A stretch of DNA of 64,000 bases, taken from positions 2,619,515 to 2,683,514 of the forward strand of contig CP170648.1 in NCBI GenBank assembly GCA_042919575.1, given 5' to 3'. The DNA is from Stenomitos frigidus ULC029. Its GTDB lineage: Bacteria; Cyanobacteriota; Cyanobacteriia; Leptolyngbyales; Leptolyngbyaceae. The notes under the pieces were generated by a model. That model saw only the letters and a program-made list of their open reading frames with translations. It searched no databases and was not told where the DNA came from. Each line of letters opens with the position of its first letter. The first letter of the stretch is position 1. Of the stretch, positions 1 through 64,000 are shown piece by piece. Both the position numbers and the translations under genes were made by a program.

Positions 1-203
1 CGGACGGGAACCGCTAAACGAGGTTCTGTCGCTAATTTGCTAGACAACGAATTGGAGGACATTCTCCTAGTGGTTCGTTCCACCGAGCCTGCGCGTCATG
101 GCTGGGAAGATCAATTTCGCTTGCTGGCACAAGGCGACGAGCCATCCCTTGACACCACAACGGCACTCCTTACCACCTGGGACGAGTGGGAGTGGGAGTC
201 ATG
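1..203 (+). CDS. 3' end of a CDS running in from upstream; unknown product (ends ...TTWDEWEWES*)
   Basis: Open frame from position 1 to a TGA at 201-203. Absent from the ORF track because it is incomplete. Confidence 0.3.
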
Positions 204-209
204 AATGAA

Positions 210-437
210 TTACATTGATTCAAACTGACCTGTAAAGCCATCCAGCGTCAGGCACTCGTCCTGAAACGACTCTGCATCGCTGACATCTTCGACTTCAAAG
301 GTCATAATCCGTCGTTCATCATCTTTCATCTTTTTAGTAGCAAGCGGTTTGACCCCGTACTTCTTCACGATCGCGTTAAACGCCGTTGCATACTTCTGCC
401 AACTCTCAGCCGAACAGTAAATCGTCACAAGCCACAT
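210..437 (-). CDS. small DUF1330-like alpha/beta-barrel protein
   Basis: 75 aa. Order and spacing of MWLVTIY...KKYG...ERRIMTFEVED fit the DUF1330 pattern. Confidence 0.4.
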   Translation of the reverse strand: MWLVTIYCSAESWQKYATAFNAIVKKYGVKPLATKKMKDDERRIMTFEVEDVSDAESFQDECLTLDGFTGQFESM

Positions 438-473
438 TTTGGTTCATTTTTGGGGTGTAGTAGTGATGATAGG

Positions 474-605
474 CGATCGACTGACCCACATCCCATCTGC
501 ACCCATCTACACACCGCAATTAATTGACGCAAGCTCGATCGTTTAAGCTTCTGTAGGCTCTCTTGCGTTGAAGGCAGACGAAGCAAAAACGCCTTAAAGC
601 GATCG
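474..605. repeat. 132-nt dispersed repeat, copy A, bounded by HIP1 sites
   Basis: About 91% identical to 3135-3267. Core ...ctgacccacatcc...taattgacgcaagctcgatcgtt...gcttctgtaggctctcttgcgttgaaggcagacgaagc... Confidence 0.7.
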
Positions 606-638
606 CTCGTTTACCGCTCTTTAGAAATCTACAATGGC

Positions 639-663
639 GCTGTTATCGTTACAGGAAGCGCGA
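639..663. repeat. 25-nt perfect direct repeat (gctgttatcgttacaggaagcgcga), left copy
   Basis: Identical 25-mer at 1388-1412. The two copies flank the antitoxin/PIN cassette. Confidence 0.8.
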
Positions 664-756
664 TCGTCGTCTCACTCCACACTCAAATTCCCCATTACCA
701 TAGACTCAACTGAACTTTTTCTGACCGTACTGAAATAAGGCAGCGCTAAAGAGAAA

Positions 757-987
757 ATGACTACAGAGACAGAGATTCTACAAACCATCGCCCAAATGCC
801 AGAGCCTCTTAAGCAAGAACTCCTGCACTATGCAAAAGCGCTGCTTGAAAGCCATTCAACGCCTGATGCTCTAGCTATGCAAGCGGAAGAACCTGCGAAG
901 CGAGGCGGGCTTGGCATCTGGAAAGGAAAAATTTGGGTTGCGGATGACTTTGATGCGCCGCTAGAAGATTTTAAGGACTATATGTAA
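757..987 (+). CDS. type II antitoxin (DUF2281-like), partner of the PIN toxin
   Basis: 76 aa. Stop overlaps the start of the downstream PIN gene (TAATG). Typical vapB-like position. Confidence 0.6.
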   Translation: MTTETEILQTIAQMPEPLKQELLHYAKALLESHSTPDALAMQAEEPAKRGGLGIWKGKIWVADDFDAPLEDFKDYM

Positions 988-1373
988 TGGATGTGCTGTT
1001 AGATACCCATGCTTTTCTCTGGTATTTTCAAGACAGCGAACAATTAAGCGCTGAAGCAGCAGAGATCCTTGAAGATACGAGTAATACGCTCTTTTTGAGT
1101 ATCGCCAGTTTATGGGAGCTTGCAATTAAAGTTGGCTTAGGAAAACTTGAACTCCAGAAGCCGTTTCATGAACTGCAAGAAGTTTTGCATCAGCTTGCGA
1201 TTCAGATTCTTCCCATTACCTTTGCTGACACAGAATGTTATCTCGATCTGCCGCTTCACCATCGAGATCCATTTGACCGGATGCTGATTGCACAGGCTAT
1301 GACTCACTCGTTGGTTATCATCAGTCAAGATAAACAGTTTGATGCGTACGCAACTAAACGAGTATGGGCTTAA
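987..1373 (+). CDS. vapC: PIN-domain ribonuclease toxin (VapC family)
   Basis: 128 aa. Starts DVLLDTHAFLWY (first catalytic Asp), with acidic residues at PIN positions. Translationally coupled to the antitoxin. Confidence 0.75.
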   Translation: MDVLLDTHAFLWYFQDSEQLSAEAAEILEDTSNTLFLSIASLWELAIKVGLGKLELQKPFHELQEVLHQLAIQILPITFADTECYLDLPLHHRDPFDRMLIAQAMTHSLVIISQDKQFDAYATKRVWA

Positions 1374-1387
1374 AGTAAAGCGATCGT

Positions 1388-1412
1388 GCTGTTATCGTTA
1401 CAGGAAGCGCGA
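1388..1412. repeat. 25-nt perfect direct repeat, right copy
   Basis: Identical to 639-663. Confidence 0.8.
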
Positions 1413-1519
1413 GCGCCGCATCATCCCGCCAACCTAAATCCAAGATAATCGTTTGCGAAAGCCGCCTTAAGTTGAATGTATCCATAGGCGATCGATGTCC
1501 CTAATATGACTGCGGCAGC

Positions 1520-3130
1520 ATGCTCAAAAAGATAAACGCTTCAGCATTGGTCGATCGCCTACAGTCTTTGCGTCCTTCCAAGCAGACAATGCTTTCTGGT
1601 TTGAGACGGAGCTTAATCGTTCCCATCATTTTAGTTGGCGTATATGTGGTGTTTCCGCTGCTTCGGGATGGGATTCCTTTGAGTCCACAGCAGCGAGTCG
1701 AACCGCTGAAACAACGCATCAATGACTTAGATAAACAAATCAAAGTGTCGCCTACAGCGACAGATCTCAAAGAGATTGCCACGCTAGAAAAAGGTCGCAT
1801 TGATTCTGAAAACACCATTCGAACGAGCTTGTTTCAAGCAGTGGGCGGATTGCTAGTATTTGTCACACTCTACATTTCCTGGTTGACACTCAAAGCAAAT
1901 GAAGCGAAGCAAGTTGCAGAGCGCTTTAGCAAGGCGGTAGAACAACTAGGAAGCGACAACATTCATGTACGCTTGGGCGGCATTTTTATGCTGGAACAAG
2001 TTGCGAAGGATGCAGAAGAAAAGTATTACTGGCAGGTGATGGAAACGCTGACTTCGTATGTAAGAGTGCGATCGCCCTATCCAACAAAAGCTACTAAAAC
2101 GCATTCATCTTTTGTGCAGGCTGCGATCAAATCAACCCAAACCAGCGAACCTCAAACTAGTGAAGCCATTCTACCGCTGTCAGCCGATATCCAAGCCGTG
2201 ATGACCGTCCTCGCTCGACGCAAGCACACTTACGGGCAGCGACTTGAACCTCATCGACTCGATTTACACGGAGTCGATTTGCACCAATTGCGACTTTCTC
2301 CGCCAGCCCAGTTATACGGGGTTGATCTTTCAGGAGCCAATTTACAGGGCGCACAACTGGATGGAGTAATCCTGCAAGCAGCAGTCTTTGAGGGAGCAGT
2401 TCTGCAAAAGGCTTTTCTCAACAAAGCAAATTTGTATGAAGCGAATTTCAACAGAGCGAATCTTCAAGAGGCACGACTTCAGTACGCTGACTTACGACGG
2501 AGTTCCTTGGAAGCAGCAAATTTTAAGCACGTACTGCTTGATAGTGCCGATTTACGGGGTTCATCTTCTAATGGAGTCAAGTCACGTATACAAGAACAAC
2601 TGAGCCTATTTGGAGCATATTTAAACGGAGCAAATCTACAGAGTGCATATCTTCCTAGAGCTAACTTTCAAAGAGCTTGGCTAGTTGGCGCTAACTTGAA
2701 AGATGCATTCTTGGGTGGAGCAATTCTGGAGCAAGCCATTCTTGATAATGCTGACCTTAGTGGAGCAGACCTTACTAGCGTGAAGCTACAAAACAGCTCT
2801 CTCTGGACAGCAAATTTACAAGCGGTAAATCTGAGGAGCGCGAATCTGGAAGGAGCACTTCTCAGAGAAACAAATCTGCGAGGTACTAAATTTAGAGAAA
2901 TTGATCCGCAACAGTCATCTCTGATTGGAGTACGAAACGCAGTTGGTTTAACTTGGGAACAACTCGACGAAGCCGCTCTCAAAGGTGAAGGAGCGATCTT
3001 GCCAGATTATCTGCCTCCACGATCGCAACAGCCTCCTACAGAAACGGCTCGATCGCCACATTCAAAGGAAATACTTACCGCTACTCTCAACGCAATTAGG
3101 GTCTTAGCAGCGAGTTACAAGAGCGAATAA
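1520..3130 (+). CDS. membrane-anchored pentapeptide-repeat protein
   Basis: 536 aa. N-terminal hydrophobic helices, then a long run of A(D/N)Lxx pentapeptides (ANLQGAQLDG...). Confidence 0.8.
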   Translation: MLKKINASALVDRLQSLRPSKQTMLSGLRRSLIVPIILVGVYVVFPLLRDGIPLSPQQRVEPLKQRINDLDKQIKVSPTATDLKEIATLEKGRIDSENTIRTSLFQAVGGLLVFVTLYISWLTLKANEAKQVAERFSKAVEQLGSDNIHVRLGGIFMLEQVAKDAEEKYYWQVMETLTSYVRVRSPYPTKATKTHSSFVQAAIKSTQTSEPQTSEAILPLSADIQAVMTVLARRKHTYGQRLEPHRLDLHGVDLHQLRLSPPAQLYGVDLSGANLQGAQLDGVILQAAVFEGAVLQKAFLNKANLYEANFNRANLQEARLQYADLRRSSLEAANFKHVLLDSADLRGSSSNGVKSRIQEQLSLFGAYLNGANLQSAYLPRANFQRAWLVGANLKDAFLGGAILEQAILDNADLSGADLTSVKLQNSSLWTANLQAVNLRSANLEGALLRETNLRGTKFREIDPQQSSLIGVRNAVGLTWEQLDEAALKGEGAILPDYLPPRSQQPPTETARSPHSKEILTATLNAIRVLAASYKSE

Positions 3131-3134
3131 GGTA

Positions 3135-3267
3135 GCGATCGACTGACCCACATCCGATCCGCACCGATCCACACACTGCAAGTAATTGACGCAAGCTCGA
3201 TCGTTCAGGCTTCTGTAGGCTCTCTTGCGTTGAAGGCAGACGAAGCGAAAACGTCCTAAGGCGATCG
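3135..3267. repeat. 132-nt dispersed repeat, copy A'
   Basis: About 91% identical to 474-605. Confidence 0.7.
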
Positions 3268-3285
3268 CGGTGCTGATTCAACGTT

Positions 3286-3474
3286 TCAGGTTTGTCTATC
3301 TTGTGACAAGCGTTTCACTTGACCCGATGATAAGGCTCGTTGCAGCATCGTCAGCGCTGTAATGTCGCGTAGATTGCAGTTGCCATCAAAGTACTGACAC
3401 AATGCCTGCTCCGCTTCAGCCGTTAGATAACCACGACCGATCGCCTTTTGCACAACCTGATTGACCGGACTCAT
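3286..3474 (-). CDS. small hypothetical protein (62 aa)
   Basis: ORF divergent from mutS2. No recognisable motif. Confidence 0.3.
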   Translation of the reverse strand: MSPVNQVVQKAIGRGYLTAEAEQALCQYFDGNCNLRDITALTMLQRALSSGQVKRLSQDRQT

Positions 3475-3731
3475 GATGCTTCCTTTTGCTAATCTTCATG
3501 AACCTAGTATGAAGGTCGCCCTCAGCAAGCAGTGTGACCGTTAAACCGTGTAACGTGTGATGCGCTGGAACGCAATGAGTGACGGCAACGCGATCGCAGC
3601 GTGACCAAAATGGAAGCGATCGGTGATCTCACACACACAGCCAGCGATCGTCCCCACCCTCTTTTACTAACGTTCGTGTCGCAGTGCCTAAGAACTCCCT
3701 AAAATGAAGAGAGTAATCCCCTTGACGCAAT

Positions 3732-6377
3732 TTGATCCAAGCTGAAACCCTTGAACTTTTGGACTGGTCGCGGCTTTGCCAGCACCTCTCGACCTTTGCC
3801 GCTACCAAGTTAGGCGCGATCGCGGCTCGTCGTCTCCGTATCCCCGACACACAAGCAGAAACGCTAACCCTGCTGGCACAAACGCAGGAAGTGTATGCGC
3901 TTGAAAATCGTCTCAGCACCGGGCTAAAGTTTGACGGCATTACCGACATTGGCGAGTCATTAGAACGGGCAGAACGCCGGGCATTGCTGTCGGGCGAAGA
4001 ACTGCTAGCGATCGCGACCACACTCGCTGGTATGCGTCAGCTCCGGCGCGTCATCGACAACCAACCCGATCTCTTGGTGCTAAACGCGCTGATGCAAGAC
4101 CTGCGAACCTATCCAGAGTTGGAGCAAGAAATTCATCGCTGCATTGACGATCGTGGGCAAGTTGCCGATCGTGCGACACCCAAGTTGACAGGCATTCGAG
4201 AGCAGCAAAAACAATTGCGCGATCGCGTTTACAGCACCTTACAAAGTATCTTGCAGCGCAAAGCAAACGCGGTGCAGGAAAGCTTGATCACCCAGCGGGA
4301 AGGACGCTTTGTCATCCCCGTTAAAGCACCGCAAAAAGACGCGATTCCGGGCATTGTCCACGACACTTCTATGAGCGGTGCAACGCTTTACATCGAGCCA
4401 CAAGCCACCGTCAACTTAAACAATCAACTACGCCAGCTTCAGCGCCAGGAACAGGCGGAAGAAGAAGCCGTGCGTCAAGCGCTGACTGATCAGGTCGCCG
4501 TCGTGAAGCCTGATTTAGAGAGACTGCTGGCGATCGCGACGACCCTTGACCTCGCCACAGCCCGCGCTCGTTACAGTTTGTGGCTAGAAGCAAATCCGCC
4601 CCGATTTGTCACCAGGAACCCGGAGAGTGCGTCTGTCACACCCGAATCGATCGTCCTTCGCAATCTGCGGCATCCGCTCCTCATCTGGCAGCAGCAGCAT
4701 GAGCAGGGTCGCCCCGTCGTGCCGATCGATCTCGTCATCCAGCCACACATTCGCGTCGTTGCGATTACTGGACCCAACACTGGCGGCAAAACCGTTACCC
4801 TCAAAACCCTTGGTCTCGCTGTACTGATGGCAAAGGTCGGGCTATATGTGCCTGCCCGCGAACCCGTTGAGTTGCCCTGGTTCGACCAGGTGCTGGCAGA
4901 CATTGGTGATGAGCAGTCCCTAGAGCAAAGCCTGTCTACCTTTTCAGGACACATCCGGCGGATTAGTCGCATTTTGGCAGCGTTGGAGGAGAGGGGAGAG
5001 GAGAGAGGAGAGAGGGGTGAAAAGGAAGAAAGAGTAGAGGGAGCAGAGGAGGCGATGGGGACATGGGGGGATGATGAGCAAGACCGAACCGCAACTCAAA
5101 ACTTAGAACTCAAAACTCAAAACTCAAAACTCAAAACTCCTCTACCCCACTCCCTCGTCCTTCTCGACGAAGTTGGCGCTGGCACCGATCCCTCTGAAGG
5201 CAGTGCGTTGGCGATCGCCCTACTGAACCACTTGGCTGATCATGCAGGCTTGACTATTGCAACGACTCACTTTGGGGAACTCAAAGCGCTGAAATATCAG
5301 GACGATCGGTTTGAGAATGCCTCTGTCGAGTTTGATGATGTGTTGCTATCGCCTACCTATCGTCTGCTGTGGGGCATTCCAGGACGATCGAATGCGTTGA
5401 CGATCGCTCGTCGGTTGGGGTTGGATGCAGACGTGGTGGAGCAAGCGCAAACTCTGGTCGGTGGTGCTTCAGAAGATGTGAATCAGGTGATTGCTGGTCT
5501 CGAAGCCCAGCGTCGTCGCCAAGAAACCAAGTCCCAGGAGGCAGCACAGCTCTTAGAAAGTGCTGAACGTCTCCATCGCGAACTGTCTCGGAAAGCGGTG
5601 TCACTGAAGGAGCGAGAGCAGTCCTTACAGCAGGCGCAAGAACAGGCAGTCCAAGCAGCGATCGCTCAGGCAAAGAGTGAAATTGCCCAGGTCATCCGTC
5701 AGCTACAGCAGGGACCCATCTCCGCACAAGCGGCACAGCAGGCAACCGATTCACTGCATCAGCTTGCCGAGAATCGTCTGCCCTCACGCCAACCCAAACC
5801 GCCCAAGCCAGGGTTTCGTCCTCAGGTGGGCGATCGCGTTCGCATTCCGCGTCTCGGTCAAACGGCTGAAGTGCTAACAGCTCCCAACGATGATGAGGAA
5901 ATTACCGTTCGCTTTGGGCTAATGAAAATGACCGTGCCGATCGACGACGTGGAATCGTTAGATGGGGAAAAAGCGGTTAAAAAGCAGTCAGCAGTCAGCA
6001 GTCAGCCAGCAGCAGTGAGCGGTCAGGGCGCAGGCATCAGAAGTCAGGAGCCACTCAAAACTCAAAACTTAAGCCTTAAACCTTCAAACGCGCCGCCTGA
6101 TACTCAAAACCCCACTTCCGATACCCCTATCATCCGCACGTCTCACAATACGATCGACATTCGGGGCAGCCGCGTTGCCGATGCCGAGCCGATGATGGAG
6201 CAGGCGATCGCCCAGGCGTATGAGAGTGGCGTGCTATGGATTATTCACGGGCATGGGACGGGCAAATTGCGTCAAGGCGTACATGCTTTCTTGCAACACC
6301 ATCCTCAAGTCGAACGGTATGCATTGGCAAGCCGTGCGGATGGCGGTGCAGGTGTAACGTTGGCTTACCTGCATTAA
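3732..6377 (+). CDS. mutS2: endonuclease MutS2 (MutS domain plus C-terminal Smr domain), TTG start
   Basis: 881 aa. Walker A GPNTGGKT, then LLDEVGAGTDP. C-terminal Smr motif IHGHGTGKLR. Carries an in-frame low-complexity insertion at about 4984-5145. Confidence 0.9.
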   Translation: MIQAETLELLDWSRLCQHLSTFAATKLGAIAARRLRIPDTQAETLTLLAQTQEVYALENRLSTGLKFDGITDIGESLERAERRALLSGEELLAIATTLAGMRQLRRVIDNQPDLLVLNALMQDLRTYPELEQEIHRCIDDRGQVADRATPKLTGIREQQKQLRDRVYSTLQSILQRKANAVQESLITQREGRFVIPVKAPQKDAIPGIVHDTSMSGATLYIEPQATVNLNNQLRQLQRQEQAEEEAVRQALTDQVAVVKPDLERLLAIATTLDLATARARYSLWLEANPPRFVTRNPESASVTPESIVLRNLRHPLLIWQQQHEQGRPVVPIDLVIQPHIRVVAITGPNTGGKTVTLKTLGLAVLMAKVGLYVPAREPVELPWFDQVLADIGDEQSLEQSLSTFSGHIRRISRILAALEERGEERGERGEKEERVEGAEEAMGTWGDDEQDRTATQNLELKTQNSKLKTPLPHSLVLLDEVGAGTDPSEGSALAIALLNHLADHAGLTIATTHFGELKALKYQDDRFENASVEFDDVLLSPTYRLLWGIPGRSNALTIARRLGLDADVVEQAQTLVGGASEDVNQVIAGLEAQRRRQETKSQEAAQLLESAERLHRELSRKAVSLKEREQSLQQAQEQAVQAAIAQAKSEIAQVIRQLQQGPISAQAAQQATDSLHQLAENRLPSRQPKPPKPGFRPQVGDRVRIPRLGQTAEVLTAPNDDEEITVRFGLMKMTVPIDDVESLDGEKAVKKQSAVSSQPAAVSGQGAGIRSQEPLKTQNLSLKPSNAPPDTQNPTSDTPIIRTSHNTIDIRGSRVADAEPMMEQAIAQAYESGVLWIIHGHGTGKLRQGVHAFLQHHPQVERYALASRADGGAGVTLAYLH
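4984..5145 (+). repeat. in-frame composite repeat inside mutS2: GA-rich tract then (AACTCAAAAC/AAAACTC) x about 5
   Basis: gaggagaggggagaggagagaggagagagg... then aactcaaaacttagaactcaaaactcaaaactcaaaactcaaaactcc. Encodes EERGEERGERGE...LKTQNSKLKT between Walker A and Walker B. Confidence 0.8.
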
Positions 6378-6429
6378 TTAGTAAGCCTAAACAAGTAAGG
6401 ATGCGTTGTTGTGATAGACAACGTACTAG

Positions 6430-7479
6430 TTAACAATGCGGTGGTTCTTCATAAAATTCTTTGAGGGTGACTTGCCAGTATCCTGAAGAGGGCGGTTGGT
6501 TACTGGAGACACTCAACAAAGTCCTGTACATAGCGAATTGACCAGTTTGGTGCTCGTGAACAGCAATAGAAGCCGTCTGCAACTCAGTCGTTCCAGAGTT
6601 TCTCCCACCATAAAATTGCGCCTCAACCGCTTGCCAATCCGGCCAATGATAAGCCTTTCTGTGCTCGCTACGATCGTCCTCAATGCGTTGGAGTCGCTCG
6701 TCGTGCGCCTTTCTACGCTCGCTGCGATCGTCCTTAAGATGTTGGGGTAGCTCATCACGAAAAACCTTGCCGCCGCGATCGTCCTCAATAAGCTGGCGTG
6801 GCTTATCGTGTTCATTAAGAGAATGACTTTTCAGGGCGTTGCGTAACGCGTCGGGGAGCCTAGGAATGATCTCAGCTGCCATTGGTTGATCTGGGGGATG
6901 TCCAGGGAAAGGGTATGGGGGACGTAGAGTGCACTGGTAAAGGATCGTGACTGCTCCACTGATGAGACTGACCTCATACGCTGCTGCATCCGTGTCGGGG
7001 TAATGAGGAACCCATATCCCTAAATTTGGCGGTGGAGGACAGTATCTTGAATAGATTCGCAAAGTTTGCTGAGACAGGTCACACAGAGTATGAGTCGTTC
7101 CACCTGGTAGCCACAGCGGTTGCGATCGCATCAGCAGTTGACCGTCTGTCGTCGCATAGGCGGCAATGGCATCACCTTGGATTGCCCACAAAATATGGTC
7201 GCTGACGCGTAAGGGATAGGCATTGTCTTTCGATTCCCACTCAATCGCACCCGACGCGATCGAGCGGCATACGAGCTTGCCCTCAATGGAGCAGTAAAAC
7301 AAGCTGGATTCGGGCAAGTCAACGGCAAGCGGAGGCGGTAAAGCCTGGGTAACTGCGGCTCTAGGAGCAGGGTCAAGCAAGGTAGTTGGTGGTGGTGGCA
7401 GATCTTTAACCACAGGTTGTTTGCCTCCAAGTTGGAGTCTGTCGATCGCGCTTCGCCAACGGTTCAACCATTTCCACAT
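6430..7479 (-). CDS. hypothetical protein with Pro-rich N-terminus and DDRSE(H/R)RKA repeats
   Basis: 349-aa ORF. Flanked by a 15-nt direct repeat (gtaaggatgcgttgt) at 6396-6410 and 7498-7512. Confidence 0.5.
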   Translation of the reverse strand: MWKWLNRWRSAIDRLQLGGKQPVVKDLPPPPTTLLDPAPRAAVTQALPPPLAVDLPESSLFYCSIEGKLVCRSIASGAIEWESKDNAYPLRVSDHILWAIQGDAIAAYATTDGQLLMRSQPLWLPGGTTHTLCDLSQQTLRIYSRYCPPPPNLGIWVPHYPDTDAAAYEVSLISGAVTILYQCTLRPPYPFPGHPPDQPMAAEIIPRLPDALRNALKSHSLNEHDKPRQLIEDDRGGKVFRDELPQHLKDDRSERRKAHDERLQRIEDDRSEHRKAYHWPDWQAVEAQFYGGRNSGTTELQTASIAVHEHQTGQFAMYRTLLSVSSNQPPSSGYWQVTLKEFYEEPPHC

Positions 7480-7751
7480 CTGGTAGTTCTCAACACGTAA
7501 GGATGCGTTGTAGTAGCGAAAGTATTAAGTTGCTCCAAGCCGATATTCTAGCTTTTGGGCAAACGATCGCAGCTTCTCTTCCAGCCATAACATTCGTTGT
7601 CACAGTATGGATCTGCTGTCCAGGGAGCTTTTGACAATATGATCTGCTTGACAAGCAGCTTACGGTGGTAGAGCCAGCGACAGTCAATATCACGTTGTCT
7701 CAGCCATCCTCACAGCTTTAGGGCTAATCGTTAGGCGATCGAATCCCTGCA

Positions 7752-8798
7752 CTAACCGCTAAAGTGCTGAAAACCTCGCTCCAGGGTTAGCGGTTGATCG
7801 GGTCGCGTTCCGGTTGCATCCACTAGCCAAACCGCTGGGTTTTCGGTGATCGTGCCAACGATCGCTGCGCCACGACCCAACTGTCGCACCAATGTCTGCG
7901 CCCTTGCCAACGGCAAACACAGGATCAACTCAAAATCTTCACCGCCATACAGTGCCCACTCCAGCGCTTGTTCTGTGCCCACCCATGGCTGCAACGCGGA
8001 CGGCAGTGGAATCTGACTCCGCTCAATGCTTGCGCCCACCTCGCTAGCCCGACCGATCTGCACGATCGCGTCAGCTAGTCCGTCGCTGCTGTCCATGCCT
8101 GCGATCGTCAGTGGCAATTGCGCGTCACCTGTTGCCCAAAGCAGATTAATAACATCCAATCGAGGCTTGGGGCGCTGATGTGCTTGGATTAGGGTTGCAC
8201 GATCGCGCTCACTTAACGATCGTCCCAATTCAGGATGCAGCAACAATTCCAATCCTGCCTTTGAAGCTCCGTGGATACCTGTTGCGACGATCGCGTCTCC
8301 TGGTTGAGCGGTCGAGCGGCGAATCAGATGGTTGGGTACGGCTTCTCCAAAGGCAGTAATGGCGATGGAAAGCACGGGCGATCGACAGAGATCACCACCC
8401 ACGATCGGCGTTTCGTACTGGTTCAAGCACTCCGTTAGCCCGCGATACAGCCCTTCCACCCAAAGCACCGGAGTGTCTCCAGGCAGTCCTAGACCGACTG
8501 TAATGCCTAAGGGCGTTGCTCCCATTGCTGCCAGATCAGAAAGATTTGCCGCTGCCGCTCTCCACCCTGCATCTGCCGCCGAGGTCGTCCGATCGCTAAA
8601 ATGCACGCCATCAATTAAAACATCTGTAGTAATGACCAACGATCGCCCCGGATGGGTGGTCAATACCGCTGCATCGTCTCCCACAAAGTCGGGTGGACAA
8701 AACGACTGCACCAGCTTGAGTAGACCTTGTTCACCGATTTCTTGAACGTTCAAGGCTGTCTTATTGAGTTTTATTCCAGTGTTCAGCACCACAAGCAA
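7752..8798 (-). CDS. thiL: thiamine-monophosphate kinase
   Basis: AIR-synthase-related fold motifs (GDDAAVL...ITTDVLIDGVHF...GGDL). True start likely downstream of the ORF-track start, which overlaps the upstream gene. Confidence 0.75.
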   Translation of the reverse strand: MLVVLNTGIKLNKTALNVQEIGEQGLLKLVQSFCPPDFVGDDAAVLTTHPGRSLVITTDVLIDGVHFSDRTTSAADAGWRAAAANLSDLAAMGATPLGITVGLGLPGDTPVLWVEGLYRGLTECLNQYETPIVGGDLCRSPVLSIAITAFGEAVPNHLIRRSTAQPGDAIVATGIHGASKAGLELLLHPELGRSLSERDRATLIQAHQRPKPRLDVINLLWATGDAQLPLTIAGMDSSDGLADAIVQIGRASEVGASIERSQIPLPSALQPWVGTEQALEWALYGGEDFELILCLPLARAQTLVRQLGRGAAIVGTITENPAVWLVDATGTRPDQPLTLERGFQHFSG

Positions 8799-9645
8799 TT
8801 AAGATTGACGCATCTTGTAACCAGATCGTCAAATCGGTTAGAGCAGCAAAATCGAGCAAGTCTTCGCTCAAATCTTCTAGAAGCGGTAAGGGTAAGGCAG
8901 TAATTTGCGATCGCACGGCTGGGTCGATCGTGCCAAATAGTCGGGTTAGTTGACGCAAAATGAGCGTTGCGCCCTCTTCTTGTCGTCCTTCTTGTCGTCC
9001 TTCTTGCCGTCCTTCCTGAAGAATCTCCTGGTAAATGACTGACTCCCGCATCATGCCCTCCCGAAATACCTGTTGTATCAGCGCCTTCTTAAAGCGTAGC
9101 CCTGCCAAGAGTTGCGTATAGGCGGAAACTTGCTCCCGCTGCTGGGTTGATTCTATTTTACTAATTTGCTGGGCAACCTGTTGGAGTAGCTGCTCTGGAG
9201 TCGTTGCCGCCGCTAATGCTGCCAGCGGTAAGAGTGCGATATCGTTAAGAAAGAGTGTTGGGTCTTGTTGCCACAAACACATCACATTGTACTCGTGGCG
9301 CGTCGATTCAACGGCAAAGACGGTTTGGATATCGCTCGTCCTTGTGGGTGGCAGGAGCAAGACAACTACTTGAGTGATCGGCAAGCGGTGAAGCCGATAC
9401 AGTCGTACCCAGTAGTCCAACATTCGTAGAGGCAGGGGCGGATCAGACTGAAGCTTGACCTGAAATTCCAGGTGCAGGATGCGCTCCTGGGTTCGTAGCA
9501 AAGTGACAGCATCGGCTCGAATGGGTTCAATGCTCAATTCAGTTTTCAGTATCGTCACTGAGGGTTGCGGCTCACCCAAAATCCAGGCAGCAAAGCGATC
9601 GGGATGTTTCTGTGCCAGCAGCTTACAAAGGTTATCAAAGGACAT
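8761..9645 (-). CDS. Rpn-family recombination-promoting nuclease / putative transposase (DUF4351, PD-(D/E)xK)
   Basis: N-terminus MSFDNLCKLLAQKHPDRFAAWILGEP is typical of the cyanobacterial Rpn/DUF4351 family. Contains a GRQEGRQEGRQE tandem repeat from a 12-nt x3 repeat at about 8985-9023. Confidence 0.65.
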   Translation of the reverse strand: MSFDNLCKLLAQKHPDRFAAWILGEPQPSVTILKTELSIEPIRADAVTLLRTQERILHLEFQVKLQSDPPLPLRMLDYWVRLYRLHRLPITQVVVLLLPPTRTSDIQTVFAVESTRHEYNVMCLWQQDPTLFLNDIALLPLAALAAATTPEQLLQQVAQQISKIESTQQREQVSAYTQLLAGLRFKKALIQQVFREGMMRESVIYQEILQEGRQEGRQEGRQEEGATLILRQLTRLFGTIDPAVRSQITALPLPLLEDLSEDLLDFAALTDLTIWLQDASILIACGAEHWNKTQ

Positions 9646-9682
9646 GGCATTGAAACCTCAGCACGGCTTGCTGCAAAACCGA

Positions 9683-10033
9683 TCACTGTTTGCCGACAAA
9701 GCTGAAGGCACGGAAGTGGAGGGCTTGCTGTTCGATACGGTTGGCAAGACGATCGCACACTAAATTGCACAACTCAAAAATCAGGTCATCTTCAACGCTG
9801 TAATACGCTAATGTGCCCTTGCTACGGCGACTGAGGATGCCTGCCTGCATCATGACCTTCAGATGCTTAGAGACATTTGCCTGACTGGTATCGGTTGCCT
9901 CCACCAAATCTTGTACGCATTTCTCACCATCACGGAGAAGGTTGAGAATCCGCAGGCGCATCGGCTCACCTAGTACGCTGAAGTATTCAGCAACTTGTAA
10001 AACAACTTCTTGCGAAGGCTTTGCAGATTTCAT
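9683..10033 (-). CDS. ArsR/SmtB-family transcriptional regulator
   Basis: 116 aa. Winged-HTH motif LRLRILNLL...CVQDL...SQANVSKHLKVM. Confidence 0.8.
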   Translation of the reverse strand: MKSAKPSQEVVLQVAEYFSVLGEPMRLRILNLLRDGEKCVQDLVEATDTSQANVSKHLKVMMQAGILSRRSKGTLAYYSVEDDLIFELCNLVCDRLANRIEQQALHFRAFSFVGKQ

Positions 10034-10230
10034 GCAAATTTAATATGAGGTGCAGTGATCCCCAGATCTTAGCCACTCGACCGCTACATAGCAATAGAGT
10101 ATTTGATGACAATGCCAAGATTCTTTAGGATTTCATCATTTTCTGAGTGATTTGGCTCTTTGTTTGAGTGATGCTTTCCAGTCGCTTACCGTTATTGAGC
10201 AAGAGCGGTCGCGAACCGAGCATGGGGCGC

Positions 10231-10779
10231 TCAGTCTGGATTCAGGCGCAGCAGCAACTGACCGTACTCGATCGGTTCACCATTTTGCACCAGAATTTCA
10301 ACAACCTCGCCGCCAATTTCTGCTTCTAGCTCGTTCATCAGCTTCATGGCTTCGATAATGCAAACGGTTTGTCCTTTACGAATGCGATCGCCCACTTCCA
10401 CAAAGGGTGGTTCATCGGGAGACGCAGCGCGGTAGAAGGTGCCCACCATTGGTGAATTCACCTCAATCAGGCGACGATCGCTTTTGCTGTCTCGTAAGGG
10501 CGCATCGTTAAGCGGTAAGTTTGGTACAGACGGTGTGGCAGCGCTTTGTGCGGCCTGTTTAGCCTCAGAGTCGGTGCGGCTATCACCCACTCTTGGCAAT
10601 GATGCGCCTGCCTCAACCGCCTGACGACGATCGCCATCGGTAGCATAAAGTCGCTCCTCGACCCGAATACCACGATGCACCGTGAGTTCAAAATCAGTGC
10701 TTTTTAAGGTTAGTTCTGTAATATCGGTCTGGTCGATCGCGGCTAAAAGCTCGCGGAGTTCATTTAAATCCAGTGACAC
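10231..10779 (-). CDS. accB: acetyl-CoA carboxylase biotin carboxyl carrier protein
   Basis: C-terminal biotinyl domain with the EAMKLMNE motif. Ala/Pro-rich linker. Confidence 0.9.
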
Positions 10780-10875
10780 AATGACTGTAAACCTCAGAAG
10801 GGGCTAGGGGTTAGGAGAAAGGCTAAAGGATAAACGCTAAAGGCTAAAACAAGTTTCATCCTTATATCCCTTCGC

Positions 10876-11436
10876 TTACTGCTCTCTACCCAAATAAGTA
10901 TCGTTACGAGTATCAACTTTGATGCGTTCTCCAATCGTGATGAAGAGAGGCACCATGATTTGAGCACCCGTTTCGACGATCGCGGGTTTGGTTCCGCCTG
11001 TTGCCGTATCACCCTTCACGCCGGGATCAGTTTGGGTTACTTCCAGCACAACAGAGTTCGGCAATTCTACTTCTAGCACTTGCTCACCCCAACGGATGAC
11101 GTTCACTTCCATGCCTTCTTTAAGGTATTTCACGCGATCGCCAATCTGTTTAGCACTGAGACGTCCCTCCTCATAGGTCTCCATTTCCATAAAGACGAAG
11201 TCATCTCCATCTTTATAGGTATGCTGCATCGTGTTTTTTTCCAGGTTTGCCTGGGGAACGCTTTCACCCGCTCGAAACGTCCGTTCCATGACATTTCCAG
11301 TCTGGACGTTTTTGAGCTTGGTGCGTACAAAGGCAGACCCTTTACCGGGCTTGACGTGCAAAAATTCGATAACTCGCCAGACTGATCCGTCTAGCTCAAT
11401 GCTTACGCCTGATCGAAAGTCATTACTAGAGATCAT
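10876..11436 (-). CDS. efp: elongation factor P
   Basis: [43 protein letters not shown] is the canonical EF-P N-terminus. Start moved to the internal Met at 11436. Confidence 0.9.
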
Positions 11437-11781
11437 GAGTATGTGTATCGGGGAAAATGTTCGGCATCTCATTGTACCGCTCAGGGGTAAACCACGTTAA
11501 GCAGAGGGAGGACTAAAGATGAAGGGAAAAAGGTTTTAGACCTTATGTCAGTTTAAGCCAGCCACGGATGAGGCTTCTGTCTCTATGCCCTGGAGGCTCT
11601 TCCCGACTGACCCTCTGCCCTACTTTTGCCTGTGTGACCCTGCTCTATGGCAAGATTAATGAGAGCAACTGACGGTTTGTAGCTTTTGCTGCGATCGCCC
11701 GCTCTCGACCGTTGAGTGGGCAAACAACACTCAAACAGACGTCCGCTTTTGAGCCGCTAACTTAGCAAGCAGTAACCAGAC

Positions 11782-12921
11782 ATGGAACGACAAGGCTTTG
11801 ACCGCTTCAAACTTGACCGCTTTAAGTTTGACCACTTGAGGCACTGGCTAAAAACAGGAGCAACCCTTTTGCTCATGATGATCCTGTCTTTGGGGTTAAG
11901 TGCGGCTGCTAAACCGACCAATATTATGCCTGCTGGCAACCCCATTACCGATGGCAAAGCGTTATTGCGCTACGCTTTGCCGATCGACAATGCACCTGTG
12001 CGCGAACTGCAAGGCAGCTTAGAAGATATTGCCACACAGCTCAGGGCAAATCGACGCTGGGGCGCGATCGCGGGTGACGTGAAGAGAGCAAGCTGGATTT
12101 TGCGCGATAAAGAACCAGCGATCCTTGCCAGTGTGCCAGAAGCGAAGCAAGCCGAAGCACAAGCCATACTGGCTAAAATCAAGGACGGCATTGCGCCTCT
12201 GCAAGAGTCTATCGAAGCAAAGGATAAAGAACAAACCTTTCAACAGCGATCGGATCTGCTGAGCTTGGTTGGACAGCTTGAAGAAAGCATGGTGCAAGCC
12301 TTCCCTTTTGAGGTGCCTGCCGCATACAACAGTCTGCCGCAGCTTAAAGGTCGCGCCACGATCGCCTTTACAACGAACAAAGGCAAGATCACAGCCGTTG
12401 TCGATGGTTACAGCGCTCCAGTCACCGCTGGCAACTTCGTTGATTTAGTCCAACGCGGTTTTTACGATGGCTTACCCTTCACCCGTTCTGAAGAATCCTA
12501 CGTGCTGCAAATCGGCGATCCGCCTGGAAAAGACGTTGGCTTTATCGACCCTCAAACGAAAAAGTATCGCGCCATTCCGTTAGAAGTGTTGGTGCAGGGC
12601 GATGTTGAACCCACTTATGAGATCACGTTAGAGGATGCAGGACGCTACAAAGACCAGCCTGTATTGCCTTTCTCGTCCTACGGTGCGCTGGCAATGGCGC
12701 GTCCTGGTGAAGACCCTAACGGTGGTTCGTCCCAGTTTTTCTTCTTTTTGTTTGAGCCAGAGTTAACGCCAGCCGGGCGAAATTTGCTGGATGGTCGCTA
12801 CTCTGTGTTTGGCTACGTCATTGAAGGCAAAGAGGTGCTGGAGCAACTGAAAGCTGGAGACAAGATTGAATCCGCTAAAGTGATTCAGGGGCTGGATCAA
12901 TTGGTGGAGCCAGTTGCCTAA
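11782..12921 (+). CDS. cyclophilin-type peptidyl-prolyl isomerase with N-terminal lumenal domain (TLP40/CYP38-like)
   Basis: Signal peptide or TM, a helical N-domain, then a C-terminal cyclophilin fold (FTRSEESYVLQIGDP...GALAMARPGEDPNGGSSQFFF). Confidence 0.75.
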   Translation: MERQGFDRFKLDRFKFDHLRHWLKTGATLLLMMILSLGLSAAAKPTNIMPAGNPITDGKALLRYALPIDNAPVRELQGSLEDIATQLRANRRWGAIAGDVKRASWILRDKEPAILASVPEAKQAEAQAILAKIKDGIAPLQESIEAKDKEQTFQQRSDLLSLVGQLEESMVQAFPFEVPAAYNSLPQLKGRATIAFTTNKGKITAVVDGYSAPVTAGNFVDLVQRGFYDGLPFTRSEESYVLQIGDPPGKDVGFIDPQTKKYRAIPLEVLVQGDVEPTYEITLEDAGRYKDQPVLPFSSYGALAMARPGEDPNGGSSQFFFFLFEPELTPAGRNLLDGRYSVFGYVIEGKEVLEQLKAGDKIESAKVIQGLDQLVEPVA

Positions 12922-13215
12922 ACGGAGCGATCGTCGCTTTGAGCTTGGAGTTTGCTGATGCTAAGGAAAAGGCTTAGGCGCGATCGGTGTTAGTCACTAA
13001 ACTGGAGAGAAGACCAATTCCCTTTGTTACACACTACAAGTTACAATCCCTCTGCCTGCGGTTTCCCCTTATCAAGGGGGATTGAGAGTAATCAAGCGCG
13101 GGAATCTGTAGCCAGAATTTTTTGAATTGGTATCAGTTGATCGCTTCAAAGCCTCAATCCACCTTTAAAGCTTGAAACTCAAAGCTTTATACCCGCATCC
13201 TCTCGCAATTAGATC

Positions 13216-13530
13216 ATGGCAATTTTTGAGTGGATCTTTTTGACTGGCTTTGGCGTACTGGCTGGTGTGTCTCTTACGAACATCATTCAAAATCGACAGC
13301 AGCAGTCTCGCTTGGAGCAAGCCTTTTACCAACTGCTGGAAGTTGAAAATGGTAATGTCTCCCTCATTCAACTAGCCGCTACTGCACGAGTCAATGCCGA
13401 AGTCGCCAAAAGCTATTTGGCGACCCAAGTGAAATTTTTCGGCGCAGTGCCCGAAGTAGACGACGATGGCGACGAGTTTTATCGCTTTCCTAAGTTACGC
13501 CGCTGGAGCGAACCCGAAGAGTGGCAGTGA
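13216..13530 (+). CDS. hypothetical small membrane protein
   Basis: 104 aa. One N-terminal TM helix, acidic C-terminus. Confidence 0.4.
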   Translation: MAIFEWIFLTGFGVLAGVSLTNIIQNRQQQSRLEQAFYQLLEVENGNVSLIQLAATARVNAEVAKSYLATQVKFFGAVPEVDDDGDEFYRFPKLRRWSEPEEWQ

Positions 13531-13614
13531 TGTGAGCAGTCAACGGTCAATAAAGTGTGGCGTGGCTACGGCTGGCGTTTTGCCATAGCCAATCTAAAGG
13601 CTGGAAGCTGATCG

Positions 13615-14322
13615 CTATTCTCCCAGCGAAAAATCGCGCTCAAAGCTCTTACGGGTCAGCGGTTGCTCTAGCATCAAGCCTTCACCGCCCAGTGTTTCCA
13701 GTGGTTTACCTTCTACTGCTAACCGGACTCTGGCATCTGGATTCAAGCTAGTGGCGGTGTAAAGAATTTGCCCAACTCTGGCAGTCATTGAGGCGCTGCC
13801 GCCGCCCTGCGTGAAGGCTTGGGAGAGGTCAACATGAATGTCATTATCTTTGATGTAGAGGCTGCGAAGTCTGGTATCACGCGGAATGGTTGTTGTCACA
13901 CTCGCACTGCTGGGACCCGCAAGTAATTTATCGACAGCGGCTGCCAGAATATCATTGGGCGCTTCCTGGGCACTCAGCGTCACAGGGCTAGGGCTAAAAG
14001 CGATCGCACTCCCTGATGCTTTCAACCAATAAACCTGAAGCGTTTTGGTCTCCGCAGCCGGGGCAGTATTGCCAACTGGCAGCTTTGACGTAGTGCTGGG
14101 AGCGATCACTGCTGGCGGCGCTTTTTGCTGGTCTGACGGCACCTGGGAATTTTCGATTACGTCTGGTGCGGGTGCTTTGCGTGACGCAGATTGCCACTCC
14201 CACCAGGCGACGGCACTGCCTGTAGCCAGTACTAGAGCGGATAACCCTGCAATGATCCCAAGGGGGAGGTGGCGACGCGATCGTTGGTCTTCCATAACGC
14301 AAATTCTCCTTACAAGTGACAT
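13615..14322 (-). CDS. GerMN-domain protein
   Basis: N-terminal TM segment. C-terminal GerMN-like segment (LYIKDNDIHVDLSQAF...RVGQILYTATS...RLAVEGKPLETLGGEG). Confidence 0.6.
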   Translation of the reverse strand: MSLVRRICVMEDQRSRRHLPLGIIAGLSALVLATGSAVAWWEWQSASRKAPAPDVIENSQVPSDQQKAPPAVIAPSTTSKLPVGNTAPAAETKTLQVYWLKASGSAIAFSPSPVTLSAQEAPNDILAAAVDKLLAGPSSASVTTTIPRDTRLRSLYIKDNDIHVDLSQAFTQGGGSASMTARVGQILYTATSLNPDARVRLAVEGKPLETLGGEGLMLEQPLTRKSFERDFSLGE

Positions 14323-14394
14323 GCAGAGCGGGTGAAGGCTGCCTGAATAACTACCAAGCCATCCAGGGCGATTTCGGAAAAGTAGAACGCTTTC

Positions 14395-15183
14395 TTAGCG
14401 TGGCTTATCTAGCGCAACCTGGACAAAGGCAGCCAGATTAATTTGATTCTCTGTCAAATCCAACTGTAAGATTCTTGCGGTTAGACCAGTTTTTTCAAAC
14501 TGGCGCAGGTCAGACTGTGCGCTAATGCCTTTCGCGATCGACTGCATAATCGATTCTGGTACGACTTCACCATCCAACGTCACAACGGGACTGAGAAGCT
14601 GTAGCTGCCGTCCTGCAATGATGGCGATCCCTGACTCCACCACAATCTTTAAAGTGTCGGGATCGGCTGCTTCCTGTAGTTCAGCCTGAAGCCGCAAGCG
14701 TTGGTTCGTGAGGAATTCAATACGAGGGTTTAGCAGCGTGTACCGTTGGGCACGTTGTCGGGTCTGTTGCCCCAGGACGTTAACGCCCAACGCCTTGAGT
14801 TGATCGAGGACAAGGGGCGATCGCAGCGCACGGTTCAGATCGTCTTGCTTCAGCACCAGCCGCATTCCGGCTCGAAGTGGCTTTTCTAGCTGTGGCTGAC
14901 CGCGCTGCAGACGAGCAGCATTAAGCTGAATGGGATCAGTTTCTAGCTCAAAGGCTTCCAGGCGAATGTCCTGGGCAGGAAACAGCCCACGTCCCGCAAT
15001 GCGGATGCGATCGACTTTGCCCTGTACCAGTTGATAGCTCGGCGCATTGTCAACGCGGACTTCCAGTTGTTCTACTGATTCAAACTGCTTGCGAATCGTC
15101 GTTTGAGCAACGCGATCGACCACAAACCCTGCTGGGGAAAGCAGGGTGATTAGGCTAGAAAGAAAAATGGTGAGAAATTCCAA
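14395..15183 (-). CDS. DUF2993 (LmeA-like) family protein
   Basis: 262 aa. N-terminal hydrophobic segment. Conserved cyanobacterial DUF2993-like pattern. Confidence 0.5.
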   Translation of the reverse strand: MEFLTIFLSSLITLLSPAGFVVDRVAQTTIRKQFESVEQLEVRVDNAPSYQLVQGKVDRIRIAGRGLFPAQDIRLEAFELETDPIQLNAARLQRGQPQLEKPLRAGMRLVLKQDDLNRALRSPLVLDQLKALGVNVLGQQTRQRAQRYTLLNPRIEFLTNQRLRLQAELQEAADPDTLKIVVESGIAIIAGRQLQLLSPVVTLDGEVVPESIMQSIAKGISAQSDLRQFEKTGLTARILQLDLTENQINLAAFVQVALDKPR

Positions 15184-15186
15184 AGT

Positions 15187-17019
15187 TTAATGTTGCTCCA
15201 AAAGCCACTGTTGTAAGGTTGTGACCACATCTTCAAGCAGCACTTCCTGAGATTCTTTACTCGCACGTTTGACCACTTCGATCTTTCCTTGCTGGAGCGA
15301 TCGCCCTGTCACAAGGCGGTAGGGTATCCCAATCAAATCGGCATCCTTAAACTTCACGCCTGCACGCTCGTTGCGATCGTCCAGTAAAGTTTCAATGCCT
15401 GCCTGATTGAGTTCGTCATACAGCTTTTCGGCTGCCTGTACTTGCTCGGCTTTGGCAATGTCGGGAATCACGACGATCGCTTGGTAGGGCGCGATCGCGA
15501 TAGCCCACACAATCCCGTCCTTGTCGTAGGATTGCTCGACGGCTGCTTGCGCGAGGCGCGAAACACCCACACCGTAGCATCCCATCACTAGAGGCTTTTC
15601 TTCCCCTTGCTCGTTTGTATAGGTTGCTCCCAGGGCTTCAGAGTACTTTGTACCTAACTGGAAGATGTGCCCAATTTCAATGCCTCTAGCAGTTTTGAGC
15701 GTTTGGGTGGGGTCATGCAGGGCGCGATCGCCTGCGATCGCCTTTCGCACATCCACCACCAGCTTCGGTAGCTCAAACTCTTTACCCCAATTGGCACCGA
15801 CAACGTGAAACCCAGCGTCATCGGAGCCTGTAATAAAGTGCGCCAGGTCAACCGCAGTCTTGTCCACCAAGCGCAAGAATTTTGGTGTTACAGGATTAAC
15901 GGCAACCTCGCCTGCTGGCATCGGTTTGGGCGGCTTGATGTAGCTATCTTCCAAATTGGGCGCGATATAACCCAAGGGTAGGGGTTTCGCAGCCCATTTC
16001 TCCTGTGCCTCTGCATCCGGTACAGTCAATGCCAAAACAGTTTTGCCGCCGTACTGATCCGCCAGTTTGGTCAATTCATTTTGCAGTTTTACCTCATTCA
16101 CATCCTGGTCGCCTCGGATGCTAACCAGCACTAAAACCACTCTGCCGCTATCAAATACTGCTTGATACAAAACATTTTTGACGATCGCCGTGGGAGAGCA
16201 CTTCAGCAATTGCGACAATTTGGCGATCGTCTCTGTGCCAGGAGTCTCTAGTTTCTCGTAAGCGGTGAAGGGGGATAGCTCGGCATCCGACGGTAGGGAA
16301 ACAGCTTTCTCGACATTGGCAGAGTACCGACCATCCTCGGTGTACAGCACTTCATCTTCCCCTGCCTCAGCCAGCACCATGAATTCTTGCGAACCTGCCC
16401 CGCCGATCGCGCCTGAATCAGCATCCACTGCCCGAAAAGCTAGACCGCAGCGATTCAGAATATTGCAGTAAGCTGTGTGCATTTTTTCGTATTGCCGCTT
16501 GAGTCCGGCTTCGTCCACATCAAACGAATAGGCATCTTTCATGATGAATTCACGCCCGCGCATCAGACCAAAGCGGGGGCGAATCTCATCTCGAAATTTC
16601 GTTTGAATTTGGTAAAGGTTTTGCGGCAATTGACGGTAGGAGCGAATCATGTCGCGCGCGATCGTCGTAATCACTTCTTCGTGCGTGGGGCCCAACCCCA
16701 TTTCGCGCTGCTGGCGATCGACCAGCGAAAACATGATGCCTTCCGCTTTTGTGTAGGTATCCCACCGTCCTGATTCGCGCCATAGCTCCGCAGGCTGCAA
16801 CTGTGGCAGCAGGCATTCTTGCGCCCCAGCGGCATTCATTTCCTCGCGGACAATCTGCGATACCTTCTGCATGACTCGCCACATCAAAGGCAGGTACGCA
16901 TACACACCACCCGCAATGCGCCGAATGTAGCCTGCCCGCAGCAGCAGCTTATGGCTGGGAATCTCCGCCTCTACCGGATCTTCTCGAAGCGTCACAAACA
17001 GCATTTGAGACAGTCGCAT
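15187..17019 (-). CDS. proS: proline--tRNA ligase
   Basis: [13 protein letters not shown]...GYIRR... is the canonical ProRS N-terminus. Class II motifs and an editing-domain insertion present. Start set at the internal Met at 17019, with AAGGA 9 nt upstream. Confidence 0.9.
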
Positions 17020-17116
17020 TGCCCAGTTCCTTTTCAGACTCAAGAATCATCTCTCAGTCTAGAACATCCGATGTACCGGAACGTAGACGATGGCAATTCG
17101 CAGTAGGCTTCCACTT

Positions 17117-17692
17117 CTAAGCGGACGGTACAAAGCGCTTTCGCAATGACTCTGCACGACGTTTAGACGTTTCATTTTGGGGTTCGATCGCTAGCGCTTG
17201 TTCGTAAACTTCCAACGCTTGACTCGCTAACTGTTTACGCTCATAGGCGTGACCAATATTGTTCAGCGCTGTGACGTAGTTTGGATCAATTTTGAGCGCA
17301 TCTTTATACTGACGAATCGCCAGATCGTACTGCTCCTGGGCAAAGTAAGCAAACCCAAGCGCGTTGTAAATGGGTGCGCTTTCTGACTCCTGTAAGTCCT
17401 CTGCTTTCAAGGCTTTCTGAAACAGCATGATCGCTTGAGAATAAATCTTCTTATCAAGATAAATGCTGCCCAGTTCGTAGTATTCCTGTGCGGAACCCGC
17501 TTCTTTAGTCAGTTTTGACTGCAACTTAGCGAGCGCTAACTCTACTTTGCGCGTTTTGAGAATTTGGCGCACGACAGACCAGCCTGCAAAGGCTAGCAGC
17601 AACAGTAGAAAGGAGATATAGATGAGAGGAGACGGTGTATCCATACCAAGAATTAGTTTACGCAAGGAACGGTCAAAGCTGCCTATCATCAA
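17117..17692 (-). CDS. TPR-repeat protein with N-terminal TM helix
   Basis: TPR-like 34-aa repeats (AYFAQEQYDLAIRQYKDALKIDPNY...). Confidence 0.6.
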   Translation of the reverse strand: MMIGSFDRSLRKLILGMDTPSPLIYISFLLLLLAFAGWSVVRQILKTRKVELALAKLQSKLTKEAGSAQEYYELGSIYLDKKIYSQAIMLFQKALKAEDLQESESAPIYNALGFAYFAQEQYDLAIRQYKDALKIDPNYVTALNNIGHAYERKQLASQALEVYEQALAIEPQNETSKRRAESLRKRFVPSA

Positions 17693-17856
17693 CCTTATCG
17701 CAAAATGGGAGAGGTCGAAGGAAGGCTAGAGGATGAATGTTAAGCTGTCAGCATTTTTATAGCACTTAGGTCACTTTCATTCGCATTCACTACACTCACA
17801 ACCTTGCACTCGTCTTCCAAGATCAACAGCGAGCTTAAGCACTCGCCGGTAGTTCG

Positions 17857-18642
17857 TTACGGCAATCCCCAGTAAAGCGCACGCTCTTGCAGCCATCCTT
17901 CTGCTGTCCAGCGGGCAATAATTTGGTTGATACGCAGTTGCAAATCGTTATACTGCAAGCCTTTTGGCATGACGATGCAGAGTGGCTCTACTGAAAGGGT
18001 AGGCAGCAGCAGCCGATAGCGCGGAAATTCTTGTACCCATCCGGTTAGCACAGTTGCATCAGCAGCAAAGGCAACCGCTTCACCCGCTTCGAGCAAGGTA
18101 TAAGCCTCAGCATAGGATGCCACGCTAATCAGGGTCGCCGCTGGTAGACGGTAGCGTAGAGTCGCGATCGTACTTGAACCATCTAGTACAGCGATCGCAC
18201 GCTTGCCAACATCTGCTAGCCGCTGCATTGCTGCATCGCGTGTAACGAGGGCTGTGCCATCCAGATAGTAGGGCAAACTGAGGCTGACCAGACGCGAGCG
18301 AGAGGGTGTACCAGTGACATGGGCGATCGCAATATCTGCCTTGCCCTCCAGTACCGCTACCAGACGATCCTGATTGACGACAGGCTGTAGCTCAACAGCA
18401 TCCTTGCTCCCTAGCAATTCCTGCGCCAGTCGTTGAGCAATCTCAATTTCTAACCCTTGTAGCTGTCCATCGACCCCGCGAAAGCCCAGCGGGCGGAGGT
18501 TATCCTTCACTACCACAATCAAACGACCCCGTTCTTCGATCGCTTCTAAATCAGCAGCAATAATTGGAGGCACTGAGAACAGTACCCCCAACATGCTTAG
18601 ACTTAAGACGTTACCGAGCAGCGCAGACAGTTTCATTGCCAT
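17857..18642 (-). CDS. ABC transporter substrate-binding protein (family 3, amino-acid type)
   Basis: Signal peptide, then periplasmic SBP_bac_3-like sequence. Confidence 0.6.
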   Translation of the reverse strand: MAMKLSALLGNVLSLSMLGVLFSVPPIIAADLEAIEERGRLIVVVKDNLRPLGFRGVDGQLQGLEIEIAQRLAQELLGSKDAVELQPVVNQDRLVAVLEGKADIAIAHVTGTPSRSRLVSLSLPYYLDGTALVTRDAAMQRLADVGKRAIAVLDGSSTIATLRYRLPAATLISVASYAEAYTLLEAGEAVAFAADATVLTGWVQEFPRYRLLLPTLSVEPLCIVMPKGLQYNDLQLRINQIIARWTAEGWLQERALYWGLP

Positions 18643-18662
18643 GCCAAGCAGTTAAACCTGGA

Positions 18663-19028
18663 CTAAGCTGCCTTCTTGACAGCCGTACCAACAGCTGCAA
18701 CGACCTGACTAAACCCAGCCGGATCAAGAATCGCCATCTGTGACAGCATCTTGCGGTTAATTTGGATATTTGCCTTTTTTAAGCTACCCATAAACTGGCT
18801 GTAGCTCAAACCGTGCTGACGGGTCGCTGCATTAATGCGGGTAATCCAGAGACGACGAAAATCACGCTTCCGTTTACGGCGATCGCGATAGGCATTTCGT
18901 AACGCCTTCATCACCTGTTGGTTTGCTGTGCGGAAAAGGCGAGAATGTGAACCTCTGAAACCTTTTGCCAGCTTTAAAATCTTTTTGCGGCGCTTGCGAG
19001 CGACATTGCCGCGCTTTACCCGTGTCAT
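18663..19028 (-). CDS. rplT: 50S ribosomal protein L20
   Basis: [26 protein letters not shown] is canonical L20. Confidence 0.95.
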
Positions 19029-19118
19029 TTCTACAAATTCCTCTAAGTTCTGACTGCTAGTTTAGTAAGCTTTGAATTTCAAGGTTGAATCACTGACTCA
19101 ACACTCAGAACACACAGC

Positions 19119-19316
19119 CTATAGATAAGGGAGCATGAGATGCACGTTTGCCTCATCCCGCTCGTTTACAACTGCTACACCGGCAAGGCGTCGCTTACGC
19201 GAAGCGCCTTTATGCTCAAGTAAATGGCTTCTAAAGGCTTTACGACGCATTATTTTTCCGGTTCCGCTGGCTCTAAAACGCTTGGCGGCGGCTTTACGGG
19301 TCTTCAGCTTAGGCAT
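19119..19316 (-). CDS. rpmI: 50S ribosomal protein L35
   Basis: [27 protein letters not shown] is canonical L35. Lies immediately upstream of rplT. Confidence 0.9.
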
Positions 19317-19510
19317 GGGTCAGCTTTTATTCAACACAGTCTCCCATCATATTACCGAAAGAGCAGGAAAGGCAAGCTTTTACTGAAAGAACTACGGTCA
19401 ATTCCTTGCCACAACTTCCTCCTTAAACGGTCAAGTCACTGGTTCTGAGCGTCACTGCGCTGATGGATCTGGACTTTAGCCATCCATTCGCAAAAGCTAA
19501 TTTACGTTGC

Positions 19511-20098
19511 TTAATAAAAGAGCCAACTGGTGAAGGAGTATTTTCGTCCTCGGACGACTGGCAGCGATTGATGGGGGTGAGTGTAATAGGAGGGAAAGAC
19601 GATCGCGCTGCCTGCTTGGGGTTTAACTTTAATATTTTGACGATCGAACAAGGTTTCACCGCCCTCAAAATCATCGTTCAAATAACCGACGATGCTGATA
19701 TCGCGGGTTGGGATGCCATTGGCAACTTCCTGAAAGCGGCTAGACAGGAGTAAGTTATCAACATGGCGTTTGTAGCGCTGTCCTGGCTTATAGCGCAAGA
19801 TCGAACACATTTCCGCCTGAGAAAATTTGATGCCATAGTGCTTGAAAAGCAAATCTTGAAGGAGCTTGACTTTAGTCAACAAGATTTGATTGGTCGATTC
19901 TTGAAGCTGCTGACCTGTGTTGCCCAGGGGCAGTATATCGCTGCTACGAACATCAGTATCAACAACATTAACCAAAATGCTGGATGGTTTAAACTGACAG
20001 CATTCTGCCACCTGAATGACATGGCTACAGAGCGACGGTTCCAGCAGTTGCTCGACCAGCAGAATATCTGAACCTAAATGCTTAAATGAGAGTCCCAC
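19511..20098 (-). CDS. 2OG-Fe(II) oxygenase (prolyl 4-hydroxylase-like)
   Basis: HxD...H motif context (RYKPGQRYKRHVDN...AIVFPSYYTHPHQ...RKYS). Confidence 0.6.
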   Translation of the reverse strand: MGLSFKHLGSDILLVEQLLEPSLCSHVIQVAECCQFKPSSILVNVVDTDVRSSDILPLGNTGQQLQESTNQILLTKVKLLQDLLFKHYGIKFSQAEMCSILRYKPGQRYKRHVDNLLLSSRFQEVANGIPTRDISIVGYLNDDFEGGETLFDRQNIKVKPQAGSAIVFPSYYTHPHQSLPVVRGRKYSFTSWLFY

Positions 20099-20187
20099 GT
20101 CTATCCTTATTCAATTGACCAGAACGTCAGGTCACGAAACAATGGTGTGTTGACGATCGGTTTTCTATCTTTACCCAGAGTGCCCCA

Positions 20188-21714
20188 TTGACTCACTCAA
20201 AATCTACTGCCAGATTACGACGCTTTTTGCCACAACCCCTTGATCGGGTGGCTGTCGTCCTTATCGTAGCGTTGTGCTTGCTGATTGGCATCCTGCTATT
20301 CAATGGAGAGCAGGCAGCGGCTCGTGTGCGCGACTTTAGCTGGCAAGACAAACAGGTTGGTGCTGACGATACGGCTTTTACGCTCACGTTTAGTCGCCCG
20401 ATGGATCGCGACAGCGTAGAGTCAAATCTACGCATTGAGCCACTGCTACCCGGCAAGGTGAGTTGGTCGGGGCGACGCATGGCATACACACTGAACACGC
20501 CTGCGCCCTACGGTACACAGTTTCAGGTACAGCTTCAAAAGGCGTACGATCGCTTTTCAGAGGGTCGCCGTGCAGCTATCCAGCCCTTTACAGGACAGTT
20601 TCAGACGCGCGATCGCGTGTTTGCCTATATCGGTGTGGAGGGTGAAGAGGCGGGGCGATTGGTGTTGTTTAATTTCAAGCAGCAGCAAAAGCAAATTCTG
20701 ACGCCGCCAGAATTGGTGGTGATGGAGTTTCAGACTTATCCTCTGGGCGATCGATTGCTGTTTGCAGCGACGCAGCGCACCTCTCAGCCCACAATGTTGA
20801 CGGAACAGCAGCTTTTTACCGTGACGACGGGCATTCAGCTTAAGCCGCCTGTGCAGCCCTATGCTCAGGTCGCGGCAGATATTGCGCCGCCCTCTGATGC
20901 CCCAGCAGGAAAAGTCGAGCTAGTCCTGGACAACAAAGATTACCAAAACCTTAAGTTTGACCTATCAGCTGACGGCAATATCATCGTTGTGCAACGGGTC
21001 AATCGTCAAAATCCAAGTGACTTTGGCCCCTGGTTGCTAAAGACGAATGCACCACCGCAACCACTTCAAGGTGATCCAGGGGGCGATTTTCTGATTACGC
21101 CGGACAGCAATTCGCTGGCGATCGCTCAGGGGCAAGGGCTAGCGATTTTACCGTTGCAGCCCAATAGCAAACCGTTAGACTTTTTGCCTAAATTTGGCAT
21201 GGTGCTAAGTTTTGCCAAAGATGGCTCGCTAGCAACGATGGTGAAGTTTAATAGCGACAACACACGATCGCTCTTCCTGGTGAGCAACCAGAACACTCAA
21301 AAGGAGCTGTTTCGCACCACTGGTTCGATTATCAGCACTCATTTTGACCCCACGAAGCAAACCCTTTACTGCTTGCTAACTGAACTCCTCACTGAAGGCG
21401 AGGTTTACCGCGAACAGCCTTATTTAGCGGCGATCGACCTTAAAACTGCAAAACTCCGTCCGCTTCTCCTTCTGCCTAATCAGCGCGATGTGCAGGTAAG
21501 TTTGGCACCGGATGGGTTAGCGCTTTTGTTTGACCAAACAACAGAAGCTGCCCAGGACAAAACAGGAGCAAGTGAGACCTTGAGCAACAGCCAGGGAAAG
21601 GCGATCGCTGACAGCCGACTCTGGCTCCTGCCCCTGGATGTCACAAATCTCAACGCCAAACCGCAGCCCGAGTCCTTGCCACTACCAGGGTTGCGCCCCC
21701 TCTGGCTACCCTAA
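20188..21714 (+). CDS. hypothetical membrane-anchored protein (508 aa)
   Basis: N-terminal TM helix. Beta-rich periplasmic part. No recognisable catalytic motif. Confidence 0.45.
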   Translation: MTHSKSTARLRRFLPQPLDRVAVVLIVALCLLIGILLFNGEQAAARVRDFSWQDKQVGADDTAFTLTFSRPMDRDSVESNLRIEPLLPGKVSWSGRRMAYTLNTPAPYGTQFQVQLQKAYDRFSEGRRAAIQPFTGQFQTRDRVFAYIGVEGEEAGRLVLFNFKQQQKQILTPPELVVMEFQTYPLGDRLLFAATQRTSQPTMLTEQQLFTVTTGIQLKPPVQPYAQVAADIAPPSDAPAGKVELVLDNKDYQNLKFDLSADGNIIVVQRVNRQNPSDFGPWLLKTNAPPQPLQGDPGGDFLITPDSNSLAIAQGQGLAILPLQPNSKPLDFLPKFGMVLSFAKDGSLATMVKFNSDNTRSLFLVSNQNTQKELFRTTGSIISTHFDPTKQTLYCLLTELLTEGEVYREQPYLAAIDLKTAKLRPLLLLPNQRDVQVSLAPDGLALLFDQTTEAAQDKTGASETLSNSQGKAIADSRLWLLPLDVTNLNAKPQPESLPLPGLRPLWLP

Positions 21715-21719
21715 AGCCA

Positions 21720-21850
21720 TTAGCTCGTTTTCCTCCTCCTTCACCTCACTCTTTCACTTTCTTACTCCTTCACCTTGCCCCCTCTTCACCCTTCACCTTT
21801 TCACTCCTCCACCTTTTCACTCCTCCCCTCCAAGACCCTGCACCCTCTTT
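21720..21850. repeat. CT-rich (minus strand GA-rich) low-complexity repeat tract
   Basis: cttcacc/ttttcactcctcc units repeated. Lies immediately 3' of the 20188-21714 gene. Confidence 0.6.
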
Positions 21851-22005
21851 TCTGTTCGCTCTGTATAATCTGCATCACATGAGTGACTGCGATCGACTGC
21901 TAACATCAAGTTGCTTCGTCTTAAGCCGACACAGAAGCGCCGCTAATCGATGAGTTCAAATCATGCGTGCAGTATCGCGATCGTCATCCTGCTTCAAGGG
22001 TCAAT

Positions 22006-23751
22006 ATGCAAGTACAGGATCTGCTAGAGCGTTACCAGAACGGCGAACGAAACTTTGCTCAGATTGACCTTAGCAGCGCCAACCTAAGTGGAGCCAACCT
22101 GCGTGATGCTGACCTCACAGGCGCTGACATGACAGGTGCTAATTTAAGCTGGGCTTTTTTGAGCCGCGCTAATTTGACAGGAGCCTGCCTGAGGCGGGCA
22201 GACCTTCGCAGTGCGTCACTCAATAACGCCGTGCTGAACCAGGCAATCCTGAGCGGTGCTAATCTCAGCAAAGCAGATTTGCGGATGGCGCAGCTAGAAA
22301 CGGCTGATCTAAACTGGGCAGTGCTTCAGGAAGCTGACCTTAGTGGCGCTAACCTCCAGGCAGCCAAGCTCGATCAGGTCAACCTTGAACGGGCAAAGTT
22401 AAGTAACAGTTGCCTGATTGCAGCAGAATTAATGGAAGCCAACCTGCGTCGTGCCAACCTCACTAGCGCCCAACTCGATCGCGCAAACCTGCGGGAGGCA
22501 CATCTAGAAGAAGCAAACCTGCGAGAGGCATCACTGATTGGCGCAAACTTGATCGAAGCCAACTTAAACGGCGTGTATCTACGACAGGCTAATCTCACCG
22601 AAGCAGACCTGCATCGCGTTGTCTTGACTGGGGCAGACATGAGTGAAGCAATTCTTACTAATGCTGACCTCAGCCGAGCCAATCTGACAGGAGCCTACTT
22701 GCTCAAAGCCAGTATGAGTAAAGCCCAGCTTTTACGGGCAAACCTGCAAGATGTCTATCTCTTAAGGGCGGATCTCAACGGAGCGAACCTGCGTGGAGCC
22801 GATCTGCGACGAGCGGATTTAAGTGGAGCATATCTCAGCGATACGTCCTTGAGCGAAGCCGACCTCAGCGATGCTTACTTGCTGGAAAGCCATCTCATTC
22901 GCACCAATTTAGACGGGGCACAGATGACCGGCTGCTGCATTGCCAATTGGCACCTGGAGAACACAGATTGCTCTAGAATCAACTGCCGCTACGTGTTTAC
23001 TGGGTTTGACTACACGACTAAAAACCCTGCCGATCGCTACCCAGTCGGGCGCGATCTGGAAGCAGGCGAACTAGAGCAGCATTATCAGCAAGACAATGCC
23101 GTGGTTGAGGTCTATTTTACCGAAGCGCCGAATTGGGAAGCCTTTGCGTTTACATTAGCGCAGCTTGATCTTGAAGAAAACGCGCTGGGACTAACGATAA
23201 AAGCTTATAAGCCATCAGACGATAACTACCTGATTCAGTTAAAGGCAACGCGCCCAGTGAATGCCAAAGCGGTAACGCGACGCATCTTTCAGCTTTATCC
23301 AAAAATTTTGCAGCAGTTGCTCACGCATCGAACCAAAATTCTGAGCCTGTTAGCGATCGCGCCTCAGACCACTCAACCCAACTTGTCCCTGGAACCGTCC
23401 CAAGTTAACCGATCCGCACCAGAGACACCCTCGAACGATCGCCGCATCCGGCTTTACCAGGAAGTTGTGCGGCAAATCCAGCACATTATGATGACTCAGG
23501 CTCCTGAACAATTTGTGCAGAGTGTGCAGCAACTACTTGAATATCTCAACCAGCAGGGCATTGCGACAGAAGCGATCCAGAAGAAAGTGATTAGTCAGGT
23601 CATTACACAGCGCGCTAAACAAGACAAACGCTTTTGCGACCACATCCAGCGCTGGGAGAAAACGGCTCCTGACGCTGCCCGATCGTCCACTGTGGGCCAG
23701 GCAATGCGTTTTGCGATCGCGCAGTTGTGGGCTGACACCAAACAAAGCTAA
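22006..23751 (+). CDS. pentapeptide-repeat protein with unique C-terminal domain
   Basis: About 300 aa of ANLxx repeats after MQVQDLLERYQNGERNF, then a roughly 250-aa non-repeat domain. Confidence 0.8.
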   Translation: MQVQDLLERYQNGERNFAQIDLSSANLSGANLRDADLTGADMTGANLSWAFLSRANLTGACLRRADLRSASLNNAVLNQAILSGANLSKADLRMAQLETADLNWAVLQEADLSGANLQAAKLDQVNLERAKLSNSCLIAAELMEANLRRANLTSAQLDRANLREAHLEEANLREASLIGANLIEANLNGVYLRQANLTEADLHRVVLTGADMSEAILTNADLSRANLTGAYLLKASMSKAQLLRANLQDVYLLRADLNGANLRGADLRRADLSGAYLSDTSLSEADLSDAYLLESHLIRTNLDGAQMTGCCIANWHLENTDCSRINCRYVFTGFDYTTKNPADRYPVGRDLEAGELEQHYQQDNAVVEVYFTEAPNWEAFAFTLAQLDLEENALGLTIKAYKPSDDNYLIQLKATRPVNAKAVTRRIFQLYPKILQQLLTHRTKILSLLAIAPQTTQPNLSLEPSQVNRSAPETPSNDRRIRLYQEVVRQIQHIMMTQAPEQFVQSVQQLLEYLNQQGIATEAIQKKVISQVITQRAKQDKRFCDHIQRWEKTAPDAARSSTVGQAMRFAIAQLWADTKQS

Positions 23752-23987
23752 CGGTCAGCACAAGCATCACTGTTAAGTCGCTTGACTTACAGCTAGACTG
23801 CCGACGCAAAAAACCACAGGGCTAGAGCCTTAGGGCTAATAGTTACACCTGCGTTTCACGATTAAAGCTGGGCTTTGCACGAAGCTGGGCAAAAGCAAAG
23901 ATGTTGGGGAGGAGAAGGGAAAAAACCCTTGTTTGTGGGCAAAGTCCCGACCCCTCTTCTTCTAGAGAGTGAAGGCTACTACTGGTA

Positions 23988-24188
23988 CTAGAGAGCCTGA
24001 CGAGAAACTAATTTTTCAAAGGTTGCCTGAGTCTGATGGAGCATCTGCTCACGGCTATCAACCGTATTAGTCAGCGTTGGCACCAGATTACGGGCTTGGA
24101 GCGCCATATGAAGTTGGAGATGCGCGACGTACTCGCTAAAGTCTTCTCGGTATGCAGCGTTTGAGGATTGACGTAAAGACGAATTCAA
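23988..24188 (-). CDS. small hypothetical protein (66 aa, TTG start, strong AAGGAG RBS)
   Basis: AAGGAG lies 6 nt upstream of the TTG start. No recognisable family. Confidence 0.35.
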   Translation of the reverse strand: MNSSLRQSSNAAYREDFSEYVAHLQLHMALQARNLVPTLTNTVDSREQMLHQTQATFEKLVSRQAL

Positions 24189-24484
24189 AGCGTTCTCCTT
24201 GTTAACTCTAGAGCCTGAACCACGTCACGAATGTATCATGCAGGCTTTTTCCACTCTCGGCTTCGCAACGAAGGTTAACGGTTTATCGGTTAATTATTGA
24301 GAACTGTAAAGTTTTTTTGATGTTGAGCCAAGCGACCATATAAAAATGACTGCTGTTCAATGCCTAAACGTTTGTTGCATCCGCCCCACTGGGAGCCAGA
24401 CAAACGGTAGGAAACGAACAGCAGTCAACGGGTATGCACAGCGCGATCGCAGGAACGTCCTTCGTCTCTACGCCGATCGTTGCA

Positions 24485-26227
24485 CTAGAGTTTACGGACT
24501 GAGGATAAGACGGATGGCAGCAAGGCAGCAGTGCTGGCAGTTGATAGCTCTGCCAAGGCGCCGATCGCAGCATTAAATAAACGCCCAGGTTGAAGATCGT
24601 CTTTGATCAGGTTCCAGAGGCGCTGGACTTCTTCTGTATGCAAACGATCGTCTTCAGTCAGTGCAATAACCAATTGTCGCCGCAGAAACTTGCCTTCATC
24701 GGACAACAAGTATTGAATACCGAGCTGCGCCGTCGGCAAGAGATCAAACGACTGATCGCTACGGGCGATCGCAATCAGGTTTTCCAACCGCTCCCACTGA
24801 AACTTCCCATCCTTAAACAGCACTTCAAGCAGTCTGCGTCGCAGCGCTGGCGATTCTCCCTTCAGCAAACGCTGCGCCACATATGGGTAAGCAACATCGA
24901 CAATCTTGAAGTTAGGGTTGAGGGTGAGCGCAAGACCTTCCTGCGTCACCAACGAACGAATAATCAGCGCAAACTTAGCTGGCAAGCGGAACGGATATTC
25001 ATACATCAACTCTGAGAAGCGATCGGTAATGGTCTTAAAGTTAAAGTCCTTCACGCTTTCGCCCAGCACATTACCTAACACCGCTTCCAGTGCGGGAACG
25101 ATCGGCTGAATGTCAGTATCTGGGGTCAGAAAGCCCAGCTTCACAAAATCCTTTGCCAGATCAACATAATCTTTGTTGATGAGATGCACGACCGCATCCA
25201 CGATCGTTTCCTTGGCAGTCTCGTCAAGCTGATCCATCATACCGAAGTCGATGTATGCCATCTGAGCGATCGGCTGCTCCGTCGTTTTGCTGCCATCTAC
25301 ATTGCAGTGCGGTGCCATCGCAAAGAGATTACCAGGATGCGGATCGGCATGAAAGAAACCAAATTCCAGGAGCTGGCGCAGACCAGAGGTAACCCCAATC
25401 TCAATCAGTGCATCGGTTGCCAATCCGGCTTCACGGATGCGATCAGTATCGGTCAGCTTAAAGCCATGAATCCACTCTAAAACCAGTACGTGCTGACTGC
25501 TGTAGCGCCAGTAAATTGCAGGCACCTTAACCGTTGGATCATCCCGGAAGTTAGTTGCAAACGCTTCAGCGTTGCGTCCCTCGTTCAAGTAATCAATTTC
25601 TTCAAAAAGCTTGATGCCAAACTCATCTACAACTAGAGCCAGGTCATGCCCCAGGTTAAGCGGTAGCCAGGGAGCTAAGAAACTAGCGGCACGCCGCATT
25701 AAATAAAGGTCTAACGTAATCACTGGCAGCAGATTGGGACGCTGCACTTTGACAGCAACTTCTTCACCCGTATAAAGACGGGCATGATAGACCTGTCCTA
25801 AACTAGCCGCTGCTACTGGTAGGGGCGAGATTTGGCTAAAGATTTCGTTAACAGTGCGATCGAGTTCGGCTTCAATCAGCGCCAGGGCGATCGGCGTTGG
25901 GAAGGGTGGCAACTGATCCTGTAGTTTGATCAGCTCATCCAAAAAGTCCTTACGGATCAAGTCAGGGCGTGTAGACAGAGCTTGACCCACCTTGATAAAG
26001 GTCGGTCCCAGCTTGATCAGGGTCTTACGTAGCTGCTCGGCGCGCTTGAGCTTGTGACGCTCTTGATCACCTCGCCACGCATCCCACTTTAGACCCAGAA
26101 AAAAGCCGACAAACGAAAAAATAACGTGAAGCGTACGAGAAAGTGCTTTCCAGGGGCGATAGCGATAATACTGTGCGATCGCCCCTGCATCGTAACGTCT
26201 CAATTGACTAAGGGGATGCTGACCCAC
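24485..26227 (-). CDS. ABC1/UbiB-family atypical kinase (AarF domain)
   Basis: KLGPTFIKVGQALSTRPDLI...AAASLGQVYHARL...HADPHPGN are ABC1-kinase hallmarks. Confidence 0.85.
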   Translation of the reverse strand: MGQHPLSQLRRYDAGAIAQYYRYRPWKALSRTLHVIFSFVGFFLGLKWDAWRGDQERHKLKRAEQLRKTLIKLGPTFIKVGQALSTRPDLIRKDFLDELIKLQDQLPPFPTPIALALIEAELDRTVNEIFSQISPLPVAAASLGQVYHARLYTGEEVAVKVQRPNLLPVITLDLYLMRRAASFLAPWLPLNLGHDLALVVDEFGIKLFEEIDYLNEGRNAEAFATNFRDDPTVKVPAIYWRYSSQHVLVLEWIHGFKLTDTDRIREAGLATDALIEIGVTSGLRQLLEFGFFHADPHPGNLFAMAPHCNVDGSKTTEQPIAQMAYIDFGMMDQLDETAKETIVDAVVHLINKDYVDLAKDFVKLGFLTPDTDIQPIVPALEAVLGNVLGESVKDFNFKTITDRFSELMYEYPFRLPAKFALIIRSLVTQEGLALTLNPNFKIVDVAYPYVAQRLLKGESPALRRRLLEVLFKDGKFQWERLENLIAIARSDQSFDLLPTAQLGIQYLLSDEGKFLRRQLVIALTEDDRLHTEEVQRLWNLIKDDLQPGRLFNAAIGALAELSTASTAALLPSVLSSVRKL

Positions 26228-26388
26228 GCTTGCTCTTACCTCTCTAACGTGCTCTCAAAAGGTGAGGGCAGCGCCGCAGCTTGCTAGCATCGCCCCCAGT
26301 AAAATCAATTGCTTGCAAAAAGAATGCTAAACGTTGAACTCGTTTAGCCCTTAATCTTTGCTTTACTTTTTGCCTTACTTCACTATAG

Positions 26389-26420
26389 TATACGAAACTA
26401 CAAACATTTTCGTATACTGC
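26389..26420. promoter_or_regulatory. perfect 11-bp inverted repeat AGTATACGAAA-N10-TTTCGTATACT (candidate operator)
   Basis: Seen directly. About 160 nt upstream of the ABC1 kinase start, in the 350-nt spacer between the ABC1 kinase and the DegT aminotransferase gene. Confidence 0.4.
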
Positions 26421-26585
26421 TTGACCCACGGGCAACATGTAGCTAAAAGCACCTGAAGCAAAGGCAGGGATTGATCCCCAGTGACTCTGGAGGTCAGACT
26501 TAGCAAGCACTGTCACCCTACGAGGCAAGATTGAGGCACGATAGCTTTCATCGCTTTGTTCTTACTCGTCTAGCGTGCCCATTCG

Positions 26586-27746
26586 TCAAGCAGCACGATC
26601 GCTCAGGCAATCCTTTAAGGCATATGCCACTCGCTCTTGCTGTTCCGGTAGCATTTCGGGAAACATCGGCAATGACAGCACTTCGGTCGCGATCCGCTCT
26701 GCGATCGGGTGCGGTTTGGTCGCTTGCGTTTGATCCTTATAAATGGGCTGGAGATGCAGCGGTAGAGGGTAGTACACCATAGAACTAATCCCTTCTGCCT
26801 GTAGCTGCTGGCGCACCTGATCCCTGTGATTACCGTTGTTTGATGTGGTCTGATGTGGTGCGGGGCTGAGCAAGCGAAGCGTGTACTGGTTCCAAACGCC
26901 CTTGCCGCCTGCTGGCTCTTGCGGCACAACGAGACTTGGAACGTGCTGTAGCATCTGGTGATAGCGATCGGCAACAGCGCGACGCTGATCATTCCAGGTA
27001 TCGAGATAGCGAAGTTTGACTTGCAGGATGGCGGCTTGCAGAGCATCCAGACGGGAGTTAACGCCGATCGCCTCGTGATAATAGCCACCCGCTCGTCTGC
27101 CGTGGTCGCGCAGCATGCGGATAGTGGCAGCGATCGTCGGATCATTCGTTGTCACCGCACCACCATCGCCACACGCGCCCAGATTTTTGGTGGGATAGAA
27201 GCTAAAGCAGCCGATGTGCCCAATGCTGCCAACCTTTTGCGCTGCCCATTCGGCACCCACAGCCTGAGCGCAATCTTCAATGACAGTAAGATTGTGAGCC
27301 TGAGCGATCGCCATTAGCCGGGTCATATCCACTGGCTGCCCAAACAAATGAACTGGAAGAATGGCCCGCGTCCGTTCTGTAATCGCCGCTTCGACCCGAT
27401 CAAGATCCAGGTTAAAGGTATGCGCTTCGATATCGACAAAAACAGGTGTGGCACCGATCGCGCTGACAACTTCTGCCGTGGCGATAAACGTAAACGGGGT
27501 TGTAATTACCTCGTCGCCCGGTTTGATATCTAACGCTCGCAAGGCTAGATAGAGCGCATCGGTGCCAGAGTTGCAGGCAACGCACTCTGAAGTGCCGATA
27601 TAGTGAGCAAACTGTTGCTCAAACGTTTCAACCGCAGCGCCGCCAATGTACTGACCTGACGCAAGCACGGCTAGCACTGCCGCGTTTACCTCATCGCCAA
27701 TAATTTTGTACTGCTTGGATAGATCGAACGGGGGAATTTTACTCAC
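26586..27746 (-). CDS. DegT/DnrJ/EryC1/StrS-family PLP-dependent aminotransferase
   Basis: [14 protein letters not shown]...[12 protein letters not shown]...[13 protein letters not shown] is the typical sugar aminotransferase N-terminus. Confidence 0.85.
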
Positions 27747-28004
27747 TCACTTACACCACACATCACACTCTGTTAATAGAATCAAATTTTGTCCACAAAT
27801 GGAATCAAATTGCTGCCTTTCGTTCACTGGACTGGATTGAAGCATTGATTGTTTCAGCCCAAGAGAAAGGAGCAGTAGGAGTAAGGGAAGCTTTTTTGAG
27901 CGATGAGTTGAAATTGCTAACTGTTTATCGGCTACTGCTTACTTTCTTTTAGCATCCATAACGTTCTAATCTGTCCCCAGGGCATTACAACCACCAACTC
28001 TATT

Positions 28005-28769
28005 ATGGATTCACCGTTACAAATTGTTTGGGCATTGGGCATGATGGCGATCGCCATTGCCCTCTCAGCATGGCAACGTTTGGGACTGGAGTGGAATTTA
28101 GCCGTCGCCACCGGACGCACAGTGATGCAATTGTTGGTCGTAGGCTACGTGCTGGCAGCAGTCTTCGCCATTCGCAATCCCTGGGCAGTGCTGGTGGTGC
28201 TGGGAGTGATGCTAGCGATCGCCACGATCGTGGCTCGTAATCGGATTAGCAAAAAAGTGCCGCACCTGCTGCCCCTGGTCGGTGGCTCCATTCTGGTGAG
28301 CACGGTTCTGACCCTGGCGTATACGAGCTTGCTGGTGATCCGACCGCAGGTCTGGTATGAACCGCAGTACGTCATTCCCCTCGCAGGCATTGTGCTGGGT
28401 AATGCGATGAATGGTGCCGCGATCGTGGGAGAACGCCTGGTCAGCACCCTGAACAACAGCCAGCTAGAGATTGAAACGCATCTAAGCTTGGGCGCAACAC
28501 CTCAGCAGGCGATCGCGCAATACCGCAAAGATGCCATCAAAGCGGGACTCATTCCGACCGTCAACACCATGATGGTCGTCGGTATTGTCACCCTACCTGG
28601 CATTATGACGGGGCAGATTCTAGCCGGAGCCGATCCCCTAGTGGCAGCCTCTTACCAGATGCTAGTCATGTTCATGGTGGCGTTTGCGACGCTGATTACA
28701 ACCTTGCTTGTGAGTTGGGGTATCTGTCGGCAGTTTTTCAATCAGGCGGCACAGCTAATCCTGTGGTAA
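28005..28769 (+). CDS. ABC transporter permease, FetB/YbbM (UPF0014) family
   Basis: 254-aa polytopic membrane protein. Sequence pattern consistent with the UPF0014/FetB family. Confidence 0.6.
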   Translation: MDSPLQIVWALGMMAIAIALSAWQRLGLEWNLAVATGRTVMQLLVVGYVLAAVFAIRNPWAVLVVLGVMLAIATIVARNRISKKVPHLLPLVGGSILVSTVLTLAYTSLLVIRPQVWYEPQYVIPLAGIVLGNAMNGAAIVGERLVSTLNNSQLEIETHLSLGATPQQAIAQYRKDAIKAGLIPTVNTMMVVGIVTLPGIMTGQILAGADPLVAASYQMLVMFMVAFATLITTLLVSWGICRQFFNQAAQLILW

Positions 28770-28864
28770 CGCCTGAAGACATTCCTGCACCCAGACTCGA
28801 AAGGCTTTGACCACGAACCTCTCGCCCAACTGATTGCTTTGGCTGACAAACCGAAGAATTTCGC

Positions 28865-30835
28865 TCACTCTGCAACTTGCCAGACACGAAGGGTGCGATC
28901 GCTGCTGCCGCTGACGATCGTTTTGCCATCGGCACTGAGGGCAATGGTGTTCACCGAGTTACTATGTCCAGACAGAACGATCGCCGCTGCTTGGGTGTTA
29001 TTTAAGTCCCATAGTTTTAGGGTGCCATCCCAACTGCCGCTGATGAGGGTCGTGCCATCGAGGGTAAATTTTAGTGCGCTCACTGTCCAGGAGTGTCCTG
29101 GTAAGGTACGCAGCAAGCGCCCTGTTTGTGTGCTCCAAAGCTTGATGGTGCGATCGTCCCCACCTGTCGCCAGCATTTGACTATCCAGGCTGAAGGCGAC
29201 TGCCTGCACCGTGCCGACGTGATCGCCCAAGGTGTAGCACATCTGAATAGTGAGATTTGCTTCGGTTGTCCACAAACAGACCGTGTGATCGGCGCTGGCG
29301 CTGGCAAGCAACTGTCCATTCGGACTAAAGGCAATCGCTGTGACATTCAGCCGATGTGCTTTGAGTGTGCAAAGTTCTTCTCGTGTCTGAAGATTCCAAA
29401 GCTTGATGGTTTTATCGCGGCTGGCGCTGGCAAGCATTCGTCCGCTGGGGGTAAACGCGATCGCGGTGACGGCTTGCGTGTGCTGACCCAAAACCTCGCT
29501 ACGACCAGAGATATCGAGATACCACTTTCGCGTCAGTACAACCGTTCGATCCTGTCCTCCAGAGGCAATGGTTGCGCCATCGGGGCTAAAGGCGATCGCA
29601 CGAATCGCCAGCACATGATCAAGCACAGCCGTGATCACATCGCCCGTTTGCAAATTCCAGAAGCGGATTGTTTTGTCTTCACTACTGCTGGCGACGATCG
29701 GGCGATTGGGACTGATGGCAACGGCATTGACGCAGGCAGTATGCCCCATAAAGGTGTGAGCGTAATGCCAGGAGGCGATCCGGGGAAAGTTTTGAATGAT
29801 GAGTTTTGAGTTTTGAGTTGAAAGAGTTGTTAGGTTCTGGCTGCTAGTTTTTAGTAGCAGATTTTCATCATTCTCACTCCCGACTCCTGACTCCTGAATT
29901 GCCCTCATTACTGCATCTGCTGATTGAAACCGCTTGCTCAAGGCATTTTGCAGGAGGCGATCGAGAATCATAGCAAGGCGATCGCTGACTGGGTTTGGCA
30001 CATACTGCCGCCAAGCCCAGTCATTGTTAGACAGATCGAAGAGGTCAAACGGCGATAAATCCGTCAGCAGATGAATACAGGTAACGCCCAGGCTGTAGAG
30101 ATCGCTGGCAAAAACGGCTTTACCCCGTGCCTGTTCTGGCGCGACATACTCAGCGCTACCGATGCTGGTGCCTGTTTTGAGGCGATCGCTCAGTTGCACT
30201 AATTTCGCCGCACCAAAATCTACTAAGACTAACTGAGAAGACTCCCTATCCCGTTGCCAGATCAGATTAGCGGGTTTGATATCGCGGTGAATGATTTGGC
30301 GATCGTGAATAAATTTGAGAATCGGCAGCACCTGATCCAACAGCCGCCAGATAAAGGCTTCTGTCACCGCGCCCTGTGCCAAAACCTGTTCAAGGTTCTG
30401 TCCGTCGATAAATTCTTGCACCAGGTAAAGCCGTTGATCGTCCTCAAACGCATTCAACAAAGCCGGAATCTGTGGATAGCTACCTAGTTCTCCAAGTCGC
30501 TGTGCCTCTTGATGAAAAAGAGCGATCGCCTCCGGTGCGGGCATCACCTGATGTGGAACAAACTGTTTGATGACACAAAAAGCGGTATCGGAAGCACGTG
30601 TGTGAGTTGCGTCACCATTGGCTTCTAACTCTAGATCGTCTGCCTTCTGCCCTCTGCCTTCTGCCTCTAGCTGCTCATCGATCGCCAAAAATGTCCGCCC
30701 AAAGCCCCCTTGACCAAGCAGTTGCACAGCACGATAGCGACGTTTCAACTGCAAGCAAAAACCGCAGGCTTGACAGCACTCAGCGCTATCAAGATTCTGC
30801 GGTACGTTGCATGTTGGGTTGAGGCAATAGCTCAT
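28865..30835 (-). CDS. Ser/Thr protein kinase fused to a seven-blade WD40 domain
   Basis: N-terminal Cys-rich segment, kinase motifs (GQGGFGRTF, HRDIKPANL, DFG), then WD40 repeats (GHT..V.AVAFSPDG...WD). Linker carries a composite repeat insertion. Confidence 0.85.
   Translation of the reverse strand: MSYCLNPTCNVPQNLDSAECCQACGFCLQLKRRYRAVQLLGQGGFGRTFLAIDEQLEAEGRGQKADDLELEANGDATHTRASDTAFCVIKQFVPHQVMPAPEAIALFHQEAQRLGELGSYPQIPALLNAFEDDQRLYLVQEFIDGQNLEQVLAQGAVTEAFIWRLLDQVLPILKFIHDRQIIHRDIKPANLIWQRDRESSQLVLVDFGAAKLVQLSDRLKTGTSIGSAEYVAPEQARGKAVFASDLYSLGVTCIHLLTDLSPFDLFDLSNNDWAWRQYVPNPVSDRLAMILDRLLQNALSKRFQSADAVMRAIQESGVGSENDENLLLKTSSQNLTTLSTQNSKLIIQNFPRIASWHYAHTFMGHTACVNAVAISPNRPIVASSSEDKTIRFWNLQTGDVITAVLDHVLAIRAIAFSPDGATIASGGQDRTVVLTRKWYLDISGRSEVLGQHTQAVTAIAFTPSGRMLASASRDKTIKLWNLQTREELCTLKAHRLNVTAIAFSPNGQLLASASADHTVCLWTTEANLTIQMCYTLGDHVGTVQAVAFSLDSQMLATGGDDRTIKLWSTQTGRLLRTLPGHSWTVSALKFTLDGTTLISGSWDGTLKLWDLNNTQAAAIVLSGHSNSVNTIALSADGKTIVSGSSDRTLRVWQVAE
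29790..29910 (-). repeat. in-frame composite repeat inside the kinase-WD40 linker (coding strand GA-rich then AACTCAAAACTCAAAACTC)
   Basis: Plus strand reads gagttttgagttttgagttg ... ctcactcccgactcctgactcc. Translated as ...QESGVGSENDEN...LSTQNSKLIIQN. Confidence 0.75.
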
Positions 30836-30895
30836 AGAGCGATCGATAAAGAATGCAGGCAGCAGGCTTTTATTCTGACACCTGCATTCAAGTCT

Positions 30896-33106
30896 CTACC
30901 GTGTCTCAGAGTTGAAGATTGCTTCAATCTCAGCACCGAGCGCTGGGTCGAAGGCTGGTACTGCATGCGGTTCAAGCGTGCCGTTTGACAGGGCTTTTTG
31001 TGTCAGTGTGCCGGATTGAGACGATTCATCGGGTTGTGTGTCGGTTAGTGCTGTCTTGCCTGCTGTGCCGTTGGTCTGCTGGTTCCACAAAATCATCGAG
31101 AGCAAGCCATCGACTAAGCCATTGCCGTTACCGTTTGCACCAACGAGAACATCGGGAATCAGACGCACATGGCGATCGCCAATAATCTGCATCAACTGCA
31201 TGGCGGTATAGCTTTGAGAACCAAGCGCCCGCACACCAGCTTCATAGGTTTCGGCGCGTGCGTTACCTGTAGCTCGTATGGCATCGGCATCACCCACCGC
31301 CTTTAGCTTGGTGGCTTCGGCTTCACCATTCGCCCGTTGGATGTCGGCTTTTGCCTGAAGTTCCGCAATATTGACGTTTTGCTCAGACTTCACCATTTCT
31401 TGCTGGATGTCTGCCAGTGCAGTTTCGCGTACCAACTGCTGCCGCTGAGTTTGCGCCATTTTCTGCACTTCGTAGGTTTTACGCTGCTCCTCGGCAATTT
31501 TGCGATCGGTCTGCGTTTGCATCAATGTTTCAGGCGGCTGAATGTCGCCGATGAGCGTATCAATTGCCTGTACGTCATAGCTCCGAAGCGCGACTTTGAT
31601 GTATTCCGCCGCTTCAGACTGGCGATCGCTGCGAGCGCTGAGGAAGTCCAGCACCGTACATTCCTGCGCCGAGTTGCGGAAGTAGTTGCCGATCGTTGGC
31701 TCCAGGACGTGATCCACCAGATTTTGCATGGAACCGACACGGGAGATGACTTTCGGGGCATCCAACGCGCCGACGTGAATGATTTGGGCAATTTCCAGGT
31801 CAAAGGCAAAGCCATCGCGCGATCGTACCGTCAGCGATGCCAGATTGGAGTCGTAGCTGTGTCGCTCTGTGCGTCTCGACCAGTTCAGCACAATGTTCGT
31901 CGTTGGCACCAGTTCAATTTTCATCACGCGCGTATTGAGCGGATGCTTACCCGGATAGAGCGGTTCTGTCCACACGCCCTTGTGCCCTGGCAGCACCAGA
32001 TTGCCGTGGGTAAAGGAGGCACCACTAATATCTTCGTGCGCTTTACCAACGTAGGCAATGACCACACCCACATAGCCGATCGGGATCTCCGTCATCGGCA
32101 ACTGTTCGACCTGCACAAACCAGGGGTTCAGGTTCCACGAACCCGACAGCAGAATTTGCTCCTGCAAACCGCGCCGTCCACCTGCGTGGATGAACTTCTC
32201 GCCATTTTGGAAATTGTTGTGTCCAGGAACCGTAGAACCTGCCATTTCACCCGCATCAATGGATAGACCATCCAGCGTCGTGACAATGCCGACCTTATCG
32301 GATTGCACCGTGTAGACCCGCAGTTTTTCGGCGCTCATGCCGTATTCACCCGCAGTCGCAGCCCGAATCACCTTAAACAGAGCGGTGTTGATGCGATACG
32401 TCCCTGCCGTCAAAAAGCCCATCTGCCGACCTTTTTCACCGCCGTTGCTCAGAAACTTCCGGGCATCCTGGTAGTTGTCGCAGGGCACCACTTTTGCCAA
32501 AATACGCTCTGCTGGCACGGATGCACCATCGTTAGCAACGAGCAAGGCAATTTCACCTTGAGGTACAACGATCATAGGCTGCTTTTGCACACCATATTGC
32601 CAGGGGAACAGACCCCAATGCCAGCCGGGAGCCAGGGTATCTGCCTGATAACCTGCTTCGCCGTTGAGGGCAATCAACCGTCCAGCAGGCAGACGACCAC
32701 CAAACTTTTTAACAACAACGCCGACTTCTTGCTCACTGATAATGATCAGTCCGGTAATCGAAGAGAAGAAGATTAAGCCGCCTACTACAACAAGGCTGCC
32801 GACCATTAATGGCCCAAACAGGTCAAAAAGACCCTTCTGCTGCACAACTGGAAAGGTTTTCCCTGGTGGTACTTGGGCTAGTGGTTGAGTGGCGATCGAT
32901 GGCGTTGTTCGTTGCGTTGCGATGTCGATCGTGGACGAAAGGTTTGATAGCGGCTGTCTAACAGTTGTCATGTCGGCACGGGCAGGTTGAAGCATGGCAA
33001 CTGTGCCTGCCGCCACCATTGAAGCCGCGATCGACGAAACAAACCGAACCGCTTTACGAGACTGCTGTAGCGATCGCAGTTTGGCAAGCAAAGAATGAGT
33101 GTTCAT
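30896..33106 (-). CDS. flotillin/SPFH (band 7) family protein
   Basis: N-terminal TM, SPFH domain, then a long coiled-coil (EAEATKLKAVGDADAIRATGNARAETYEAG). Start set at MNTHSLL (33106). Confidence 0.8.
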   Translation of the reverse strand: MNTHSLLAKLRSLQQSRKAVRFVSSIAASMVAAGTVAMLQPARADMTTVRQPLSNLSSTIDIATQRTTPSIATQPLAQVPPGKTFPVVQQKGLFDLFGPLMVGSLVVVGGLIFFSSITGLIIISEQEVGVVVKKFGGRLPAGRLIALNGEAGYQADTLAPGWHWGLFPWQYGVQKQPMIVVPQGEIALLVANDGASVPAERILAKVVPCDNYQDARKFLSNGGEKGRQMGFLTAGTYRINTALFKVIRAATAGEYGMSAEKLRVYTVQSDKVGIVTTLDGLSIDAGEMAGSTVPGHNNFQNGEKFIHAGGRRGLQEQILLSGSWNLNPWFVQVEQLPMTEIPIGYVGVVIAYVGKAHEDISGASFTHGNLVLPGHKGVWTEPLYPGKHPLNTRVMKIELVPTTNIVLNWSRRTERHSYDSNLASLTVRSRDGFAFDLEIAQIIHVGALDAPKVISRVGSMQNLVDHVLEPTIGNYFRNSAQECTVLDFLSARSDRQSEAAEYIKVALRSYDVQAIDTLIGDIQPPETLMQTQTDRKIAEEQRKTYEVQKMAQTQRQQLVRETALADIQQEMVKSEQNVNIAELQAKADIQRANGEAEATKLKAVGDADAIRATGNARAETYEAGVRALGSQSYTAMQLMQIIGDRHVRLIPDVLVGANGNGNGLVDGLLSMILWNQQTNGTAGKTALTDTQPDESSQSGTLTQKALSNGTLEPHAVPAFDPALGAEIEAIFNSETR

Positions 33107-33346
33107 AGTGATAAGGCGTTGCCTTATATATAAAAGTACGTGCAACCTAGCATTCGTATGAAGCAAAGCTCAAAAACTTGAACTGGTTACAGTGCCGTTG
33201 AGCTGTGCAGATAGAATCCTCAGTTGGGATACTGAATAGATACGCAACGGGATGGTCGAGTTACAGAAAGCGGTGAAGCAAGGTGAGGGAAAATTGTGGG
33301 GTTACTTTAATCACTGACCGTACTTTCTGCCTTCTGCTCTCCCTTC

Positions 33347-34363
33347 TTACGGACAATCCTCAGCCGTACACTGGCGCTGACACAACAAAAGACCAAACCA
33401 TGCCTGTGGATCAGTCCAGATTTGCAGCGGATGCAGTGCGTAGTTCTCGAGCGTGGAAACAAGAGTTGGCAAATGGAACTTGCGAGAAATTTCAGTATGA
33501 ATACTTTCGCCTGCCTGCACAATTGTGTGAAAATTCAGCGTTTCAAGCTTGATTACTTGTGTTTCTAAGCTGCGGAGATGCATCTCGATTTGATGCTCTA
33601 CGGTGTTGTAAAATGCCCAATGAGCAAATTGTTCAGGGTTACAATTGCCTTGAAACCGCCAGTTTAAGTGACTCAAAATATTGAGATTAAAGGCAGCGGT
33701 AACGCCCTGCGCGTCGTTGTAAGCAGCTTCAAGAATCGCTGGATCTTTTTGCAAATCAACGCCAAGAAGGAAGAACTCTCCAGGCTTAAGAGCGTTTTGG
33801 ACTCGATCGAGAAATTGTTGATATGCCACTTCACCAAGATTACCGATCGTGCTGCCCAAAAAGATCAGCATACGGTTCTCTAATTCGGCAGGGGGAAGTT
33901 GATCGAGCGCTTGCTCATAGGTTCCGGCTAACCCACAGAGCCTCAGTTTAGGATATTGATGCAATAGCTCCAATGCGGTGGTTTTGAGGATGCCAGCGCT
34001 CACATCAATCGGGCAATACTGCAACTGGTCATTCAGCTGGCTATAAGCCTCTAGCAACAAGCGAGTTTTGCGAGAACTGCCGCTGCCTAGCTCTACCAAT
34101 TCGCAAGCACCTGTTAGTTGAGCAATTTCGCTGGCATAGGTTTCTAAAATTGACTGCTCAGTGCGAGTGGGATAGTACTCTGGCAAATCGCAAATTTGTT
34201 CAAAGAGTTGAGAGCCGGGATCGTCATAAAAATAGCGGCAAGGGAGCGTCTTAGGCGTTTGCTCTAACCCTTGAATCACGTCTTCTCCCTCGCGGATTAA
34301 CGCGTCTGATGAATTGAGAGTAATCCAGCGCAGGCGAGATAATTCTGATTGCACAATGGTCAC
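33347..34363 (-). CDS. egtD: EgtD-family SAM-dependent L-histidine N-alpha-methyltransferase
   Basis: YFYDDPGSQLFEQICDLPEYYPTRTEQSIL...LVELGSGSSRKTRLLL matches EgtD signature blocks. Confidence 0.7.
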   Translation of the reverse strand: MTIVQSELSRLRWITLNSSDALIREGEDVIQGLEQTPKTLPCRYFYDDPGSQLFEQICDLPEYYPTRTEQSILETYASEIAQLTGACELVELGSGSSRKTRLLLEAYSQLNDQLQYCPIDVSAGILKTTALELLHQYPKLRLCGLAGTYEQALDQLPPAELENRMLIFLGSTIGNLGEVAYQQFLDRVQNALKPGEFFLLGVDLQKDPAILEAAYNDAQGVTAAFNLNILSHLNWRFQGNCNPEQFAHWAFYNTVEHQIEMHLRSLETQVIKLETLNFHTIVQAGESIHTEISRKFHLPTLVSTLENYALHPLQIWTDPQAWFGLLLCQRQCTAEDCP

Positions 34364-34883
34364 TAAATGGATCTCCTTACGTGGTGGCGAGGGTGATAGC
34401 TGTCATTCCCCAAGTTTCAGACGAAGCCAAGCGCTAACGATCAAGATGTTCCTAGACGAGCGATCGCTCACATCCTTCAAAATGCTGCAAAAGGCATTCT
34501 TGCCGAACGACTCAATCAAGTGGTAGCGACACAGATGAGGACGAAGTATAAGGCTTGAGCCAGTAAGTTACTGAGGTAGAAGCCTTGGGAGACTAACAAA
34601 AACGCTGTTGTCTAAAGCAAGGGGGAAACCTTGAAACGACAAACGGCTCAAATATTAGGATAGATTGCTTACGGAGATTAAGTCTTTCCTCACAAGGTTT
34701 GCGTCTGCCTTTGGTTAAAACATCAGCAGACGTTAACGAAGAACATACCGATTAGTAGACGAGGAATGAGCGTCAACCCCTGTCTCTAGTCTGTTGCGTT
34801 GAGCCGCGATCGTGATGAGACAATGCTTAAAAATGGGTGAGATAGGCAGACTAACGTCAAGAAGGCACTTGAGCGCCTTAAGA

Positions 34884-36194
34884 TCATGATGCCTTTACCG
34901 GGTCAACCGGACATTGAATCGCCCCGTTCGTTGACTGAAAGACCAACGGTGGAACCTTTGCAGCTTGCTGAGACGCACAAATCGCTGTGACGACCTTGTT
35001 GGTTGGCTGCGCGATCGCAACGGTTGCTGTATAGCTTTTTAAGCCTTCCGCTTTTGGAATGGCGGTAAGTTGAGCTTGATTGTTGTTGGGTATTGTGAGT
35101 TTGTAGATGTAGTCGCTATGAGTGGCGATCGGGACAGCCGCAAACCGCTCCAGCTCTTCTAAGGTGGCAGCAAAGCGAGTGTTCTGGCGATAGAATGCCT
35201 GCTGTGCCTTATTCATTGTGTCCAGGTAGTTTCTAGCCGCTGTCTGCTGCTGGTCGCGCGTACGCTCTACCTTGAACTGACTGGACATCTGGCTGCTAGA
35301 AGCAATCGCAGAGGATTGATTACCCGCTTTTCGTTCCGCACCACCCCAGGCATAGGAGTGGGCAAGGAGCGCGACCGCTCCACCCGCAGCAAAGGACACC
35401 ACTGTGACAAGTGCTGACACCTTAAGGTAGTTAACCGACCGATCACTCGTTGGTGAGTCGTTGAGTGCTTCTTGGCAAGAGCGATCGCGCCAGGGCAACC
35501 GCGTACTGATCTGCTGGCGTACGTCATTCCACGTTGCCAAAACATGAGGCAACGGCGCTTGAGGCTGTGAAGCTTGAGAAGATAAGTCTGGAGAAGATGA
35601 GTCTTGAGACTGCGAATTTTGAGCACGTAAAGCTTGAAGGTTTGCTTTAAACTTGCTCCAGCGTTGCTTCCACGGATCAAATTGGGTTGAGCGATCGCTC
35701 GAAGAATCCGTCATAGCACTAGAATCGGAGGCGTTAGAATCCGAGCTATGAGAATCTGGGGCGTTAAAATCTGGGACGTTAGAATCTGGGGCGCTAGGAC
35801 TAGACTCCGAAGCGCTAGAGGGTATCTCTAAGATTTCAGCTACGGGCGATTGAAACTCTGGAGCGCTAGAAGGTATCTCTAAAGTTTCAGCTACGGGCGA
35901 TCGAGGTACTGCAAACATTTCAACCCAGTAAGGCTCTTCCTCGCCAAGTCGCTGCCCATACACCTGCACGTACTGAATCGAAGACACTGCTAGACGAAGG
36001 ATGCCTCGCTGCACAAACGTTACCAGTGTTTGGGCATTTAACGGTCGGGCAGCATTGAAAAACACATGCAGACAGTCCCCATCCACAAGGGTTTCTGCTA
36101 TTACTCCCTGTGGCTCTAGCGTGGCATTGATCAGTGCCGCAATCGCCTGTGGATCACCCTGTTTTGCAAGTTCAAGTAGAGGCGGCTGAGTCAT
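34884..36194 (-). CDS. fusion protein: unknown N-domain, Ser/Pro/Asp-rich tandem-repeat linker, TM helix, and a type IV pilin-like G/H-family C-domain
   Basis: C-terminal MNKAQQAFYRQNTRFAATLEELE...YIYKL resembles the cyanobacterial 'type IV pilin-like G/H family' proteins. Linker encoded by nucleotide-level tandem repeats at about 35700-35900. Confidence 0.5.
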   Translation of the reverse strand: MTQPPLLELAKQGDPQAIAALINATLEPQGVIAETLVDGDCLHVFFNAARPLNAQTLVTFVQRGILRLAVSSIQYVQVYGQRLGEEEPYWVEMFAVPRSPVAETLEIPSSAPEFQSPVAEILEIPSSASESSPSAPDSNVPDFNAPDSHSSDSNASDSSAMTDSSSDRSTQFDPWKQRWSKFKANLQALRAQNSQSQDSSSPDLSSQASQPQAPLPHVLATWNDVRQQISTRLPWRDRSCQEALNDSPTSDRSVNYLKVSALVTVVSFAAGGAVALLAHSYAWGGAERKAGNQSSAIASSSQMSSQFKVERTRDQQQTAARNYLDTMNKAQQAFYRQNTRFAATLEELERFAAVPIATHSDYIYKLTIPNNNQAQLTAIPKAEGLKSYTATVAIAQPTNKVVTAICASQQAAKVPPLVFQSTNGAIQCPVDPVKAS

Positions 36195-36517
36195 GGCAGA
36201 GCACCAAGAGGGAAATTTTGACTCGACAAATCATTTAGCATCAGGATACTCGCAAACCGACGATCGGGCACAAAGTCAACCAAGCTCCCAGCAAGACTCT
36301 CACCGTCTTTCAGGACAGTTATTTGGGCAAACCTTGTTATCGTCTAGAGACGACGGTAGGAACGTTACACGTAGCGTCGCCATAGAATAGTCCTCACCTC
36401 CGACCTCTCATCATCTAACAGAGACCAGTAACCCATCTTTCAGTTGCCATTTCGCTCTACAATGCTTGGCAAGCTGACTCGCAACATCCTGACTAACCCC
36501 TCTAACTCGACGTTCTT

Positions 36518-38107
36518 ATGAGTATTGGATATCTCGCCCTCGTTCTCCATGCCCACCTACCTTTCGTTCGCCATCCCGAAAGCGACTACGTGCTGGAAGA
36601 AGAGTGGCTCTACGAAGCGATCACAGAAACTTATATTCCGCTCCTGCAAGTTTTTGAGGGGTTAAAGCGAGACGGCGTTGACTTTAAGATCACTATGAGC
36701 ATGACACCGCCACTGGTGTCGATGTTGCTCGATCCGCTGCTGCAAGAACGTTATGACCAGCATCTAGCCCAGCTTGAAGAACTGGCAGAGATGGAAATCG
36801 ATCGCAACGCACACAATGGGCACCTCAAATATTTGGCAGAGTATTACGTCAAAGAGTTTAATCAGGTGCGGCAGATGTGGGAGAAGTACGATCGCAACCT
36901 CATCAAAGCCTTTAACCAGTTTGCCGAGTCCAATAATCTCGAAATCATCACCTGCGGCGCAACTCACGGCTACTTCCCCTTAATGAAGATGTACCCGCAA
37001 GCCGTGTGGGCGCAAATCAAAGTTGCCTGCGAACATTATGAGGAGACGTTTGGACGCGCTCCGAAGGGCATCTGGCTACCCGAATGTGCCTACTATGAAG
37101 GGGTTGAGCGGATGCTAGCGGATGCTGGCTTGCGCTACTTTCTCACCGATGGGCACGGCATTCTCTATGCCCGTCCTCGTCCCCGTTTTGGCACCTATGC
37201 GCCCATCTTTACCCCTACCGGCGTGGCTGCTTTTGGGCGTGATCACGAATCGTCGCAGCAGGTTTGGTCATCAGAGGTGGGCTACCCGGGTGCTAGCGAG
37301 TATCGGGAGTTCTATCGGGATTTGGGCTGGGATGCTGAATATGAGTACATCAAACCCTACGTCATGCCCAACGGACAGCGCAAGAATGTCGGTATTAAAT
37401 ATCACAAAATTACTGGAAAAGGGCTAGGGTTGGGCGACAAGCAACTCTACGATCCCTACTGGGCACGCGAAAAAGCAGCAGAGAATGCGGGCAACTTTGC
37501 CTATAATCGGGAGCGCCAGGTTGAGCATCTTTACGGCATGATGCAGCGCAAACCTATTATCGTCTCGCCGTATGATGCAGAACTCTTTGGACATTGGTGG
37601 TACGAGGGTCCCTGGTTTATTGACTACTTGTTCCGCAAGGCGTGGTTTGACCAGGGCACCTTTGAGATGACGCATCTGGCAGATTACTTGCAAGAAAATC
37701 AAACCCAGCAGGTCTCTAATCCGTCTCAATCAAGCTGGGGCTACAAGGGGTTTCACGAATACTGGCTGAATGAAACCAACGCCTGGATTTATCCCCACCT
37801 GCATAAAGCAACCGAGCGGATGATTGAGCTGGCGAAAAATGAGCCAGAAGATGAATTGGGCTGGCGATCGCTCAACCAGGCAGCACGAGAACTGCTGCTA
37901 GCACAGTCCTCCGACTGGGCATTTATCATGCGTACTGGCACGATGGTGCCCTATGCCGTGCGCCGGACACGATCGCACCTGATGCGCTTTCACAAGCTCT
38001 ACGAGGAGATCAAACAGGGCAAAGTTGATGCGGGTTGGCTGGAGAAGGTAGAAGCGATCGACAACATCTTCCCCAACATCAACTACCGCGTGTATCGTCC
38101 ACTCTAG
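36518..38107 (+). CDS. glycoside hydrolase family 57 1,4-alpha-glucan branching enzyme-like protein
   Basis: N-terminus LVLHAHLPFVRHPE..., a GH57/DUF1957 hallmark. Confidence 0.75.
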   Translation: MSIGYLALVLHAHLPFVRHPESDYVLEEEWLYEAITETYIPLLQVFEGLKRDGVDFKITMSMTPPLVSMLLDPLLQERYDQHLAQLEELAEMEIDRNAHNGHLKYLAEYYVKEFNQVRQMWEKYDRNLIKAFNQFAESNNLEIITCGATHGYFPLMKMYPQAVWAQIKVACEHYEETFGRAPKGIWLPECAYYEGVERMLADAGLRYFLTDGHGILYARPRPRFGTYAPIFTPTGVAAFGRDHESSQQVWSSEVGYPGASEYREFYRDLGWDAEYEYIKPYVMPNGQRKNVGIKYHKITGKGLGLGDKQLYDPYWAREKAAENAGNFAYNRERQVEHLYGMMQRKPIIVSPYDAELFGHWWYEGPWFIDYLFRKAWFDQGTFEMTHLADYLQENQTQQVSNPSQSSWGYKGFHEYWLNETNAWIYPHLHKATERMIELAKNEPEDELGWRSLNQAARELLLAQSSDWAFIMRTGTMVPYAVRRTRSHLMRFHKLYEEIKQGKVDAGWLEKVEAIDNIFPNINYRVYRPL

Positions 38108-38247
38108 AAGAACGTAGGGGCGGATTTGCCAAACCCGCTCCTACTATGGCTTTATCTACGACCTCAGCCGATCGGCTACTTGACGCGCCCTGATCCCTCT
38201 GTTAATTTCAGAGCAGTATTGATTTAAATTCTCGGCGACACAGGCAA

Positions 38248-38304
38248 ATGAGCAGCAGCGTCTTTTACTTTTATGTTTGGTATCCATCGGTTCACCTGGA
38301 GTGA
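38248..38304 (+). CDS. candidate attenuator leader peptide 1: MSSSVFYFYVWYPSVHLE
   Basis: 18 codons. 6 of 7 consecutive codons are Phe/Tyr/Trp. The stop codon lies in the loop of a 13-bp hairpin whose 5' arm (38288-38300) is made of the leader's last codons. Confidence 0.6.
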   Translation: MSSSVFYFYVWYPSVHLE

Positions 38305-38333
38305 CTACCGTTCGAGCTGAACGTGTCCAGGTG

Positions 38334-38367
38334 AACCGCAGAGTCAACTCTGCGGTTTTTTCGTTTT
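38334..38367 (+). terminator. intrinsic terminator T1 (aaccgcagag-tcaa-ctctgcggtt + ttttcgtttt)
   Basis: 10-bp stem, 4-nt loop, U-tract. The 5' arm overlaps by 5 nt the 3' arm of the upstream 13-bp hairpin (38326-38338). Confidence 0.7.
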
Positions 38368-38398
38368 AAGGTGTTGTTAGAAAGAGACAGAAAGAGCA

Positions 38399-38461
38399 AT
38401 GGCAACGTTAATGAGTTGGTTTTACGGCTTTTACTTTTGGACCAGGCACTGTTCCGGGTAA
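38399..38461 (+). CDS. candidate attenuator leader peptide 2: MATLMSWFYGFYFWTRHCSG
   Basis: 20 codons. 7 of 8 consecutive codons are Trp/Phe/Tyr. The last codons plus stop (gttccggg, 38451-38458) can pair with cccggaac (38488-38495) inside the terminator's 5' arm. Confidence 0.65.
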   Translation: MATLMSWFYGFYFWTRHCSG

Positions 38462-38486
38462 AGTCTGTTGCGCCTTCGTTCGTACA

Positions 38487-38520
38487 GCCCGGAACCCAAC
38501 AGGTTTCGGGCTTTTTGTTT
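38487..38520 (+). terminator. intrinsic terminator T2 (gcccggaacc-caaca-ggtttcgggc + tttttgttt), about 35 nt upstream of the DAHP synthase start
   Basis: 10-bp stem (one G-U), 5-nt loop, U-tract. Mutually exclusive with the 8-bp antiterminator 38451-38458/38488-38495. Confidence 0.75.
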
Positions 38521-38554
38521 GCAATCACATCATCAAAATTTAGGAGTAATGCTC

Positions 38555-39418
38555 ATGTTGGATGCCCGGTTAGTCATGAAGTCCCATCCCAACCATCGCA
38601 CCGTTGTCAGCCTTTCTGAACAGGTAGCGATCGGTGGCAGCAATATCATCATTATCGGTGGTCCTTGTACGGTAGAGAGTGCCGAGCAAATGGAGCAAGT
38701 TGCCAGTCAGCTTTCAGTGGCTCCCATCCATGCTCTGCGCGGAGGGGTATACAAACCACGCACCTCCCCGTATGCGTTTCAGGGGATGGGCGTGGACGGG
38801 CTGCGAATTCTGGCAGAGGCACGATCGCGCTACGACATGCCTGTGGTGACAGAGGTGATGTCGATCGCCCAGATTGCTCCTGTTGCTGCCTATGCCGATA
38901 TGCTCCAGATCGGTAGCCGCAATATGCAAAACTTCGAGTTGTTAAAAGCGTTGGGGCAAGCAGGCAAGCCCGTTTTGCTCAAGCGAGGGCTCTCCGCCAC
39001 CATTGAAGAATTCGTGATGGCAGCAGAATACATCATGGCGCATGGTAATCCCAACGTGGTGCTGTGCGAACGCGGCATTCGCAGCTTCGACACTTACACC
39101 CGCAATGTGCTGGATCTAGGCGCAGTGGTTGCACTCCGTCAGTTAACCCATTTACCCGTCATCGTAGACCCTAGCCATGCAGCGGGTAAACGCGAACTTG
39201 TGGCGGATTTAGCACGCGCGGCTGTTGCCTGTGGAGCCGATGGACTGATTATAGAATGTCATCCCGAACCTGAGCAGTCTGTGTCAGATGCACGACAGGC
39301 GCTTTCGTTAAAGTCAATGGTGACTCTGGTGCATAGCCTAGAGCCGATCGCGCGGGCAGTCGGGCGCACCTTGAGCAAAGCCAGCATTGCAGACTCAAAG
39401 CAATTGGTTACGGCTTAA
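38555..39418 (+). CDS. aroG: 3-deoxy-7-phosphoheptulonate (DAHP) synthase, type I-beta, no allosteric domain
   Basis: IIIGGPCTVES...LRGGVYKPRTSPYAFQGMG matches the KDO8PS-like I-beta DAHPS barrel. AGGAG lies 8 nt upstream of the ATG at 38555. The catalytic barrel begins within about 25 aa of the start. Confidence 0.8.
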   Translation: MLDARLVMKSHPNHRTVVSLSEQVAIGGSNIIIIGGPCTVESAEQMEQVASQLSVAPIHALRGGVYKPRTSPYAFQGMGVDGLRILAEARSRYDMPVVTEVMSIAQIAPVAAYADMLQIGSRNMQNFELLKALGQAGKPVLLKRGLSATIEEFVMAAEYIMAHGNPNVVLCERGIRSFDTYTRNVLDLGAVVALRQLTHLPVIVDPSHAAGKRELVADLARAAVACGADGLIIECHPEPEQSVSDARQALSLKSMVTLVHSLEPIARAVGRTLSKASIADSKQLVTA

Positions 39419-39617
39419 TTGGGAGTGCGGCGATCGTGTCTTCAGCAAACAGAATCATTCGTTTTTAGAGCGTTTGTTTGACGACTTCAGGCGCGATCGC
39501 AACCTTCTTCACCACTGACACCGCTGCTTGCTACCAGCTGCCTTGACCTTCGCCTATAGGGGCTAAGAGCCAAAAAGGTGTAGGGTAAGAACAAAACTTT
39601 ATCGCTTTTATCCTCCT

Positions 39618-39989
39618 ATGTATTCTATTCCCGAACCACCCTACGTACTATTGCTGGTTGGGCTCTTTTTTAGCCTGACCTCTGGCGCTGCCTTCGAGTC
39701 AATTTTGAAAAAAGCTGTTCAAGATTGGTCTAAAAATCGTTCAACCCGTACGTTGGCAACCCTGCAAGGCTTTCAACTCTTTTTACCCTTTCTGGGCATT
39801 GCTCTGGGCATTTGTTTGTTCTTGTCGTCTGGGATGGAAGTTTTTGGTTTCACTACTCAACTGTCTTATGCGATCGCACTACCGCTTACCGTTCTTATTG
39901 GCTGGCTCATCTGGTCACAACTGGGCAAAATTCTTTTGCAGCTAGAGCAAGGCGGCTCTCAAGCATTAGACCTTGATTCCTGGGGCTAA
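39618..39989 (+). CDS. hypothetical integral membrane protein (123 aa)
   Basis: Three or four hydrophobic helices. No motif recognised. Confidence 0.4.
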   Translation: MYSIPEPPYVLLLVGLFFSLTSGAAFESILKKAVQDWSKNRSTRTLATLQGFQLFLPFLGIALGICLFLSSGMEVFGFTTQLSYAIALPLTVLIGWLIWSQLGKILLQLEQGGSQALDLDSWG

Positions 39990-40097
39990 CGTTTCAGCCC
40001 CAACAGCATTAAAAAAAGCCTCCTGACTGACGGGTTCAGGAGGCTTTATTTATTTTTAATGCCGCGGTAAAACTAATGAACGAAAAACAGTCGAACC

Positions 40098-40706
40098 TTA
40101 TGCTTGTCGTGAGTAGTACTCAACCACCAGCAGTTCGTTAATCTGAAGCGCGACCCACTCGCGATCAATAACGCTGTTGACCTTGCCAACGAGCTTGTTT
40201 TTGTCAAACTCTAGATGGCTTGGCAGGTTAGCAAGACCAGGATACTGCAAGTTCGTTTCAACGATTTTGCGTGAACGGTCTTGATCTTTCACGCCGATGA
40301 CTTCGCCGGGGCGACATTGGTAGCTAGGAATATCGACCACGCGACCGTTGACGGTAACGTGCCCATGATTGACCAGTTGACGCGCACCAGGAATGGTCGG
40401 AGCCATACCCAGGCGAAAAATGGTGTTATCCAGACGCATTTCCAACAGTTGCAATAAGGTTTGCCCTGTGGAACCGGCTGCTCGACGAGCTTTTCGCACG
40501 TACCGCAACAGCTGGCGTTCGGTGATCCCGTAGTTAAAGCGGAGCTTTTGTTTTTCTTCCAGCCGAACTGCATACTCAGAACGCTTTTTGCGGTTTTGAC
40601 CATGCTGACCAGGTGGATATGCACGTCTGGGCGCTTTGCGAGTCAACCCAGGCAAATCTCCTAGCCGACGCACAATCCGCAGCCGTGGACCTCGATATCG
40701 CGACAT
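40098..40706 (-). CDS. rpsD: 30S ribosomal protein S4
   Basis: [16 protein letters not shown]...LESRLDN... is canonical S4. Confidence 0.95.
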
Positions 40707-40916
40707 CTAACTTCCTCTAAATTCGTCTAAAAGTTTTAGCCAGAACATCTAGTATATGCTCTGACGATTCCAACTTCAAAAAAAGTTGCGTTTTTTTTGA
40801 GTATTTCCTGACGATTATAGCGTGAACCATCTTCTCTTCAGGACGCGGCTTGCCTGGGAAGAATGACGATCGCGCTCACTTCCCGTTTTTGTAGACTCAG
40901 CAGACCTTAAGCACGC

Positions 40917-41657
40917 TTAGAGAACTGCTTCTAGCGGGATATCAAGGACTGGAAACTGCGCCCAGCTTGCAGCATCAAAGTGCCACCATTCGCTTTGTAA
41001 GGGTGTAAACCCATGCTGAGTCATGACATCTTTTAGCCGCTGGCGGTTTTGCTTTGCCTGTGGACTGGCACCGTCATAGTTTGTGGCTGCTTGCTCAGTA
41101 AAATCGTCGAAACCAGTAGGCATGGTCAGTTCTTTCCCCCTACGATCGACCAGCGTGACATCGACCGCAGAGCCACGATTATGTCGGGAACCCCTAGCAG
41201 GATTGGCAACATAACGATCGTCTGGGAAAAGTTTCCACATTTGCTTTTGCACCGAAAGCGGGCGGTAGCAGTCGTATACTTTCAGCCCCAGTCCCTCTTT
41301 TTCCAGGGCTTTCTGTACTGCCCCTAGCTGCTCGGCGACGCTCGCCCGTAGCAGGCAGCGCGACTGCTTGTAGAGTGGTCGCCGCATAAAGTTATTGGTC
41401 GTTGCATACCGCAGATCCAGACGAATCGCAGGATTAACCGAACGCAGATCCACTAATAAAGCGCTGTTGGCAAGCTTGTTTAGTTGAGAGGGAAGGGCTG
41501 TGGTTGGCGACGCTGTGAGCCGAGGCGATGCTGTGGCGATGCTTGGCGGAACAGTCGAGTCAGCAGCCTTTATGGAGTAATGGCAAGCAACAAAAAGTGC
41601 TAGAAGCGCGATCGCAGCAAACTGAAGCCAGGATGGCATTTTGTGTAAGGCTTTCAT
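40917..41657 (-). CDS. D-Ala-D-Ala dipeptidase (peptidase M15D, VanX-like) with signal peptide
   Basis: YDCYRP...SRHNRGSAVDVTL...SEWWHFD are the zinc-binding and catalytic motifs of VanX/DdpX. Confidence 0.8.
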   Translation of the reverse strand: MKALHKMPSWLQFAAIALLALFVACHYSIKAADSTVPPSIATASPRLTASPTTALPSQLNKLANSALLVDLRSVNPAIRLDLRYATTNNFMRRPLYKQSRCLLRASVAEQLGAVQKALEKEGLGLKVYDCYRPLSVQKQMWKLFPDDRYVANPARGSRHNRGSAVDVTLVDRRGKELTMPTGFDDFTEQAATNYDGASPQAKQNRQRLKDVMTQHGFTPLQSEWWHFDAASWAQFPVLDIPLEAVL

Positions 41658-41765
41658 GTCGCCAGTTTTATACAGATAAGGGATAATGCCAGTGTGCCCA
41701 GGACGTTCGATACGCCAACAAAATTTTCGCAGCCCTTCTAGAATAGAAGTCTTAGACCTTTCAGA

Positions 41766-43289
41766 ATGGAAGTTCTGAGCAACAAACCTGCTCCACGATC
41801 GCAGCCGAGGCTCACTATGCTTGCAACCCCGCTTCTTCGCTCTAGAGAATTGCCAACCTTGGAATACAGCTCCACGCGCGATCGCTTCGATGCGACCTGG
41901 GAATCGCCCCTATCAACATTGCTAGGACTGGGACGGGCAGCAGGCGCAGATTTCGTCGAGTTCTTTCTAGAGCGGGTTAACTACATTAGCTGCCTCGCTG
42001 AAGACGATGCCATCACCAGCATTTCGCCACGCCTTGCCACTGGGGCTGGCATCCGCGTTTTTCGGGGTCAAACCGATTGCTACGTCAGCACCAACGACCT
42101 CACCTTCTCTGGCTTAAAAGCTGCCCTCGAAAAAGGGCTTTCCATTCTAGGCTTACAGCTGCCTTCGCCCGGAGCATATATTCCTGAAATTAATCTGGAA
42201 CCGCTGCGCGACTACGCCGTACTCCGTGGCAAAGAATCCTGGCTCTCAGCCTCTAGCTCTATGCGCGAAATGGGCGAAGTGCTGCTGGATGCCAACGCTC
42301 GTTTAAAAGAAAAAGCCACGCATGTCCAATCTCGTCGCGCTGTCTACTTCCGCGATTGGCAAGAAGTGTTGGTTGCCTCCAGCGATGGCACCTTTGCGAG
42401 AGACATTCGCCTGACGCAATCCGTTGGCTACAACCTGCTCTGTGCGGATGGTGCTAACCGTGCCTCTATTGGCGAACGTGTGGGCAACACCAGCGATCCT
42501 AACTTCCTTCGCACCTGGGACTACAACGCGACTGCCGAAAGCGTTGCTGAATCGGCTGGCAGAATGCTCTATGCCGACTATGTGGAATCGGGCACCTACC
42601 CCATCATCATGGCAAACAAGTTTGGTGGCGTGATCTTCCATGAGGCTTGCGGTCACTTGCTAGAAACCACCCAGATCGAAAAACGCACCACGCCGTTTAT
42701 GGATAAAAAAGGCGAAAAGATTGCCCACGAAAACCTGACAGCATGGGATGAAGGGCTTTCGACGGATGCGTTTGGCACGATCGACATGGACGACGAAGGA
42801 ATGCCCGCTCAACGCACACTCTTGATTGAAAAAGGCGTACTGAAAAACTTTATCGCCGATCGTGCGGGTTCCATTCGCACCGGACACCCTCGCACAGGTA
42901 GCGGTCGCCGCCAAAGCTATACTTACGCCGCCGCCTCGCGGATGCGGAACACCTACATTGCTCCTGGTGATTTCACCAACGAAGACCTGTTTGCCTCCAT
43001 TGAAAAAGGCATCTACTGCAAGAAAATGGGCGGCGGCAGCGTTGGTGCTACTGGACAATTCAACTTCTCAGTGGACGAAGCCTACCTGATTGAAAACGGC
43101 AAAATCACCAAACCCCTCAAAGGCGCAACCCTGATCGGCGAAGCCAAGGAAATCATGAACAAAATTTCCATGTGCTCCAACGATCTCGACCTCGCAGCAG
43201 GCTTCTGCGGCTCCGTCAGCGGCAGCATCTACGTCACCGTTGGACAACCCCACATCAAAGTCGATTCCATCACCGTTGGCGGACGGTAG
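41766..43289 (+). CDS. tldD: metalloprotease TldD
   Basis: HEACGH zinc motif and TldD/PmbA fold blocks. Paired with pmbA at 45809. Confidence 0.85.
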
Positions 43290-43517
43290 ACAAGGAGCGG
43301 AGTCTAAAGGGCAAGGAATAAAAAACGAGAAGCTGGAGTTTCCAACGCGAAGTCTCCAGCTTGATCGTATTTACCTGTACTGAGTTGTCTATTGGGCTGT
43401 GTTCTAGGAGATTATTCGTTAATACTCAAGTCTAAATGAGGTAAACCTAGTTTAGTGTCGGGTGCAGTCGGAGAAGGTTAGACGAGAATCTTAAAATAAG
43501 GCGTTTCGGCAGCTCCC

Positions 43518-44909
43518 ATGACATACTTACTGTTCTTCCTTTCTATTGGACTTGCTACTGCTTTGGTAGTGGTGATTAAACAACTGCAACAACGTCAGAA
43601 TGAGTATGCTTTAGCGCAGCAAAGGTTAAAAGAAGCCGATAGGAAGATACAAGATATAGACCGAAAATATGGTGGACTTCTTTCACAAGAGGAGTCAGCT
43701 AGGAAATTAGACAACCAGATTATTGTTCTCACAGATCGGCTAAAGCAGCTTAATAGACAAGCTAATACTGAAGAGCAGGAACTTGACCATAAAATCTCGA
43801 CATTAAAAATAAAGCTTCAAGAACTTGAAGAGCAAGAGTTTATTGAATCATTTGGATTTTACAAATCCAAGTATGACTTTCAGGAGTCTGGCGAGTATAA
43901 GCAATGTCTTGACAAAATCCGGTTTCAGCAAAAGCAGATGATTAAAGACCGAACTGCTGCCGTTTGCCGAACTCAATTTACTCTCAGCGATAGCCGAAAA
44001 GAAGGCAAAAAGATGACTGATAGTTATCTCCGATTAATTCTCCGAGCCTTTAATGGAGAATGTGATGCCGCTGTAGTAAAAGTTAAATATAGTAATGCTC
44101 AGACAATGGAGAATCGAATTAGAAAAGCATTCGCAGAGCTTAATAAGCTTTCTGAGATTATTCATTCTGAAATCACCTCTGATTATCTAGATCTTAAGCT
44201 TAAAGAGTTATGGCTAACTCATGAGTATCAAGAGAAAAAATACCAAGAACAAGAAGAGCAACGCACAATTCGTGAGCAGATGCGCGAAGAAGAACGAGCC
44301 TTACGCGAATTGGAGAAAGTAACACAAGAAGCTGAACGCGAGGAACGACGATACCAAGAAGCTTTAGAAAAAGCTCAAAGAGAGATTGAGAATGTTACGG
44401 GTAAGGCTCAACAAAAACTTCAAGCACAGATCGAGGAATTACAGAAGCGGGTGGCTGAAGCTGAAGCCAGTAAAGAGCGAGCTATTTCTCAAGCCCAACT
44501 AACCAAATCAGGTCATGTATATGTAATCTCAAATATTGGTTCTTTTGGTAACGATGTATACAAAATTGGTATGACACGTCGTCTTGAGCCGATGGATAGG
44601 GTTAAAGAGCTAGGTGATGCGTCTGTCCCTTTCCCGTTTGACGTTCACGCTATGATCTTTTGCGAAAATGCGCCAGAATTAGAGTCACGTTTGCATAAGC
44701 GTTTTAACTTTAAAAGAGTAAACAAAGCCAATGGCAAGAAGGAATTTTTTCGAGTTTCGTTAGAAGAAGTAGTTGAGACGGTTCGAGAAATTGATGAAGA
44801 ACTTCAGATCTGCAAATCAGAAATCAAGTTCACAAAAGCTGCTGAAGCTGCTGACTTCCGCAACACTCTAGCCCAAGAACGCGAGGTGCAGCGGGCTAAG
44901 GTGACTTGA
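43518..44909 (+). CDS. TM + coiled-coil DUF4041-like N-region fused to a T5orf172 (GIY-YIG-like / MUG113) C-terminal domain
   Basis: HVYVISNIGSFGNDVYKIGMTRRLEPMDRVKELGDASVPFPFDVHAMIF...RLHKRFNFKRVNKANGKKEFFRVSLEEV fits the T5orf172 pattern. AT-rich gene. Confidence 0.65.
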   Translation: MTYLLFFLSIGLATALVVVIKQLQQRQNEYALAQQRLKEADRKIQDIDRKYGGLLSQEESARKLDNQIIVLTDRLKQLNRQANTEEQELDHKISTLKIKLQELEEQEFIESFGFYKSKYDFQESGEYKQCLDKIRFQQKQMIKDRTAAVCRTQFTLSDSRKEGKKMTDSYLRLILRAFNGECDAAVVKVKYSNAQTMENRIRKAFAELNKLSEIIHSEITSDYLDLKLKELWLTHEYQEKKYQEQEEQRTIREQMREEERALRELEKVTQEAEREERRYQEALEKAQREIENVTGKAQQKLQAQIEELQKRVAEAEASKERAISQAQLTKSGHVYVISNIGSFGNDVYKIGMTRRLEPMDRVKELGDASVPFPFDVHAMIFCENAPELESRLHKRFNFKRVNKANGKKEFFRVSLEEVVETVREIDEELQICKSEIKFTKAAEAADFRNTLAQEREVQRAKVT

Positions 44910-44989
44910 GTGAAGTAACAGGAAATTAGCGTGATTACATTTATTGTTTGCCTCAGAAATTGAGTGGTCGCCTAAAAAAGGAGAACCTT

Positions 44990-45301
44990 ATGCCTGACAG
45001 AATCAGTATTGTGATTGAAAAAAATGATCAAGGCTATGCTGCTTACAGTCCGGAGCTTGCCAATTCTCAGGTGCAAGGCAATTCATTTGAAGACGTAACG
45101 GCGCAAATTCAGGTAAGAGCTAAAGATTACCTGGAGCAACTGCCCACTGACGAATTGCCCCAAACGAATGACAGACCTATCTGGGAGATCATTGACGATC
45201 TGGTAAAAGACATTCCTGAAGAGGAGTTACAGAAGCTACCGACCGATGGAGCAGAGCAACACGATCACTATATTTACGGCACACCCAAGCGGAAGCAATA
45301 A
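44990..45301 (+). CDS. HicB-like (UPF0150) antitoxin with a cyanobacterial antitoxin-type C-terminal tail
   Basis: SIVIEKNDQGYAAYSPEL...GNSFEDVTAQI is HicB/UPF0150-like. The tail ...EEELQKLPTDGAEQHDHYIYGTPKRKQ is common in cyanobacterial PIN-partner antitoxins. AAGGAG RBS before the ATG at 44990. Confidence 0.6.
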   Translation: MPDRISIVIEKNDQGYAAYSPELANSQVQGNSFEDVTAQIQVRAKDYLEQLPTDELPQTNDRPIWEIIDDLVKDIPEEELQKLPTDGAEQHDHYIYGTPKRKQ

Positions 45302-45717
45302 AGCTTGTTTTTGCCGATACATTCTACTGGGTTGCTGTTTTCAATAAACGAGGCGAGTGGCACGACAGAGTTCAGCAATATGCTGAAACACTCAAGCAAG
45401 TTCATCTTTTAACTACAGACGAGGTGCTTACTGAAGTGCTAACCTTCTTTGCAGCTTATGGCGCTCGAAGGCGGCACAAGACAGTTGCAAGGGTTCAGGA
45501 GATTCTTAGCAACACCAGGATTCAAGTCATCCAGCAAAGTCGAGAGTCTTTTTTGGCAGGGCTTGATCTGTATGCAAAGCGTCTAGATAAAGAATATAGC
45601 TTGACGGATTGTATTTCGATGCAGGTTATGCGGCAGCTAGGGATTACAGACGTACTTACGCGAGATCGTCACTTTACTCAGGAAGGCTTCACGATTCTCT
45701 TCAATGAAAATGCCTGA
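45301..45717 (+). CDS. PIN-domain toxin (VapC-like) lacking a canonical start codon (possible pseudogene or non-canonical initiation)
   Basis: In-frame translation from 45301 gives KLVFADTFYWVAVFNKRGEWH... (PIN N-terminus with the first Asp) through ...LTDCISMQVMRQLGITDVLTRDRHF. No ATG/GTG/TTG lies between the in-frame stop at 45217 and the first Met at 45424. Confidence 0.5.
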   Translation, partial: KLVFADTFYWVAVFNKRGEWHDRVQQYAETLKQVHLLTTDEVLTEVLTFFAAYGARRRHKTVARVQEILSNTRIQVIQQSRESFLAGLDLYAKRLDKEYSLTDCISMQVMRQLGITDVLTRDRHFTQEGFTILFNENA

Positions 45718-45808
45718 TGATCAGCATAGGCAGCCCTACCGAACCAAGCGCGATCGCTCATACTAGAGAAGAAAGCATCACGTTTTGAGAGAAGTTTGAG
45801 GAATCGCC

Positions 45809-47149
45809 GTGCCAACCATCAACGAACTAGCGACCCAGGCAAAAGAAGCTGCCGATCGCCTGGGAATCCACAAATTCGACATTTACGGCTCCACCGTGGA
45901 TGAGAGCAGCGCCAAGGTTGATCAGGGCAAGCCCGATCAGGTGAAAGCCTCAAACCGTTCCAGCGTCACTGTGCGGGTGTGGAACGATGACCAAACGATG
46001 GGCATTACCTCGACCACAGATGTTGATCCGGTTGGGTTAGCACTTGCACTGAAGACGGCGTATGAAGCCAGCTTCTTTGGCGTAAAGGAAAACGTCCCCG
46101 ATTTTAGTCCGGCAGCAACGGCTCCTCTTGCCCGTGAGTTTGCTGAAAAAGCGCCCCAGGCTCCCATTTCAGACCTGTTGGAAAAGCTGATTACCGCCGA
46201 GAAGGCATTAACTGAGGCACATCCGGCGATCGCCTCCGTCCCCTACAATGGTCTTGCTCAGCGCGACATTGATCACTTCTACCTCAACAGCGATGGGGCT
46301 TTGCGAACCGAAGCCTACTCCACCACATCGCTCTATCTCTACACCAAAACGGAAGAAGACGGCAAAAAGCCTCGTAGTGCAGGCGCATTTCGCATCAGTC
46401 GTGGCTTAGAAACCCTGGATGTTGATGGTTGCCTTAAGGAAACGGTTGAAAAAACCATTAGCCACCTTGATTACAAAAAGATTCCTACAGGCAAATATCG
46501 CGTTGTCTTTTCACCAGAGGCGTTTCTGAGTCTCTTAGGTGCGTTCTCGAATTTGTTCAACGCTCAAAGCATTCTGGACAATCAGAGCCTCTCAAAACCA
46601 GAGTCACTGGGCACTCAAATTGCTTCGCCTTTGCTGTCCGTTGCCGATGATGCACTGCATCCAGATAATGTGGCGATCGCTACCTTTGATGGTGAAGGCA
46701 CACCCACCCAACGTCTTCCTCTCATTAGCGATGGCATATTGGTCAACTTCCTTCATAGTGCTGGCACCGCTAAACGGTTCAACACCGACCCTACCGGGCA
46801 CGCCAATATGGGCGCAAAAGTGACCGTTAGCCCCCATTTCTACCACGTCTTCACCAGTAAACCTGCCGAGCAGCAGTACAGTCTAGAGACGGCTGAAAAT
46901 GTCGTTCTTATTGATGATCTGCACGCTCTCCATGCCGGAGTCAAAGCGCTTCAGGGTTCCTTCTCGCTACCGTTTGATGGCTGGCTGGTCAATCAGGGTG
47001 AGCGTACCAGCATCGAATCGGCTACCGTCGCTGGTGACTTTTTGGAGCTACTGAACGCGATCGTCTACGTGGAGCCAGAAGCCCACCTGACTCCGGGCGG
47101 TGTTTGCCCCTATGTTTGGGTCGGCGAACTGTCGATTACAGGCGAGTAG
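45809..47149 (+). CDS. pmbA: PmbA/TldE metalloprotease partner (GTG start)
   Basis: TldD/PmbA family blocks. GTG start at 45809. Canonical tldD-pmbA pairing, interrupted here by the island. Confidence 0.8.
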   Translation: MPTINELATQAKEAADRLGIHKFDIYGSTVDESSAKVDQGKPDQVKASNRSSVTVRVWNDDQTMGITSTTDVDPVGLALALKTAYEASFFGVKENVPDFSPAATAPLAREFAEKAPQAPISDLLEKLITAEKALTEAHPAIASVPYNGLAQRDIDHFYLNSDGALRTEAYSTTSLYLYTKTEEDGKKPRSAGAFRISRGLETLDVDGCLKETVEKTISHLDYKKIPTGKYRVVFSPEAFLSLLGAFSNLFNAQSILDNQSLSKPESLGTQIASPLLSVADDALHPDNVAIATFDGEGTPTQRLPLISDGILVNFLHSAGTAKRFNTDPTGHANMGAKVTVSPHFYHVFTSKPAEQQYSLETAENVVLIDDLHALHAGVKALQGSFSLPFDGWLVNQGERTSIESATVAGDFLELLNAIVYVEPEAHLTPGGVCPYVWVGELSITGE

Positions 47150-47211
47150 CTGCGTTGTGAGCGATCGTGGCTAGTTAATGGATGAATGGCTGCTAATCGC
47201 TCATCAACCGC

Positions 47212-48207
47212 TTAGTCATGCGTCGAGCCGTCGGGCATAGTTGCACCCTGGAGGTTTGCACCACTGAGATTCGCGCTGCTGAGTTCAGCTTTTGCCAGGT
47301 TAGCGTTGGTCAGGTTGGCATCGCGGAGATCAGCACGACCGAGGTAGGCTTCAATGAGGCTTGCATCGGTCAAATTGACACTTTGGAGTGTAGTGCGGCT
47401 CATACTTGCTCGATTGAGCCGCGATCGACACATAATTGCCTGAGCCAGGTTGGCTTTGCTCAGGTTGGCATCGGTCAGGTTAGCATCCGTCAGATTAACG
47501 TTTTTGAGTGTTGCTTCGGTCAAGTTAGCGCGCTCTAGCTTGGCACTAACCATGTTTGCCTGACTCAAATCAGCTTCGGTCAGATTAGCATCAGTCAAAA
47601 AGCAACTTTGCAGCGTGGCTCCGATTAAGTTTGCTTCGGTAAGATTGGCTTCTCGCAGACTGGTTTCAGTGAGGTTAGCACGACGAAGGTCGGCTTTGGT
47701 CAAATCAGCTCCGCTAAAGTTTGCACCGCGCAAGTCAGCATTGCGGAGGTCAACACCGCGCAAATTGGCACCTTCATAGCAGCGTTTTTCATAGCGCAGG
47801 TTAGCTCCACGCAGGCAGGCTCCGCGCAGGTTGGCGCTGCCGAGATTGACGTTTCGCAAATCAGCGCTGATCAGGTTGGCATCGAGCAGGATTGCCAGGG
47901 TGATATCGGCACCGCGTAGATCAGCGCCATAGAGGATGGCACCATGTAAGTCGGCATCGCGCAGTTTGGCGCTCATCAGATCAGCTTGACTCAGATTGGC
48001 TCCACTAAGACGGGTTCCAGCCAGGTTTGCCTTGCTCAGGTTGGCGCGGTTGAGGTATGCCAGAACCAGATTTGCGCCACGTAGATCGGTGCCTGTGAGG
48101 TCTGCGCCAATGAGATCGGCTCCGCCCAGATCTGCGCCACAAAGGTTTTCGCCCCGAAAGTCGGTTTCACCTGCCTGGTAGCGTTGCAGTAGCTCGATCG
48201 CGTCCAT
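47212..48207 (-). CDS. pentapeptide-repeat protein
   Basis: MDAIELLQRYQAGETDF, then ADL/ANLxx repeats through to the C-terminus. Confidence 0.8.
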   Translation of the reverse strand: MDAIELLQRYQAGETDFRGENLCGADLGGADLIGADLTGTDLRGANLVLAYLNRANLSKANLAGTRLSGANLSQADLMSAKLRDADLHGAILYGADLRGADITLAILLDANLISADLRNVNLGSANLRGACLRGANLRYEKRCYEGANLRGVDLRNADLRGANFSGADLTKADLRRANLTETSLREANLTEANLIGATLQSCFLTDANLTEADLSQANMVSAKLERANLTEATLKNVNLTDANLTDANLSKANLAQAIMCRSRLNRASMSRTTLQSVNLTDASLIEAYLGRADLRDANLTNANLAKAELSSANLSGANLQGATMPDGSTHD

Positions 48208-48366
48208 GATTGGTTTAGCCTCTGGCGGTTGTTTAGTTGTCGTTCGTTGCTGGCGGCCAACAGTTTTCAACCTGCCAACACCTTTGTTCAGTATGCCCCC
48301 AGGCAGGATGGCTAAGGACGTTTGAGCCTAGTTGATGAGGCATAGTAGCCCAAACCATTAACGGTG

Positions 48367-50682
48367 CTAATCCAGAAAGGATGTTGACGGATGATCGGAG
48401 TCTGTTTTGGCTTCGACGATCGACGACTCTGGAGCCAACGGAACATCGATCGCACGGTTAGTAGACAGAGACCCTTGCATGATTGCCGTTGGTTCAGCGG
48501 CTGGCGGTATCAGTTGACAGGTGTAATCGTCTTCAACGGCGATGCTAGCAAATTCCAGGGTTGTTTCCTCGAAATCGTCGAGTTTGAGCTGAGTAGGCTC
48601 GTCAGACGGAAGCGATTGCCGTTCAGCCTTGCTGTATAGATAAAAAGGGCGTAAACATTTAATGATGGCTTCGGCAGTCTGCACCGTTTCTGCTGGCTCT
48701 GGCGATCGTCGTGCCGCTGTAAAAAGGCACGCTTCTAGATCTGTATAGGTTTTGCAAACGCCCAAAAGACGGCGGAGTAAGCTATCGAGGTCATGCTGTT
48801 TTAGATTACTCCACTCCTGGTTCGTAAAGCCGAAGTCTTCGTACAGAGCAGAGAACAGCAAGATTTTTGCCTGCAACGGGTTGGCATATTTCATAATGCC
48901 TAGCCGGAAGTCGAACAGGTTAAGTGGTGCGTCTGGCGAAGGCTGAGGTGGTTCGGGTTTGATGGGCGATCGCTGCTCCTCTGACACTATGGCGATCGCT
49001 AATGGTTCCTCTGGATGTGTAGCGGCAGCGAAGGCGATCAGTGGCTCTGCCTCCTGATAGTCGGGGTACAGTCTACCCAGATGGGTGACGATCGTTTGGG
49101 CGATCGTGCGATACTCCTCTTGCTTATTCAGCGTTTTGACTACTGCCTCAAACGCCGCTTCTAGCTGGGCACTTGTACGTGTGAGCTGATGGACTTCCTG
49201 AATTAACTGTTCCAGATTCAGACGTTCTAATTTGGCAGCATCGCTTTCCCATTGACGATGGCAAACGTAGAACAGCAGTTTTTTAATCCGTAGCAGGTCT
49301 GGCTCTGACTGCAAACGTTGAGCAAGGGCAACATAGAGTGCTGAAGCCTCCGCTAATAATGGTTCGGCTAATAGTAGTGGCTCGGCGATCGGTGCGTCTG
49401 CTACAGGCGCGAGTGGCATAGCTTGCTGGAGGGGAGCGATCGGCGGTGCCAGTACAGGTGCCGGTGCCGATGCTTGCTCAGACACGCCATAAAGCTGTTG
49501 CAGCTTATTGATGAGCGCATTAGCAACGAGAGCGTATTCTGCTTGTTTACTCAGGGTTTGGACAAAGACATTAATTGCGATCGTGAGGCGCTCTAACGTT
49601 GGCATAGACTGGTGCAGTTCCGCAATTAAATCTTGCAGACGCAGACCATCCAGCTTATTTTGATCCATCTCCCAGCGCCGTCTACAAACATAGAAAGCAA
49701 GCTTTTTGATGCGTGTGCCATTTCCAGTTGCTTCTAGTTCAGCGGCAAGCTGGTCGTAGAGAGCATTAACTGCATGGGGCGATGGCTGCGGCTCTGCTGC
49801 AAGGTTATAAGAGGTTGGATCGTCGTCGTGGTTGTGCTCTGCTGGGTAAAGCCGACCGACTTCCTTCACCAGAATATTAGCAATCAGGGAATACTCGGCT
49901 GCTTTGCTGAGTGTACGTACGGCTGCATCTAGAAAAAACCGCAGGCGCTCTGGGGTTGGGGCAAGCAGCATTACCTCTTGGATTTGGTCAGAAAGGCTAA
50001 TTAAATTCAGCTTATTGTGATCGCTTTCCCAGCTATTTTTGCACGCGTAGAACAGTAGTTTTTTCACCCGCAGCAGGTTACGGCTTTGCTCTAGATTACG
50101 GATGGCAACTGAGTAGGGATTTAGAACCTGCGACTCTGGTGACATCACAATACGGTAGACAGGCACAACCTCGCGGATGTTTTTCAGTTCGCGCGGGCCG
50201 AGGTATTCGCTGTCAATGTGCAAGCTGGCTTTAATGACATCAAAAACTGTCTGCGAGATGCAGATACCGCCCGGTTCTGCCTCTGTTTGCAACCGTGCCG
50301 CAATGTTAACGCCATTGCCCATTACGTCTGTTTCGGTGATAAACATATCCGCTAAGTGAATGCCAATGCGATGTTCCAGGGCATCTTCAGGCGGCAGTTC
50401 GATCGATCGATCAGTGATGCTTCTTTGAATCTCCATCGCACACTCAACAGCTTTGACCGCGCTAATGAAGCACATGAGCAAGCCATCACCAGTCGATTTC
50501 AAGACTCGCCCCTCATACCGCCTACAGATCTGCTTCATGAACTTAAGATCGCGGCGAATGAGATCCAGTGTATGGTCTTCGTCTACTGACATTCTGGCGC
50601 TGAAGCCAACACAGTCTGTAAAGACAACGGTTGCAAGTGTGCGCTGCCCCCTCATTTCTGATGTCAGTAAATCGTTGTCCAT
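48367..50682 (-). CDS. class III adenylate/guanylate cyclase with four tandem roughly 110-aa repeat modules
   Basis: N-terminal CHD (ATVVFTDCVGFSARM...KSTGDGLLMCF...GNGVNIAARLQ). Four repeats of the type KKL(A/L)FY(V/A)C...W(E/S)(M/S)D.NKL..L.L..LI.E...L..T.ERL follow. Confidence 0.75.
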   Translation of the reverse strand: MDNDLLTSEMRGQRTLATVVFTDCVGFSARMSVDEDHTLDLIRRDLKFMKQICRRYEGRVLKSTGDGLLMCFISAVKAVECAMEIQRSITDRSIELPPEDALEHRIGIHLADMFITETDVMGNGVNIAARLQTEAEPGGICISQTVFDVIKASLHIDSEYLGPRELKNIREVVPVYRIVMSPESQVLNPYSVAIRNLEQSRNLLRVKKLLFYACKNSWESDHNKLNLISLSDQIQEVMLLAPTPERLRFFLDAAVRTLSKAAEYSLIANILVKEVGRLYPAEHNHDDDPTSYNLAAEPQPSPHAVNALYDQLAAELEATGNGTRIKKLAFYVCRRRWEMDQNKLDGLRLQDLIAELHQSMPTLERLTIAINVFVQTLSKQAEYALVANALINKLQQLYGVSEQASAPAPVLAPPIAPLQQAMPLAPVADAPIAEPLLLAEPLLAEASALYVALAQRLQSEPDLLRIKKLLFYVCHRQWESDAAKLERLNLEQLIQEVHQLTRTSAQLEAAFEAVVKTLNKQEEYRTIAQTIVTHLGRLYPDYQEAEPLIAFAAATHPEEPLAIAIVSEEQRSPIKPEPPQPSPDAPLNLFDFRLGIMKYANPLQAKILLFSALYEDFGFTNQEWSNLKQHDLDSLLRRLLGVCKTYTDLEACLFTAARRSPEPAETVQTAEAIIKCLRPFYLYSKAERQSLPSDEPTQLKLDDFEETTLEFASIAVEDDYTCQLIPPAAEPTAIMQGSLSTNRAIDVPLAPESSIVEAKTDSDHPSTSFLD

Positions 50683-51055
50683 GAATTTTGACTGGCAAGG
50701 GGGCGCAGACCGCAGGGGTAGCCGTAGGCGATATCAAGGCGTAGATGGCGTTAGGCATAGTGTTTGAGGAAACAGCCTGCCGCTAAAGCCCTGCATGAGT
50801 CGTCAGACGATCGCACCACGGCTCATTTCAGAAGTCGAAAATTTGATTGAAGTTTGATCAAAACTGTCAAACATATCAGCACCACAGGCAACTTAATTGT
50901 AGACACTCCTTTGCATAGAGTGCCCTAATGTCTAAAATTTTGCATAACGATAGGGGCATTGGGAACAAGGAGGCGGGCGGGCGGGGAAGAGAGAAGAGCC
51001 ATTCTATTTTGACTTTCTGACCATCCATATCTAATGTCTAAGCTTTTCGTTGGCT

Positions 51056-51766
51056 CTAATTAACTCCTTCCCCCTCACTCCTCTCCCCAGCCAGCCGCGT
51101 GACACTTTGCACGACTAACGGCACAGCGCCCAAAAGGATAATCCCAGCGACGAAGAGACTGATGGCTCCGTCTGCCCAGAACCAGTGGAGTGCTGCAACC
51201 GCGATCGCAGCGAGAATCACACCGATGCAGCTTATGGCATCTGCCAGGACATGGAGAAAGGCCCCACGCAAATTAAGGTCGTGCTCACTACCGCGATGCA
51301 ACAGGGCAATATTGGCGCTGTTGACAGCAAGCCCAATGCCTGCGGTCAGGAGCATCGGCAGACTGGCGATCGTCTCTGGAGGGGTTTGCAGCCGTTGGAG
51401 CGCTTCCCAACCAATCCACAGGGCGATCGCAACGAGTCCTAACCCGTTAAGCAAGGCTGCCCAGGTCTCCCAGGCGGCGACTGGCTGGGTTGCCAGCGGT
51501 GTTGCTACAAGGTCTGTCAGGGAATCACTCAAGATGCTCTGTTTGGGGCGCTGAGCCAGCCGAGTTGCCACTAGCGCCAGCAGCAGTGCCACACTGTCGG
51601 CTGCCATATGTCCGGCTTCGGCAATGAGCGCCAAGCTGTCACTGGTCAAACCAACGATGAGTTCGGCGATCGCAAAACCACCGATCAGCAAGAGTGCGAT
51701 CGCTAGCTGAGTTTGCTTTGCTTGAGGGTCGATTGTGTGACAGCAGTCAGCGGAATGTTGGTGCAT
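51056..51766 (-). CDS. cation diffusion facilitator (CDF) transporter, membrane domain only (C-terminal cytoplasmic domain missing)
   Basis: SLALIAEAGHMAADSVALLLALVA is CDF-like. The protein stops after about 236 aa inside a GA-rich repeat (…GERSEGEGVN*). Confidence 0.6.
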   Translation of the reverse strand: MHQHSADCCHTIDPQAKQTQLAIALLLIGGFAIAELIVGLTSDSLALIAEAGHMAADSVALLLALVATRLAQRPKQSILSDSLTDLVATPLATQPVAAWETWAALLNGLGLVAIALWIGWEALQRLQTPPETIASLPMLLTAGIGLAVNSANIALLHRGSEHDLNLRGAFLHVLADAISCIGVILAAIAVAALHWFWADGAISLFVAGIILLGAVPLVVQSVTRLAGERSEGEGVN

Positions 51767-51910
51767 TTACGAGAAAAAGGAGCAATTGAGCCATGAAAAT
51801 GTGACACCCCGTCAATTCTATCGTCTGTGGCATTCTCAAAAATGGTCTGAGCCAGTCGCCGATTGGTCAATCAAGCCATAAGATGATATCAGGGCTTTAG
51901 GAGTTGTGCT

Positions 51911-53935
51911 ATGAACCGTTCCCAGACCGCTCCCATGACTCAGCAAGAGCGTCAAACGCTCAGTCGTGTGATTGATTATAGTCAAGCAACATCCATTCCA
52001 GCGCTGTGGGCGATCGCGGCGCAACGCTTCAGCCAAAACACTGCCGTTTACGATCCCCATGCCGAGCCAGCGCTTAAGCTGACCTACGCTGCCCTTTACC
52101 AGCAAATGCAGCAGTTCGCGATCGGGCTACAGGCGTTAGGCGTACAGCCCGGTGAGCACATCGCCTTATTCTCCGATAACAACCCCCGCTGGCCCGTTGC
52201 TGACCAGGGCATCATGATGGCAGGTGCCGCAAATGCTGTGCGTGGCTCTCAGGCAGACCGCGACGAACTGCTGTTTATTCTGAAACACAGCGACAGCATC
52301 GGACTGGTCGTGCAAGACCAGGCAACGTTAACAAAGCTGGCTCAAGGTCTGGAGTCCCTGCCGCTACGGTTTATCGTACTGCTGACTGATGAAATGCCAT
52401 CGCCAGTCGGTACGATCAAGACGCTGAATTTTTCGCAATTGATGCAGACGGGCACAGGTCATACCCTTCAGCCTGTAAAGCTAGAACGTGACACGCTGGC
52501 AACCTTGATGTATACCTCTGGCACCTCTGGAATGCCAAAAGGGGTCATGCTGAGCCACAACAATTTACTGTCTCAAGTGACAGCAGCAGCCTCGGTCGTC
52601 AATCCCCAAAATGGGCGTGTGTTGAGCATTCTACCGATCTGGCACTGCTACGAGCGCACGTTTGAATACTTTACCTTTGCCTATGGCTGTACGCAGGCAT
52701 ACACCAACATTCGCTACGTCAAGAAAGACCTAAAGGATTTCAAGCCAAATTATATGGTGGCAGTGCCCCGGCTGTGGGAGTCCATTTACGAGGGCGTGCA
52801 AAAGCAGTTTCGAGAGCAACCTGCCAGTAAGCAGCGGTTGGTGAACTTCTTTTTGGGCGTGAGCCATCGTTACATTGCGGCACGTCGGCTGGTGGAGGGT
52901 GTGAGTTTGGAAAAGCTCCAGCCATCGATCGCCCAACGCCTTGCCGCTGCTGTCCAAGCTGCCGTTTTTTGGTTGCCCCATCAACTGGGCGATCGCCTGG
53001 TGTATAAAAAGGTGCGAGCAGGCATTGGGGGAGAGGTTGCCTTTTTTGTCAGTGGTGGAGGCTCGATCGCTGAACACCTGGAAGATTTTTTTGAAGTCGT
53101 TGGTATTCCGATTTTGGGCGGCTATGGGCTGACCGAAACCGCGCCTATTACCCATGTGCGTCGCCCCTGGCGCAACATTCGGGGTGGTGATGGGCAACCC
53201 CTACGCGACACCGAAACCCGCATTGTCGATCTTGAAACCCGCCAACCGCTGCCACTGCTGAAGCAAGGGCTAGTCCTGATTCGTGAGCCTCAGGTCATGC
53301 AGGGCTACTACAAAAACCCGGAAGCAACAGCTAAGGCGATCGATGCCGATGGCTGGTTCAACACAGGCGATTTGGGTTGGGTGACGGAGCAAGGCGATCT
53401 AATCATCACCGGACGCGCTAAAGACACGATCGTTCTGACGAGCGGTGAAAATATCGAACCGCAGCCGATTGAAGATGCCTGCCTCCGCAGCGCTTACATT
53501 GACCAAATCATGCTCGTTGGTCAGGATCAAAAAGTGTTGGGAGCACTAATTGTGCCCAACCTAGAGGCATTGCAAAAGTGGGCAGCCGCGCAGAATCTTG
53601 AGCTGCAACTGCCTGGGGAGGAGGAAGGAGAGAGGAGAGAGGAGAGAGAGAGGAGTCAGAAGCCAGAATCAACTCAAAACGCTTCACCCCTCACCCCTTA
53701 CTCCTTACCCCTGACCCTGAACAGCAAACCCGTTCAAGACCTAGTACGGCAGGAACTCAACCGAGAAGTGAAGAATCGTCCGGGCTATCGGGCAGACGAT
53801 CGCATTGGTCCGTTTCGACTGCTACTAGAGCCTTTTACGATCGACAATGGGCTGCTGACACAAACGCTAAAAATCCGGCGCAATGTCGTGATGGAACGCT
53901 ACCAGGGTATGATTAACGAGATGTTCGTTGGCTGA
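51911..53935 (+). CDS. aas: AMP-dependent synthetase/ligase (long-chain acyl-CoA/acyl-ACP synthetase-like)
   Basis: AMP-binding motif MYTSGTSGMPKGV, plus YGLTETAP and GWFNTGDLG. Carries an in-frame composite repeat at 53614-53720. Confidence 0.8.
   Translation: MNRSQTAPMTQQERQTLSRVIDYSQATSIPALWAIAAQRFSQNTAVYDPHAEPALKLTYAALYQQMQQFAIGLQALGVQPGEHIALFSDNNPRWPVADQGIMMAGAANAVRGSQADRDELLFILKHSDSIGLVVQDQATLTKLAQGLESLPLRFIVLLTDEMPSPVGTIKTLNFSQLMQTGTGHTLQPVKLERDTLATLMYTSGTSGMPKGVMLSHNNLLSQVTAAASVVNPQNGRVLSILPIWHCYERTFEYFTFAYGCTQAYTNIRYVKKDLKDFKPNYMVAVPRLWESIYEGVQKQFREQPASKQRLVNFFLGVSHRYIAARRLVEGVSLEKLQPSIAQRLAAAVQAAVFWLPHQLGDRLVYKKVRAGIGGEVAFFVSGGGSIAEHLEDFFEVVGIPILGGYGLTETAPITHVRRPWRNIRGGDGQPLRDTETRIVDLETRQPLPLLKQGLVLIREPQVMQGYYKNPEATAKAIDADGWFNTGDLGWVTEQGDLIITGRAKDTIVLTSGENIEPQPIEDACLRSAYIDQIMLVGQDQKVLGALIVPNLEALQKWAAAQNLELQLPGEEEGERREERERSQKPESTQNASPLTPYSLPLTLNSKPVQDLVRQELNREVKNRPGYRADDRIGPFRLLLEPFTIDNGLLTQTLKIRRNVVMERYQGMINEMFVG
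53614..53720 (+). repeat. in-frame composite repeat inside aas (GA-rich, then aactcaaaac, then C-rich ccctcacccc...)
   Basis: ggaggaggaaggagagaggagagaggagagagagaggag...caactcaaaacgcttcacccctcaccccttactccttacccctgaccc. Encodes EEEGERREERERSQ...STQNASPLTPYSLPLTL. Confidence 0.75.
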
Positions 53936-54025
53936 TCTGGTGCAAGCTACAATGTTCGATCGGTAATTTCTGGATGGGTGCATGAGCGCAGTGGGTAGCA
54001 CCAGCACAGTGGCTCGCCTAGCAGT

Positions 54026-54565
54026 TTGCTTCAGCATTATAAAGTTTGCTTAACTAATCGCCAGCTAATCACCAACGGACACTCTGTCCTCCAACATTTT
54101 TGCGACTCAACATTTATGGATGTTTCTCAATCTCACTTGCTGCTGAAGCGCACGATCAACGTCAAGGCGATCGTCACCGCTCGATGGAAAGATGACGCAC
54201 AGCAACAGCTCCAGGCGCAGCTTAACCAGCTCGACAACCAGCTTCAGCAACTCGAAATGCAAGGGCAGCGCATGATTGCCGAAATTCAGAAGCAGAGCCT
54301 CAAGCCACCCGGTCCTGAAACGCTCCAGCAAATTGATGGCATCCAAATTCAGGTGAACGAAAAAAAGAGCGAATTTTTGGAGCAAAAAAACCAAATTTTG
54401 CAGCAGCTTCAGCAAATTCAACTGCTAGAGCTAGACCAAGAGGTGCAGCAGGGGCAGATCGACAGCATTTTTCGGGTTGAAACGGGCGATAATTTGATCG
54501 AAAAAATGCAGGTTGAAATCTTACTGCGTGATGGCGTTGTAGAAGCAATTCGCGGAGCCGTTTAA
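54026..54565 (+). CDS. hypothetical Gln-rich coiled-coil protein (possibly YlqD-like; real start may be the Met at 54116)
   Basis: VKAIVTARWKDDAQQQL... then heptad-like Q/L-rich sequence. Confidence 0.4.
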   Translation: MLQHYKVCLTNRQLITNGHSVLQHFCDSTFMDVSQSHLLLKRTINVKAIVTARWKDDAQQQLQAQLNQLDNQLQQLEMQGQRMIAEIQKQSLKPPGPETLQQIDGIQIQVNEKKSEFLEQKNQILQQLQQIQLLELDQEVQQGQIDSIFRVETGDNLIEKMQVEILLRDGVVEAIRGAV

Positions 54566-54656
54566 CTAGCCTGTAACCATTCGGTTATCGATCGCCCTGC
54601 CTGCACCCTCACGCCACACACCGTCTTTCACTTACTTTTCTGACTGGACTCACTCC

Positions 54657-55955
54657 ATGATTTACGAAGTTTTCATGCCTGCACTTAGCTCCACGATGAC
54701 CGAGGGGAAGATTGTTTCCTGGGTCAAAGCACCTGGCGATAAGGTCGAAAAAGGTGAAACGGTCGTCGTGGTGGAATCTGACAAAGCAGATATGGATGTG
54801 GAATCCTTTTATGAGGGCTACTTAGGTTTGATTGTGGTGCCAGCAGGCGAAAGTGCTCCCGTTGGCGCAGCGATCGCCCTGATTGCCGAAACTGAAGCTG
54901 AAATTGCCACGACTCAACAGCAAGCGGCAGGTCAAGCGGCTCCCGTTGAAACCCCAGGCGCGATCGCAGCTACCAAAGATGTGCCGACAGCCGTAGCGAC
55001 TCCAGTCGCCTCTGTGCAAAACGGGAATGCAGCAGGGAGTGCAACCACTCCAAACGGACGGATGGTGGTTTCGCCTCGCGCCCGTAAACTGGCAAAAGAG
55101 CTGAAAGTTGACCTGAATACTCTCAGCGGCAGTGGACCCCACGGACGCATCGTTGCCGAAGATGTTGAAGCTGCCGCTGGTAGACCTGCTGCCAAAGCCC
55201 CTATTGCACCACCGCCGCCACTGCCCTCAGTCACGCCTTCGGTTGCCAAACCAGCCATCGCGCCTCCTGCGCCTGCGATCGGAGGGCAGCAAGTACCCCT
55301 TACAACGCTACAAAACGCGATCGTGCGGAATATGGCAGCCAGCCTGGAAGTTCCCACTTTCCACGTTGGCTATACAATTACAACCGACCATCTGGACAAG
55401 CTCTACAAGCAAATTAAGTCTAAAGGTGTGACGATGACAGCGCTGCTGGCAAAAGCCGTTGCTGTCACGCTGCAAAAGCATCCGCTCTTGAATGCAAGCT
55501 ATGTCAATCAGAACATCTCTCATCCAGCTGGGATTAACGTAGCTGTAGCGGTGGCAATGGATGATGGCGGACTGATTACGCCTGTGTTGCAGCAAGCCGA
55601 TCAATTGGATATCTATACCCTATCGCGCACCTGGAAAAGCCTGGTCGATCGCGCCAGAGCGAAGCAGTTGCAGCCAGACGAGTATAGTTCCGGCACCTTC
55701 ACGATTTCTAATCTCGGTATGTTTGGGGTCGATCGCTTTGATGCTATCTTGCCCCCCAATACAGGAGCCATTTTGGCGATCGGTGCGTCTCTTCCTGCCG
55801 TTGTCGCTACGGATGACGGCTTCTTCGGCGTGAAACGGCAAATGCAGGTCAATCTCACTGCCGACCATCGCATCATCTACGGTGCCCATGCGGCTGCTTT
55901 CTTGAAGGATCTGGCAAAGCTGATTGAAACCAACGCCCAGTCCCTCACAATGTAG
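54657..55955 (+). CDS. pdhC: dihydrolipoamide acetyltransferase (E2) of the pyruvate dehydrogenase complex
   Basis: Lipoyl domain (VESDKADMDVE), E3-binding domain (SPRARKLAKELKVDL...GSGPHGRI) and catalytic domain (DHRIIYGAHAA). Confidence 0.9.
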   Translation: MIYEVFMPALSSTMTEGKIVSWVKAPGDKVEKGETVVVVESDKADMDVESFYEGYLGLIVVPAGESAPVGAAIALIAETEAEIATTQQQAAGQAAPVETPGAIAATKDVPTAVATPVASVQNGNAAGSATTPNGRMVVSPRARKLAKELKVDLNTLSGSGPHGRIVAEDVEAAAGRPAAKAPIAPPPPLPSVTPSVAKPAIAPPAPAIGGQQVPLTTLQNAIVRNMAASLEVPTFHVGYTITTDHLDKLYKQIKSKGVTMTALLAKAVAVTLQKHPLLNASYVNQNISHPAGINVAVAVAMDDGGLITPVLQQADQLDIYTLSRTWKSLVDRARAKQLQPDEYSSGTFTISNLGMFGVDRFDAILPPNTGAILAIGASLPAVVATDDGFFGVKRQMQVNLTADHRIIYGAHAAAFLKDLAKLIETNAQSLTM

Positions 55956-55976
55956 GGCATACCCTACAGGTCAGCT

Positions 55977-56858
55977 CTACCGAATACCCCAGCGTCGCCG
56001 CCAACTGGATGTTGACTCCAAGGTACTTTGCTGTTGCTCCTGGTAATGCTGCTCCAGAATCGTTGTGGCATCTCCTTGCAGTGTGGGATCGCGATACGGT
56101 ATGGCTGCCCGTGTTTGCAAATGCTCCTGCTCTAGTTGTGTCAGGGGATGCAGCGTTTGAGCATCAAAGCTGCCGATCGTGCCCTGTGACCACTCGTGTG
56201 GCAAGTGGTTGGCAGCAGGCGGTAGCGTTCCCAGACAAAATCCCGCCGATTGCATTGCCGATCGCACTGCCGCCGAGCGTGAATACGTTGCGAGTTTACC
56301 GTCTGGTGCTAAACAGCGTGCCACCCGTGCGAAAAACTCGATCGTCCATAGCTGCGGGCACCGACGTGGCGAGAACGGGTCAAAGAAAATAGCGTCTGCT
56401 TGCCACCCTGCGGCACAGAGCATCTGAATCGTTTGACGGGCATCACCAAGCAAGAGTGTTGCCGTCAGGTGAGGCAAAAGGCAAGCGTGCGCCAGCGCCA
56501 TTTGTTGCAAAACTGCTTGTACCGTTAACGACCAGCCATCCAGCAAGGGCGGGACGATCGCCGCCTGTGGCACAGTGGCATCCAACTCCAGTGCATAGAG
56601 TTCTACCTGACACTCTGGGTTCACTGCCCAGATGGTTTCCAGCGCTGCCGCCGTGTTGTAGCCCAGTCCATAGCAAATGTCTAACACCCGCAGATGACGA
56701 TGGTGCGCTTTCGTCCTTAGCTCAGTTGCTACTACGAACTTGGAAAATGCCTCAGCACGAGCGCCTTGAAGGCTATGGAACGACTCGCCAAAAGCTTCCG
56801 AAAAGAAAGTGAACGAACCATCAGCGGTTGGCTGCGGCACCCAGGGTTGTAAAGGCAT
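55977..56858 (-). CDS. MnmC/MnmD-like tRNA U34 methylaminomethyl-modification methyltransferase domain protein (DUF752)
   Basis: PTADGSFTFFSEAFGESFHS...LRVLDICYGLGYN...IFFDPFSP matches the MnmC N-domain/MnmD pattern. Confidence 0.55.
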   Translation of the reverse strand: MPLQPWVPQPTADGSFTFFSEAFGESFHSLQGARAEAFSKFVVATELRTKAHHRHLRVLDICYGLGYNTAAALETIWAVNPECQVELYALELDATVPQAAIVPPLLDGWSLTVQAVLQQMALAHACLLPHLTATLLLGDARQTIQMLCAAGWQADAIFFDPFSPRRCPQLWTIEFFARVARCLAPDGKLATYSRSAAVRSAMQSAGFCLGTLPPAANHLPHEWSQGTIGSFDAQTLHPLTQLEQEHLQTRAAIPYRDPTLQGDATTILEQHYQEQQQSTLESTSSWRRRWGIR

Positions 56859-57824
56859 AAGAGAAGAGCATTACTTAGATGCAGAATTTGGATGCAAAGT
56901 ACCTACGAAAAATTACGTATTTCTCATGGTTCTAGTTTTCCTATTTCAGCAGAAATTTGGATTGACCGCTAAAAGAATTAAATGCTTTTTAGTTTCTAAT
57001 CTTTCGATCGATCCTGGTGTAATACCTTTATTCATATAGGCATATTTCAGTTTTGCAACGTTATATCTATTACCTAAACCCTCCTCCTTAAAGGTGAGAA
57101 AGGAAGTCAGCCGAGTCTCTTTTTTAACGGGGAGAGGGCTTAAAGTCCTTAGCTTGCATGAAAAAGGTAAGCTCTACAGAAAAGGGATATACCCCATGAG
57201 TACTTTAAAGAGCTGGAAAGAAAAAGTATTTAAGCAATTGTATGCCAAGCCCGATCGTTTTTTCAATTCAATGGTTCAAAAGCCCTGCTGCTTTCTAAGC
57301 TATAGCGTCCAAACACTGAATATTTTGAAATGCTAGAGGCATTCGGCAAATAATTTTCCGTAAAGGTACTGAGATTAGTATCTTAACTATCTGGAATACT
57401 CTAAACAGAAGTAATTAAATATAAGCGGCGACAAACATTGTTTGAAAGCAGCCTAGGTGATGAGAACCTTTCATAAAAAACGATTTGCTTTGTAAGACAG
57501 CACTAGCATTTCGCCAATAACGATTTGAGTCTTGTGTGTTTTCTAAAACAGCTTCGTTGCAAGGGCAATAAGGAACATCCTGGGCAAAAGCACAACCCTT
57601 TATGCTCAGCCGTTCACCGTCTTAACTAATTACCAAAAGCACCAGCACGATCGCATCGTCCAGATGCCGTCATGTCTGATCAATTGGTACTCCTACCGCT
57701 CACTTAGGCAATAGCATTTTTGCCGTCTCCTTTAGCTTCTCACTCGTGAAATGGGCTGCGGTTCTAGTAACCACAATGCAGTCTGGTCAATCTGTTACTT
57801 ACTTGTTCAGTCTTTTTCAGGATT

Positions 57825-60218
57825 ATGAAAACGCAAACCCGTTGGTCTTACTGCAAATTTTTAGCTGTGACTCTGTTAGTAGGCAGTTTCTTGCCTCTCG
57901 CCTCCCGTGCGCTTGCTGATGGCACGACTGCTGGAACCACCATCAGCAACACTGCTACGGCGACCTATGAAGACCCCAATGCTCCGGGCACAATCATCAA
58001 TGCGACATCTAATACTGTGACTGTAACGGTTGCCGAGGTTGCAGGTGTCACGGCCACTCCATTAGCAATTAATGACCTTAACGGGGGTACGGTACTGCCC
58101 AATGATGTCCTCAACTATGACTTCCGGCTCACCAACGTCGGTAACGATCCTACGGGTTTATTTATTCCAGGCAGCGCTACGGTGACAGGACCCGGTACGG
58201 GTGGAGCACTGCAATTCAGTATTGACGGTGGCACAACGTTTAACCCTGTTCCAGCGGGTGGCGTGACGACGGCTTCCATTCCTGCCGGTGGCTCTGTGAT
58301 TGTGCGAGTACCAGTCACAATTTCGGGCTTGGCTTCGTCTGGTTCCACCGTTGCCGTGCGTTTGGGCGACACCGGACTCAATGATAATAGTGCAGCAACT
58401 CAAAATCAGCCTGATGCAACTGATGGCTCACTGGCTACAGAAATTCGGACCGTAGACAACGTGGATGGGACAGCGAATGAAGCAGCAGGTGCCCCCAGCA
58501 ACGGCGAACGGGAAACCAGCGCCACGCAACAGGTGCTAGTCGGGGCACAGCCTCAAGCGTTTGCAGCGATTCTTAAGACCCGCACTGCTTACACCGATTC
58601 CAGCACCACTGCACTGAACGATGATGTGCTGACCTATGGTTTGTCCCTACGGGTGGATGCTACTGCACCATCTGGAACCACTGGACTCAGCCCAGCGAAC
58701 CTGGAAGGCACCACGATTAACGTAGACGGTGCGGCGGTTGTACGAGTGCTGGTATCTGATGCCGTTCCAGTAAACACGACTCTAACGGGTACGCCTGTTG
58801 CTCCAACAGGCTGGACGATCGTCTATACCAACAGTCCAACGGGTACGAATGCCAATGCAGCAAACTGGGTGACGACTGTGGCGGCGATCGGCGGCATCGC
58901 CAACGCGACCCGCATTGGTTTTATTAACAACGGTTCTATTCCTGCTGGCACCACGGTTACAGGCTTCACCTTCCAGGTCGTGACGACGGGAGTAACGGCG
59001 ACAACGACGATCGCCAACCTGGCTCAAGTCTTTGGTCAAACAGCGGGCGGTGGCACGACTCTGGTCTACGACGAATCAGGTGATCAGACTCCCAGCAACT
59101 TCAACGATGATGGTACACCCGGTTCTAATACGCCCACTAATGGCGTTACCAACCCAGCGGTCGATGGGGTAGATAGCAACAACAACAACACGGGTACAGG
59201 ACCTGGCGGGGAAGACAACGTGTTTACCGTTGCGGCAGCGGGCACTATTCTGAATGGTCCCAACGGACAGCCTGCGGCAGTGGGACCAACCAACAACAAC
59301 GATGATTTCACCAACAGGTCATCGACGATTCCAGCCAACACGGCTCCTGGTTCTACGATCGACCCCAATGCGGTCACGTTCCTCAATACAATCAACAATC
59401 CAACCACAGGCAGTCTAAGCAATATTCTGCTAGTGCCTGACGCTGCCAACTTTACGCCAGGTGCAGGCGAGGTCTTACCCCCCACTGGCACGACTGTCAC
59501 GCTGACCTATGGGGGACAAACAGCCGTTTACACCTTCAACGGCACTAACTTCATCTTTACCTCTGGTAGCACGATTGTCATTCCGACGCTGACAGCAGGA
59601 ACGTCAGTAAACTACAGCGTTGCGGTGGATCTACCTGCCAACACAGCACTTTCAACTGACACTGGCAATGGTTTCTCGATTCCCATCTTCGCCTTCCAGG
59701 ATGTGAATGGCAACGGCAGACCTGATCTGGTGGCAACGGAACCCACTCAAAACCGCTCGATCGATCGCGTTTACACCGGATTCCTGAGAGTGGTCAAAGA
59801 TGCCCGTATTCTCGAGACCGATGGCACAACGGTGGTTGAGAACTATACGCAAACCCCAACGCCTGCAAACTTACGGGTTGGCAGGTTCATTGAGTACCGG
59901 ATTACTTACACCAACGTTTCCATTGCTCCGGTTGGTGCAGGCAACGTCACCCTTAGCGCCGGTAACGTCATCATCACCGAGGATGGCACCACTGGCACCA
60001 ACACCTGGGCAAGAGATAACGACACCAATGGCGTGATTGATACCAGCAACATAGTCGGTTCGACCACTGCTCAATTCGGCACGATCGCCTATGCTCCCAG
60101 CGGCGATCAGTCTGGTACGACGCAGCCAACGGATGTCACGCGGTACACCAATACGCTGGGTATTGCAGTGCAGCCCGGAGCCAGCGGCACGTTTATCTTC
60201 CGTCGCAGAATCAACTAA
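57825..60218 (+). CDS. large secreted Thr/Gly/Asn-rich DUF11 (conserved repeat domain) surface protein
   Basis: Signal peptide (…LPLASRALA). Repeated DUF11-like blocks (ISNTATATYEDPNAPG...NDVLNYDFRLTNVGNDPTG). Confidence 0.65.
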   Translation: MKTQTRWSYCKFLAVTLLVGSFLPLASRALADGTTAGTTISNTATATYEDPNAPGTIINATSNTVTVTVAEVAGVTATPLAINDLNGGTVLPNDVLNYDFRLTNVGNDPTGLFIPGSATVTGPGTGGALQFSIDGGTTFNPVPAGGVTTASIPAGGSVIVRVPVTISGLASSGSTVAVRLGDTGLNDNSAATQNQPDATDGSLATEIRTVDNVDGTANEAAGAPSNGERETSATQQVLVGAQPQAFAAILKTRTAYTDSSTTALNDDVLTYGLSLRVDATAPSGTTGLSPANLEGTTINVDGAAVVRVLVSDAVPVNTTLTGTPVAPTGWTIVYTNSPTGTNANAANWVTTVAAIGGIANATRIGFINNGSIPAGTTVTGFTFQVVTTGVTATTTIANLAQVFGQTAGGGTTLVYDESGDQTPSNFNDDGTPGSNTPTNGVTNPAVDGVDSNNNNTGTGPGGEDNVFTVAAAGTILNGPNGQPAAVGPTNNNDDFTNRSSTIPANTAPGSTIDPNAVTFLNTINNPTTGSLSNILLVPDAANFTPGAGEVLPPTGTTVTLTYGGQTAVYTFNGTNFIFTSGSTIVIPTLTAGTSVNYSVAVDLPANTALSTDTGNGFSIPIFAFQDVNGNGRPDLVATEPTQNRSIDRVYTGFLRVVKDARILETDGTTVVENYTQTPTPANLRVGRFIEYRITYTNVSIAPVGAGNVTLSAGNVIITEDGTTGTNTWARDNDTNGVIDTSNIVGSTTAQFGTIAYAPSGDQSGTTQPTDVTRYTNTLGIAVQPGASGTFIFRRRIN

Positions 60219-60374
60219 CCGTTGGGGGAGAGTTTGAGGGTCACAATTTGAGGTTTGAGTTCGGTTAAACCCCACCTTTGACTCTCCCTGTCTGTCTCTG
60301 CTACGAAACGCCGACACCGCTTCTACCACGAGTCTGCATCCCAAAAATTTTAGCTATTTGAAGAGGTTGAACTG

Positions 60375-60941
60375 ATGAAACGTCAATTTGCGGTTGGTCT
60401 AGGAGTCACAGCATTGCTTCTGACGATGCCCTTTGCCAGTAAGTTACCCGTTGTAGCGGGTCTGTTTGATTCCAATGTGGCGATCGCCAAAGCCGCGCAG
60501 CACCCCAAAGTGCAGTTGGCTTTAATGGGCGAGAAGCAGGTGATTAGCAAGGATGCTCAAGGCAAGAAAACGATTTCCTGGCAGGGTGGCAGCCAACTGG
60601 CAGTGCAGGCAGGTGATGTCTTGCGGTATCGCCTGATGGGCAAGAACGAGGGCGATCGTCCCGTCAACAACTTGACCTTAAACCAGCCCATTCCCAAGAA
60701 CACTGTATTTATTCTGAAATCCGCTAAAGCGAGCGCCAGCCAAGCGGCTCAGATTACCTACAGCATTGATGGTGGACGCAGTTTTGTCAAAACCCCTACA
60801 GTGCCGATCAAGCTAGCAAATGGCACCGTCGAAACCCGTCCCGCACCGGCTGAGGCATACACCCACATCCGCTGGAAGCTCTCTAAGACCCTGGCTGCAA
60901 AAGCTCCAGTAACCGCCGAATACCAGGTGAAAGTGCGCTAG
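60375..60941 (+). CDS. small secreted DUF11-domain protein
   Basis: Signal peptide. GDVLRYRLMGKNEGDRPVNNLTLNQPIPKNTVFI matches DUF11. Confidence 0.6.
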   Translation: MKRQFAVGLGVTALLLTMPFASKLPVVAGLFDSNVAIAKAAQHPKVQLALMGEKQVISKDAQGKKTISWQGGSQLAVQAGDVLRYRLMGKNEGDRPVNNLTLNQPIPKNTVFILKSAKASASQAAQITYSIDGGRSFVKTPTVPIKLANGTVETRPAPAEAYTHIRWKLSKTLAAKAPVTAEYQVKVR

Positions 60942-61186
60942 TCGCACCCGCTGCAACGGTTTGGTGAAGCGGCGATCGTGTTTTTAGCGTCTGCTTCACC
61001 TGCCCAACCCGCCAATGCTCGATTGCAGCTTACGGAACGCTCATCAGACGCTTCCGGCAGAGAACGTTTGTCTGTTTTTAGGTTAACCAAAACGCCGATC
61101 GCAGTCGGTCAAAAGCAAAGGACGCAAGCGTTTCTCTCTCCGCTAGTTCTGCCTCTCCCTCAACGCCCCAGATCCTCCTCTTCCCA

Positions 61187-62794
61187 GTGATGGCTGCATT
61201 GATGTCACATCAGACTTTTCGTCACTTTGAACGCCTGAAACAACTGACTGCAAATGTTGGGATCAGTATTTTGCTCTCTGTTTCGGTCGCTCAGGCACAG
61301 ACTCCACCCGCCCCAGGCACTGCATTGAGAATTGCACCCAGCATCCAGCTACAAAATTCGGCTACTTACCAGTACGACGTGCTGAGTTTGCCGCTGTGTG
61401 ATCCACAAACGGGAAACACCCAAAACTGCGGTTCAAATGAGTCTGTGCAAATTAGCAACACCACAAACTCGATCGGGAGTACGTTTACACCGGGTCTAGT
61501 TGACCCACTGGGACGACTGGTAGGCTGCGCGGGAGAGGCTTTGAGTGACTATACCGGCTTCAGCATCGCGCTGTATGAGCCTAATGTAGCTGACCCAACT
61601 GGAGTCAATCTGGGACGGTTGCTATCGCTGTCGCCAACGGAGGTACCGGACAAACCAGGCAATGGCATTCCAGCAGGTCGATCGCCCAACACCGAAAACA
61701 GCAATCCCTTCTCACTTGTCAACAGCGATCGTGGCGTTTACAACTTCCTGCTGGATGCGCGGAAAGGGCAACTCGATCAGGGACGCTCTTACATTCTGGT
61801 GATCAATCCGCCCCGTAACTCAATCTATGCCCAGCGCCGCTTTCGCTTAACGATCGGGGCACGTAACGGCAATCAGGTGTCCTACACAGCAACGGCGATC
61901 GATGGCAGACCGATTAGCAGCGGCAGCAACAACACCTCTGTCACAGACACCATCACTATCCAGGATGCAGAACAGACCAGTTTAGTGATTGCTGCGCTCA
62001 GTTTGGGGGCAGGTGTTTGTCAGGCGCAGGAGATTCAAATCATTAAAACGGGCGATCGTGCCACGGCAGAACCGGGAGATACCGTGATCTATCGCCTGTT
62101 GATCAGAAATCTCTCCAGTGCCGCGCTCAACAAGTTAACCATTACCGATAGCCTACCGCTGGGCTTCCGCTTCCTGCCGAAAGCGGTACGGGGTGCTTTT
62201 CGCGGCACGCCTGTTCTCATTACCACCGCTCAGAACGGCTCTACAGTCACTTTTAATATTGAAACGTCTCTGCCACAGGGTGCAACCGATCCCAGTTCAG
62301 TCTTAAGTATTGCCTACGCAGCAGTAGTAACGCCCGATGCGTTGCGGGGCAAGGGGCAAAACAGCGCGATCGTCTCTGGACAGCGGGCAGATAACGGCTT
62401 TGGGGTAAAGGATGGTCCAGCCATTCACCAGCTTCGGTTGCGCTCTGGCATCATCACCGACTGCGGCACCATTATTGGGCGAGTGTTTATCGACAAAAAC
62501 TTTGATGGCGAACAGCAGCCCGGAGAACCGGGAGTGCCGAATGCGGTTGTGTTTATGGATGACGGCAACCGCATCGCCGCCGATGCTAATGGATTGTTTT
62601 CGGTTGCTAATGTGCTGTCAGGATACCGCACTGGAGTCCTTGACCTCAGCAGTATTCCAGGCTACACCCTGGCTCCTAATCTTCGCTTCAGCGAACGCAA
62701 TAGCCAGTCTCGCCTGGTACGTTTAGAACCCAGCGGCATGGTGCGGATGAACTTTGCTGTGACTCCTTCGGCTGGAGGCGGTGCTAAACCATGA
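61187..62794 (+). CDS. secreted DUF11 + Cna-B/SdrD-B-like domain surface protein
   Basis: Signal peptide. GDTVIYRLLIRNLSSAALNKLTITDSLPLGFRF is DUF11-like. FIDKNFDGEQQPGEPGVPNAVVFMDDGN...DANGLFSV is a Cna B-type fold motif. Confidence 0.6.
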   Translation: MMAALMSHQTFRHFERLKQLTANVGISILLSVSVAQAQTPPAPGTALRIAPSIQLQNSATYQYDVLSLPLCDPQTGNTQNCGSNESVQISNTTNSIGSTFTPGLVDPLGRLVGCAGEALSDYTGFSIALYEPNVADPTGVNLGRLLSLSPTEVPDKPGNGIPAGRSPNTENSNPFSLVNSDRGVYNFLLDARKGQLDQGRSYILVINPPRNSIYAQRRFRLTIGARNGNQVSYTATAIDGRPISSGSNNTSVTDTITIQDAEQTSLVIAALSLGAGVCQAQEIQIIKTGDRATAEPGDTVIYRLLIRNLSSAALNKLTITDSLPLGFRFLPKAVRGAFRGTPVLITTAQNGSTVTFNIETSLPQGATDPSSVLSIAYAAVVTPDALRGKGQNSAIVSGQRADNGFGVKDGPAIHQLRLRSGIITDCGTIIGRVFIDKNFDGEQQPGEPGVPNAVVFMDDGNRIAADANGLFSVANVLSGYRTGVLDLSSIPGYTLAPNLRFSERNSQSRLVRLEPSGMVRMNFAVTPSAGGGAKP

Positions 62795-64000
62795 AATTGA
62801 AAAAACGCTATGCGACGGCGGCTCTACTCGGGTTGTCCCTATCCTCCGAACTGCTACTGCTCTGTCTCTTGAAAGCTCCGGCTCAAGCAGCAACTCCCAC
62901 ATCAGAACCATCTCCTGCCGCCACGTCCCAGGTGCTGACAGAGGTGAATCAGACAAACCAGCCCACGGATACAACGATCGTTGCACCCGTCTCGGTAGAC
63001 AGGCCAGCGGTTCAGCCTCCCACGATCGCGCCGTCTCCCGCTCCCGCTGCTGCTCCTCCTGCTGCCGTTCCCGCTTCTGGTCAAGTCAAAATTCTATTGC
63101 CGCTTGCCCAGACGGTACTGGATGTCCCTGCTGCCACGGTGACGTTGCAGTATGCCCAGGGTAGCCAGATTGAGCTAAAAGTCAACGGCGTAGCGGTACC
63201 TGATACACTCATCGGTCGTACAGAGACGGACAAAACGACGGGCACTGTGACGCAGATCTGGTACGGGGTGTCGTTGCAAGAGGGTGAGAACACTCTGACT
63301 GCCCAGACGATGACTAACGGGGTTGCAGGTGAGTTGGTCTCAACGCAGGTGCAGGTGCGTGGCGATGTGAAGCAGATGACGGTCAGCACTGTTGAAGCAC
63401 GGATTCCAGCCGATGGGCGATCGACGGCTACGGTGCAAGGGCAACTCTTGGATGACAAGGGCAACCGCTCCAGCCGAGATGTGATCGTCACGCTGCTTGC
63501 GTCTGAAGGCGAATTTGCTGGGGCAGATGCCAGCCCCGATCAGCCTGGTTTCCAGGTGAAGGCGGTTCAAGGACAATTTACGGCATTGCTGCGTTCCAGT
63601 TTAAATGCGAGAACGGTCAACGTGCGGGCAGTCGCGGGCAGCCTGGAAGCCTTTACGCAACTCTTGTTTGAAACCAACTTGCGTCCGTCGATCGCCACTG
63701 GAGTGATCGACATTCGCTTGGGCAAACGGGGCACTAACTTTTACGACAGCTTTCGGGATTTTTTACCCGCCGATCGCAACAACCGCTATGAACTGGATGT
63801 GCGTGGCGCCGTGTTTGCCACCGGAAAAATTGGCGACTGGTTGTTCACTGGCGCATACAACAGCAACCGTGCTCTGAACCAGACCTGCGACGGCACCACG
63901 CGGCTGTTCCGCGATACGCAGTCCTGTGACCAGACCTATCCCACGTACGGCGACAGTTCCCAGTCCACGGTGTTAACGCCCTCGACTGATAGTGTGTACC
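62791..64000 (+). CDS. 5' part of a secreted Big/invasin-like Ig-domain protein (runs off the window)
   Basis: ATG at 62791 overlaps the upstream stop (ATGA). Signal peptide MKLKKRYATAALLGLSLS, a Pro/Ala linker, then Ig-like (Big_1-type) blocks. Frame open to 64000, so not in the ORF track. Confidence 0.55.
   Translation, partial: MKLKKRYATAALLGLSLSSELLLLCLLKAPAQAATPTSEPSPAATSQVLTEVNQTNQPTDTTIVAPVSVDRPAVQPPTIAPSPAPAAAPPAAVPASGQVKILLPLAQTVLDVPAATVTLQYAQGSQIELKVNGVAVPDTLIGRTETDKTTGTVTQIWYGVSLQEGENTLTAQTMTNGVAGELVSTQVQVRGDVKQMTVSTVEARIPADGRSTATVQGQLLDDKGNRSSRDVIVTLLASEGEFAGADASPDQPGFQVKAVQGQFTALLRSSLNARTVNVRAVAGSLEAFTQLLFETNLRPSIATGVIDIRLGKRGTNFYDSFRDFLPADRNNRYELDVRGAVFATGKIGDWLFTGAYNSNRALNQTCDGTTRLFRDTQSCDQTYPTYGDSSQSTVLTPSTDSVY

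Follow-up and report, generated by a model that had tools for sequence, protein, structure and literature searches.

The locus studied here raises the question of why two nearly identical non-coding sequences should lie within 2.7 kb of each other, one on each side of a toxin-antitoxin (TA) cassette and a pentapeptide-repeat gene. The DNA analysed, referred to as the window, is a 64-kb stretch of the 6.3-Mb genome of Stenomitos frigidus ULC029. The original prediction had described a repeat of about 91% identity at 474-605 and 3135-3267; the repeat is real, and its limits could be refined to 473-606 (copy A) and 3135-3268 (copy B), i.e., 134 nt each, identical at 122/134 positions in an ungapped alignment (12 mismatches, 91.0% identity, blastn E = 2.7e-45) and separated by 2662 nt from start to start. 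The longest identical core shared by the copies is at most 38 nt, and the window contains one of its 18-mers exactly two times, where 0.03 occurrences would be expected. Both copies begin with GCGATCGA (473-480 and 3135-3142), a 7/8 match to the HIP1 octamer, and both end with GCGATCGC (599-606 and 3261-3268), an exact HIP1 site, which agrees with the earlier claim that HIP1 sites bound the repeat. The non-coding status previously assigned to copy A is also supported, as the open reading frames crossing the unit have no family match and their frames are disrupted by a 2-nt deletion in one relative (Stenomitos sp. JTS-RE299) and by a 1-nt deletion in another (Leptolyngbya sp. FACHB-321). A 59-nt pair at 49240 and 50020, tried as a second example of such a repeat, turned out to be an internal repeat of a coding gene.

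The comparison with JTS-RE299 (L001; MutS2 98% at the amino acid level) and FACHB-321 (L002; MutS2 96%), which are the two closest relatives among those available, bears on this question. At the same locus, each of them has one copy of the sequence; in the alignment, the left flank of this single copy corresponds to that of copy A and its right flank to that of copy B, and the segment 607-3134 is missing from both genomes. Since one copy with matching outer flanks is present in both relatives, the segment 607-3134 together with one copy of the sequence is a lineage-specific insertion. The synteny comparison that had been proposed, i.e., whether relatives lack the segment 606-3134, thus came out as absence in both. 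Three interpretations had originally been offered for the repeat (a small-RNA gene family, a MITE, or recombination scars delimiting an inserted 2.5-kb segment), and it is the last that the single copies, the matching outer flanks and the missing segment support, while the other two found no support, as discussed below.

In the single-copy state, the sequence lies directly upstream of a 75-aa conserved hypothetical gene (210-437, minus strand) and directly downstream of a 62-aa conserved hypothetical gene (gene X; 3286-3474, minus strand), which adjoins mutS2 in all Stenomitos/Tildeniella relatives. The 134-nt unit is an ordinary minus-strand spacer between these two genes. In ULC029, copy A (89.6% identical to the single copy of JTS-RE299) is continuous on its left side with the sequence that precedes the 75-aa gene, and copy B (90.3% identical to it) is continuous on its right side with the 3' flank of gene X, in both cases as in the relatives; both repeats are one ordinary intergenic spacer, now standing on either side of an inserted 2.5-kb accessory module. 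We read this duplicated spacer as a recombination scar, and not as a small-RNA gene or a mobile element. We also considered the spacer as a conserved 5' region of the 75-aa gene and rejected this, as S. rutilans, Leptolyngbya BL-A-14 and Phormidesmis priestleyi (three other genera) do not keep it ahead of that gene, and the only upstream element shared with them is CCTAYSAT, a -10-like motif that is proximal to the gene and outside the repeat. Downstream of gene X, the spacer is absent in the related loci L003, L004 and L019.

The surroundings are variable as well. The TA-rich cargo found at this locus differs from relative to relative, and recombination mosaicism is seen beside it. Synteny with the related locus L089 ends at a HIP1 site (3590-3597), where the phylogenetic pattern of the window, JTS-RE299 and FACHB-321 also changes; besides the joints of the insertion, two synteny or recombination boundaries at this locus lie at HIP1. 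The adjacency of gene X and the pentapeptide gene in L089 suggested a tandem duplication followed by deletions, which was rejected because it needs at least four events.

The inserted module (607-3134, plus strand, 2.53 kb) consists of a short leader, a vapB-type antitoxin gene of the DUF2281 type (757-987, plus strand; NCBIfam TA_VapB at 85.5 bits, with the cutoff at 60), a vapC-type toxin gene with a match to the PIN family (987-1373, plus strand) and a gene for a 536-aa pentapeptide-repeat protein (1520-3130, plus strand), whose hydrophobic N-terminal stretches are probably membrane-spanning and which matches a protein from the ULC029 MAG at 100% identity; the bracketed TA cassette and pentapeptide-repeat gene had thus been correctly recognised. 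Positions 749-2463, which span all three genes, are colinear at 79% identity with another genome (L091), in which the cargo is contiguous; the cargo is a module that existed before the insertion. The segment looks foreign: its GC content is 0.43-0.48 in most 400-nt windows, against 0.51 as the mean of the whole window and 0.51-0.58 in the surroundings, and for the TA part with its non-coding leader the identity to the strain L003 reaches 90%, compared with only 72-77% in the X-mutS2 flank of that strain. The nearest pentapeptide homologues are only 60-83% identical, no donor of the module was found in the loci of relatives that were searched, and PADLOC gave no defence-system match for the cargo.

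Nested within the module is a shorter repeat of 41 nt (r41), present upstream of vapB (634-674, plus strand), where its core lies between CGATCG-type sites, and downstream of vapC (1383-1423, plus strand). L091 and L092 lack the second copy: there, CGATCGC comes after vapC and is joined without a gap to the stretch that in the window lies just downstream of r41, i.e., an r41-empty site. The upstream copy in L003 has CGATCG on both sides. A short unit placed precisely at HIP1/CGATCG, with empty sites in homologues, is what is expected of an SDR-like element; numerous dispersed copies were not found, and five occur in all sequence searched, two of them in the window, all near this TA cassette or island. 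Besides the joints of the insertion, the locus thus shows this nested SDR-like mini-insertion at CGATCG and the two HIP1 boundaries mentioned above.

The positions of the two joints created by the insertion coincide with HIP1-type octamers. At joint 1 (599-606), where the spacer ends and the insert begins, the octamer is GCGATCGC, and the same HIP1 precedes the first 27 nt of the insert in L019 and L003; L019 carries HIP1 and the first 50 nt or so of the insert (597-650) as one continuous stretch, and this stretch can also be recognised in L003, which places the joint 1 crossover within a HIP1 common to both parental contexts. At joint 2 (3135-3142), where the insert ends and the spacer begins, the octamer is the HIP1-like GCGATCGA. 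Because both new joints lie inside such octamers, the duplicated unit runs exactly from one HIP1 to the next. The probability that both joints abut HIP1-type sites by chance is 2.5e-6 if sites are counted strictly and about 1e-3 if they are counted loosely, to be read with a CGATCG density of 4.2 per kb, i.e., HIP1-type sites are frequent, and with homology that ends in a shared octamer, which leaves the joint position only fuzzy. On the donor side, HIP1 is present at joint 1 (L019 and L003), and a donor context for joint 2 was not found in the loci searched.

It seems very unlikely that the unit is a small-RNA gene or a cis-regulatory RNA that was duplicated owing to its function. It does not code for protein and immediately precedes a conserved small gene, and an 8-bp inverted repeat, GACGCAAG ... 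CTTGCGTT (526-569, also 3188-3231), is invariant in all four sequences compared; this is the only invariant structural feature in the spacer, and it shows no covariation. Against an RNA stand the lack of any Rfam match (Rfam 15, window positions 1-5000, E <= 1), the lack of a significant fold (z-scores between -0.95 and +1.31 for either strand, in the whole unit of both copies as well as in the hairpin core of four genomes) and the lack of covariation by RNAalifold on both strands, where among 27-38 predicted pairs one was compensated and several were broken, with four sequences only. A consensus scan found no promoter- or terminator-like consensus inside the unit either. The left third of the unit is highly variable in FACHB-321, and its lack of conservation on the 5' side of the 75-aa gene in three other genera and its absence on the 3' side of gene X in three related loci speak against a conserved RNA too. 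The structure and covariation check that the original prediction called for therefore gave no sign of a small-RNA family. It had also pointed to internal sub-repeats with compensatory-looking substitutions: a 10-nt tandem sub-repeat does exist inside the spacer, with parallel differences at 494, 498, 504 and 508, but compensation does not hold, since the sub-repeats are direct, which makes base-pair compensation between them impossible, and the partner region in the predicted fold is unchanged. The sub-repeat is poorly conserved overall and not conserved in FACHB-321, and the substitutions are parallel changes within it, which do not speak for an RNA structure. That the unit is a miniature mobile element, either MITE-like or a cassette bounded by HIP1, which inserted twice is highly improbable. 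The ends of the unit are palindromic HIP1-type octamers and thus formally 7-nt inverted termini, and short repeats inserted at HIP1 are known in Nostocaceae, as with SDR5 (Elhai et al. 2008, as cited in PMC4390886 and PMC5861425). Beyond this 7-nt palindrome there are no terminal inverted repeats, no target-site duplication surrounds the unit, the flanks of the two copies differ, and the flanks in the relatives trace both copies back to a single resident spacer. No third copy was found in the window, 64 kb of the 6.3-Mb source genome (blastn-short, nhmmer), no copy outside orthologous sites in related loci (blastn-short and nhmmer on 88-93 loci; 1.45 Mb for nhmmer on 93) and none in plasmids (blastn). 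Two 20-mers conserved between the copies served as patterns for scanning sequence collections: CTCTTGCGTTGAAGGCAGAC had 0 matches in the genome contig and metagenome contig collections, and TTGACGCAAGCTCGATCGTT had 0 matches in viral contigs. A metagenome match of TTGACGCAAGCTCGATCGTT, one sequence assembled twice, lies inside an unrelated SIS-domain sugar isomerase gene and was rejected as a chance match. The MITE suggested originally thus lacks terminal inverted repeats, a target-site duplication and other copies in the sequence searched. Direct repeats around a low-GC accessory segment in a variable island could also recall the attL and attR sites of a site-specifically integrated element, but this is extremely unlikely, as the 2.5-kb insert holds no integrase or recombinase, no tRNA or tmRNA target is present, and the repeats are 134 nt long and 9% diverged, with an identical core of at most 38 nt.

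About 20 spacer changes are private to FACHB-321 against 3-6 each in copy A, copy B and JTS-RE299, from which it follows that the duplication took place after the split from FACHB-321 and that the single copy is ancestral. Identities among the remaining three are about equal (91.0% between A and B, 89.6% between A and JTS-RE299, 90.3% between B and JTS-RE299) and their tree is effectively a trichotomy, with one site (570) shared by A and B and one (585) shared by B and JTS-RE299, so that an in-situ duplication, an imported orthologous copy and an early gain with loss in JTS-RE299 are not separable by it. In the last case, the common ancestor of ULC029 and JTS-RE299 would have carried two copies and the module, and JTS-RE299 would have lost the module by homologous recombination between the spacers, leaving one possibly mosaic copy. 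Direct repeats of 134 bp can easily recombine and so delete what lies between them, and besides the near equidistance, JTS-RE299 agrees with A at 494, 515, 520, 594 and 598 and with B at 498, 504, 544, 546, 585 and 592. We regard such an early gain as unlikely, since it takes two events instead of a single one, the mixed states of JTS-RE299 can mostly be explained as ancestral (FACHB-321 equals JTS-RE299 at 8/12 of the A/B differences), and FACHB-321, the outgroup, has a single copy.

We consider it quite probable that the spacer was duplicated by an insertion of the accessory module in the ULC029 lineage, with joints at HIP1, and that the two copies have been neutral since. The 2.53-kb module would have recombined into the spacer, which would leave a full spacer copy on each side, and the joints would have formed by illegitimate or microhomology recombination at HIP1, rather than by a transposase or an integrase. 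The second copy may well have arrived with the module, on DNA of a related strain in which a spacer-X-mutS2 region was already present; homology would then have fixed the right side, while the left joint would have arisen at HIP1. We prefer this route. Alternatively, and only somewhat less probably, a single event in situ that broke the DNA at both HIP1 sites could have duplicated the spacer. A pattern of a donor/recipient chimera (Campbell model) was sought in the 12 A/B differences and gave no clear signal, and the same is true of a divergence step in the right flank. After the insertion, neutral divergence of about 9% would have built up between the two copies. We assign no function to the copies themselves; their one predictable effect would be that RecA could recombine them and so remove the module, a loss that the TA pair may counteract.

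A bolder proposal is that pairs of neighbouring HIP1 sites act as entry points of a HIP1-directed insertion pathway, in which breaks or template switches duplicate the interval between two sites and capture foreign DNA that ends in HIP1. We think this improbable; if it were true, the pathway would leave "long target duplications" around accessory cassettes, and, should it be general, HIP1 would gain a concrete role in the acquisition of accessory genes. The function of HIP1 is a long-standing question, and recent work ties HIP1 to transformation and recombination. The finding itself is ordinary and of modest interest: its value is that of a clean natural insertion of a VapBC pair with a pentapeptide gene, with an empty site in relatives, joints at HIP1 and the HIP1-to-HIP1 interval duplicated. 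Cases like this could prompt the question of whether HIP1 marks sites of gene gain in HIP1-rich genomes.

Among known systems, the unit resembles the cyanobacterial small-RNA families of Rfam (e.g., Yfr2 and NsiR1) in being a short non-coding intergenic repeat with more than one copy; unlike them, it has no covariance-model match, no stable or covarying structure and no promoter or terminator, and its conservation is limited to two close genomes. With cyanobacterial MITEs and small dispersed repeats, it shares the association with HIP1, and r41 does behave as a mini-insertion between CGATCG sites, but the 134-nt unit has no sign of mobility or dispersal, and only five copies of r41 were seen. 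As the RNA-gene and mobile-element readings fail, the unit is not worth carrying forward as either. A transposon also duplicates its target sequence directly around the inserted DNA, although such duplications measure 2-14 bp, whereas here it is 134 bp, with no transposase and with an insert that lacks terminal inverted repeats.

Closer parallels are found in recombination. Homology-facilitated illegitimate recombination in natural transformation was reportedly described by de Vries and Wackernagel in 2002. Like Campbell-type insertion-duplication and homology-facilitated illegitimate recombination, the locus has a foreign segment between direct repeats of resident sequence, and with the latter it would share one homologous side and another joint at a short microhomology; it differs from such cases in that no circular donor or donor strain was found, the copies are 9% diverged and there is no clean chimera pattern.

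Both illegitimate recombination flanked by HIP1 and recombination enhanced by HIP1 are already in the literature. PMC4390886 and bioRxiv 10.64898/2026.06.24.733823 cite the excision of 352 bp flanked by HIP1 at smtB in Synechococcus PCC 6301 (Gupta et al. 1993), HIP1-promoted excision (Robinson et al. 1997) and plasmid recombination at HIP1 in PCC 7002 (Akiyama et al. 1998). Those known cases are experimentally observed deletions or plasmid recombination, whereas the present one is an insertion with a HIP1-to-HIP1 duplication, reconstructed from comparative genomics alone. What it has in common with them are joints at octamers of the same type as the exact HIP1 site, the lack of dedicated mobile-element genes and a HIP1-rich cyanobacterial genome, and the octamer joints fit HIP1-associated illegitimate recombination, which is a known process.

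The original prediction of a 132-nt repeat occurring twice (474-605 and 3135-3267, circa 91% identity) was confirmed with slightly wider limits, as copy A (473-606) and copy B (3135-3268) are 134 nt each and align without gaps, with 12 mismatches and 91.0% identity (blastn E = 2.7e-45). An 18-mer from the core of the unit occurs exactly twice in the 64 kb, where 0.03 occurrences would be expected. Both copies start with GCGATCGA and end with GCGATCGC, and therefore the unit, which had been described as bounded by sites of the cyanobacterial octamer HIP1, spans exactly one HIP1-type octamer to the next. The predicted toxin-antitoxin (TA) cassette and pentapeptide gene are also present between the copies, with 757-987 encoding a VapB/DUF2281 antitoxin, 987-1373 a PIN/VapC toxin and 1520-3130 a pentapeptide-repeat protein of 536 aa; a nested 41-nt repeat, r41, lies on either side of the TA pair (634-674 and 1383-1423). 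Two more pentapeptide-repeat coding regions (22050-22830 and 47290-48060) are the source of most other direct-repeat families, and are unrelated to the 134-nt unit.

Syntenic loci were retrieved from 80 species representatives using the MutS2 N-terminal 400 residues (3732-4931) as a query. The nearest relatives by MutS2 were Stenomitos sp. JTS-RE299 (98% aa) and Leptolyngbya sp. FACHB-321 (96%), followed by S. frigidus ULC18, ES-bin-22 and Tildeniella nuda. The two nearest relatives each have a single copy of the unit, at the corresponding locus. The JTS-RE299 locus aligns at 9147-9534 with window 217-606 and at 9403-12414 with window 3135-6112; because these alignments overlap, the lone JTS-RE299 copy (9403-9534) ends one and starts the other, and in FACHB-321 a single copy is used by both alignments in the same way. 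In the four-way alignment, the left flank in the relatives matches the left of copy A, while the right flank matches the right of copy B. With a single copy and matching outer flanks in the relatives, 607-3134 plus one spacer copy is an insertion with respect to them, and genome comparison shows it as a lineage-specific one in which the HIP1-to-HIP1 spacer is duplicated. This supports the earlier idea of recombination scars delimiting an inserted 2.5-kb segment, and the synteny check proposed for 606-3134 agrees, since 607-3134 is missing from both relatives. Where only one copy is present, the unit is the spacer separating two small and conserved minus-strand genes, a 62-aa gene beside mutS2 (X, 3286-3474) and a 75-aa gene (210-437); it was not found downstream of X in ULC18, ES-bin-22 and T. 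nuda.

The cargo itself is shown by its sequence to be modular and foreign-looking. The vapB-vapC-pentapeptide order is colinear with a 3.2-kb contig of another organism (L091; window 749-2463, 79% identity), and the cargo is therefore a pre-existing module; its GC is 0.43-0.48 in most windows versus 0.51-0.58 in the surroundings. The TA part and the accompanying non-coding leader share 90% identity with S. frigidus ULC18, where they lie in the same island beside X-mutS2 (vapB region and leader, window 634-981 vs. 6067-6414 of that locus), while the flanking X-mutS2 DNA is just 72-77% identical, which points to horizontal exchange. The ULC18 vapC is truncated, with the counterpart of window 982-1270 missing, leaving an orphan antitoxin.

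The island downstream of X is different in every relative, containing mazEF in JTS-RE299, hicAB, decayed vapBC and an LRR-Roc gene in ULC18, and relE/parE, TPR and ATPase genes in T. nuda. In an ENA ERZ27253117 contig (L089; 4536-6317 vs. window 1448-3598), an X homologue (80% aa) divergently adjoins the gene for the pentapeptide protein's nearest full-length homologue (83% aa in the N-terminal part), in an order permuted relative to the window, the pentapeptide gene being on the other side of the X homologue. The surroundings of X may be a hot spot; alternatively, the pentapeptide gene and X may travel together or be functionally paired. Beyond the 75-aa gene, an AbrB/MazE-like antitoxin ORF ends at 204 and the 75-aa gene follows immediately (window 1-210 vs. 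JTS-RE299 8555-9135); JTS-RE299 has a MazF/PemK-like toxin gene (8791-9135) between the two, which is missing in the window and in FACHB-321.

The core of r41 (circa 23-29 nt, (C/T)GCTGTTAYCGTTRCAGGAAGCG) lies between sites of the HIP1 core CGATCG. Only five copies were seen in the data compared, the remaining ones being in ULC18 (6063-6102, ~6517-6542) and T. nuda (~6159-6181). It is missing 3' of vapC in the homologous cassettes of L091 and L092, where CGATCGC is directly followed by the window's post-r41 sequence, so r41 resembles an SDR5-type mini-insertion into a HIP1/CGATCG site, here in a genome of the Leptolyngbyaceae; published accounts of SDR5-type repeats, as cited in PMC4390886 and PMC5861425, are from Nostocaceae only.

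On the evidence gathered, the 134-nt repeats are neither MITEs nor an att pair, and they belong to no Rfam family. A mobile element or att site is not supported, because there are no terminal repeats beyond HIP1 (the two ends have this palindrome alone in common), no target-site duplication, no recombinase genes in the insert and no tRNA or tmRNA in the vicinity; the suggested MITE fails on the first two points. No further copies turned up in the 64-kb window, which as a sample of the source genome would be compatible with a moderately repeated family, and none in 1.45 Mb of related loci (nhmmer), plasmids or viral contigs. One 20-mer pattern common to both copies had 0 matches in genome contigs and 0 in metagenome contigs; a second had one metagenome-contig match, taken as chance, inside an unrelated SIS-domain gene.

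The proposed small RNA gene family likewise found no support for this unit. The Rfam scan at E <= 1 gave 0 matches, fold energies could not be told apart from those of shuffles (z from -0.95 to +1.31, with each copy folded on either strand and the conserved core folded in four genomes), there were 0 promoter-like or terminator-like sites within the unit, and it is not conserved 5' of the 75-aa gene in S. rutilans, Leptolyngbya BL-A-14 and Phormidesmis priestleyi. The structure and covariation check (RNAalifold) yielded 1 compensated pair among 27-38 predicted, with several broken. The sole invariant structural feature, an 8-bp inverted repeat (GACGCAAG ... CTTGCGTT), never varies and is thus evidence neither for nor against RNA structure.

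The differences described as compensatory-looking do exist (494, 498, 504 and 508, all four within two direct 10-nt sub-repeats), but they are not compensation, since the stretch with which they would pair in the predicted fold never varies, and pairs are therefore broken. Copy A has CCCATCT twice (494-508) and copy B CCGATCC twice (3156-3170), and the ancestral sub-repeats were likely CCCATCC and CCGATC, as in JTS-RE299; with this polarity, 1 change is needed in copy B and 3 in copy A, and each set raised the similarity between the two sub-repeat units. Short-patch template switching, or local conversion, between the adjacent direct 10-mers would suffice as an explanation. The entire sub-repeat region has no conservation in FACHB-321, and there is no sign of function for the convergence in copies A and B.

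Both joints are shown by the alignments to lie in HIP1-type octamers: joint 1 (606|607) directly after HIP1 at 599-606, and joint 2 (3134|3135) directly before GCGATCGA. The 64 kb contain 71 HIP1 and 266 CGATCG sites, which puts the probability of both joints abutting HIP1-type sites at 2.5e-6 by the strict count and ~1e-3 by the loose one. HIP1 and the ~50 nt with which the insert begins are contiguous in T. nuda (6128-6181) and recognisable in ULC18, which places the joint-1 crossover inside an octamer common to both parental contexts; no donor context for joint 2 was found among the compared loci. Another HIP1 (3590-3597) coincides with two further boundaries, as synteny with L089 ends there and site patterns switch. 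To its left, in the spacer and X gene, the window groups with JTS-RE299, while from 3599 to ~4130 JTS-RE299 and FACHB-321 group against the window, sharing 49 states in 530 nt, with ULC18 and T. nuda agreeing with the window at several. Judged by these patterns, the region is a recombination mosaic.

The FACHB-321 spacer has ~20 private changes versus 3-6 each in A, B and JTS-RE299, so the duplication is younger than the FACHB-321 split and the single-copy arrangement is ancestral. Spacer identities are about equal (A-B 91.0%, A-JTS-RE299 89.6%, B-JTS-RE299 90.3%), with one derived site shared by A and B (570) and one by B and JTS-RE299 (585). By these counts the three copies are a near-trichotomy, which dates the insertion to about the time when ULC029 and JTS-RE299 separated; window and JTS-RE299 are ~85-95% identical throughout the region. 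In a hypervariable low-complexity insert inside mutS2 (4950-5200), which is rich in Glu, Arg and Gly and contains 14-nt tandem repeats (5093-5141), identity to JTS-RE299 and FACHB-321 falls to 44-54%, versus ~92% in the rest of the gene.

To hypothesize, recombination at HIP1 microhomology could have produced this arrangement without a dedicated recombinase. We tentatively favour import of the module from a related strain already carrying it beside its own spacer-X-mutS2, where the right side would be anchored by homology and the left joint formed at HIP1. The main alternative, a somewhat weaker candidate, is a single in-situ event in which the DNA broke, or the template was switched, at both HIP1 sites. 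Early gain followed by repeat-mediated module loss in JTS-RE299 seems improbable. These three routes are not told apart by the data, as A and B show no clean donor/recipient chimera pattern and there is no divergence step beside copy B. Copies A and B would now be a substrate for RecA-mediated module loss, which VapBC addiction may oppose.

Recombination associated with HIP1 is a kind of event already known, and the ULC029 insertion adds another case. HIP1 is known to enhance transformation and recombination. HIP1-flanked illegitimate recombination (smtB excision) and HIP1-promoted excision are among the cases cited in PMC4390886 and bioRxiv 10.64898/2026.06.24.733823. As in the documented cases, HIP1 is at the joints in ULC029; unlike them, the event is an insertion with a 134-bp duplication, known from genome comparison alone. 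A transposon target duplication would be shorter, and a transposase is absent, so the 134-bp duplication is not of that type.

Follow-up and report, generated by a model that had tools for sequence, protein, structure and literature searches.

Translated heptanucleotide tracts in a kinase-WD40 gene and two other genes of Stenomitos frigidus ULC029

A predicted protein of Stenomitos frigidus ULC029 carries, in the linker that joins its kinase and WD40 domains, a run of short repeats that is probably a translated cyanobacterial heptanucleotide simple-sequence tract (STRR-like), growing by slippage in permissive loops and in a disordered linker. The 64-kb stretch of DNA that was analysed (the window) holds five period-7 tracts, all of them inside open reading frames (ORFs), which cover approximately 78% of it; the tract counts for ULC029 cover this one window. 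These repeats recur at permissive sites of unrelated genes, namely the linker and the N-lobe of the kinase gene, two sites in mutS2 and one site in an aas-like ligase gene. The original prediction took the common orientation and the intact reading frames of such inserts as signs of a selected or mechanistically constrained element. Our results suggest instead that the eye-catching pattern of one oriented, in-frame insertion repeated in several genes can be explained without a special element, which tempers similar calls in cyanobacterial genomes.

Layout of the tracts in the window

The features to which the text refers are as follows.

28865..30835, minus strand: host gene, an N-terminal Ser/Thr protein kinase plus a 7-bladed WD40 propeller, 656 aa (ORF, Pfam)
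29873..29897, minus strand: 5' part of the kinase tract, (GGAGTCR)x3, translated as ..QESGVGSE.., residues ~313-321 (Tandem Repeats Finder, register)
29820..29872, minus strand: decayed middle of the kinase tract, degenerate period-7 units encoding NDENLLLKTSSQNLTTLS (register print-out)
29788..29819, minus strand: 3' part of the kinase tract, (AAAACTC)x3 and two decayed units, translated as TQNSKLIIQN, residues ~339-350 (Tandem Repeats Finder)
30639..30666, minus strand: second kinase array, (AGGCAGA)x4, translated as EAEGRGQKA (Tandem Repeats Finder)
4986..5160, plus strand: mutS2 copy 1, (GGAGAGG)x4, a purine-rich spacer, (AACTCAA)x6.7 and a C-rich remnant (Tandem Repeats Finder, Pfam)
5981..6073, plus strand: mutS2 copy 2, an unbroken run of 13 units that keep one register; it separates the MSSS/SH3 domain from the Smr domain
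53617..53717, plus strand: copy in an AMP-dependent acyl ligase (aas-like), residues ~570-603 (Tandem Repeats Finder, register)

The product of the host ORF (28865..30835) matches a protein of Stenomitos frigidus ULC029 with 100% identity. Pfam places its Pkinase domain up to residue ~307 and the WD40 repeats from ~355 to 656. The kinase tract occupies residues ~313-350 between them, just where its translation (...GVGSENDENLLLKTSSQNLTTLSTQNSKLIIQN...) had been predicted to lie. No Pfam domain was found in these residues, and they form coil with a pLDDT of 25-29 in the AlphaFold model. The composite repeat read originally from the plus strand of this gene is indeed present at 29788-29897, and on the coding strand it consists of CAGGAGTCAGGAGTCGGGAGTGAG, 53 nt and AACTCAAAACTCAAAACTC. 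Tandem Repeats Finder reported two period-7 arrays, one of 4.6 copies at 29788-29819 and one of 3.1 copies at 29876-29897, and the 19-mer AACTCAAAACTCAAAACTC, allowing up to 3 mismatches, had 8 matches in the window when 0.01 were expected from shuffles. The 3' and 5' units of the kinase tract stand in one 7-nt register, with a GAGT-to-ACTC offset of 5 mod 7 for all three, and period-7 units can still be followed through the decayed middle (..CTGCTAC|TAAAAAC|TAGCAGC|CAGAACC|TAACAAC..). The mutS2 and aas-like composites also run in one register in the print-out. The kinase tract is best read as one period-7 tract rather than as two arrays with a spacer. Its layout would then be a G-rich 'AGGAGTC'-type 5' part, a decayed middle and a G-free 'ACTCAAA'-type 3' part, which in relatives is followed by 'ACTCCCC'-type, proline-coding units. 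The second kinase array (30639..30666) falls in the N-lobe, after the Gly-rich loop and before the strand with the conserved CVIKQ lysine.

The sense orientation and order of parts claimed for the other genes also held, both in mutS2 (4986-5160 and 5981-6073) and in the ligase ORF (53617-53717). The set described originally lacked the second mutS2 copy, the kinase array at 30639-30666 and the C-rich part seen in relatives. Copy 1 of mutS2 interrupts the MutS_V ATPase domain, with STFSGH..ISRILAAL on one side and SLVLLDEVGAGTDP on the other. The units of copy 2 are AGCAGTCx3|AGCCAGC|AGCAGTG|AGCGGTC|AGGGCGC|AGGCATC|AGAAGTC|AGGAGCC|ACTCAAAx2|ACTTAAG. The aas-like copy reads (GAGGAGA)x5, then AGGAGTC|AGAAGCC|AGAATCA|ACTCAAA, then (ACCCCTC-type)x6. 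Its ORF encodes an AMP-binding acyl ligase that scores below every NCBIfam equivalog cut-off, so that the name 'aas' is plausible only.

Orientation, reading frame and turnover

The reverse complements TTGAGTT (of AACTCAA) and TGACTCC (of GGAGTCA) contain TGA, so that antisense AACTCAA or GGAGTCA arrays meet a TGA every 21 nt and are impossible inside an ORF. A heptamer array also passes through all three frames in each 21 nt, and therefore 'in frame' is meaningless for the array itself. The stop-codon argument has already been published for TAACTGA arrays (PMC4679880). At 120 loci in other genomes, the arrays inside ORFs were in sense orientation in 32 cases and antisense in 0, whereas the intergenic arrays were oriented 60:58 relative to their neighbouring genes (21:23 in cyanobacteria and 39:35 in other phyla). 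The orientation lock and the preserved frame thus do not call for a selected or constrained element. A transcription-coupled orientation was ruled out as well, since the intergenic arrays are random relative to neighbouring genes. Most AACTCAA arrays of cyanobacteria elsewhere (33 of 37) are intergenic, which points to a DNA-level phenomenon; arrays in other genomes often stand just upstream of start codons, and their distribution is patchy over cyanobacteria, Bacteroidota and other phyla. In two cases in other genomes the array is truly intragenic and lies in a linker between domains, once in an ArsA-like ATPase (L039) and once in a glycine dehydrogenase, GcvP (L091).

Syntenic orthologues of the kinase-WD40 gene are present in relatives. 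The original prediction had raised the possibilities that related strains lose the reading frame here or that the region is conserved kinase sequence. All eight orthologues read as DNA and all 15 aligned proteins are in frame, and the tract does not belong to the conserved part of the kinase. The near-perfect heptamers at the linker site change from one orthologue to the next (71-95% identity), with GGAGTCR, GGGGAGT, GGCAGAA or GCGGTCA on the 5' side and AAAACTC, ACACCTC, CACCCCA or ACTCCCC on the 3' side, and the linker peptide is without conservation even between orthologues at 71-76% identity. The claim of a selected element is not borne out by this turnover of units and peptide. A single favourite heptamer per genome, as expected of genome-wide homogenisation, was also rejected, as P0008 has ACACCTC in the kinase linker and both AACTCAA and ACTCCCC in mutS2. 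The decayed middle is common to P0002, P0004 and P0008 and partly to P0011, and it is missing in P0006 and P0012; the composite of relatives usually has a third, C-rich (Pro-rich) part.

The original prediction had asked whether copy number changes in steps that keep the frame, and such steps were seen: the 5' kinase array counts 3 units in ULC029 against 6 in P0004/P0008 (+21 nt), and mutS2 copy 2 differs from the 92% identical orthologue P0122 by a 21-nt indel. The eight kinase linkers measure 186, 186, 207, 231, 264, 228, 144 and 144 nt, with six of them in one class mod 21 (binomial P=0.005). This pattern holds at the kinase linker and at mutS2 site 2 and was not seen at the kinase N-lobe, where the segment with the second array spans 126-195 nt in orthologues, or at mutS2 site 1, so that other indels must also contribute. 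Overall, the kinase linker ranges from near zero to ~60 extra residues, with whole parts missing in some orthologues. The closest two genomes (95% protein identity) have equal unit numbers in both kinase arrays, indicating that turnover is not fast on that scale; the 38 tract codons differ between them by 2 non-synonymous and 2 synonymous changes.

Tracts persist at orthologous sites across genera in the kinase, mutS2 and aas-like genes. At the mutS2 copy 1 site, orthologues carry between 0 aa (the empty site of Trichocoleus) and ~85 aa, and the order is always purine-rich, then TQNSKLK, then PTPHSPLP. Within the Stenomitos/Tildeniella clade the aas-like site is hypervariable and keeps the same polarity; orthologues further away have a short unique loop there.

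These results are consistent with a scheme in which units would be gained, lost and re-homogenised by slipped-strand mispairing, and in which two filters would act on the products: survivors would keep the WD40 frame through 21-nt (three-unit) steps or compensated indels, as several comparisons bear out; and inside ORFs only the stop-free strand orientation could exist, as the 32:0 count illustrates. The product would presumably be a low-complexity spacer without conserved sequence, of which at most the length matters. The same process would operate at the four other permissive loops in the window and at orthologous sites across Leptolyngbyaceae, which would make unrelated genes look as if they had been given 'the same insertion'. 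A non-triplet repeat could be tolerated inside essential-type genes in this manner, as three heptamers make a frame-neutral quantum of 21 nt, or 7 codons. Such tracts constitute rapidly evolving disordered linkers or loops in MutS2, kinase-WD40 proteins, the acyl ligase, the ArsA-like ATPase and GcvP, and they are relevant to the annotation, alignment and phylogeny of their host genes and to the origin of bacterial low-complexity regions.

Polarity of the composite and rival explanations

Slippage together with the coding filters does not explain the G-rich 5' to G-free 3' polarity of the tracts. All five sites in the three genes of the window show one order of units, and so do the orthologous sites. 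Polarity is also seen at 31 cyanobacterial AACTCAA loci, which are mostly intergenic: the 5' flank is G/purine-rich (purine, P=7e-5) and GAGT-rich (P=0.002), and the 3' flank is C-rich (P=2e-5). The unit families on the 5' and 3' sides are mutual reverse complements (GGGGAGT/ACTCCCC, GAGTTTT/AAAACTC, GGGGACT/CCCCAGT and GAGTGCT/AGCACTC). GC skew, which was looked at for a replication-strand explanation, is weak and non-monotonic across the window. The mutS2 copy 2, the aas-like copy and a Spirulinaceae locus (L011) all contain the junction (GRAGTCA)n->(AACTCAA)n, and this recurrence is compatible with the copying of a composite. It is conceivable, although we consider it unlikely, that the polar composite is an unrecognised self-propagating repeat with NNNGAGT-type units 5', ACTCNNN-type units 3', one register and reverse-complementary halves. 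A heptamer array that is copied by fold-back or template switching could, for instance, give rise to it. If this were true, the composite would spread both between genes and into permissive loops of conserved proteins, in cyanobacteria and perhaps also in other phyla, and it would keep supplying disordered insertions, those within the ATPase domain of MutS2 included. In either case, the polarity bears on an old open question, the origin of cyanobacterial heptamer repeats.

A related proposal is that a discrete palindromic element, (NNNGAGT)n...(ACTCNNN)n, was spread by mobility or recombination in copy-and-paste fashion and inserted as a unit in permissive loops, where, much as for the Rickettsia palindromic elements, the stop-free, in-frame insertions alone survived. 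The constant order of parts, the complementarity of the unit families, the significant polarity in non-coding loci, the junction motifs common to different loci and genomes, the empty Trichocoleus mutS2 site and the strong hairpin potential of some copies (z=-4.1 in P0004 and -2.6 in P0008) would all fit such an element. However, its copies have no full-length sequence in common, only heptamer unit types; the spacer is single-copy in the window with 0 matches in metagenome contigs; neither terminal repeats nor a target-site duplication emerges when the filled mutS2 site is compared with the empty one; an apparent link to HIP1 is at background level; most copies are without hairpin potential (z between -1.3 and +0.9); and the GAGTTTT arm of the intergenic form carries TGA and could not have entered an ORF. 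As the different units found per orthologue at one site also fit turnover in situ better than repeated insertion, we regard a copy-and-paste origin as improbable.

Selection on the repeat peptide, as a tuned flexible or charged linker, a docking motif or a cluster of phosphorylation sites, appears quite improbable. The tracts do stay at the same sites across genera and always in frame, the order charged (E/G/R/K), polar (TQNSKLK) and Pro-rich recurs, and the S/T-rich sequence adjoins a Ser/Thr kinase domain. Nevertheless, the lack of peptide conservation at 71-76% identity, the variable length with parts missing in some orthologues, the equal numbers of non-synonymous and synonymous changes from the 95% relative, the domain-free, low-pLDDT coil of the model and the mostly intergenic location of the DNA units in other cyanobacteria all stand against a functional module. 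Still less probable is an RNA-level element in which GAGU and ACUC arrays pair in the mRNA and affect translation or stability. The predicted fold of the kinase copy does pair GAGU with ACUC in register (MFE -21.1 kcal/mol, z=-1.7), for the versions in P0004 and P0008 the fold is significantly better than that of shuffles, and intergenic copies are often clear inverted arrays. But one arm is wholly missing in P0012 and P0006, a search with Rfam 15 at the gathering score gave 0 matches in the whole window, and the z-scores of most copies are indistinguishable from those of shuffles and control coding windows. The z-scores are heterogeneous (two orthologues reach -4.1 and -2.6, the kinase tract and mutS2 copy 1 of the window lie at -1.3 to -2.0, and six other copies are at ~0) and do not support a conserved RNA hairpin as a general feature. 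Finally, a repeat unit that is not a multiple of three, in a tract inside an ORF, is the classical architecture of phase-variable (contingency) loci, in which heptamer number would switch the WD40 domain in and out of frame; with every orthologue in frame, equal copy numbers in the closest two genomes and arrays of only 3-6 units, there is very little reason to believe that this occurs here.

Two further candidates were rejected. A conserved dispersed 'core' element in the kinase spacer is not supported, as the spacer is single-copy and its 20-nt hairpin, CTGCTA(N8)TAGCAG, has a single match in the window and lacks conservation in P0004. HIP1 as an insertion target was likewise rejected, since the density of CGATCG within 40 nt of heptamer blocks shows no enrichment (1.63 vs 2.78 per kb). 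The window holds 71 HIP1 octamers and 4.2 CGATCG per kb. An exact GCGATCGC makes up the empty mutS2 site of Trichocoleus, and the kinase inserts are flanked by CGATCG motifs.

Relation to known repeats

The canonical STRR1-3 units of cyanobacteria are CCCCAGT, TTGGTCA and CAACAGT. STRR sequences were reportedly described in cyanobacteria by Mazel et al. in 1990. Like STRR and other long simple-sequence repeats (SSRs) of cyanobacteria, the tracts described here consist of head-to-tail 7-nt units in many dispersed arrays in a filamentous cyanobacterial host, and several unit types can be mixed in one locus. They differ in that none of the window units (GGAGTCR, AAAACTC, AGGCAGA, AGCAGTC and TCACCCC) is a canonical STRR1-3 unit, that the host is a non-heterocystous member of the Leptolyngbyaceae, and that all five window tracts are translated, whereas STRR-type repeats have been reported mainly from intergenic regions. 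In other genomes, arrays of the canonical CCCCAGT directly adjoin AACTCAA arrays (L047, L053 and L063). Heptamers are the most abundant class of long SSRs and cyanobacteria are among the richest genomes, according to Mrazek 2007 as relayed in PMC4679880, and cyanobacterial heptanucleotide repeats were also treated by Rehm et al. 2015 (PMC4692102). A search of the literature for these heptamer array strings found nothing relevant. This kind of repeat is already known from filamentous cyanobacteria, where it is abundant, and the translated tracts are a further case.

Rickettsia palindromic elements (RPE) are ~100-150 bp long, with a conserved family sequence and encoded peptide. They are said, after Ogata et al. 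2000, to be selfish DNA inserted in frame in protein-coding genes. The window tracts resemble them as in-frame extra segments at fold-compatible positions of unrelated conserved genes, with a possible palindromic character in some copies. Unlike RPE (reviewed in PMC10969869), the window copies have only unit types in common, vary between close orthologues and are without defined ends. The tracts also share with the phase-variable contingency loci of host-adapted pathogens an intragenic location, a unit that is not a multiple of three and, presumably, slippage as the driving process, but they show no frame switching among relatives, and the arrays are short and stable between close strains. The small dispersed repeats (SDR) of Nostoc (Elhai et al. 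2008) reportedly form small hairpins and lie embedded in tandem heptamer repeats. They too are cyanobacterial, but the window has no conserved 21-27-nt dispersed hairpin unit, and the spacer pattern had 0 metagenome contig matches.

Another parallel is given by the TAACTGA repeats of Beggiatoaceae, Cyanobacteria and Bacteroidetes (MacGregor 2015, PMC4679880). These are also heptamer arrays distributed patchily across phyla; arrays internal to ORFs occur only in the stop-free orientation and encode a 7-residue periodic peptide; and arrays often stand just upstream of start codons and differ between strains by 7-nt indels (PMC4679880). The unit is another one, however, and the TAACTGA copies within ORFs occur for the most part in hypothetical proteins or at the ends of proteins (PMC4679880), whereas the window tracts form a polar composite and lie in internal loops and linkers of conserved proteins, including the MutS2 ATPase domain and the kinase N-lobe.

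The linker tract and related tracts in the window

The window is cyanobacterial in composition, with a GC content of 51% and 71 HIP1 octamers (GCGATCGC). The kinase-WD40 gene product matches a Stenomitos frigidus ULC029 (Leptolyngbyaceae) protein at 100% identity, and combines a Ser/Thr kinase domain (up to residue ~307) with a WD40 propeller (from residue ~355). On the coding strand (29897 to 29788), the linker tract reads CAGGAGTCAGGAGTCGGGAGTGAG, 53 nt and then AACTCAAAACTCAAAACTCATCATTCAAAAC, both ends being period-7 arrays (Tandem Repeats Finder), and it codes for residues ~313-350. AlphaFold modelled residues 317-352 as coil (pLDDT 25-29) beside a confidently folded WD40 propeller (pLDDT >90), from an input alignment of 15 sequences that yielded a poor model of the kinase domain. 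The original prediction thus described the sequence, its period of 7 and its linker position correctly. An AACTCAA 19-mer matched 8 times in the window when up to 3 mismatches were allowed (0.01 expected), and tracts similar to the linker tract occur on the sense strand at four further sites.

The kinase-WD40 ORF and the four further heptamer tracts
28865..30835, minus: kinase-WD40 ORF, 656 residues
4986-5160, sense: mutS2 tract 1, in the MutS_V ATPase domain between STFSGH..ISRILAAL and the Walker-B-like SLVLLDEVGAGTDP
5981-6073, sense: mutS2 tract 2, between the MSSS and Smr domains
53617-53717, sense: tract in the AMP-dependent acyl ligase
30639-30666, minus: second kinase-gene array, (AGGCAGA)x4, coding for EAEGRGQKA in the N-lobe, flanked by the Gly-rich loop and the conserved CVIKQ strand

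MutS2 scores above its NCBIfam equivalog cut-off, and the acyl ligase reaches no such cut-off; "aas" is only a plausible name for the ligase ORF. Just one heptamer-type array of the window is intergenic: (AAAGGCT)x4.4 at 10813-10848, also called with a 14-mer period. Its unit gives stop codons in either orientation.

Structurally, with its head-to-tail heptamers, the linker tract qualifies as a cyanobacterial heptanucleotide simple-sequence (STRR-like) repeat, but its units are non-canonical and it is translated. Heptamers are the commonest class of long simple-sequence repeats in bacteria (Mrazek 2007, as summarised in PMC4679880), and those of Nostoc are described as mostly intergenic (PMC4692102). 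Arrays inside ORFs, in the stop-free orientation only, have been described already (PMC4679880). The TAACTGA repeats of that report resemble AACTCAA arrays in their patchy phylum distribution and in their 5'-leader position, as AACTCAA arrays lie upstream of start codons in several cyanobacteria.

Orientation and reading frame

Orientation-locked, in-frame insertions into the kinase gene, mutS2 and aas had been taken as a sign of a selected or mechanistically constrained element. This claim is largely explained away by arithmetic and by stop codons. As three heptamers make 21 nt, or 7 codons, an array cycles through all three frames and gives the same cyclic heptapeptide whatever the frame (NSKLKTQ from AACTCAA, GVRSQES from GGAGTCA). 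TGA is present in both reverse complements, TTGAGTT and TGACTCC, so an antisense array of at least three units always terminates translation. TAACTGA arrays had already been explained by this same reasoning (MacGregor (2015), PMC4679880). The plus-strand ORF 29126..29809 (227 aa), antisense to the WD40 coding region and ending at a TGA from the GAGTTTTGAG array, is probably spurious and an example of this stop-codon filter.

As an independent test, the AACTCAA 19-mer was scanned against one genome per species, yielding at least 117 stretches; about 35 of the matches listed are cyanobacterial, the remainder coming from Bacteroidota, Chloroflexia, Acidobacteriota, delta-proteobacteria, Verrucomicrobiota and others. 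Among the matches listed, all 32 arrays within ORFs of at least 150 aa were sense and none was antisense, whereas the orientation of intergenic arrays relative to neighbouring genes was nearly even (21:23 in cyanobacteria, 39:35 elsewhere). There is therefore no "orientation lock" except where stop codons impose it. Perfect (AACTCAA)n arrays (loci L004-L120 from other genomes) were also seen in Bacteroidota, Chloroflexia, Acidobacteriota, delta-proteobacteria, Verrucomicrobiota, CPR bacteria and archaeal MAGs. Of 86 such arrays among the matches listed, 28 fall within ORFs of 150 aa or more, every one sense.

AACTCAA arrays are truly intragenic in the linker joining both halves of an ArsA-like ATPase (L039) and within a glycine dehydrogenase (L091), and six other seemingly ORF-spanning arrays are actually located 10-160 nt ahead of start codons. 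Sense-strand arrays at this distance from a start codon are found in the cyanobacterial loci L034, L053, L072, L110, L040 and L033; in Nostoc sp. NMS4, for example, the array precedes rplB, and in Aphanothece an AcrB-like gene.

Conservation of the sites and variation of the arrays

The gene order Band_7 - kinase - UPF0014 - DegT is common to the syntenic orthologues (95% and 71-76% identity). As the original prediction required of related strains, the kinase reading frame is intact in all of them; the linker is hypervariable, and the near-perfect arrays at this site differ at the DNA level from orthologue to orthologue.

Linker arrays of the kinase-WD40 gene in the window and in orthologues (P-numbers)
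Window: (GGAGTCR)x3 ... (AAAACTC)x3
P0004: (GGGGAGT)x5.5 ... (AACTCAA/C)x4.5
P0008: (GGGAGTC)x6 ... (ACACCTC)x5
P0009: (GGCAGAA)x5 ... (CACCCCA)x4 (AACTCAA)x5
P0011: (GGCAGRA)x5 ... (CACCCCA/TACCCTA)x6
P0012: (ACTCCCC)x6 only
P0006: (GCGGTCA)x3.5, then AACTCAA-like x5

Intact frames together with hypervariable arrays suggest that the tract is old at its site and young in its arrays, its peptide sequence appearing unconstrained. The expectation that unit number changes in frame-keeping steps held in part. Exactly three units (21 nt) separate the 5' linker array of the window from those of P0004 and P0008. Of eight linker lengths, six belong to one class modulo 21 (P=0.005), and at mutS2 site 2 the window and a 92% relative differ in length by 21 nt; the modulo-21 pattern is absent at mutS2 site 1 and in the kinase N-lobe. 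A phase-variation switch was rejected, all orthologues being in frame and the 95% relative having the same unit numbers as the window, with point changes only (2 non-synonymous and 2 synonymous).

The N-lobe site at 30639-30666 is filled in most orthologues (segment of 126-195 nt), with a full composite in P0011 and P0012. Between the kinase and UPF0014 genes, three orthologous loci from other genomes carry a Uma2-family (PF05685) gene (L001 5261-5908, L002 5056-5709, L003 5173-5826), where the window has just ~96 nt (28769-28865); L125 also lacks it, and its presence differs even between the window and the 95% relative.

The mutS2 and ligase tracts behave like the kinase linker tract. The insert at mutS2 site 1 ranges from 0 aa (Trichocoleus) to ~85 aa and in many genera runs from purine-rich (GERGEE / AEGRGQE) through TQNSKLKTQNS to PTPHSPLPTPY; the ligase site has the same polarity in the Stenomitos/Tildeniella clade and a short unique loop in remoter orthologues. 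The insert at 4986-5160 breaks the MutS_V ATPase domain directly ahead of the Walker-B-like SLVLLDEVGAGTDP, a position at which relatives tolerate up to ~85 extra residues.

A discrete mobile element, like RPEs (Rickettsia palindromic elements), MITEs or SDRs, might have been the source of the tracts, but the copies have no full-length sequence in common, no target-site duplication was found on comparing filled and empty mutS2 sites, orthologous sites carry different units, and there is no real association with HIP1. Palindrome density in the window is very high (besides the 71 octamers, 266 CGATCG hexamers, or about one every 240 nt over 64 kb), so that apparent HIP1 associations require a background test. 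A conserved RNA hairpin is not supported either, as z-scores spread from -4.1 to +0.9 and one arm is missing in two orthologues; Rfam gave zero matches anywhere in the window. The notion of a selected peptide module is contradicted by the lack of sequence conservation among orthologues and by the predicted disorder.

Composition polarity and other repeats

In 7-nt frames, mutS2 copy 2 resolves into an unbroken run of 13 units sharing one register (AGCAGTCx3, ..., AGAAGTC, AGGAGCC, ACTCAAAx2, ACTTAAG), the ligase copy into a run of 11 A-starting units spanning three "different" arrays, and GAGT and ACTC units of the kinase linker are in phase across the decayed middle in both the window and P0004. 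Given this common register, "two arrays plus spacer" are better described as a single heptamer tract in which G-rich units give way to G-free ones. Each 5' unit family has its reverse complement on the 3' side (GGGGAGT/ACTCCCC, GAGTTTT/AAAACTC, GGGGACT/CCCCAGT, GAGTGCT/AGCACTC).

Polarity was tested in the array flanks of the 31 cyanobacterial loci among the matches listed, which are mostly intergenic. Comparing 5' with 3' flanks, purine content was 0.55 vs 0.445 (P=7e-5), C content 0.19 vs 0.30 (P=2e-5), and GAGT motifs per 100 nt 0.97 vs 0.16 (P=0.002); the 78 non-cyanobacterial loci listed showed weaker trends in the same direction. Polarity is not a coding artefact. An origin of the inverted arrays by fold-back or template switching is purely hypothetical. 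What remains of interest is: the polarity, for which coding constraints do not account; and the ability of such tracts to put disordered segments into conserved proteins.

Several other repeats were met. In the minus-strand ORF 34884..36194, positions 35576-35901 hold in-frame tandem units of 15 nt (x2.3, x5.2) and 51 nt (x1.9), different in kind from the heptamers. The minus-strand ORF 47212..48270, which may encode a pentapeptide-repeat protein, contains CAGGTTGGCATCGCT-like 15-nt tandem repeats at 47446-47497 and 47795-47832, and a 12-nt repeat, CTTCTTGTCGTC x3.3 (96% matches), lies at 8976-9015 in the minus-strand ORF 8761..9645. In Oscillatoriaceae cyanobacterium Prado104 (L005, L083, L100, L118), CCGAGAA or CCCGAGA regularly interrupts AACTCAA arrays (AACTCAAAACTCCCGAGAAACTCAAAACTC), so that several loci of this one genome carry a higher-order repeat. 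In Leptolyngbya sp. PCC 6406 (L033, ~140 nt upstream), a ~60-nt direct repeat x2 with an internal inverted repeat (GCTTCGCG...GCGAAGCC...TTAGCGTTATGCACCCT) lies immediately 5' of the AACTCAA array, and may be a different small dispersed element.

Follow-up and report, generated by a model that had tools for sequence, protein, structure and literature searches.

Two aromatic leader peptides, each followed by a predicted transcription attenuator, are arranged in tandem upstream of DAHP synthase in many cyanobacteria

The classical leader-peptide attenuators of Enterobacteria (trpL-trpEDCBA and pheL-pheA, represented in Rfam as Trp_leader and Phe_leader) consist of a short ORF with a run of codons for the end product of the pathway, whose stop codon is placed so that a terminating ribosome masks one arm of an antiterminator, which in turn overlaps an intrinsic terminator. 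In E. coli, DAHP synthase, the enzyme of the common aromatic pathway, is controlled by the TyrR/TrpR repressors and not by attenuation. However, a ribosome-mediated attenuator in front of a DAHP synthase gene is known in Corynebacterium glutamicum, where the aroR leader upstream of the aroF operon holds mixed aromatic residues (Phe-Tyr-Phe) and was reported to respond to Phe limitation and not to Tyr (Neshat et al. 2014, as summarised in PMC11802643). For cyanobacteria, a 2016 survey stated that there were no reliable data for this type of control. Here we analysed a 64,000-nucleotide stretch of the genome of Stenomitos frigidus ULC029 (contig CP170648.1, positions 2,619,515 to 2,683,514 of the forward strand; hereafter the window, to which all coordinates refer), in which an earlier note had proposed two tandem aromatic attenuators upstream of a DAHP synthase gene.

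The downstream gene (38555-39418, + strand) encodes a DAHP synthase, as shown by matches to PF00793 (E 7.6e-79) and to TIGR01361, the model for the B. subtilis-type (class I-beta) enzymes (363 bits against a cutoff of 268). The protein aligns to positions 71-336 of the 338-position NF006421 profile and lacks the N-terminal regulatory domain found in longer class I-beta enzymes. An AGGAG ribosome-binding site (38542-38546) lies 8 nt before its ATG. Upstream of it, on the same strand, both mini-ORFs, both terminators and both competing pairings were found where the earlier note had placed them. Leader ORF 1 (38248-38304) encodes MSSSVFYFYVWYPSVHLE, and leader ORF 2 (38399-38461) encodes MATLMSWFYGFYFWTRHCSG; aromatic residues fill 6 of 7 and 7 of 8 consecutive positions, with the aromatic codon runs at 38263-38283 and 38417-38440, respectively. 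To check whether such ORFs could arise by chance, we searched all six frames of the whole window for ATG-started mini-ORFs of 8-40 aa with at least 6 of 8 aromatic residues. The two leaders were the only ones, whereas one hundred dinucleotide-preserving shuffles gave a mean of 0.03 such ORFs per shuffled window.

We next fetched 80 cyanobacterial DAHP synthase loci from Nostocales, Oscillatoriales, Leptolyngbya-like and Pleurocapsales/Chroococcales lineages. Of the 78 loci with upstream DNA, 76 carry leader 1 (..YFYFWF..VH(R/L)E) and at least 71 carry leader 2 (..WFYGFYFWPRxSSG), and each leader is followed by an intrinsic terminator. Two loci have only unit 2, showing that the tandem is not obligatory. 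Both leaders were also present in a more distant metagenomic lineage, while in a Thermosynechococcaceae metagenome-assembled genome the contig ends 226 nt upstream of the gene, so that only terminator 2 is visible. A protein homology search with the DAHP synthase could not reach Synechocystis, the picocyanobacteria or Gloeobacter. The flanking genes differ between genomes, so the module travels with DAHP synthase. Among about 12 true leader-pattern hits in metagenomes, all those with assessable downstream DNA were followed by DAHP synthase; thus, there is no evidence for other regulated genes in this small sample.

The leaders evolve as translated sequences. ATG is the start codon in 74 of 76 leader-1 sequences and UGA the stop codon in 76 of 76; positions -12 to -8 are 93-99% aromatic, and GTT at -4 is present in 76/76. 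In leader 2, positions -14 to -7 are 90-97% aromatic except for a Gly/Ser at -11, and gap runs in the coding part are 3, 6 or 9 nt in 277 of 279 cases, whereas all lengths occur downstream. Substitutions at the aromatic positions are mostly F<->Y or synonymous TAC/TAT, and the N-termini are variable. The C-terminal residues of leader 1 vary radically (H/R, R/L/P/W, E/G) but covary with the non-coding 3' arm of the antiterminator described below. We considered whether the mini-ORFs encode functional aromatic micro-peptides, or whether the terminated leader RNAs act as trans-acting small RNAs, with attenuation being secondary or absent. The peptides are indeed conserved in their cores, and prematurely terminated leaders can act in trans in other bacteria, as noted in general terms in PMC13613805. 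However, only the aromatic run is conserved, the C-termini track RNA pairing, the module was linked to DAHP synthase whatever the neighbouring genes, and a trans role would add to cis attenuation rather than replace it. Six leader peptides gave no hits in Pfam or NCBIfam at E<=10, and the exact sequences are absent from a 15-billion-protein collection. Therefore, we regard this reading as very unlikely, and reject a RiPP precursor or micro-protein because the C-terminus follows RNA pairing.

In unit 1, the last leader codons (38288-38300) form an exact 13-bp pairing with 38326-38338, the antiterminator 1, with an isolated dG of -27.2 kcal/mol. Over 76 sequences this helix is 87.8% paired, with 6 pairs showing compensatory changes (for example GC47/UA12/CG11/AU3) and 43 distinct arm variants, whereas all slid controls reach 46% at most. 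A small inner hairpin at 38309-13/38319-23 is visible by eye in most sequences, but the alignment there is unreliable (54% paired) and we make no claim about it. The antiterminator shares 38333-38338 with intrinsic terminator 1 (38333-38367), which consists of an 11-bp stem (38333-43/38348-58; -17.2 kcal/mol), a TCAA loop and a T tract. This terminator is 93.8% paired in 76 sequences, and its pair 82/113 covaries (AU68, GC5) together with a U-A to U-G change in the antiterminator. Since G-U pairs make the pairing specific to the sense strand, an operator-type DNA inverted repeat could be rejected.

In unit 2, the last leader codons GTTCCGGG (38451-38458, ending just before the TAA stop) are the exact complement of CCCGGAAC (38488-38495), forming antiterminator 2 (-16.9 kcal/mol). 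It is 91.9% paired in 71 sequences, but only 2 pairs show compensatory changes. Intrinsic terminator 2 (38486-38522; 11-bp stem 38486-96/38502-12 followed by a T tract, -18.5 kcal/mol) is 89.4% paired, with 5 pairs showing compensatory changes. Antiterminator 2 is thus not more stable than terminator 2 in this window (the medians are -18.6 against -17.3 kcal/mol), and unit 2 must therefore work kinetically; the case for this antiterminator rests mainly on conservation and on this kinetic argument.

An unguided RNAalifold prediction revealed a further candidate local hairpin in unit 1 (38291-38307, GUUCAC/GUGA(AU)) that includes the UGA stop. It is 97.8% paired in 76 sequences (median dG of -4.75 kcal/mol) but has no double-sided covariation, and in this window it is weak (4 bp, -2.7 kcal/mol); no equivalent was seen in unit 2. 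It may act as a 1:2-like pause or anti-antiterminator hairpin, although this function is only inferred. The invariant UGA, together with Trp at position -8 in 73 of 76 leader-1 sequences, could alternatively suggest nascent-peptide sensing of free aromatic amino acids. In this scenario, resembling TnaC, which appears to sense free Trp through the nascent chain and to block Rho, slow RF2-dependent release would hold the ribosome on the antiterminator arm and increase termination when amino acids are abundant, giving the same sign of regulation as classical attenuation. However, the invariant G-UGA is also explained by the local hairpin, the residues between the Trp and the stop vary radically and follow RNA pairing, leader 2 uses UAA, UAG or UGA, and runs of 6-8 cognate codons are the hallmark of sensing by tRNA charging. 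The terminators here are intrinsic, and cyanobacteria lack Rho homologues (PMC13613805). We consider this possibility improbable.

A generic promoter scan found no sigma-70 match, and the number of terminators did not exceed that in shuffled sequences (3 found against 2.4 expected in 2 kb). Nevertheless, the first promoter candidate of the earlier note, TTGACG (38180-38185) with a 17-nt spacer to TAATTT (38203-38208), preceded by an extended -10 TG (38200-38201), is the element conserved in orthologous loci. TTGACN-N17/18-TAnnnT lies within 140 nt upstream of the leader-1 ATG in 71 of 74 loci, 66 of them with TGn, and occurs in 2.5% of random 140-nt windows of the same loci. The inferred, unmapped transcription start is near 38214-38217. 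The position of this promoter between the upstream gene and leader 1 argues against terminators belonging to the upstream gene, and the recurrence of the same architecture in more than 70 genomes with different upstream genes, the covariation and the low expectation of such mini-ORFs effectively refute unrelated hairpins and spurious ORFs in a long intergenic spacer.

To test whether these elements could operate as a switch, we folded the leader with ribosome masks, assuming a footprint of +12 nt from the A site. The antiterminator arm ends 1-3 nt before the stop in both units, and the aromatic run ends six codons before the stop in both families. In the window, a free leader or an early stall gave the antiterminator plus a truncated 6-bp terminator stem, whereas a ribosome at the stop codon gave the full 11-bp terminator. 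An exception was unit 1, where stalls on the last one or two aromatic codons would already uncover the terminator arm, so that the early Tyr/Phe codons are the effective ones. In an alignment-anchored analysis of the orthologues, the antiterminator was present in the MFE of the transcript before the terminator 3' arm is made in 69/76 (unit 1) and 68/71 (unit 2) sequences, and the terminator formed with the stop-codon mask in 72/76 and 61/71. Every in silico test proposed in the earlier note came out in favour of its interpretation.

A switch set by a trans-acting factor or ligand, such as a TRAP-like RNA-binding protein, an uncharged tRNA as in T-boxes or a metabolite, with the mini-ORFs being incidental, was also considered, since alternative hairpins alone do not prove ribosome dependence, leader 1 has no clear Shine-Dalgarno sequence and antiterminator 2 is thermodynamically marginal. 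We find this unlikely: start codon, frame, stop position and the aromatic identity of the codons are conserved while nucleotide and amino-acid identities elsewhere drift, and indels inside the ORFs come in threes. There are no (G/U)AG repeat arrays and no conserved aptamer-like multi-helix structure, and the region between the arms varies in length and sequence. A covariance-model search of positions 37000-40000 of the window against Rfam at E<=1 gave no T-box, riboswitch or amino-acid leader, but only a chance STnc310 hit on the opposite strand; four other cyanobacterial loci gave no relevant hit at E<=0.1.

Taken together, the comparative data, rather than any experiment, support with good confidence a two-stage, ribosome-mediated transcription attenuator controlling DAHP synthase. 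We propose that the conserved promoter starts a transcript about 30 nt upstream of leader 1, and that in each unit a ribosome translating the mini-ORF reports the supply of charged Trp, Phe and Tyr tRNAs. If supply is good, the ribosome runs to the stop codon and covers the last leader codons, which are the 5' arm of the antiterminator; the partner segment then pairs downstream into the terminator, and RNA polymerase stops. If any of the three charged tRNAs is scarce, the ribosome stalls in the aromatic codon run, the 5' arm stays free, the antiterminator forms first, and transcription reads through. The ribosome footprints, the kinetic control of folding and the physiological response are inferred, as is the coupling of translation to transcription, which has not been shown in cyanobacteria. 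Without any translation, the design predicts read-through rather than the superattenuation seen in E. coli, unless the small GUUCAC/GUGAAU hairpin matters. Since unit 2 lies only about 20-30 nt after terminator 1, it can be transcribed only by read-through of unit 1. Expression of DAHP synthase is therefore the product of two read-through probabilities, which should sharpen the response and lower the basal level.

Compared with the enterobacterial leaders, the cyanobacterial codons mix Trp, Phe and Tyr rather than using a single amino acid, the regulated gene is the common-pathway DAHP synthase, two complete attenuators stand in series, and in unit 1 the candidate segment '1' lies 3' of segment '2' and contains the stop codon. 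The C. glutamicum aroR leader, by contrast, is a single attenuator with only three aromatic codons and no Trp, whereas the cyanobacterial leaders have 6-8 aromatic codons including 1-2 Trp. The functional analogy is clear, although common descent is unlikely, judging from the phylum distance alone. In the searchable literature we found neither the peptide sequences nor a documented phylum-wide tandem of ribosome-mediated attenuators, and searches for cyanobacterial attenuation, leader peptides and Term-seq returned nothing on this element. The main text of a 2026 screen of 202 cyanobacterial genomes (PMC12873609) does not mention DAHP, aromatic amino acids or attenuation, and the supplements of a screen for sRNAs in heterocystous cyanobacteria do not list it. 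Thus, the mechanism would be classical and the concept has precedent, while the sequence family and the tandem arrangement appear to be new in the literature and databases searched. More tentatively, the element could be ancient and phylum-wide, may have arisen by duplication of one unit, and would then be the main gene-expression control of entry into the shikimate pathway in cyanobacteria, with the hairpin containing the UGA of leader 1 serving as a timing (pause or release) device. This would imply that the lead ribosome is functionally coupled to RNA polymerase in a Rho-less phylum where classical attenuation was thought to be absent.

The locus would give cyanobacteria their first well-supported case of classical leader-peptide attenuation. 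A working ribosome-dependent attenuator requires the lead ribosome to keep pace with RNA polymerase, and the element is therefore a natural, ready-made reporter for transcription-translation coupling in a phylum that lacks Rho; its tandem layout also offers a natural test of whether two attenuators in series sharpen the response. Since the enzyme lacks the N-terminal regulatory domain, control of transcription may be a major valve on carbon flow into Trp, Phe and Tyr and into the many aromatic-derived cyanobacterial metabolites. Removal of the two terminators is an obvious engineering target for aromatic production strains.

We first inspected positions 37900-38700 of the window. Leader 1 (38248-38304) translates to MSSSVFYFYVWYPSVHLE and leader 2 (38399-38461) to MATLMSWFYGFYFWTRHCSG, each followed by a stop codon, and aromatic residues fill 6 of 7 and 7 of 8 consecutive positions, respectively. 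A consensus scan revealed two terminator-like hairpins with T tracts on the + strand, at 38333-38358 and at 38486-38512. The 13-bp pairing 38288-38300/38326-38338 and the 8-bp pairing 38451-58/38488-95 are exact complements. The gene that follows (38555-39418), with AGGAG 8 nt upstream, encodes a DAHP synthase: it matches PF00793 at E 7.6e-79 and TIGR01361, the B. subtilis-type (class I-beta) model, at 363 bits. To check whether such leaders could arise by chance, we searched the whole 64-kb window for mini-ORFs with at least 6 of 8 aromatic residues. These two were the only ones found, whereas one hundred dinucleotide-preserving shuffles gave 0.03 on average. The observation made in the earlier note is confirmed and is far beyond chance.

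To study the conservation of the leaders, we scanned one genome per species with the DAHP synthase, which returned 80 cyanobacterial loci at 69-92% protein identity. They include Stenomitos (the closest, 92%), Microcoleus, Coleofasciculus, Nostoc, Calothrix, Fischerella, Mastigocoleus, Phormidesmis, Leptolyngbya, Hydrococcus, Lusitaniella and others. Of the 78 loci with upstream DNA, 76 have a leader-1 homologue (consensus ..S-Y-F-Y-F-W-F-(R/K)-x-V-H-(R/L)-E), and at least 71 have a leader-2 homologue (..S-W-F-Y-G-F-Y-F-W-P-R-x-S-S-G), several further variants of which escaped the pattern used for the count. Two genomes, a Coleofasciculaceae MAG (L050:2000-2500) and Phormidium lacuna (L069:1950-2500), have only the leader-2 unit upstream of DAHP synthase, with about 200 nt of unrelated sequence in place of unit 1, and are natural single-attenuator variants. 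Contigs or proteins labelled Proteobacteria, Candidatus Obscuribacterales, Candidatus Melainabacteria, Candidatus Sericytochromatia and Verrucomicrobia (loci L059, L071 and L078; proteins P0003 and P0012) carry DAHP synthases 73-92% identical to that of the window and, where upstream DNA was seen, also the cyanobacterial leaders. Mis-binned or mislabelled MAG contigs are the likely cause, although real presence in non-photosynthetic relatives is not excluded.

In both leader families, the aromatic run ends exactly six codons before the stop. Only the aromatic core is conserved as amino acids, whereas the N-termini drift. The last four residues of leader 1 vary radically (H/R; R/L/P/W/Q; E/G/R/Q/A), while the nucleotides stay constrained, with GTT in 76/76 and UGA in 76/76 sequences. 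Gap runs inside the leader-2 coding part are multiples of three in 277 of 279 cases, whereas downstream all lengths occur. This is the pattern expected of a translated regulatory ORF whose 3' end doubles as an RNA arm. Phe codons in the leaders are almost always TTT (for example, 69 of 76 at one position), and Tyr is mostly TAT/TAC in fixed positions. Both are wobble-decoded, U-rich codons, which might tune stalling or keep the region unstructured.

RNA structure was analysed in two stop-anchored alignments, A1 (unit 1, 76 sequences) and A2 (unit 2, 71 sequences). Antiterminator 1 was paired in 87.8% of cells with 6 pairs showing compensatory change, terminator 1 in 93.8% with 3 such pairs, antiterminator 2 in 91.9% with 2, and terminator 2 in 89.4% with 5. 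An example of a covarying pair in antiterminator 1 is GC47/UA12/CG11/AU3. For this helix, all slid controls paired in 46% of cells at most, and there are 43 distinct arm combinations that keep 9-12 consecutive pairs. When the shared base at column 82 becomes G, the leader partner stays U (a U-G pair) and the terminator partner becomes C, which is three-way consistency between the two helices. Since G-U pairs make the pairing specific to the sense-strand RNA, this is not a DNA operator.

To test whether the switch behaves as the earlier note had predicted, we calculated the isolated energies of the helices in the window, which were -27.2 kcal/mol for antiterminator 1, -17.2 kcal/mol for terminator 1, -16.9 kcal/mol for antiterminator 2 and -18.5 kcal/mol for terminator 2, and we masked the RNA up to 12 nt beyond the A site to mimic a ribosome. 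In unit 1, the antiterminator forms and the terminator is cut down to 6 bp when no ribosome is present or when the ribosome is stalled on the early Phe/Tyr codons. Stalls on the last Trp/Tyr codons already release 9-11 bp of terminator, and a ribosome at the UGA gives the full 11-bp terminator. In contrast, unit 2 folds to the terminator at equilibrium in every state, and its antiterminator can therefore act only kinetically, by forming first. Across the orthologues, the antiterminator is in the MFE of the transcript just before the 3' arm of the terminator is made in 69/76 sequences for unit 1 and in 68/71 for unit 2, and with the stop-codon mask the terminator forms in 72/76 and 61/71, respectively.

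RNAalifold, run without guidance on unit 1, predicted the terminator plus a local hairpin (window 38291-38307, A1 columns 34-50) of GUUCAC, which is part of the 5' arm of the antiterminator, with GUGAAU, which comprises the last base of the last codon, the UGA and two more bases. It pairs in 97.8% of cells, but half of its pairs never vary and none shows a double change. Its median dG is -4.75 kcal/mol, and it is weaker in this window (-2.7). This hairpin would explain why G-UGA at the end of leader 1 is invariant in 76 of 76 cyanobacterial sequences, whereas leader 2 uses UAA, UAG or UGA. We infer that it could be the counterpart of the E. coli 1:2 pause or anti-antiterminator hairpin, with the segments ordered 2-1-3-4. 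Alternatively, the invariant bases may reflect a requirement for RF2-dependent slow release.

A TTGACN-N17/18-TAnnnT element, usually preceded by TGn (an extended -10), lies within 140 nt upstream of the leader-1 ATG in 71 of 74 loci, compared with 2.5% of random 140-nt windows. In the window, it corresponds to the first of the promoter candidates proposed in the earlier note (38180-85 and 38203-08). The T tract of terminator 1 is followed within about 20-30 nt by leader 2, and in Nostocales an AAGGAG lies directly after the T tract. Unit 2 can therefore be reached only by read-through of unit 1, so that the two decisions multiply.

Flanking genes are not conserved, even in the closest relative, the 92%-identical Stenomitos locus. 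Neither the 123-aa ORF downstream of DAHP synthase (39618-39989, no Pfam hit) nor the upstream GH57 branching-enzyme gene (36518-38107) is found next to DAHP synthase in the other loci, apart from GH57 in one of them (L006). The promoter, both leaders and DAHP synthase thus form a self-contained module. An imperfect GC-rich hairpin (AGGGGCGG...CCGCTCCT, 38116-38142) without a T tract lies just after the GH57 gene and before the DAHP synthase promoter, and may be the 3' end structure of the upstream transcript. Of the roughly 12 genuine leader-pattern hits in metagenomes, all nine with assessable downstream DNA precede DAHP synthase, and one of them, from a somewhat more distant lineage, also has both units.

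The proposed mechanism is that of classical ribosome-mediated attenuation (trpL, pheL), and the closest functional precedent is the aroR leader (Phe-Tyr-Phe) before aroF in Corynebacterium glutamicum. As a sequence family, however, the element is not catalogued. There was no Rfam match; a weak sub-threshold match to the Mn2+ (yybP-ykoY) riboswitch model in one orthologous locus (L062:4305-4392, - strand; 20 bits against a gathering score of 45, E 0.064) is probably due to chance. No NCBIfam or Pfam leader-peptide model matched, and the peptides are absent from a 15-billion-protein collection. Neither the peptide strings nor the concept were found in the searchable literature, although a description in subscription journals or in supplements cannot be excluded. 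According to PMC4833913, there are no reliable data for attenuation in cyanobacteria. A 2026 screen of 202 cyanobacterial genomes for conserved RNA structures does not discuss the element in its main text, but its database could still list the hairpins.

The element differs from the classical cases in that two complete attenuators are arranged in series, which is the ancestral state across the sampled orders, and in the unusual placement of the candidate pause hairpin. Units 1 and 2 share FYFW, three codons and then GTTC(AC)CGGG, together with a CCCG(GT)GAAC partner, and representative sequences (for example, L018:2198-2317 against L018:2344-2463, both from a single orthologous locus) align at about 4.7 sd above shuffles. 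This hints, though only tentatively, that the tandem arose by an ancient duplication. Furthermore, all three aromatic amino acids are mixed in both leaders, with a mean of 1.2 W, 2.6 F and 2.4 Y in leader 1 and 1.8 W, 3.2 F and 2.2 Y in leader 2.

To summarize, the feature is real and strongly conserved, and its interpretation in the earlier note as a pair of leader-peptide attenuators is supported in silico. On this basis, although without experimental evidence, we consider it quite likely that it works as a ribosome-mediated attenuator, that is, a known mechanism found here in a new sequence family, in a new phylum and in tandem. The mixture of the three aromatic amino acids in both leaders fits control of the single common-pathway enzyme. 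The DAHP synthase itself (38555-39418) aligns only to positions 71-336 of the 338-position NF006421 profile and so lacks the N-terminal extension of longer class I-beta enzymes. If that extension is the allosteric domain, control of transcription may matter more here.

What the first reader, a model, noticed from the sequence alone, without database searches (positions are those of the whole stretch)
43290..45760. AT-rich, HIP1-free island inserted between tldD and pmbA, with a T5orf172 protein and a HicB-PIN module
tldD (41766-43289) and pmbA (45809-47149) are normally adjacent partners. Here about 2.5 kb of visibly AT-rich DNA separates them, roughly 40% GC by eye against about 56% around it. 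The stretch contains no GCGATCGC (HIP1) octamer, whereas flanking genes carry one every few hundred nt. The first GCGATCGC past the island is at 45747-45754. This points to recent horizontal acquisition. The cargo is (i) a 463-aa protein with one TM helix, a long coiled-coil (DUF4041-like) and a C-terminal T5orf172/GIY-YIG-like domain, an architecture that recurs in defence islands but has no established function; (ii) a HicB-like antitoxin; (iii) a PIN toxin. A hairpin with an adjacent A/T tract (43322-43350) sits at the left edge.
Basis: partly seen in the sequence, partly recalled or inferred. Interest (0 to 1): 0.78.

Follow-up and report, generated by a model that had tools for sequence, protein, structure and literature searches.

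The report
SNIPE defence gene and toxin–antitoxin island
A 2.5-kb AT-rich insert between two protease genes of the cyanobacterium Stenomitos frigidus carries a homologue of SNIPE, a known membrane-anchored nuclease that cuts phage DNA as it is injected, beside a toxin–antitoxin pair. It is a new example of known systems in a locally variable hotspot, not a new kind of system.

Summary
The island is real. Bases 43290-45808 are 42.3% GC against 51.3% for the window, the lowest-GC 2.5-kb stretch in 64 kb. They hold no HIP1 octamer and none of the window's 266 CGATCG cores. The 463-aa protein has an established function. It is a full-length member of PD-lambda-1, now called SNIPE (PADLOC E 5e-165), with an N-terminal membrane helix, DUF4041 and a GIY-YIG/T5orf172 nuclease. 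The catalytic Glu of E. coli SNIPE (E414) is kept as E389. The next two genes are a VapBC-type pair: an antitoxin with a weakly HicB-like N-domain and a PIN/VapC toxin. The toxin's start codon is ATA here and ATG in six homologues. "Recent one-step acquisition" is not supported. The pair is shared by all close relatives but one. The slot between the tldD stop and the antitoxin's ribosome-binding site holds different cargo in different relatives. A metagenomic relative has SNIPE at the same junctions, and its synonymous divergence (0.68) equals that of tldD (0.64). Cyanobacterial SNIPE genes are AT-rich and HIP1-poor in every host examined. Verdict: a new member of known kinds in a lineage-specific variable hotspot; modest interest.

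The parts
41766..43289 (+). tldD, the left flank and left anchor of the variable slot. Relatives start at the ATG at 41817 (490 aa).
   Evidence: Pfam PmbA_TldD_3rd 1.3e-60. DNA homology with relatives L001 and L002 stops at 43288/43289, the tldD stop codon, and with L003 at 43322.
43290..43517 (+). Non-coding leader of the SNIPE cassette. It is homologous only to contig L081. The last ~70 nt before the ATG are highly conserved.
   Evidence: Alignment with L081 gives 84% column identity starting directly after the tldD stop. No homology to L001, L002, L003 or L085. No Rfam match.
43330..43362 (.). Hairpin: 9-bp stem AAGCTGGAG/CTCCAGCTT with a 15-nt loop. It has an A-run upstream on the + strand, which is a T-run downstream on the - strand, so it is shaped as a minus-strand intrinsic terminator.
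   Evidence: strand folding gives -24.9 kcal/mol, z -3.4. A minus-strand terminator-like site was flagged at 43346-43332. The left arm is not conserved in L081.
43518..44909 (+). SNIPE / PD-lambda-1 homologue, 463 aa. Layout: TM helix at residues 2-20; long helix to ~110; DUF4041 globular region at ~125-227; helical linker 221-330; GIY-YIG/T5orf172 domain at 332-425.
   Evidence: PADLOC PD-Lambda-1 5.1e-165, covering 22-459 of the protein and 37-477 of 496 in the profile. Pfam DUF4041 3.4e-22, MUG113 1e-21, T5orf172 9.8e-19. 47% identity to the E. coli reference, with the hydrophobic N-terminus scoring KD19 2.42. AlphaFold2 secondary structure agrees with the layout. 100% identical to a protein of MAG Stenomitos frigidus ULC029.
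44682..44684 (+). Codon for Glu389. It aligns with catalytic E414 of E. coli SNIPE, where the E414A change abolishes defence.
   Evidence: Pairwise alignment. The residue is invariant in 37 cyanobacterial homologues. The role of E414 is taken from bioRxiv 10.1101/2025.11.03.685801.
44910..44989 (+). Spacer between SNIPE and the antitoxin. Its last 15-18 nt (AAAAAGGAGAACCTT) are the right-hand breakpoint of the variable slot and the antitoxin's Shine-Dalgarno sequence.
   Evidence: Homology with L002 resumes at 44975 and with L003 at 44989. With L085, 18 nt are 100% identical. Four-way alignment.
44990..45301 (+). Antitoxin, 103 aa. It has a weakly HicB/UPF0150-like N-domain (residues 1-~54) and a C-terminal tail with the invariant motif LPxDGAEQHDHYIYGxPK.
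   Evidence: No Pfam, NCBIfam or PADLOC hit. A profile of 33 homologues hits PDB 2yzt (TTHA1756) at E 9.6e-4 over positions 1-54. Homologues are named 'RNase H-like HicB family' or 'HicB family antitoxin' by their sources, and the tail is shared with antitoxins that carry MazE/AbrB, CopG/RHH or ParD N-domains.
45298..45717 (+). PIN-domain VapC-family toxin, 139 codons, overlapping the antitoxin stop by 4 nt. Its start codon is ATA (45298-45300).
   Evidence: Pfam PIN 6.9e-07, 30.3 bits against a cut-off of 23.6. PDB VapC20 (5wzf) 6.7e-6. Acidic residues D7, D41/E42, D104 and D123 are retained, and six homologues start with ATG. L085 reads GCAATGAAGC where the window reads GCAATAAAGC. NCBI annotates it from this codon as a VapC toxin, XHX81246.1.
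45718..45808 (+). Spacer upstream of pmbA. It travels with the toxin-antitoxin pair and contains the first HIP1 site (45750-45757).
   Evidence: 91-92.5% identical in L002, L003 and L086, but not alignable to the empty-site spacer of L001. HIP1 position.
45809..47149 (+). pmbA (tldE), the right flank.
   Evidence: Pfam PmbA_TldD_3rd 5.5e-50. Homology with the empty-site relative L001 resumes at 45810.

Best explanation
The tldD-pmbA spacer of Stenomitos frigidus ULC029 is occupied by two independent, known kinds of module.

1. A single-gene SNIPE (PD-lambda-1) defence system. By homology with the E. coli protein, it is anchored in the cytoplasmic membrane by its N-terminal helix. It holds the DUF4041 domain (DNA binding, contact with the phage tape-measure protein) and the GIY-YIG nuclease on a long helical stalk in the cytoplasm. 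It cuts phage DNA as it enters the cell, and membrane tethering spares the chromosome.

2. A VapBC-type toxin-antitoxin pair. The PIN toxin is neutralised by the conserved C-terminal tail of an antitoxin with a HicB-like N-domain. Here toxin translation is probably weakened by an ATG-to-ATA start-codon change.

The locus is a lineage-specific variable hotspot. The toxin-antitoxin pair is the resident right-hand element. The slot between the tldD stop codon and the antitoxin's ribosome-binding site is exchanged as a cassette, most likely by homologous recombination through the conserved flanks. The SNIPE cassette is old at this site, not newly arrived. Its AT-rich, HIP1-free composition is a property of the cyanobacterial SNIPE gene pool.

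Shown: family membership, architecture, conserved catalytic Glu, locus variability, shared junctions and comparable synonymous divergence. Inferred: anti-cyanophage activity, the mechanism in this host, the recombination route and weakened toxin translation.
For: Family membership:
- Near full-length PD-Lambda-1 HMM match, E 5e-165.
- DUF4041 plus T5orf172/MUG113 domains.
- The E. coli protein L092:2599-4101 carries all nine residues named in the SNIPE paper at the stated positions. It aligns at 47% identity with E414 opposite E389. The TM segment is at residues 2-20.
- E389 and the GIY/YIG-block residues are invariant in 37 homologues.
- The AlphaFold2 model gives helix 2-110, a globular region at 125-220 with pLDDT about 90, helices 221-330 and a beta/alpha domain at 334-440.
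- Mechanism and mutant phenotypes of SNIPE come (bioRxiv 10.1101/2025.11.03.685801). The original defence phenotype is in PMC9519451.

Single-gene system: homologues stand alone in unrelated contexts, including defence islands, a plasmid and gaps between housekeeping genes. They also occur in temperate phages, one of which annotates the gene as PD-lambda-1.

Toxin-antitoxin pair.

Hotspot:
- Empty site in L001.
- Slot cargo of 421 aa (L002), 282 aa (L003, L086-L091) and 272 aa (L085).
- A 4.6-kb version with a DUF4365 REase-like gene, two toxin-antitoxin pairs and an HTH gene in L098-L100.

Age of the insert:
- L081 is collinear from tldD through SNIPE into the antitoxin gene at 85.7% identity, with the same junctions.
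- dS is 0.64 for tldD, 0.68 for SNIPE and 0.59 for the antitoxin gene.
- The SNIPE carriers are not sisters on the tldD tree.

Composition of the gene pool: SNIPE genes in seven loci have GC 0.38-0.44, GC3 0.31-0.40 and about zero HIP1, with flanks of 0.41-0.51 GC.

Recombination: tldD identity to relatives is mosaic, e.g. L003 goes 97% to 85% to 97%. PIN dS is 0.048 against 0.30 for its neighbours in the window-L085 comparison.
Against: - No experiment exists for any cyanobacterial SNIPE.
- E. coli SNIPE works partly through the ManYZ mannose permease. I did not look for an equivalent partner here.
- The N-terminal 'adapter' region is the least conserved part, and here it aligns poorly with the E. 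coli protein.
- pLDDT of the nuclease domain is only 50-85. A whole-model Foldseek search of the PDB returned only coiled-coil noise.
- The age argument rests on a single 3.4-kb metagenome contig (L081). Mosaicism in tldD means dS comparisons are approximate. The 3' half of tldD is closer to L081 than SNIPE is.
- Co-inheritance from a common ancestor requires at least three replacements and one loss in relatives.
- The recombination route is inferred only from breakpoint positions and the absence of integrase and att sites.
- The ATA start could be a consensus error in a metagenome-assembled genome.
Confidence: 0.78

Rival explanations
1. The whole 2.5 kb (463-aa gene, antitoxin and PIN) is one island acquired recently by horizontal transfer into an intact tldD-pmbA pair.
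For: - Lowest-GC stretch of the window, with low GC3 and no HIP1 or CGATCG.
- Empty site in L001 at 92-93% flank identity.
- Homology with L001 breaks exactly at the tldD stop and the pmbA start.
Against: - The toxin-antitoxin half is present at the same place in every other close relative, with different genes to its left.
- The SNIPE half is shared with L081 at dS 0.68, the same as tldD.
- The same composition is found in SNIPE genes of other cyanobacteria.
- L001 nests inside lineages that carry the pair on the tldD tree, which suggests secondary loss.
- No att repeats, integrase or tRNA.
Confidence: 0.08
2. SNIPE and the antitoxin-PIN pair form one functionally coupled system. For example, the PIN toxin could be an abortive-infection back-up released when SNIPE is overwhelmed, or the pair could regulate SNIPE.
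For: - All three genes are on the same strand, with short spacers.
- Only about 18 nt upstream of the antitoxin gene are conserved, so the pair may depend on transcription from the cargo gene.
- SNIPE and the antitoxin gene are adjacent in both the window and L081.
Against: - The same pair sits beside unrelated cargo in L002, L003, L085 and L098.
- SNIPE homologues elsewhere lack this pair.
- E. coli SNIPE works alone.
- A 51%-identical pair sits next to a caspase-NACHT system in another cyanobacterium.
- The toxin's start codon is degraded here.
Confidence: 0.07
3. The 463-aa protein is a selfish GIY-YIG homing-type endonuclease. Its nuclease promotes its own spread into gaps between housekeeping genes, rather than serving as a host defence.
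For: - GIY-YIG/T5orf172 domains occur in homing endonucleases (my own knowledge).
- The gene appears as a solitary insert between unrelated housekeeping genes in L082 and L096, and on plasmids and prophages.
- No other mobility gene accompanies it.
Against: - A conserved N-terminal membrane anchor and a DUF4041 stalk are not features of homing endonucleases.
- The E. coli orthologue is shown to be membrane-bound and to cleave injected phage DNA, while the version without the TM helix is toxic to the host.
- Insertion sites differ, with no shared target sequence.
Confidence: 0.04
4. The composition anomaly is not foreign origin. It is a by-product of a Lys/Glu/Gln-rich coiled-coil protein and short AT-rich spacers.
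For: The protein is rich in K, E and Q, and second-position GC is low at 0.31.
Against: - Third-position GC is 0.34 against 0.56-0.59 in the flanks.
- First-position GC equals that of the flanks.
- None of 13 GATC sites is extended to CGATCG, whereas 54% are window-wide.
- An empty site and alternative cargo exist in relatives.
Confidence: 0.02

Closest known systems
SNIPE / PD-lambda-1 of E. coli (Vassallo et al. 2022, PMC9519451; Saxton et al. 2025, bioRxiv 10.1101/2025.11.03.685801; reference copy here L092:2599-4101, UIV48661.1)
   Same: - Same order of parts: N-terminal single TM helix, helical stalk, DUF4041, helical linker, GIY-YIG/T5orf172 nuclease.
- Catalytic Glu conserved (E414/E389).
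- 55% identity over residues 113-452.
- Single-gene system carried on mobile or variable DNA.
   Different: - Cyanobacterial host.
- 463 aa against 500 aa, with a shorter and poorly alignable N-terminal 'adapter' region of ~110 residues.
- Not in a prophage here: it sits in a chromosomal slot between two housekeeping genes.
- Target phages and any membrane partner (ManYZ in E. coli) are unknown.
- No experimental data.
VapBC type II toxin-antitoxin systems (e.g. M. tuberculosis VapC20, PDB 5wzf)
   Same: - PIN toxin with the four acidic residues.
- A small upstream antitoxin whose stop overlaps the toxin start by 4 nt.
- An antitoxin C-terminal tail conserved together with the toxin.
   Different: - The antitoxin N-domain is HicB/UPF0150-like rather than AbrB, RHH, PhD or Xre.
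- No recognisable DNA-binding domain.
- The toxin starts with ATA.
- Only ~18 nt upstream of the antitoxin gene are conserved between relatives, so I did not identify a promoter of its own.
HicAB toxin-antitoxin systems
   Same: The antitoxin's first ~54 residues weakly resemble the HicB/UPF0150 fold (PDB 2yzt, E 1e-3). Several sources name the homologues as HicB family.
   Different: The partner toxin is a PIN domain, not HicA. There is no HicB Pfam or NCBIfam hit. The C-terminal half is a PIN-binding tail rather than the DNA-binding domain of HicB.
Defence hotspots between conserved core genes, as described for E. coli and Pseudomonas pangenomes (my own knowledge, not checked in the paper library here)
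   Same: A fixed chromosomal position between conserved genes holds different defence or accessory cargo, or nothing, in related genomes. Cargo here includes SNIPE and a DUF4365 REase-like gene.
   Different: - Very small (0.25-4.6 kb).
- Seen only in one Stenomitos/Tildeniella-like clade among 80 cyanobacterial loci.
- No integrase.
- A resident toxin-antitoxin pair forms the constant right edge.

Membership tests
SNIPE / PD-lambda-1 | Near full-length match to the family profile | tested here: met
   PADLOC PDLC03977 E 5.1e-165, covering protein residues 22-459 and profile positions 37-477 of 496. A second model gives 1.1e-160.
SNIPE / PD-lambda-1 | Central DUF4041 domain (PF13250, shown as 'SNIPE' in the precomputed Pfam labels) | tested here: met
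   Pfam 3.4e-22, profile positions 1-56 of 56, residues 172-227. Label seen. The region has pLDDT about 90 in the model.
SNIPE / PD-lambda-1 | C-terminal GIY-YIG (T5orf172/MUG113) nuclease with the catalytic Glu (E414 in E. coli) | tested here: met
   T5orf172 9.8e-19 and MUG113 1e-21. E414 aligns with E389. E389 is invariant in 37 homologues.
SNIPE / PD-lambda-1 | N-terminal membrane-targeting element (single TM helix in E. coli and in 59% of homologues) | tested here: met
   Residues 2-20 (TYLLFFLSIGLATALVVVI) have a mean Kyte-Doolittle score of 2.42 over 19 residues, and no other segment exceeds 0.81. They are helical in the model. This is sequence prediction only; localisation was not measured.
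SNIPE / PD-lambda-1 | Acts as a single gene without an obligate partner | tested here: met
   Homologues have unrelated neighbours in L082, L083, L093, L094 and L096. E. coli SNIPE was shown to work alone.
SNIPE / PD-lambda-1 | Protects against phage by cleaving DNA during injection | not testable with these tools
   This needs phage challenge and labelled-DNA injection assays. It is known only for the E. coli protein.
VapBC type II toxin-antitoxin | PIN-domain toxin with conserved acidic active-site residues | tested here: met
   Pfam PIN 30.3 bits against a cut-off of 23.6. VapC20 6.7e-6. D7, D41/E42, D104 and D123 are present. The NCBIfam VapC hit is only 20.4 bits against a cut-off of 80.
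VapBC type II toxin-antitoxin | Small antitoxin gene immediately upstream and translationally coupled | tested here: met
   The 103-aa ORF ends at 45301 and the toxin frame starts at 45298 (ATAA overlap; ATGA in L002, L003, L085 and L098).
VapBC type II toxin-antitoxin | Toxin has a canonical start codon, i.e. an intact expressible toxin | tested here: not met
   ATA at 45298-45300. There is no ATG, GTG or TTG before codon 43. Six homologues have ATG. NCBI nevertheless annotates the gene from the ATA.
HicAB toxin-antitoxin | HicA toxin partner | tested here: not met
   The downstream gene is a PIN/VapC toxin. No HicA-like ORF lies in 43290-45808.
HicAB toxin-antitoxin | HicB-family antitoxin domain | tested here: inconclusive
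   No Pfam, NCBIfam or PADLOC hit. The profile hits PDB 2yzt at E 9.6e-4 over residues 1-54. Source names for homologues say HicB family.
Integrase-mediated genomic island | Integrase or transposase gene, flanking att direct repeats, tRNA target | tested here: not met
   The island has only the three ORFs. No edge-to-edge direct repeat of 11 nt or more. No tRNA in 38000-50000.

The most novel reading that the evidence does not exclude
The tldD-pmbA spacer of the Stenomitos/Tildeniella-like clade may be a miniature cassette-exchange hotspot. A resident toxin-antitoxin pair, for which I found no conserved promoter, forms its constant right edge. The tldD stop codon and the antitoxin's ribosome-binding site would serve as recombination anchors. 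On this reading the uncharacterised genes found in the same slot in relatives are new anti-phage genes. These are a 282-aa membrane protein, a 272-aa TPR-like protein, and a DUF4365 REase-like gene with a 286-aa partner. The unchanged AT-rich, HIP1-free composition of SNIPE after dS of about 0.65 would then be maintained by selection or by continual allele exchange, not by recency.
Probability: 0.2. Interest if true: 0.5.

Novelty: new member of a known kind. Interest (0 to 1): 0.3.

Why it matters
The "unknown" 463-aa protein is a clear cyanobacterial member of SNIPE, a defence system whose mechanism was worked out only in E. coli. A well-populated cyanobacterial clade exists, with 120 listed homologues at 57-100% identity. 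This extends the expected reach of injection-stage DNA cleavage to cyanobacteria and their phages, and gives a concrete gene to test.

The locus is also a caution. Low GC and absence of HIP1 mark membership of a mobile gene pool, not recency of arrival.

The small variable slot next to a resident toxin-antitoxin pair offers a few uncharacterised candidate genes by position. Beyond that the finding is ordinary.

Tried and rejected
- A Foldseek search of the PDB with the whole AlphaFold2 model gave only coiled-coil noise (best E 0.12) and was dropped.
- An exact look-up of the 463-aa protein in the contig index found nothing. The source was identified instead through the protein search.
- Searches for att-like direct repeats, inverted repeats at the edges, tRNAs and Rfam families were all negative.
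- Promoter and terminator scans were no better than shuffles.
- The left-edge hairpin is real but not conserved in L081, so I do not treat it as a functional boundary element.
- I considered a functional link between the TldD/PmbA protease and the antitoxin. From my own knowledge, TldD/TldE have been implicated in CcdA degradation in E. coli. I rejected this as unsupported. A 51%-identical antitoxin-PIN pair sits in an unrelated caspase-NACHT neighbourhood, and among 80 tldD loci only this clade has the pair at this site.
- PADLOC and Pfam scans of the alternative cargo proteins (421, 282 and 272 aa) gave nothing significant.
- L004 and L005, which lack pmbA downstream, turned out to be rearranged. 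Their tldD is followed by a secretin or by rhomboid and other housekeeping genes, not by a large island.

Full report
**1. The observation**

tldD (41766-43289) and pmbA (45809-47149) are confirmed by all three PmbA_TldD Pfam domains.

Composition:
- The 2519 bases between them are 42.3% GC. The window is 51.3% and the 10-kb flanks are 50.8% and 52.6%.
- It is the lowest-GC stretch of that length in the window.
GC3 is 0.34 for the 463-aa gene, 0.46 for the antitoxin gene and 0.43 for PIN, against 0.59 for tldD and 0.56 for pmbA. First-position GC is the same as in the flanks.

HIP1:
- The octamer occurs 71 times, about 1.1 per kb (1.7 expected by chance). None lies in the island.
- The gap runs from 41885 to 45750 and includes most of tldD. 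The first site after it is at 45750-45757.
- On its own the absence has Poisson P of about 0.065, and a longer gap exists at 54967-60480.
- The HIP1 core CGATCG is more telling. The window has 266 copies. None of the island's 13 GATC sites is extended to CGATCG. From the window-wide rate I calculate P of about 4e-5.

The hairpin is at 43330-43362, not 43322-43350, with z -3.4.

**2. The 463-aa protein**

- It matches the PADLOC PD-Lambda-1 profiles almost end to end (E 5e-165).
- It carries DUF4041, MUG113 and T5orf172.
- It is 100% identical to a protein annotated as 'DUF4041 domain-containing protein' in MAG Stenomitos frigidus ULC029, which identifies the window's source.
- PD-lambda-1 was recovered in a functional selection for anti-phage genes in E. 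coli (PMC9519451).
- It has since been characterised as SNIPE. A single N-terminal TM helix anchors it in the inner membrane. DUF4041 binds DNA and probably the phage tape-measure protein. The GIY-YIG nuclease cleaves phage DNA during injection. E414A abolishes defence, and deleting the TM helix makes the protein toxic to the host (bioRxiv 10.1101/2025.11.03.685801).
- To get a reference sequence I fetched an E. coli homologue from a lambdoid region of plasmid CP061260.1. It has all nine residues named in the paper at the stated positions, so it is the studied protein or nearly so.
- The window protein aligns with it at 47% identity overall and 55% over residues 113-452. E414 lies opposite E389, and a strongly hydrophobic segment sits at residues 2-20.
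- E389 and the GIY/YIG-block residues are invariant among 37 cyanobacterial homologues.
- The AlphaFold2 model has mean pLDDT 77.7. It shows one helix over residues 2-110, a confident globular region at 125-220, long helices over 221-330 and a beta/alpha domain at 334-440. This is the elongated architecture described for SNIPE.
- The family is large, with 1483 clusters at 50% identity at E of 1e-30 or better. It occurs on plasmids and temperate phages, including one E. coli phage that annotates the gene as PD-lambda-1 and one Synechococcus phage.

**3. The other two genes**

Antitoxin:
- It starts at the ATG at 44990, six bases after AAGGAG, and is 103 aa like its homologues.
- It has no Pfam, NCBIfam or PADLOC hit.
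- A profile of 33 homologues hits the UPF0150/HicB-like protein TTHA1756 (PDB 2yzt) at E 1e-3 over the first 54 positions.
- Its C-terminal tail carries the invariant motif LPxDGAEQHDHYIYGxPK. Antitoxins with MazE/AbrB, CopG/RHH or ParD N-domains share this tail.

Toxin:
- The downstream frame is a PIN domain (30.3 bits against a cut-off of 23.6). It is related to VapC20 and keeps all four acidic positions.
- The pair is therefore VapBC-type with a HicB-like antitoxin head. It is not HicAB.
- The toxin has no canonical start. The frame is open from before 45250, but the first ATG, GTG or TTG is at codon 43.
- The six homologues examined start with ATG inside an ATGA overlap. The window reads ATAA.
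- The closest relative, L085, is 97% identical in PIN and differs at this junction only by the G at 45300.
- That single change keeps the antitoxin's stop (TGA to TAA) and removes the toxin's ATG. NCBI annotates the gene from the ATA.
- I infer reduced toxin translation. A consensus error in the MAG cannot be excluded.

**4. Comparative loci**

- Of 80 cyanobacterial tldD loci, 63 have pmbA 43-655 bp downstream.
- Leptolyngbya sp. FACHB-321 (L001) has tldD at 92.9% and pmbA at 91.6% nt identity, with an empty 251-bp spacer.
- All other close relatives carry the antitoxin-PIN pair next to pmbA, with something different to its left:

| Locus | Cargo in the slot |
|---|---|
| L002 (Tildeniella nuda) | 421-aa gene on the minus strand, with native GC and HIP1 |
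| L003 and L086-L091 | 282-aa membrane protein |
| L085 (tldD 94% identical) | 272-aa TPR-like protein |
| L098-L100 | 4.6 kb at 41.9% GC (contents listed below) |

- The 4.6-kb version in L098-L100 holds a DUF4365 gene (PADLOC Aga_REase, 4e-30), a 286-aa gene, a 281-aa gene, two antitoxin-PIN pairs and an HTH gene.
- DNA homology to the window ends at the tldD stop (43288/43289; 43322 for L003). It resumes 0-18 nt before the antitoxin's ATG.
- The island is therefore composite. It has a variable slot (43290 to about 44974) and a resident toxin-antitoxin pair with its own conserved spacer in front of pmbA.

**5. Age of the SNIPE cassette**

- Metagenome contig L081 is collinear with the window from tldD through SNIPE into the antitoxin gene, at 85.7% over 3.4 kb.
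- The leader is homologous from the base after the tldD stop, and the SNIPE-antitoxin spacer is homologous too. This points to one insertion event, or to transfer of the whole segment by flank homology.
- Synonymous divergence is 0.64 for tldD, 0.68 for SNIPE and 0.59 for the partial antitoxin gene. The cassette is as old as the split between these lineages.
- On a tldD tree the window groups with L085 and L001, not with L081. SNIPE was therefore either replaced or lost several times, or it moved by recombination.
- tldD identity profiles are mosaic. PIN has dS 0.048 against 0.30 for its neighbours between the window and L085. Both show that recombination is active at this locus.
- SNIPE genes in seven cyanobacterial loci all have GC 0.38-0.44, GC3 0.31-0.40 and essentially no HIP1, whatever the host composition. 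The two copies at this site both have GC3 of 0.338.
- The compositional signature therefore does not date the acquisition.

**6. Mobility and context**

- There is no integrase, att repeat, tRNA or Rfam element.
- The neighbours are housekeeping genes: ribosomal protein S4, a D-Ala-D-Ala dipeptidase, a pentapeptide-repeat protein and an E2 acyltransferase.
- SNIPE homologues elsewhere sit in defence islands (with GmrSD and DUF4238; or with Cas3, Mrr, HNH, integrase and transposase), on a plasmid, or alone between housekeeping genes. This fits a self-sufficient single-gene cassette.
- The antitoxin-PIN family is not tied to tldD/pmbA.

**7. Verdict**

It is wrong on two points. The protein's function is established for the family, and the acquisition was neither recent nor a single step.

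The island holds a new, untested cyanobacterial member of SNIPE beside a VapBC-type pair with a weakened toxin start, in a small lineage-specific variable hotspot.

Novelty: new member of a known kind. Interest: about 0.3.

Noticed in passing
window 45298-45301: The PIN/VapC toxin starts with ATA inside an ATAA overlap. Six homologues have ATGA. A single G-to-A change at 45300 keeps the antitoxin's stop codon but removes the toxin's ATG. NCBI still annotates a 139-aa VapC from this codon (XHX81246.1).
   Followed up: yes
window 45298-45579 compared with L085:2527-2808: The 5' two-thirds of PIN has dS 0.048 between the window and L085, while the adjacent antitoxin gene and tldD both have dS of about 0.30. 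This suggests a recent recombination tract confined to the toxin gene.
   Followed up: partly
L098:3576-8158 (also L099, L100): In three metagenome contigs the tldD-pmbA gap is 4.6 kb at 41.9% GC. It holds a 127-aa DUF4365 protein (PADLOC Aga_REase N-domain, 4e-30) overlapping a 286-aa ORF, a 281-aa membrane protein, two tandem antitoxin-PIN pairs with different antitoxin heads, a 68-aa ORF and an Xre-type HTH gene.
   Followed up: partly
L003:4363-5211; L097:5001-5843: The 282-aa membrane/coiled-coil protein that occupies the slot in L003 and L086-L091 belongs to a small family of 24 clusters, whose named members are all cyanobacterial. In Leptolyngbya FACHB-321, the empty-site genome, a 57%-identical copy sits elsewhere among housekeeping genes.
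   Followed up: partly
L085:881-1699: The closest relative (tldD 94% nt identity) has in the slot a 272-aa protein with a weak C-terminal TPR match and weak PADLOC 'cyclase' hits (E about 2e-3), plus a 53-aa minus-strand ORF. Function unknown.
   Followed up: partly
window 45150-45298 (antitoxin residues ~55-103): The antitoxin's C-terminal tail motif LPxDGAEQHDHYIYGxPK is invariant in 33 homologues. The same tail is fused to unrelated N-terminal domains (HicB-like, MazE/AbrB, CopG/RHH, ParD) in other proteins. It looks like a portable PIN-neutralising module.
   Followed up: partly
window 54967-60480: This is the longest HIP1-free gap in the window (5.5 kb), longer than the one at the island. 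It covers a Methyltransf_30 gene (55977-56858, minus strand) and a 797-aa DUF7925 protein (57825-60218). Local GC is only mildly low, about 0.48.
   Followed up: no
window 41817-43289 compared with L003, L081, L001: tldD identity to relatives is mosaic. Against L003 it runs 97% to 85% to 97% along the gene. Against L081 the third-position identity is 65% in the 5' half and 75% in the 3' half. This indicates homologous recombination among these lineages within the flank itself.
   Followed up: partly
window 43316-43362: The left-edge hairpin is preceded by AATAAAAAAC on the + strand. Read on the minus strand it is a stem followed by a T-run, which is the shape of an intrinsic terminator pointing towards tldD. 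No minus-strand gene is evident to its right.
   Followed up: partly
L004:11911-14565; L005:11513-16635: In Stenomitos rutilans and Leptolyngbya sp. BL-A-14, tldD is not followed by pmbA. It is followed by a PilQ-type secretin on the minus strand, or by rhomboid, epimerase and biotin-synthase-like genes. The tldD-pmbA pairing is therefore broken in some relatives.
   Followed up: partly
window 41766-41816: The 507-aa tldD ORF extends 17 codons upstream of the ATG that the called genes of relatives use (490 aa, starting MLATPLL). The real start is probably 41817.
   Followed up: no
L062:3-353: In an Aliterella metagenome contig a PIN gene (39% identical to the window's) lies immediately upstream of tldD. 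This may be coincidence, given how common PIN genes are in cyanobacteria.
   Followed up: no
phage record PP438427.1, 31101-32000 (hit H40): Synechococcus phage Ssp-JY37 encodes a homologue of SNIPE residues 156-452 (46% identity). Cyanophages therefore also carry this gene family.
   Followed up: no
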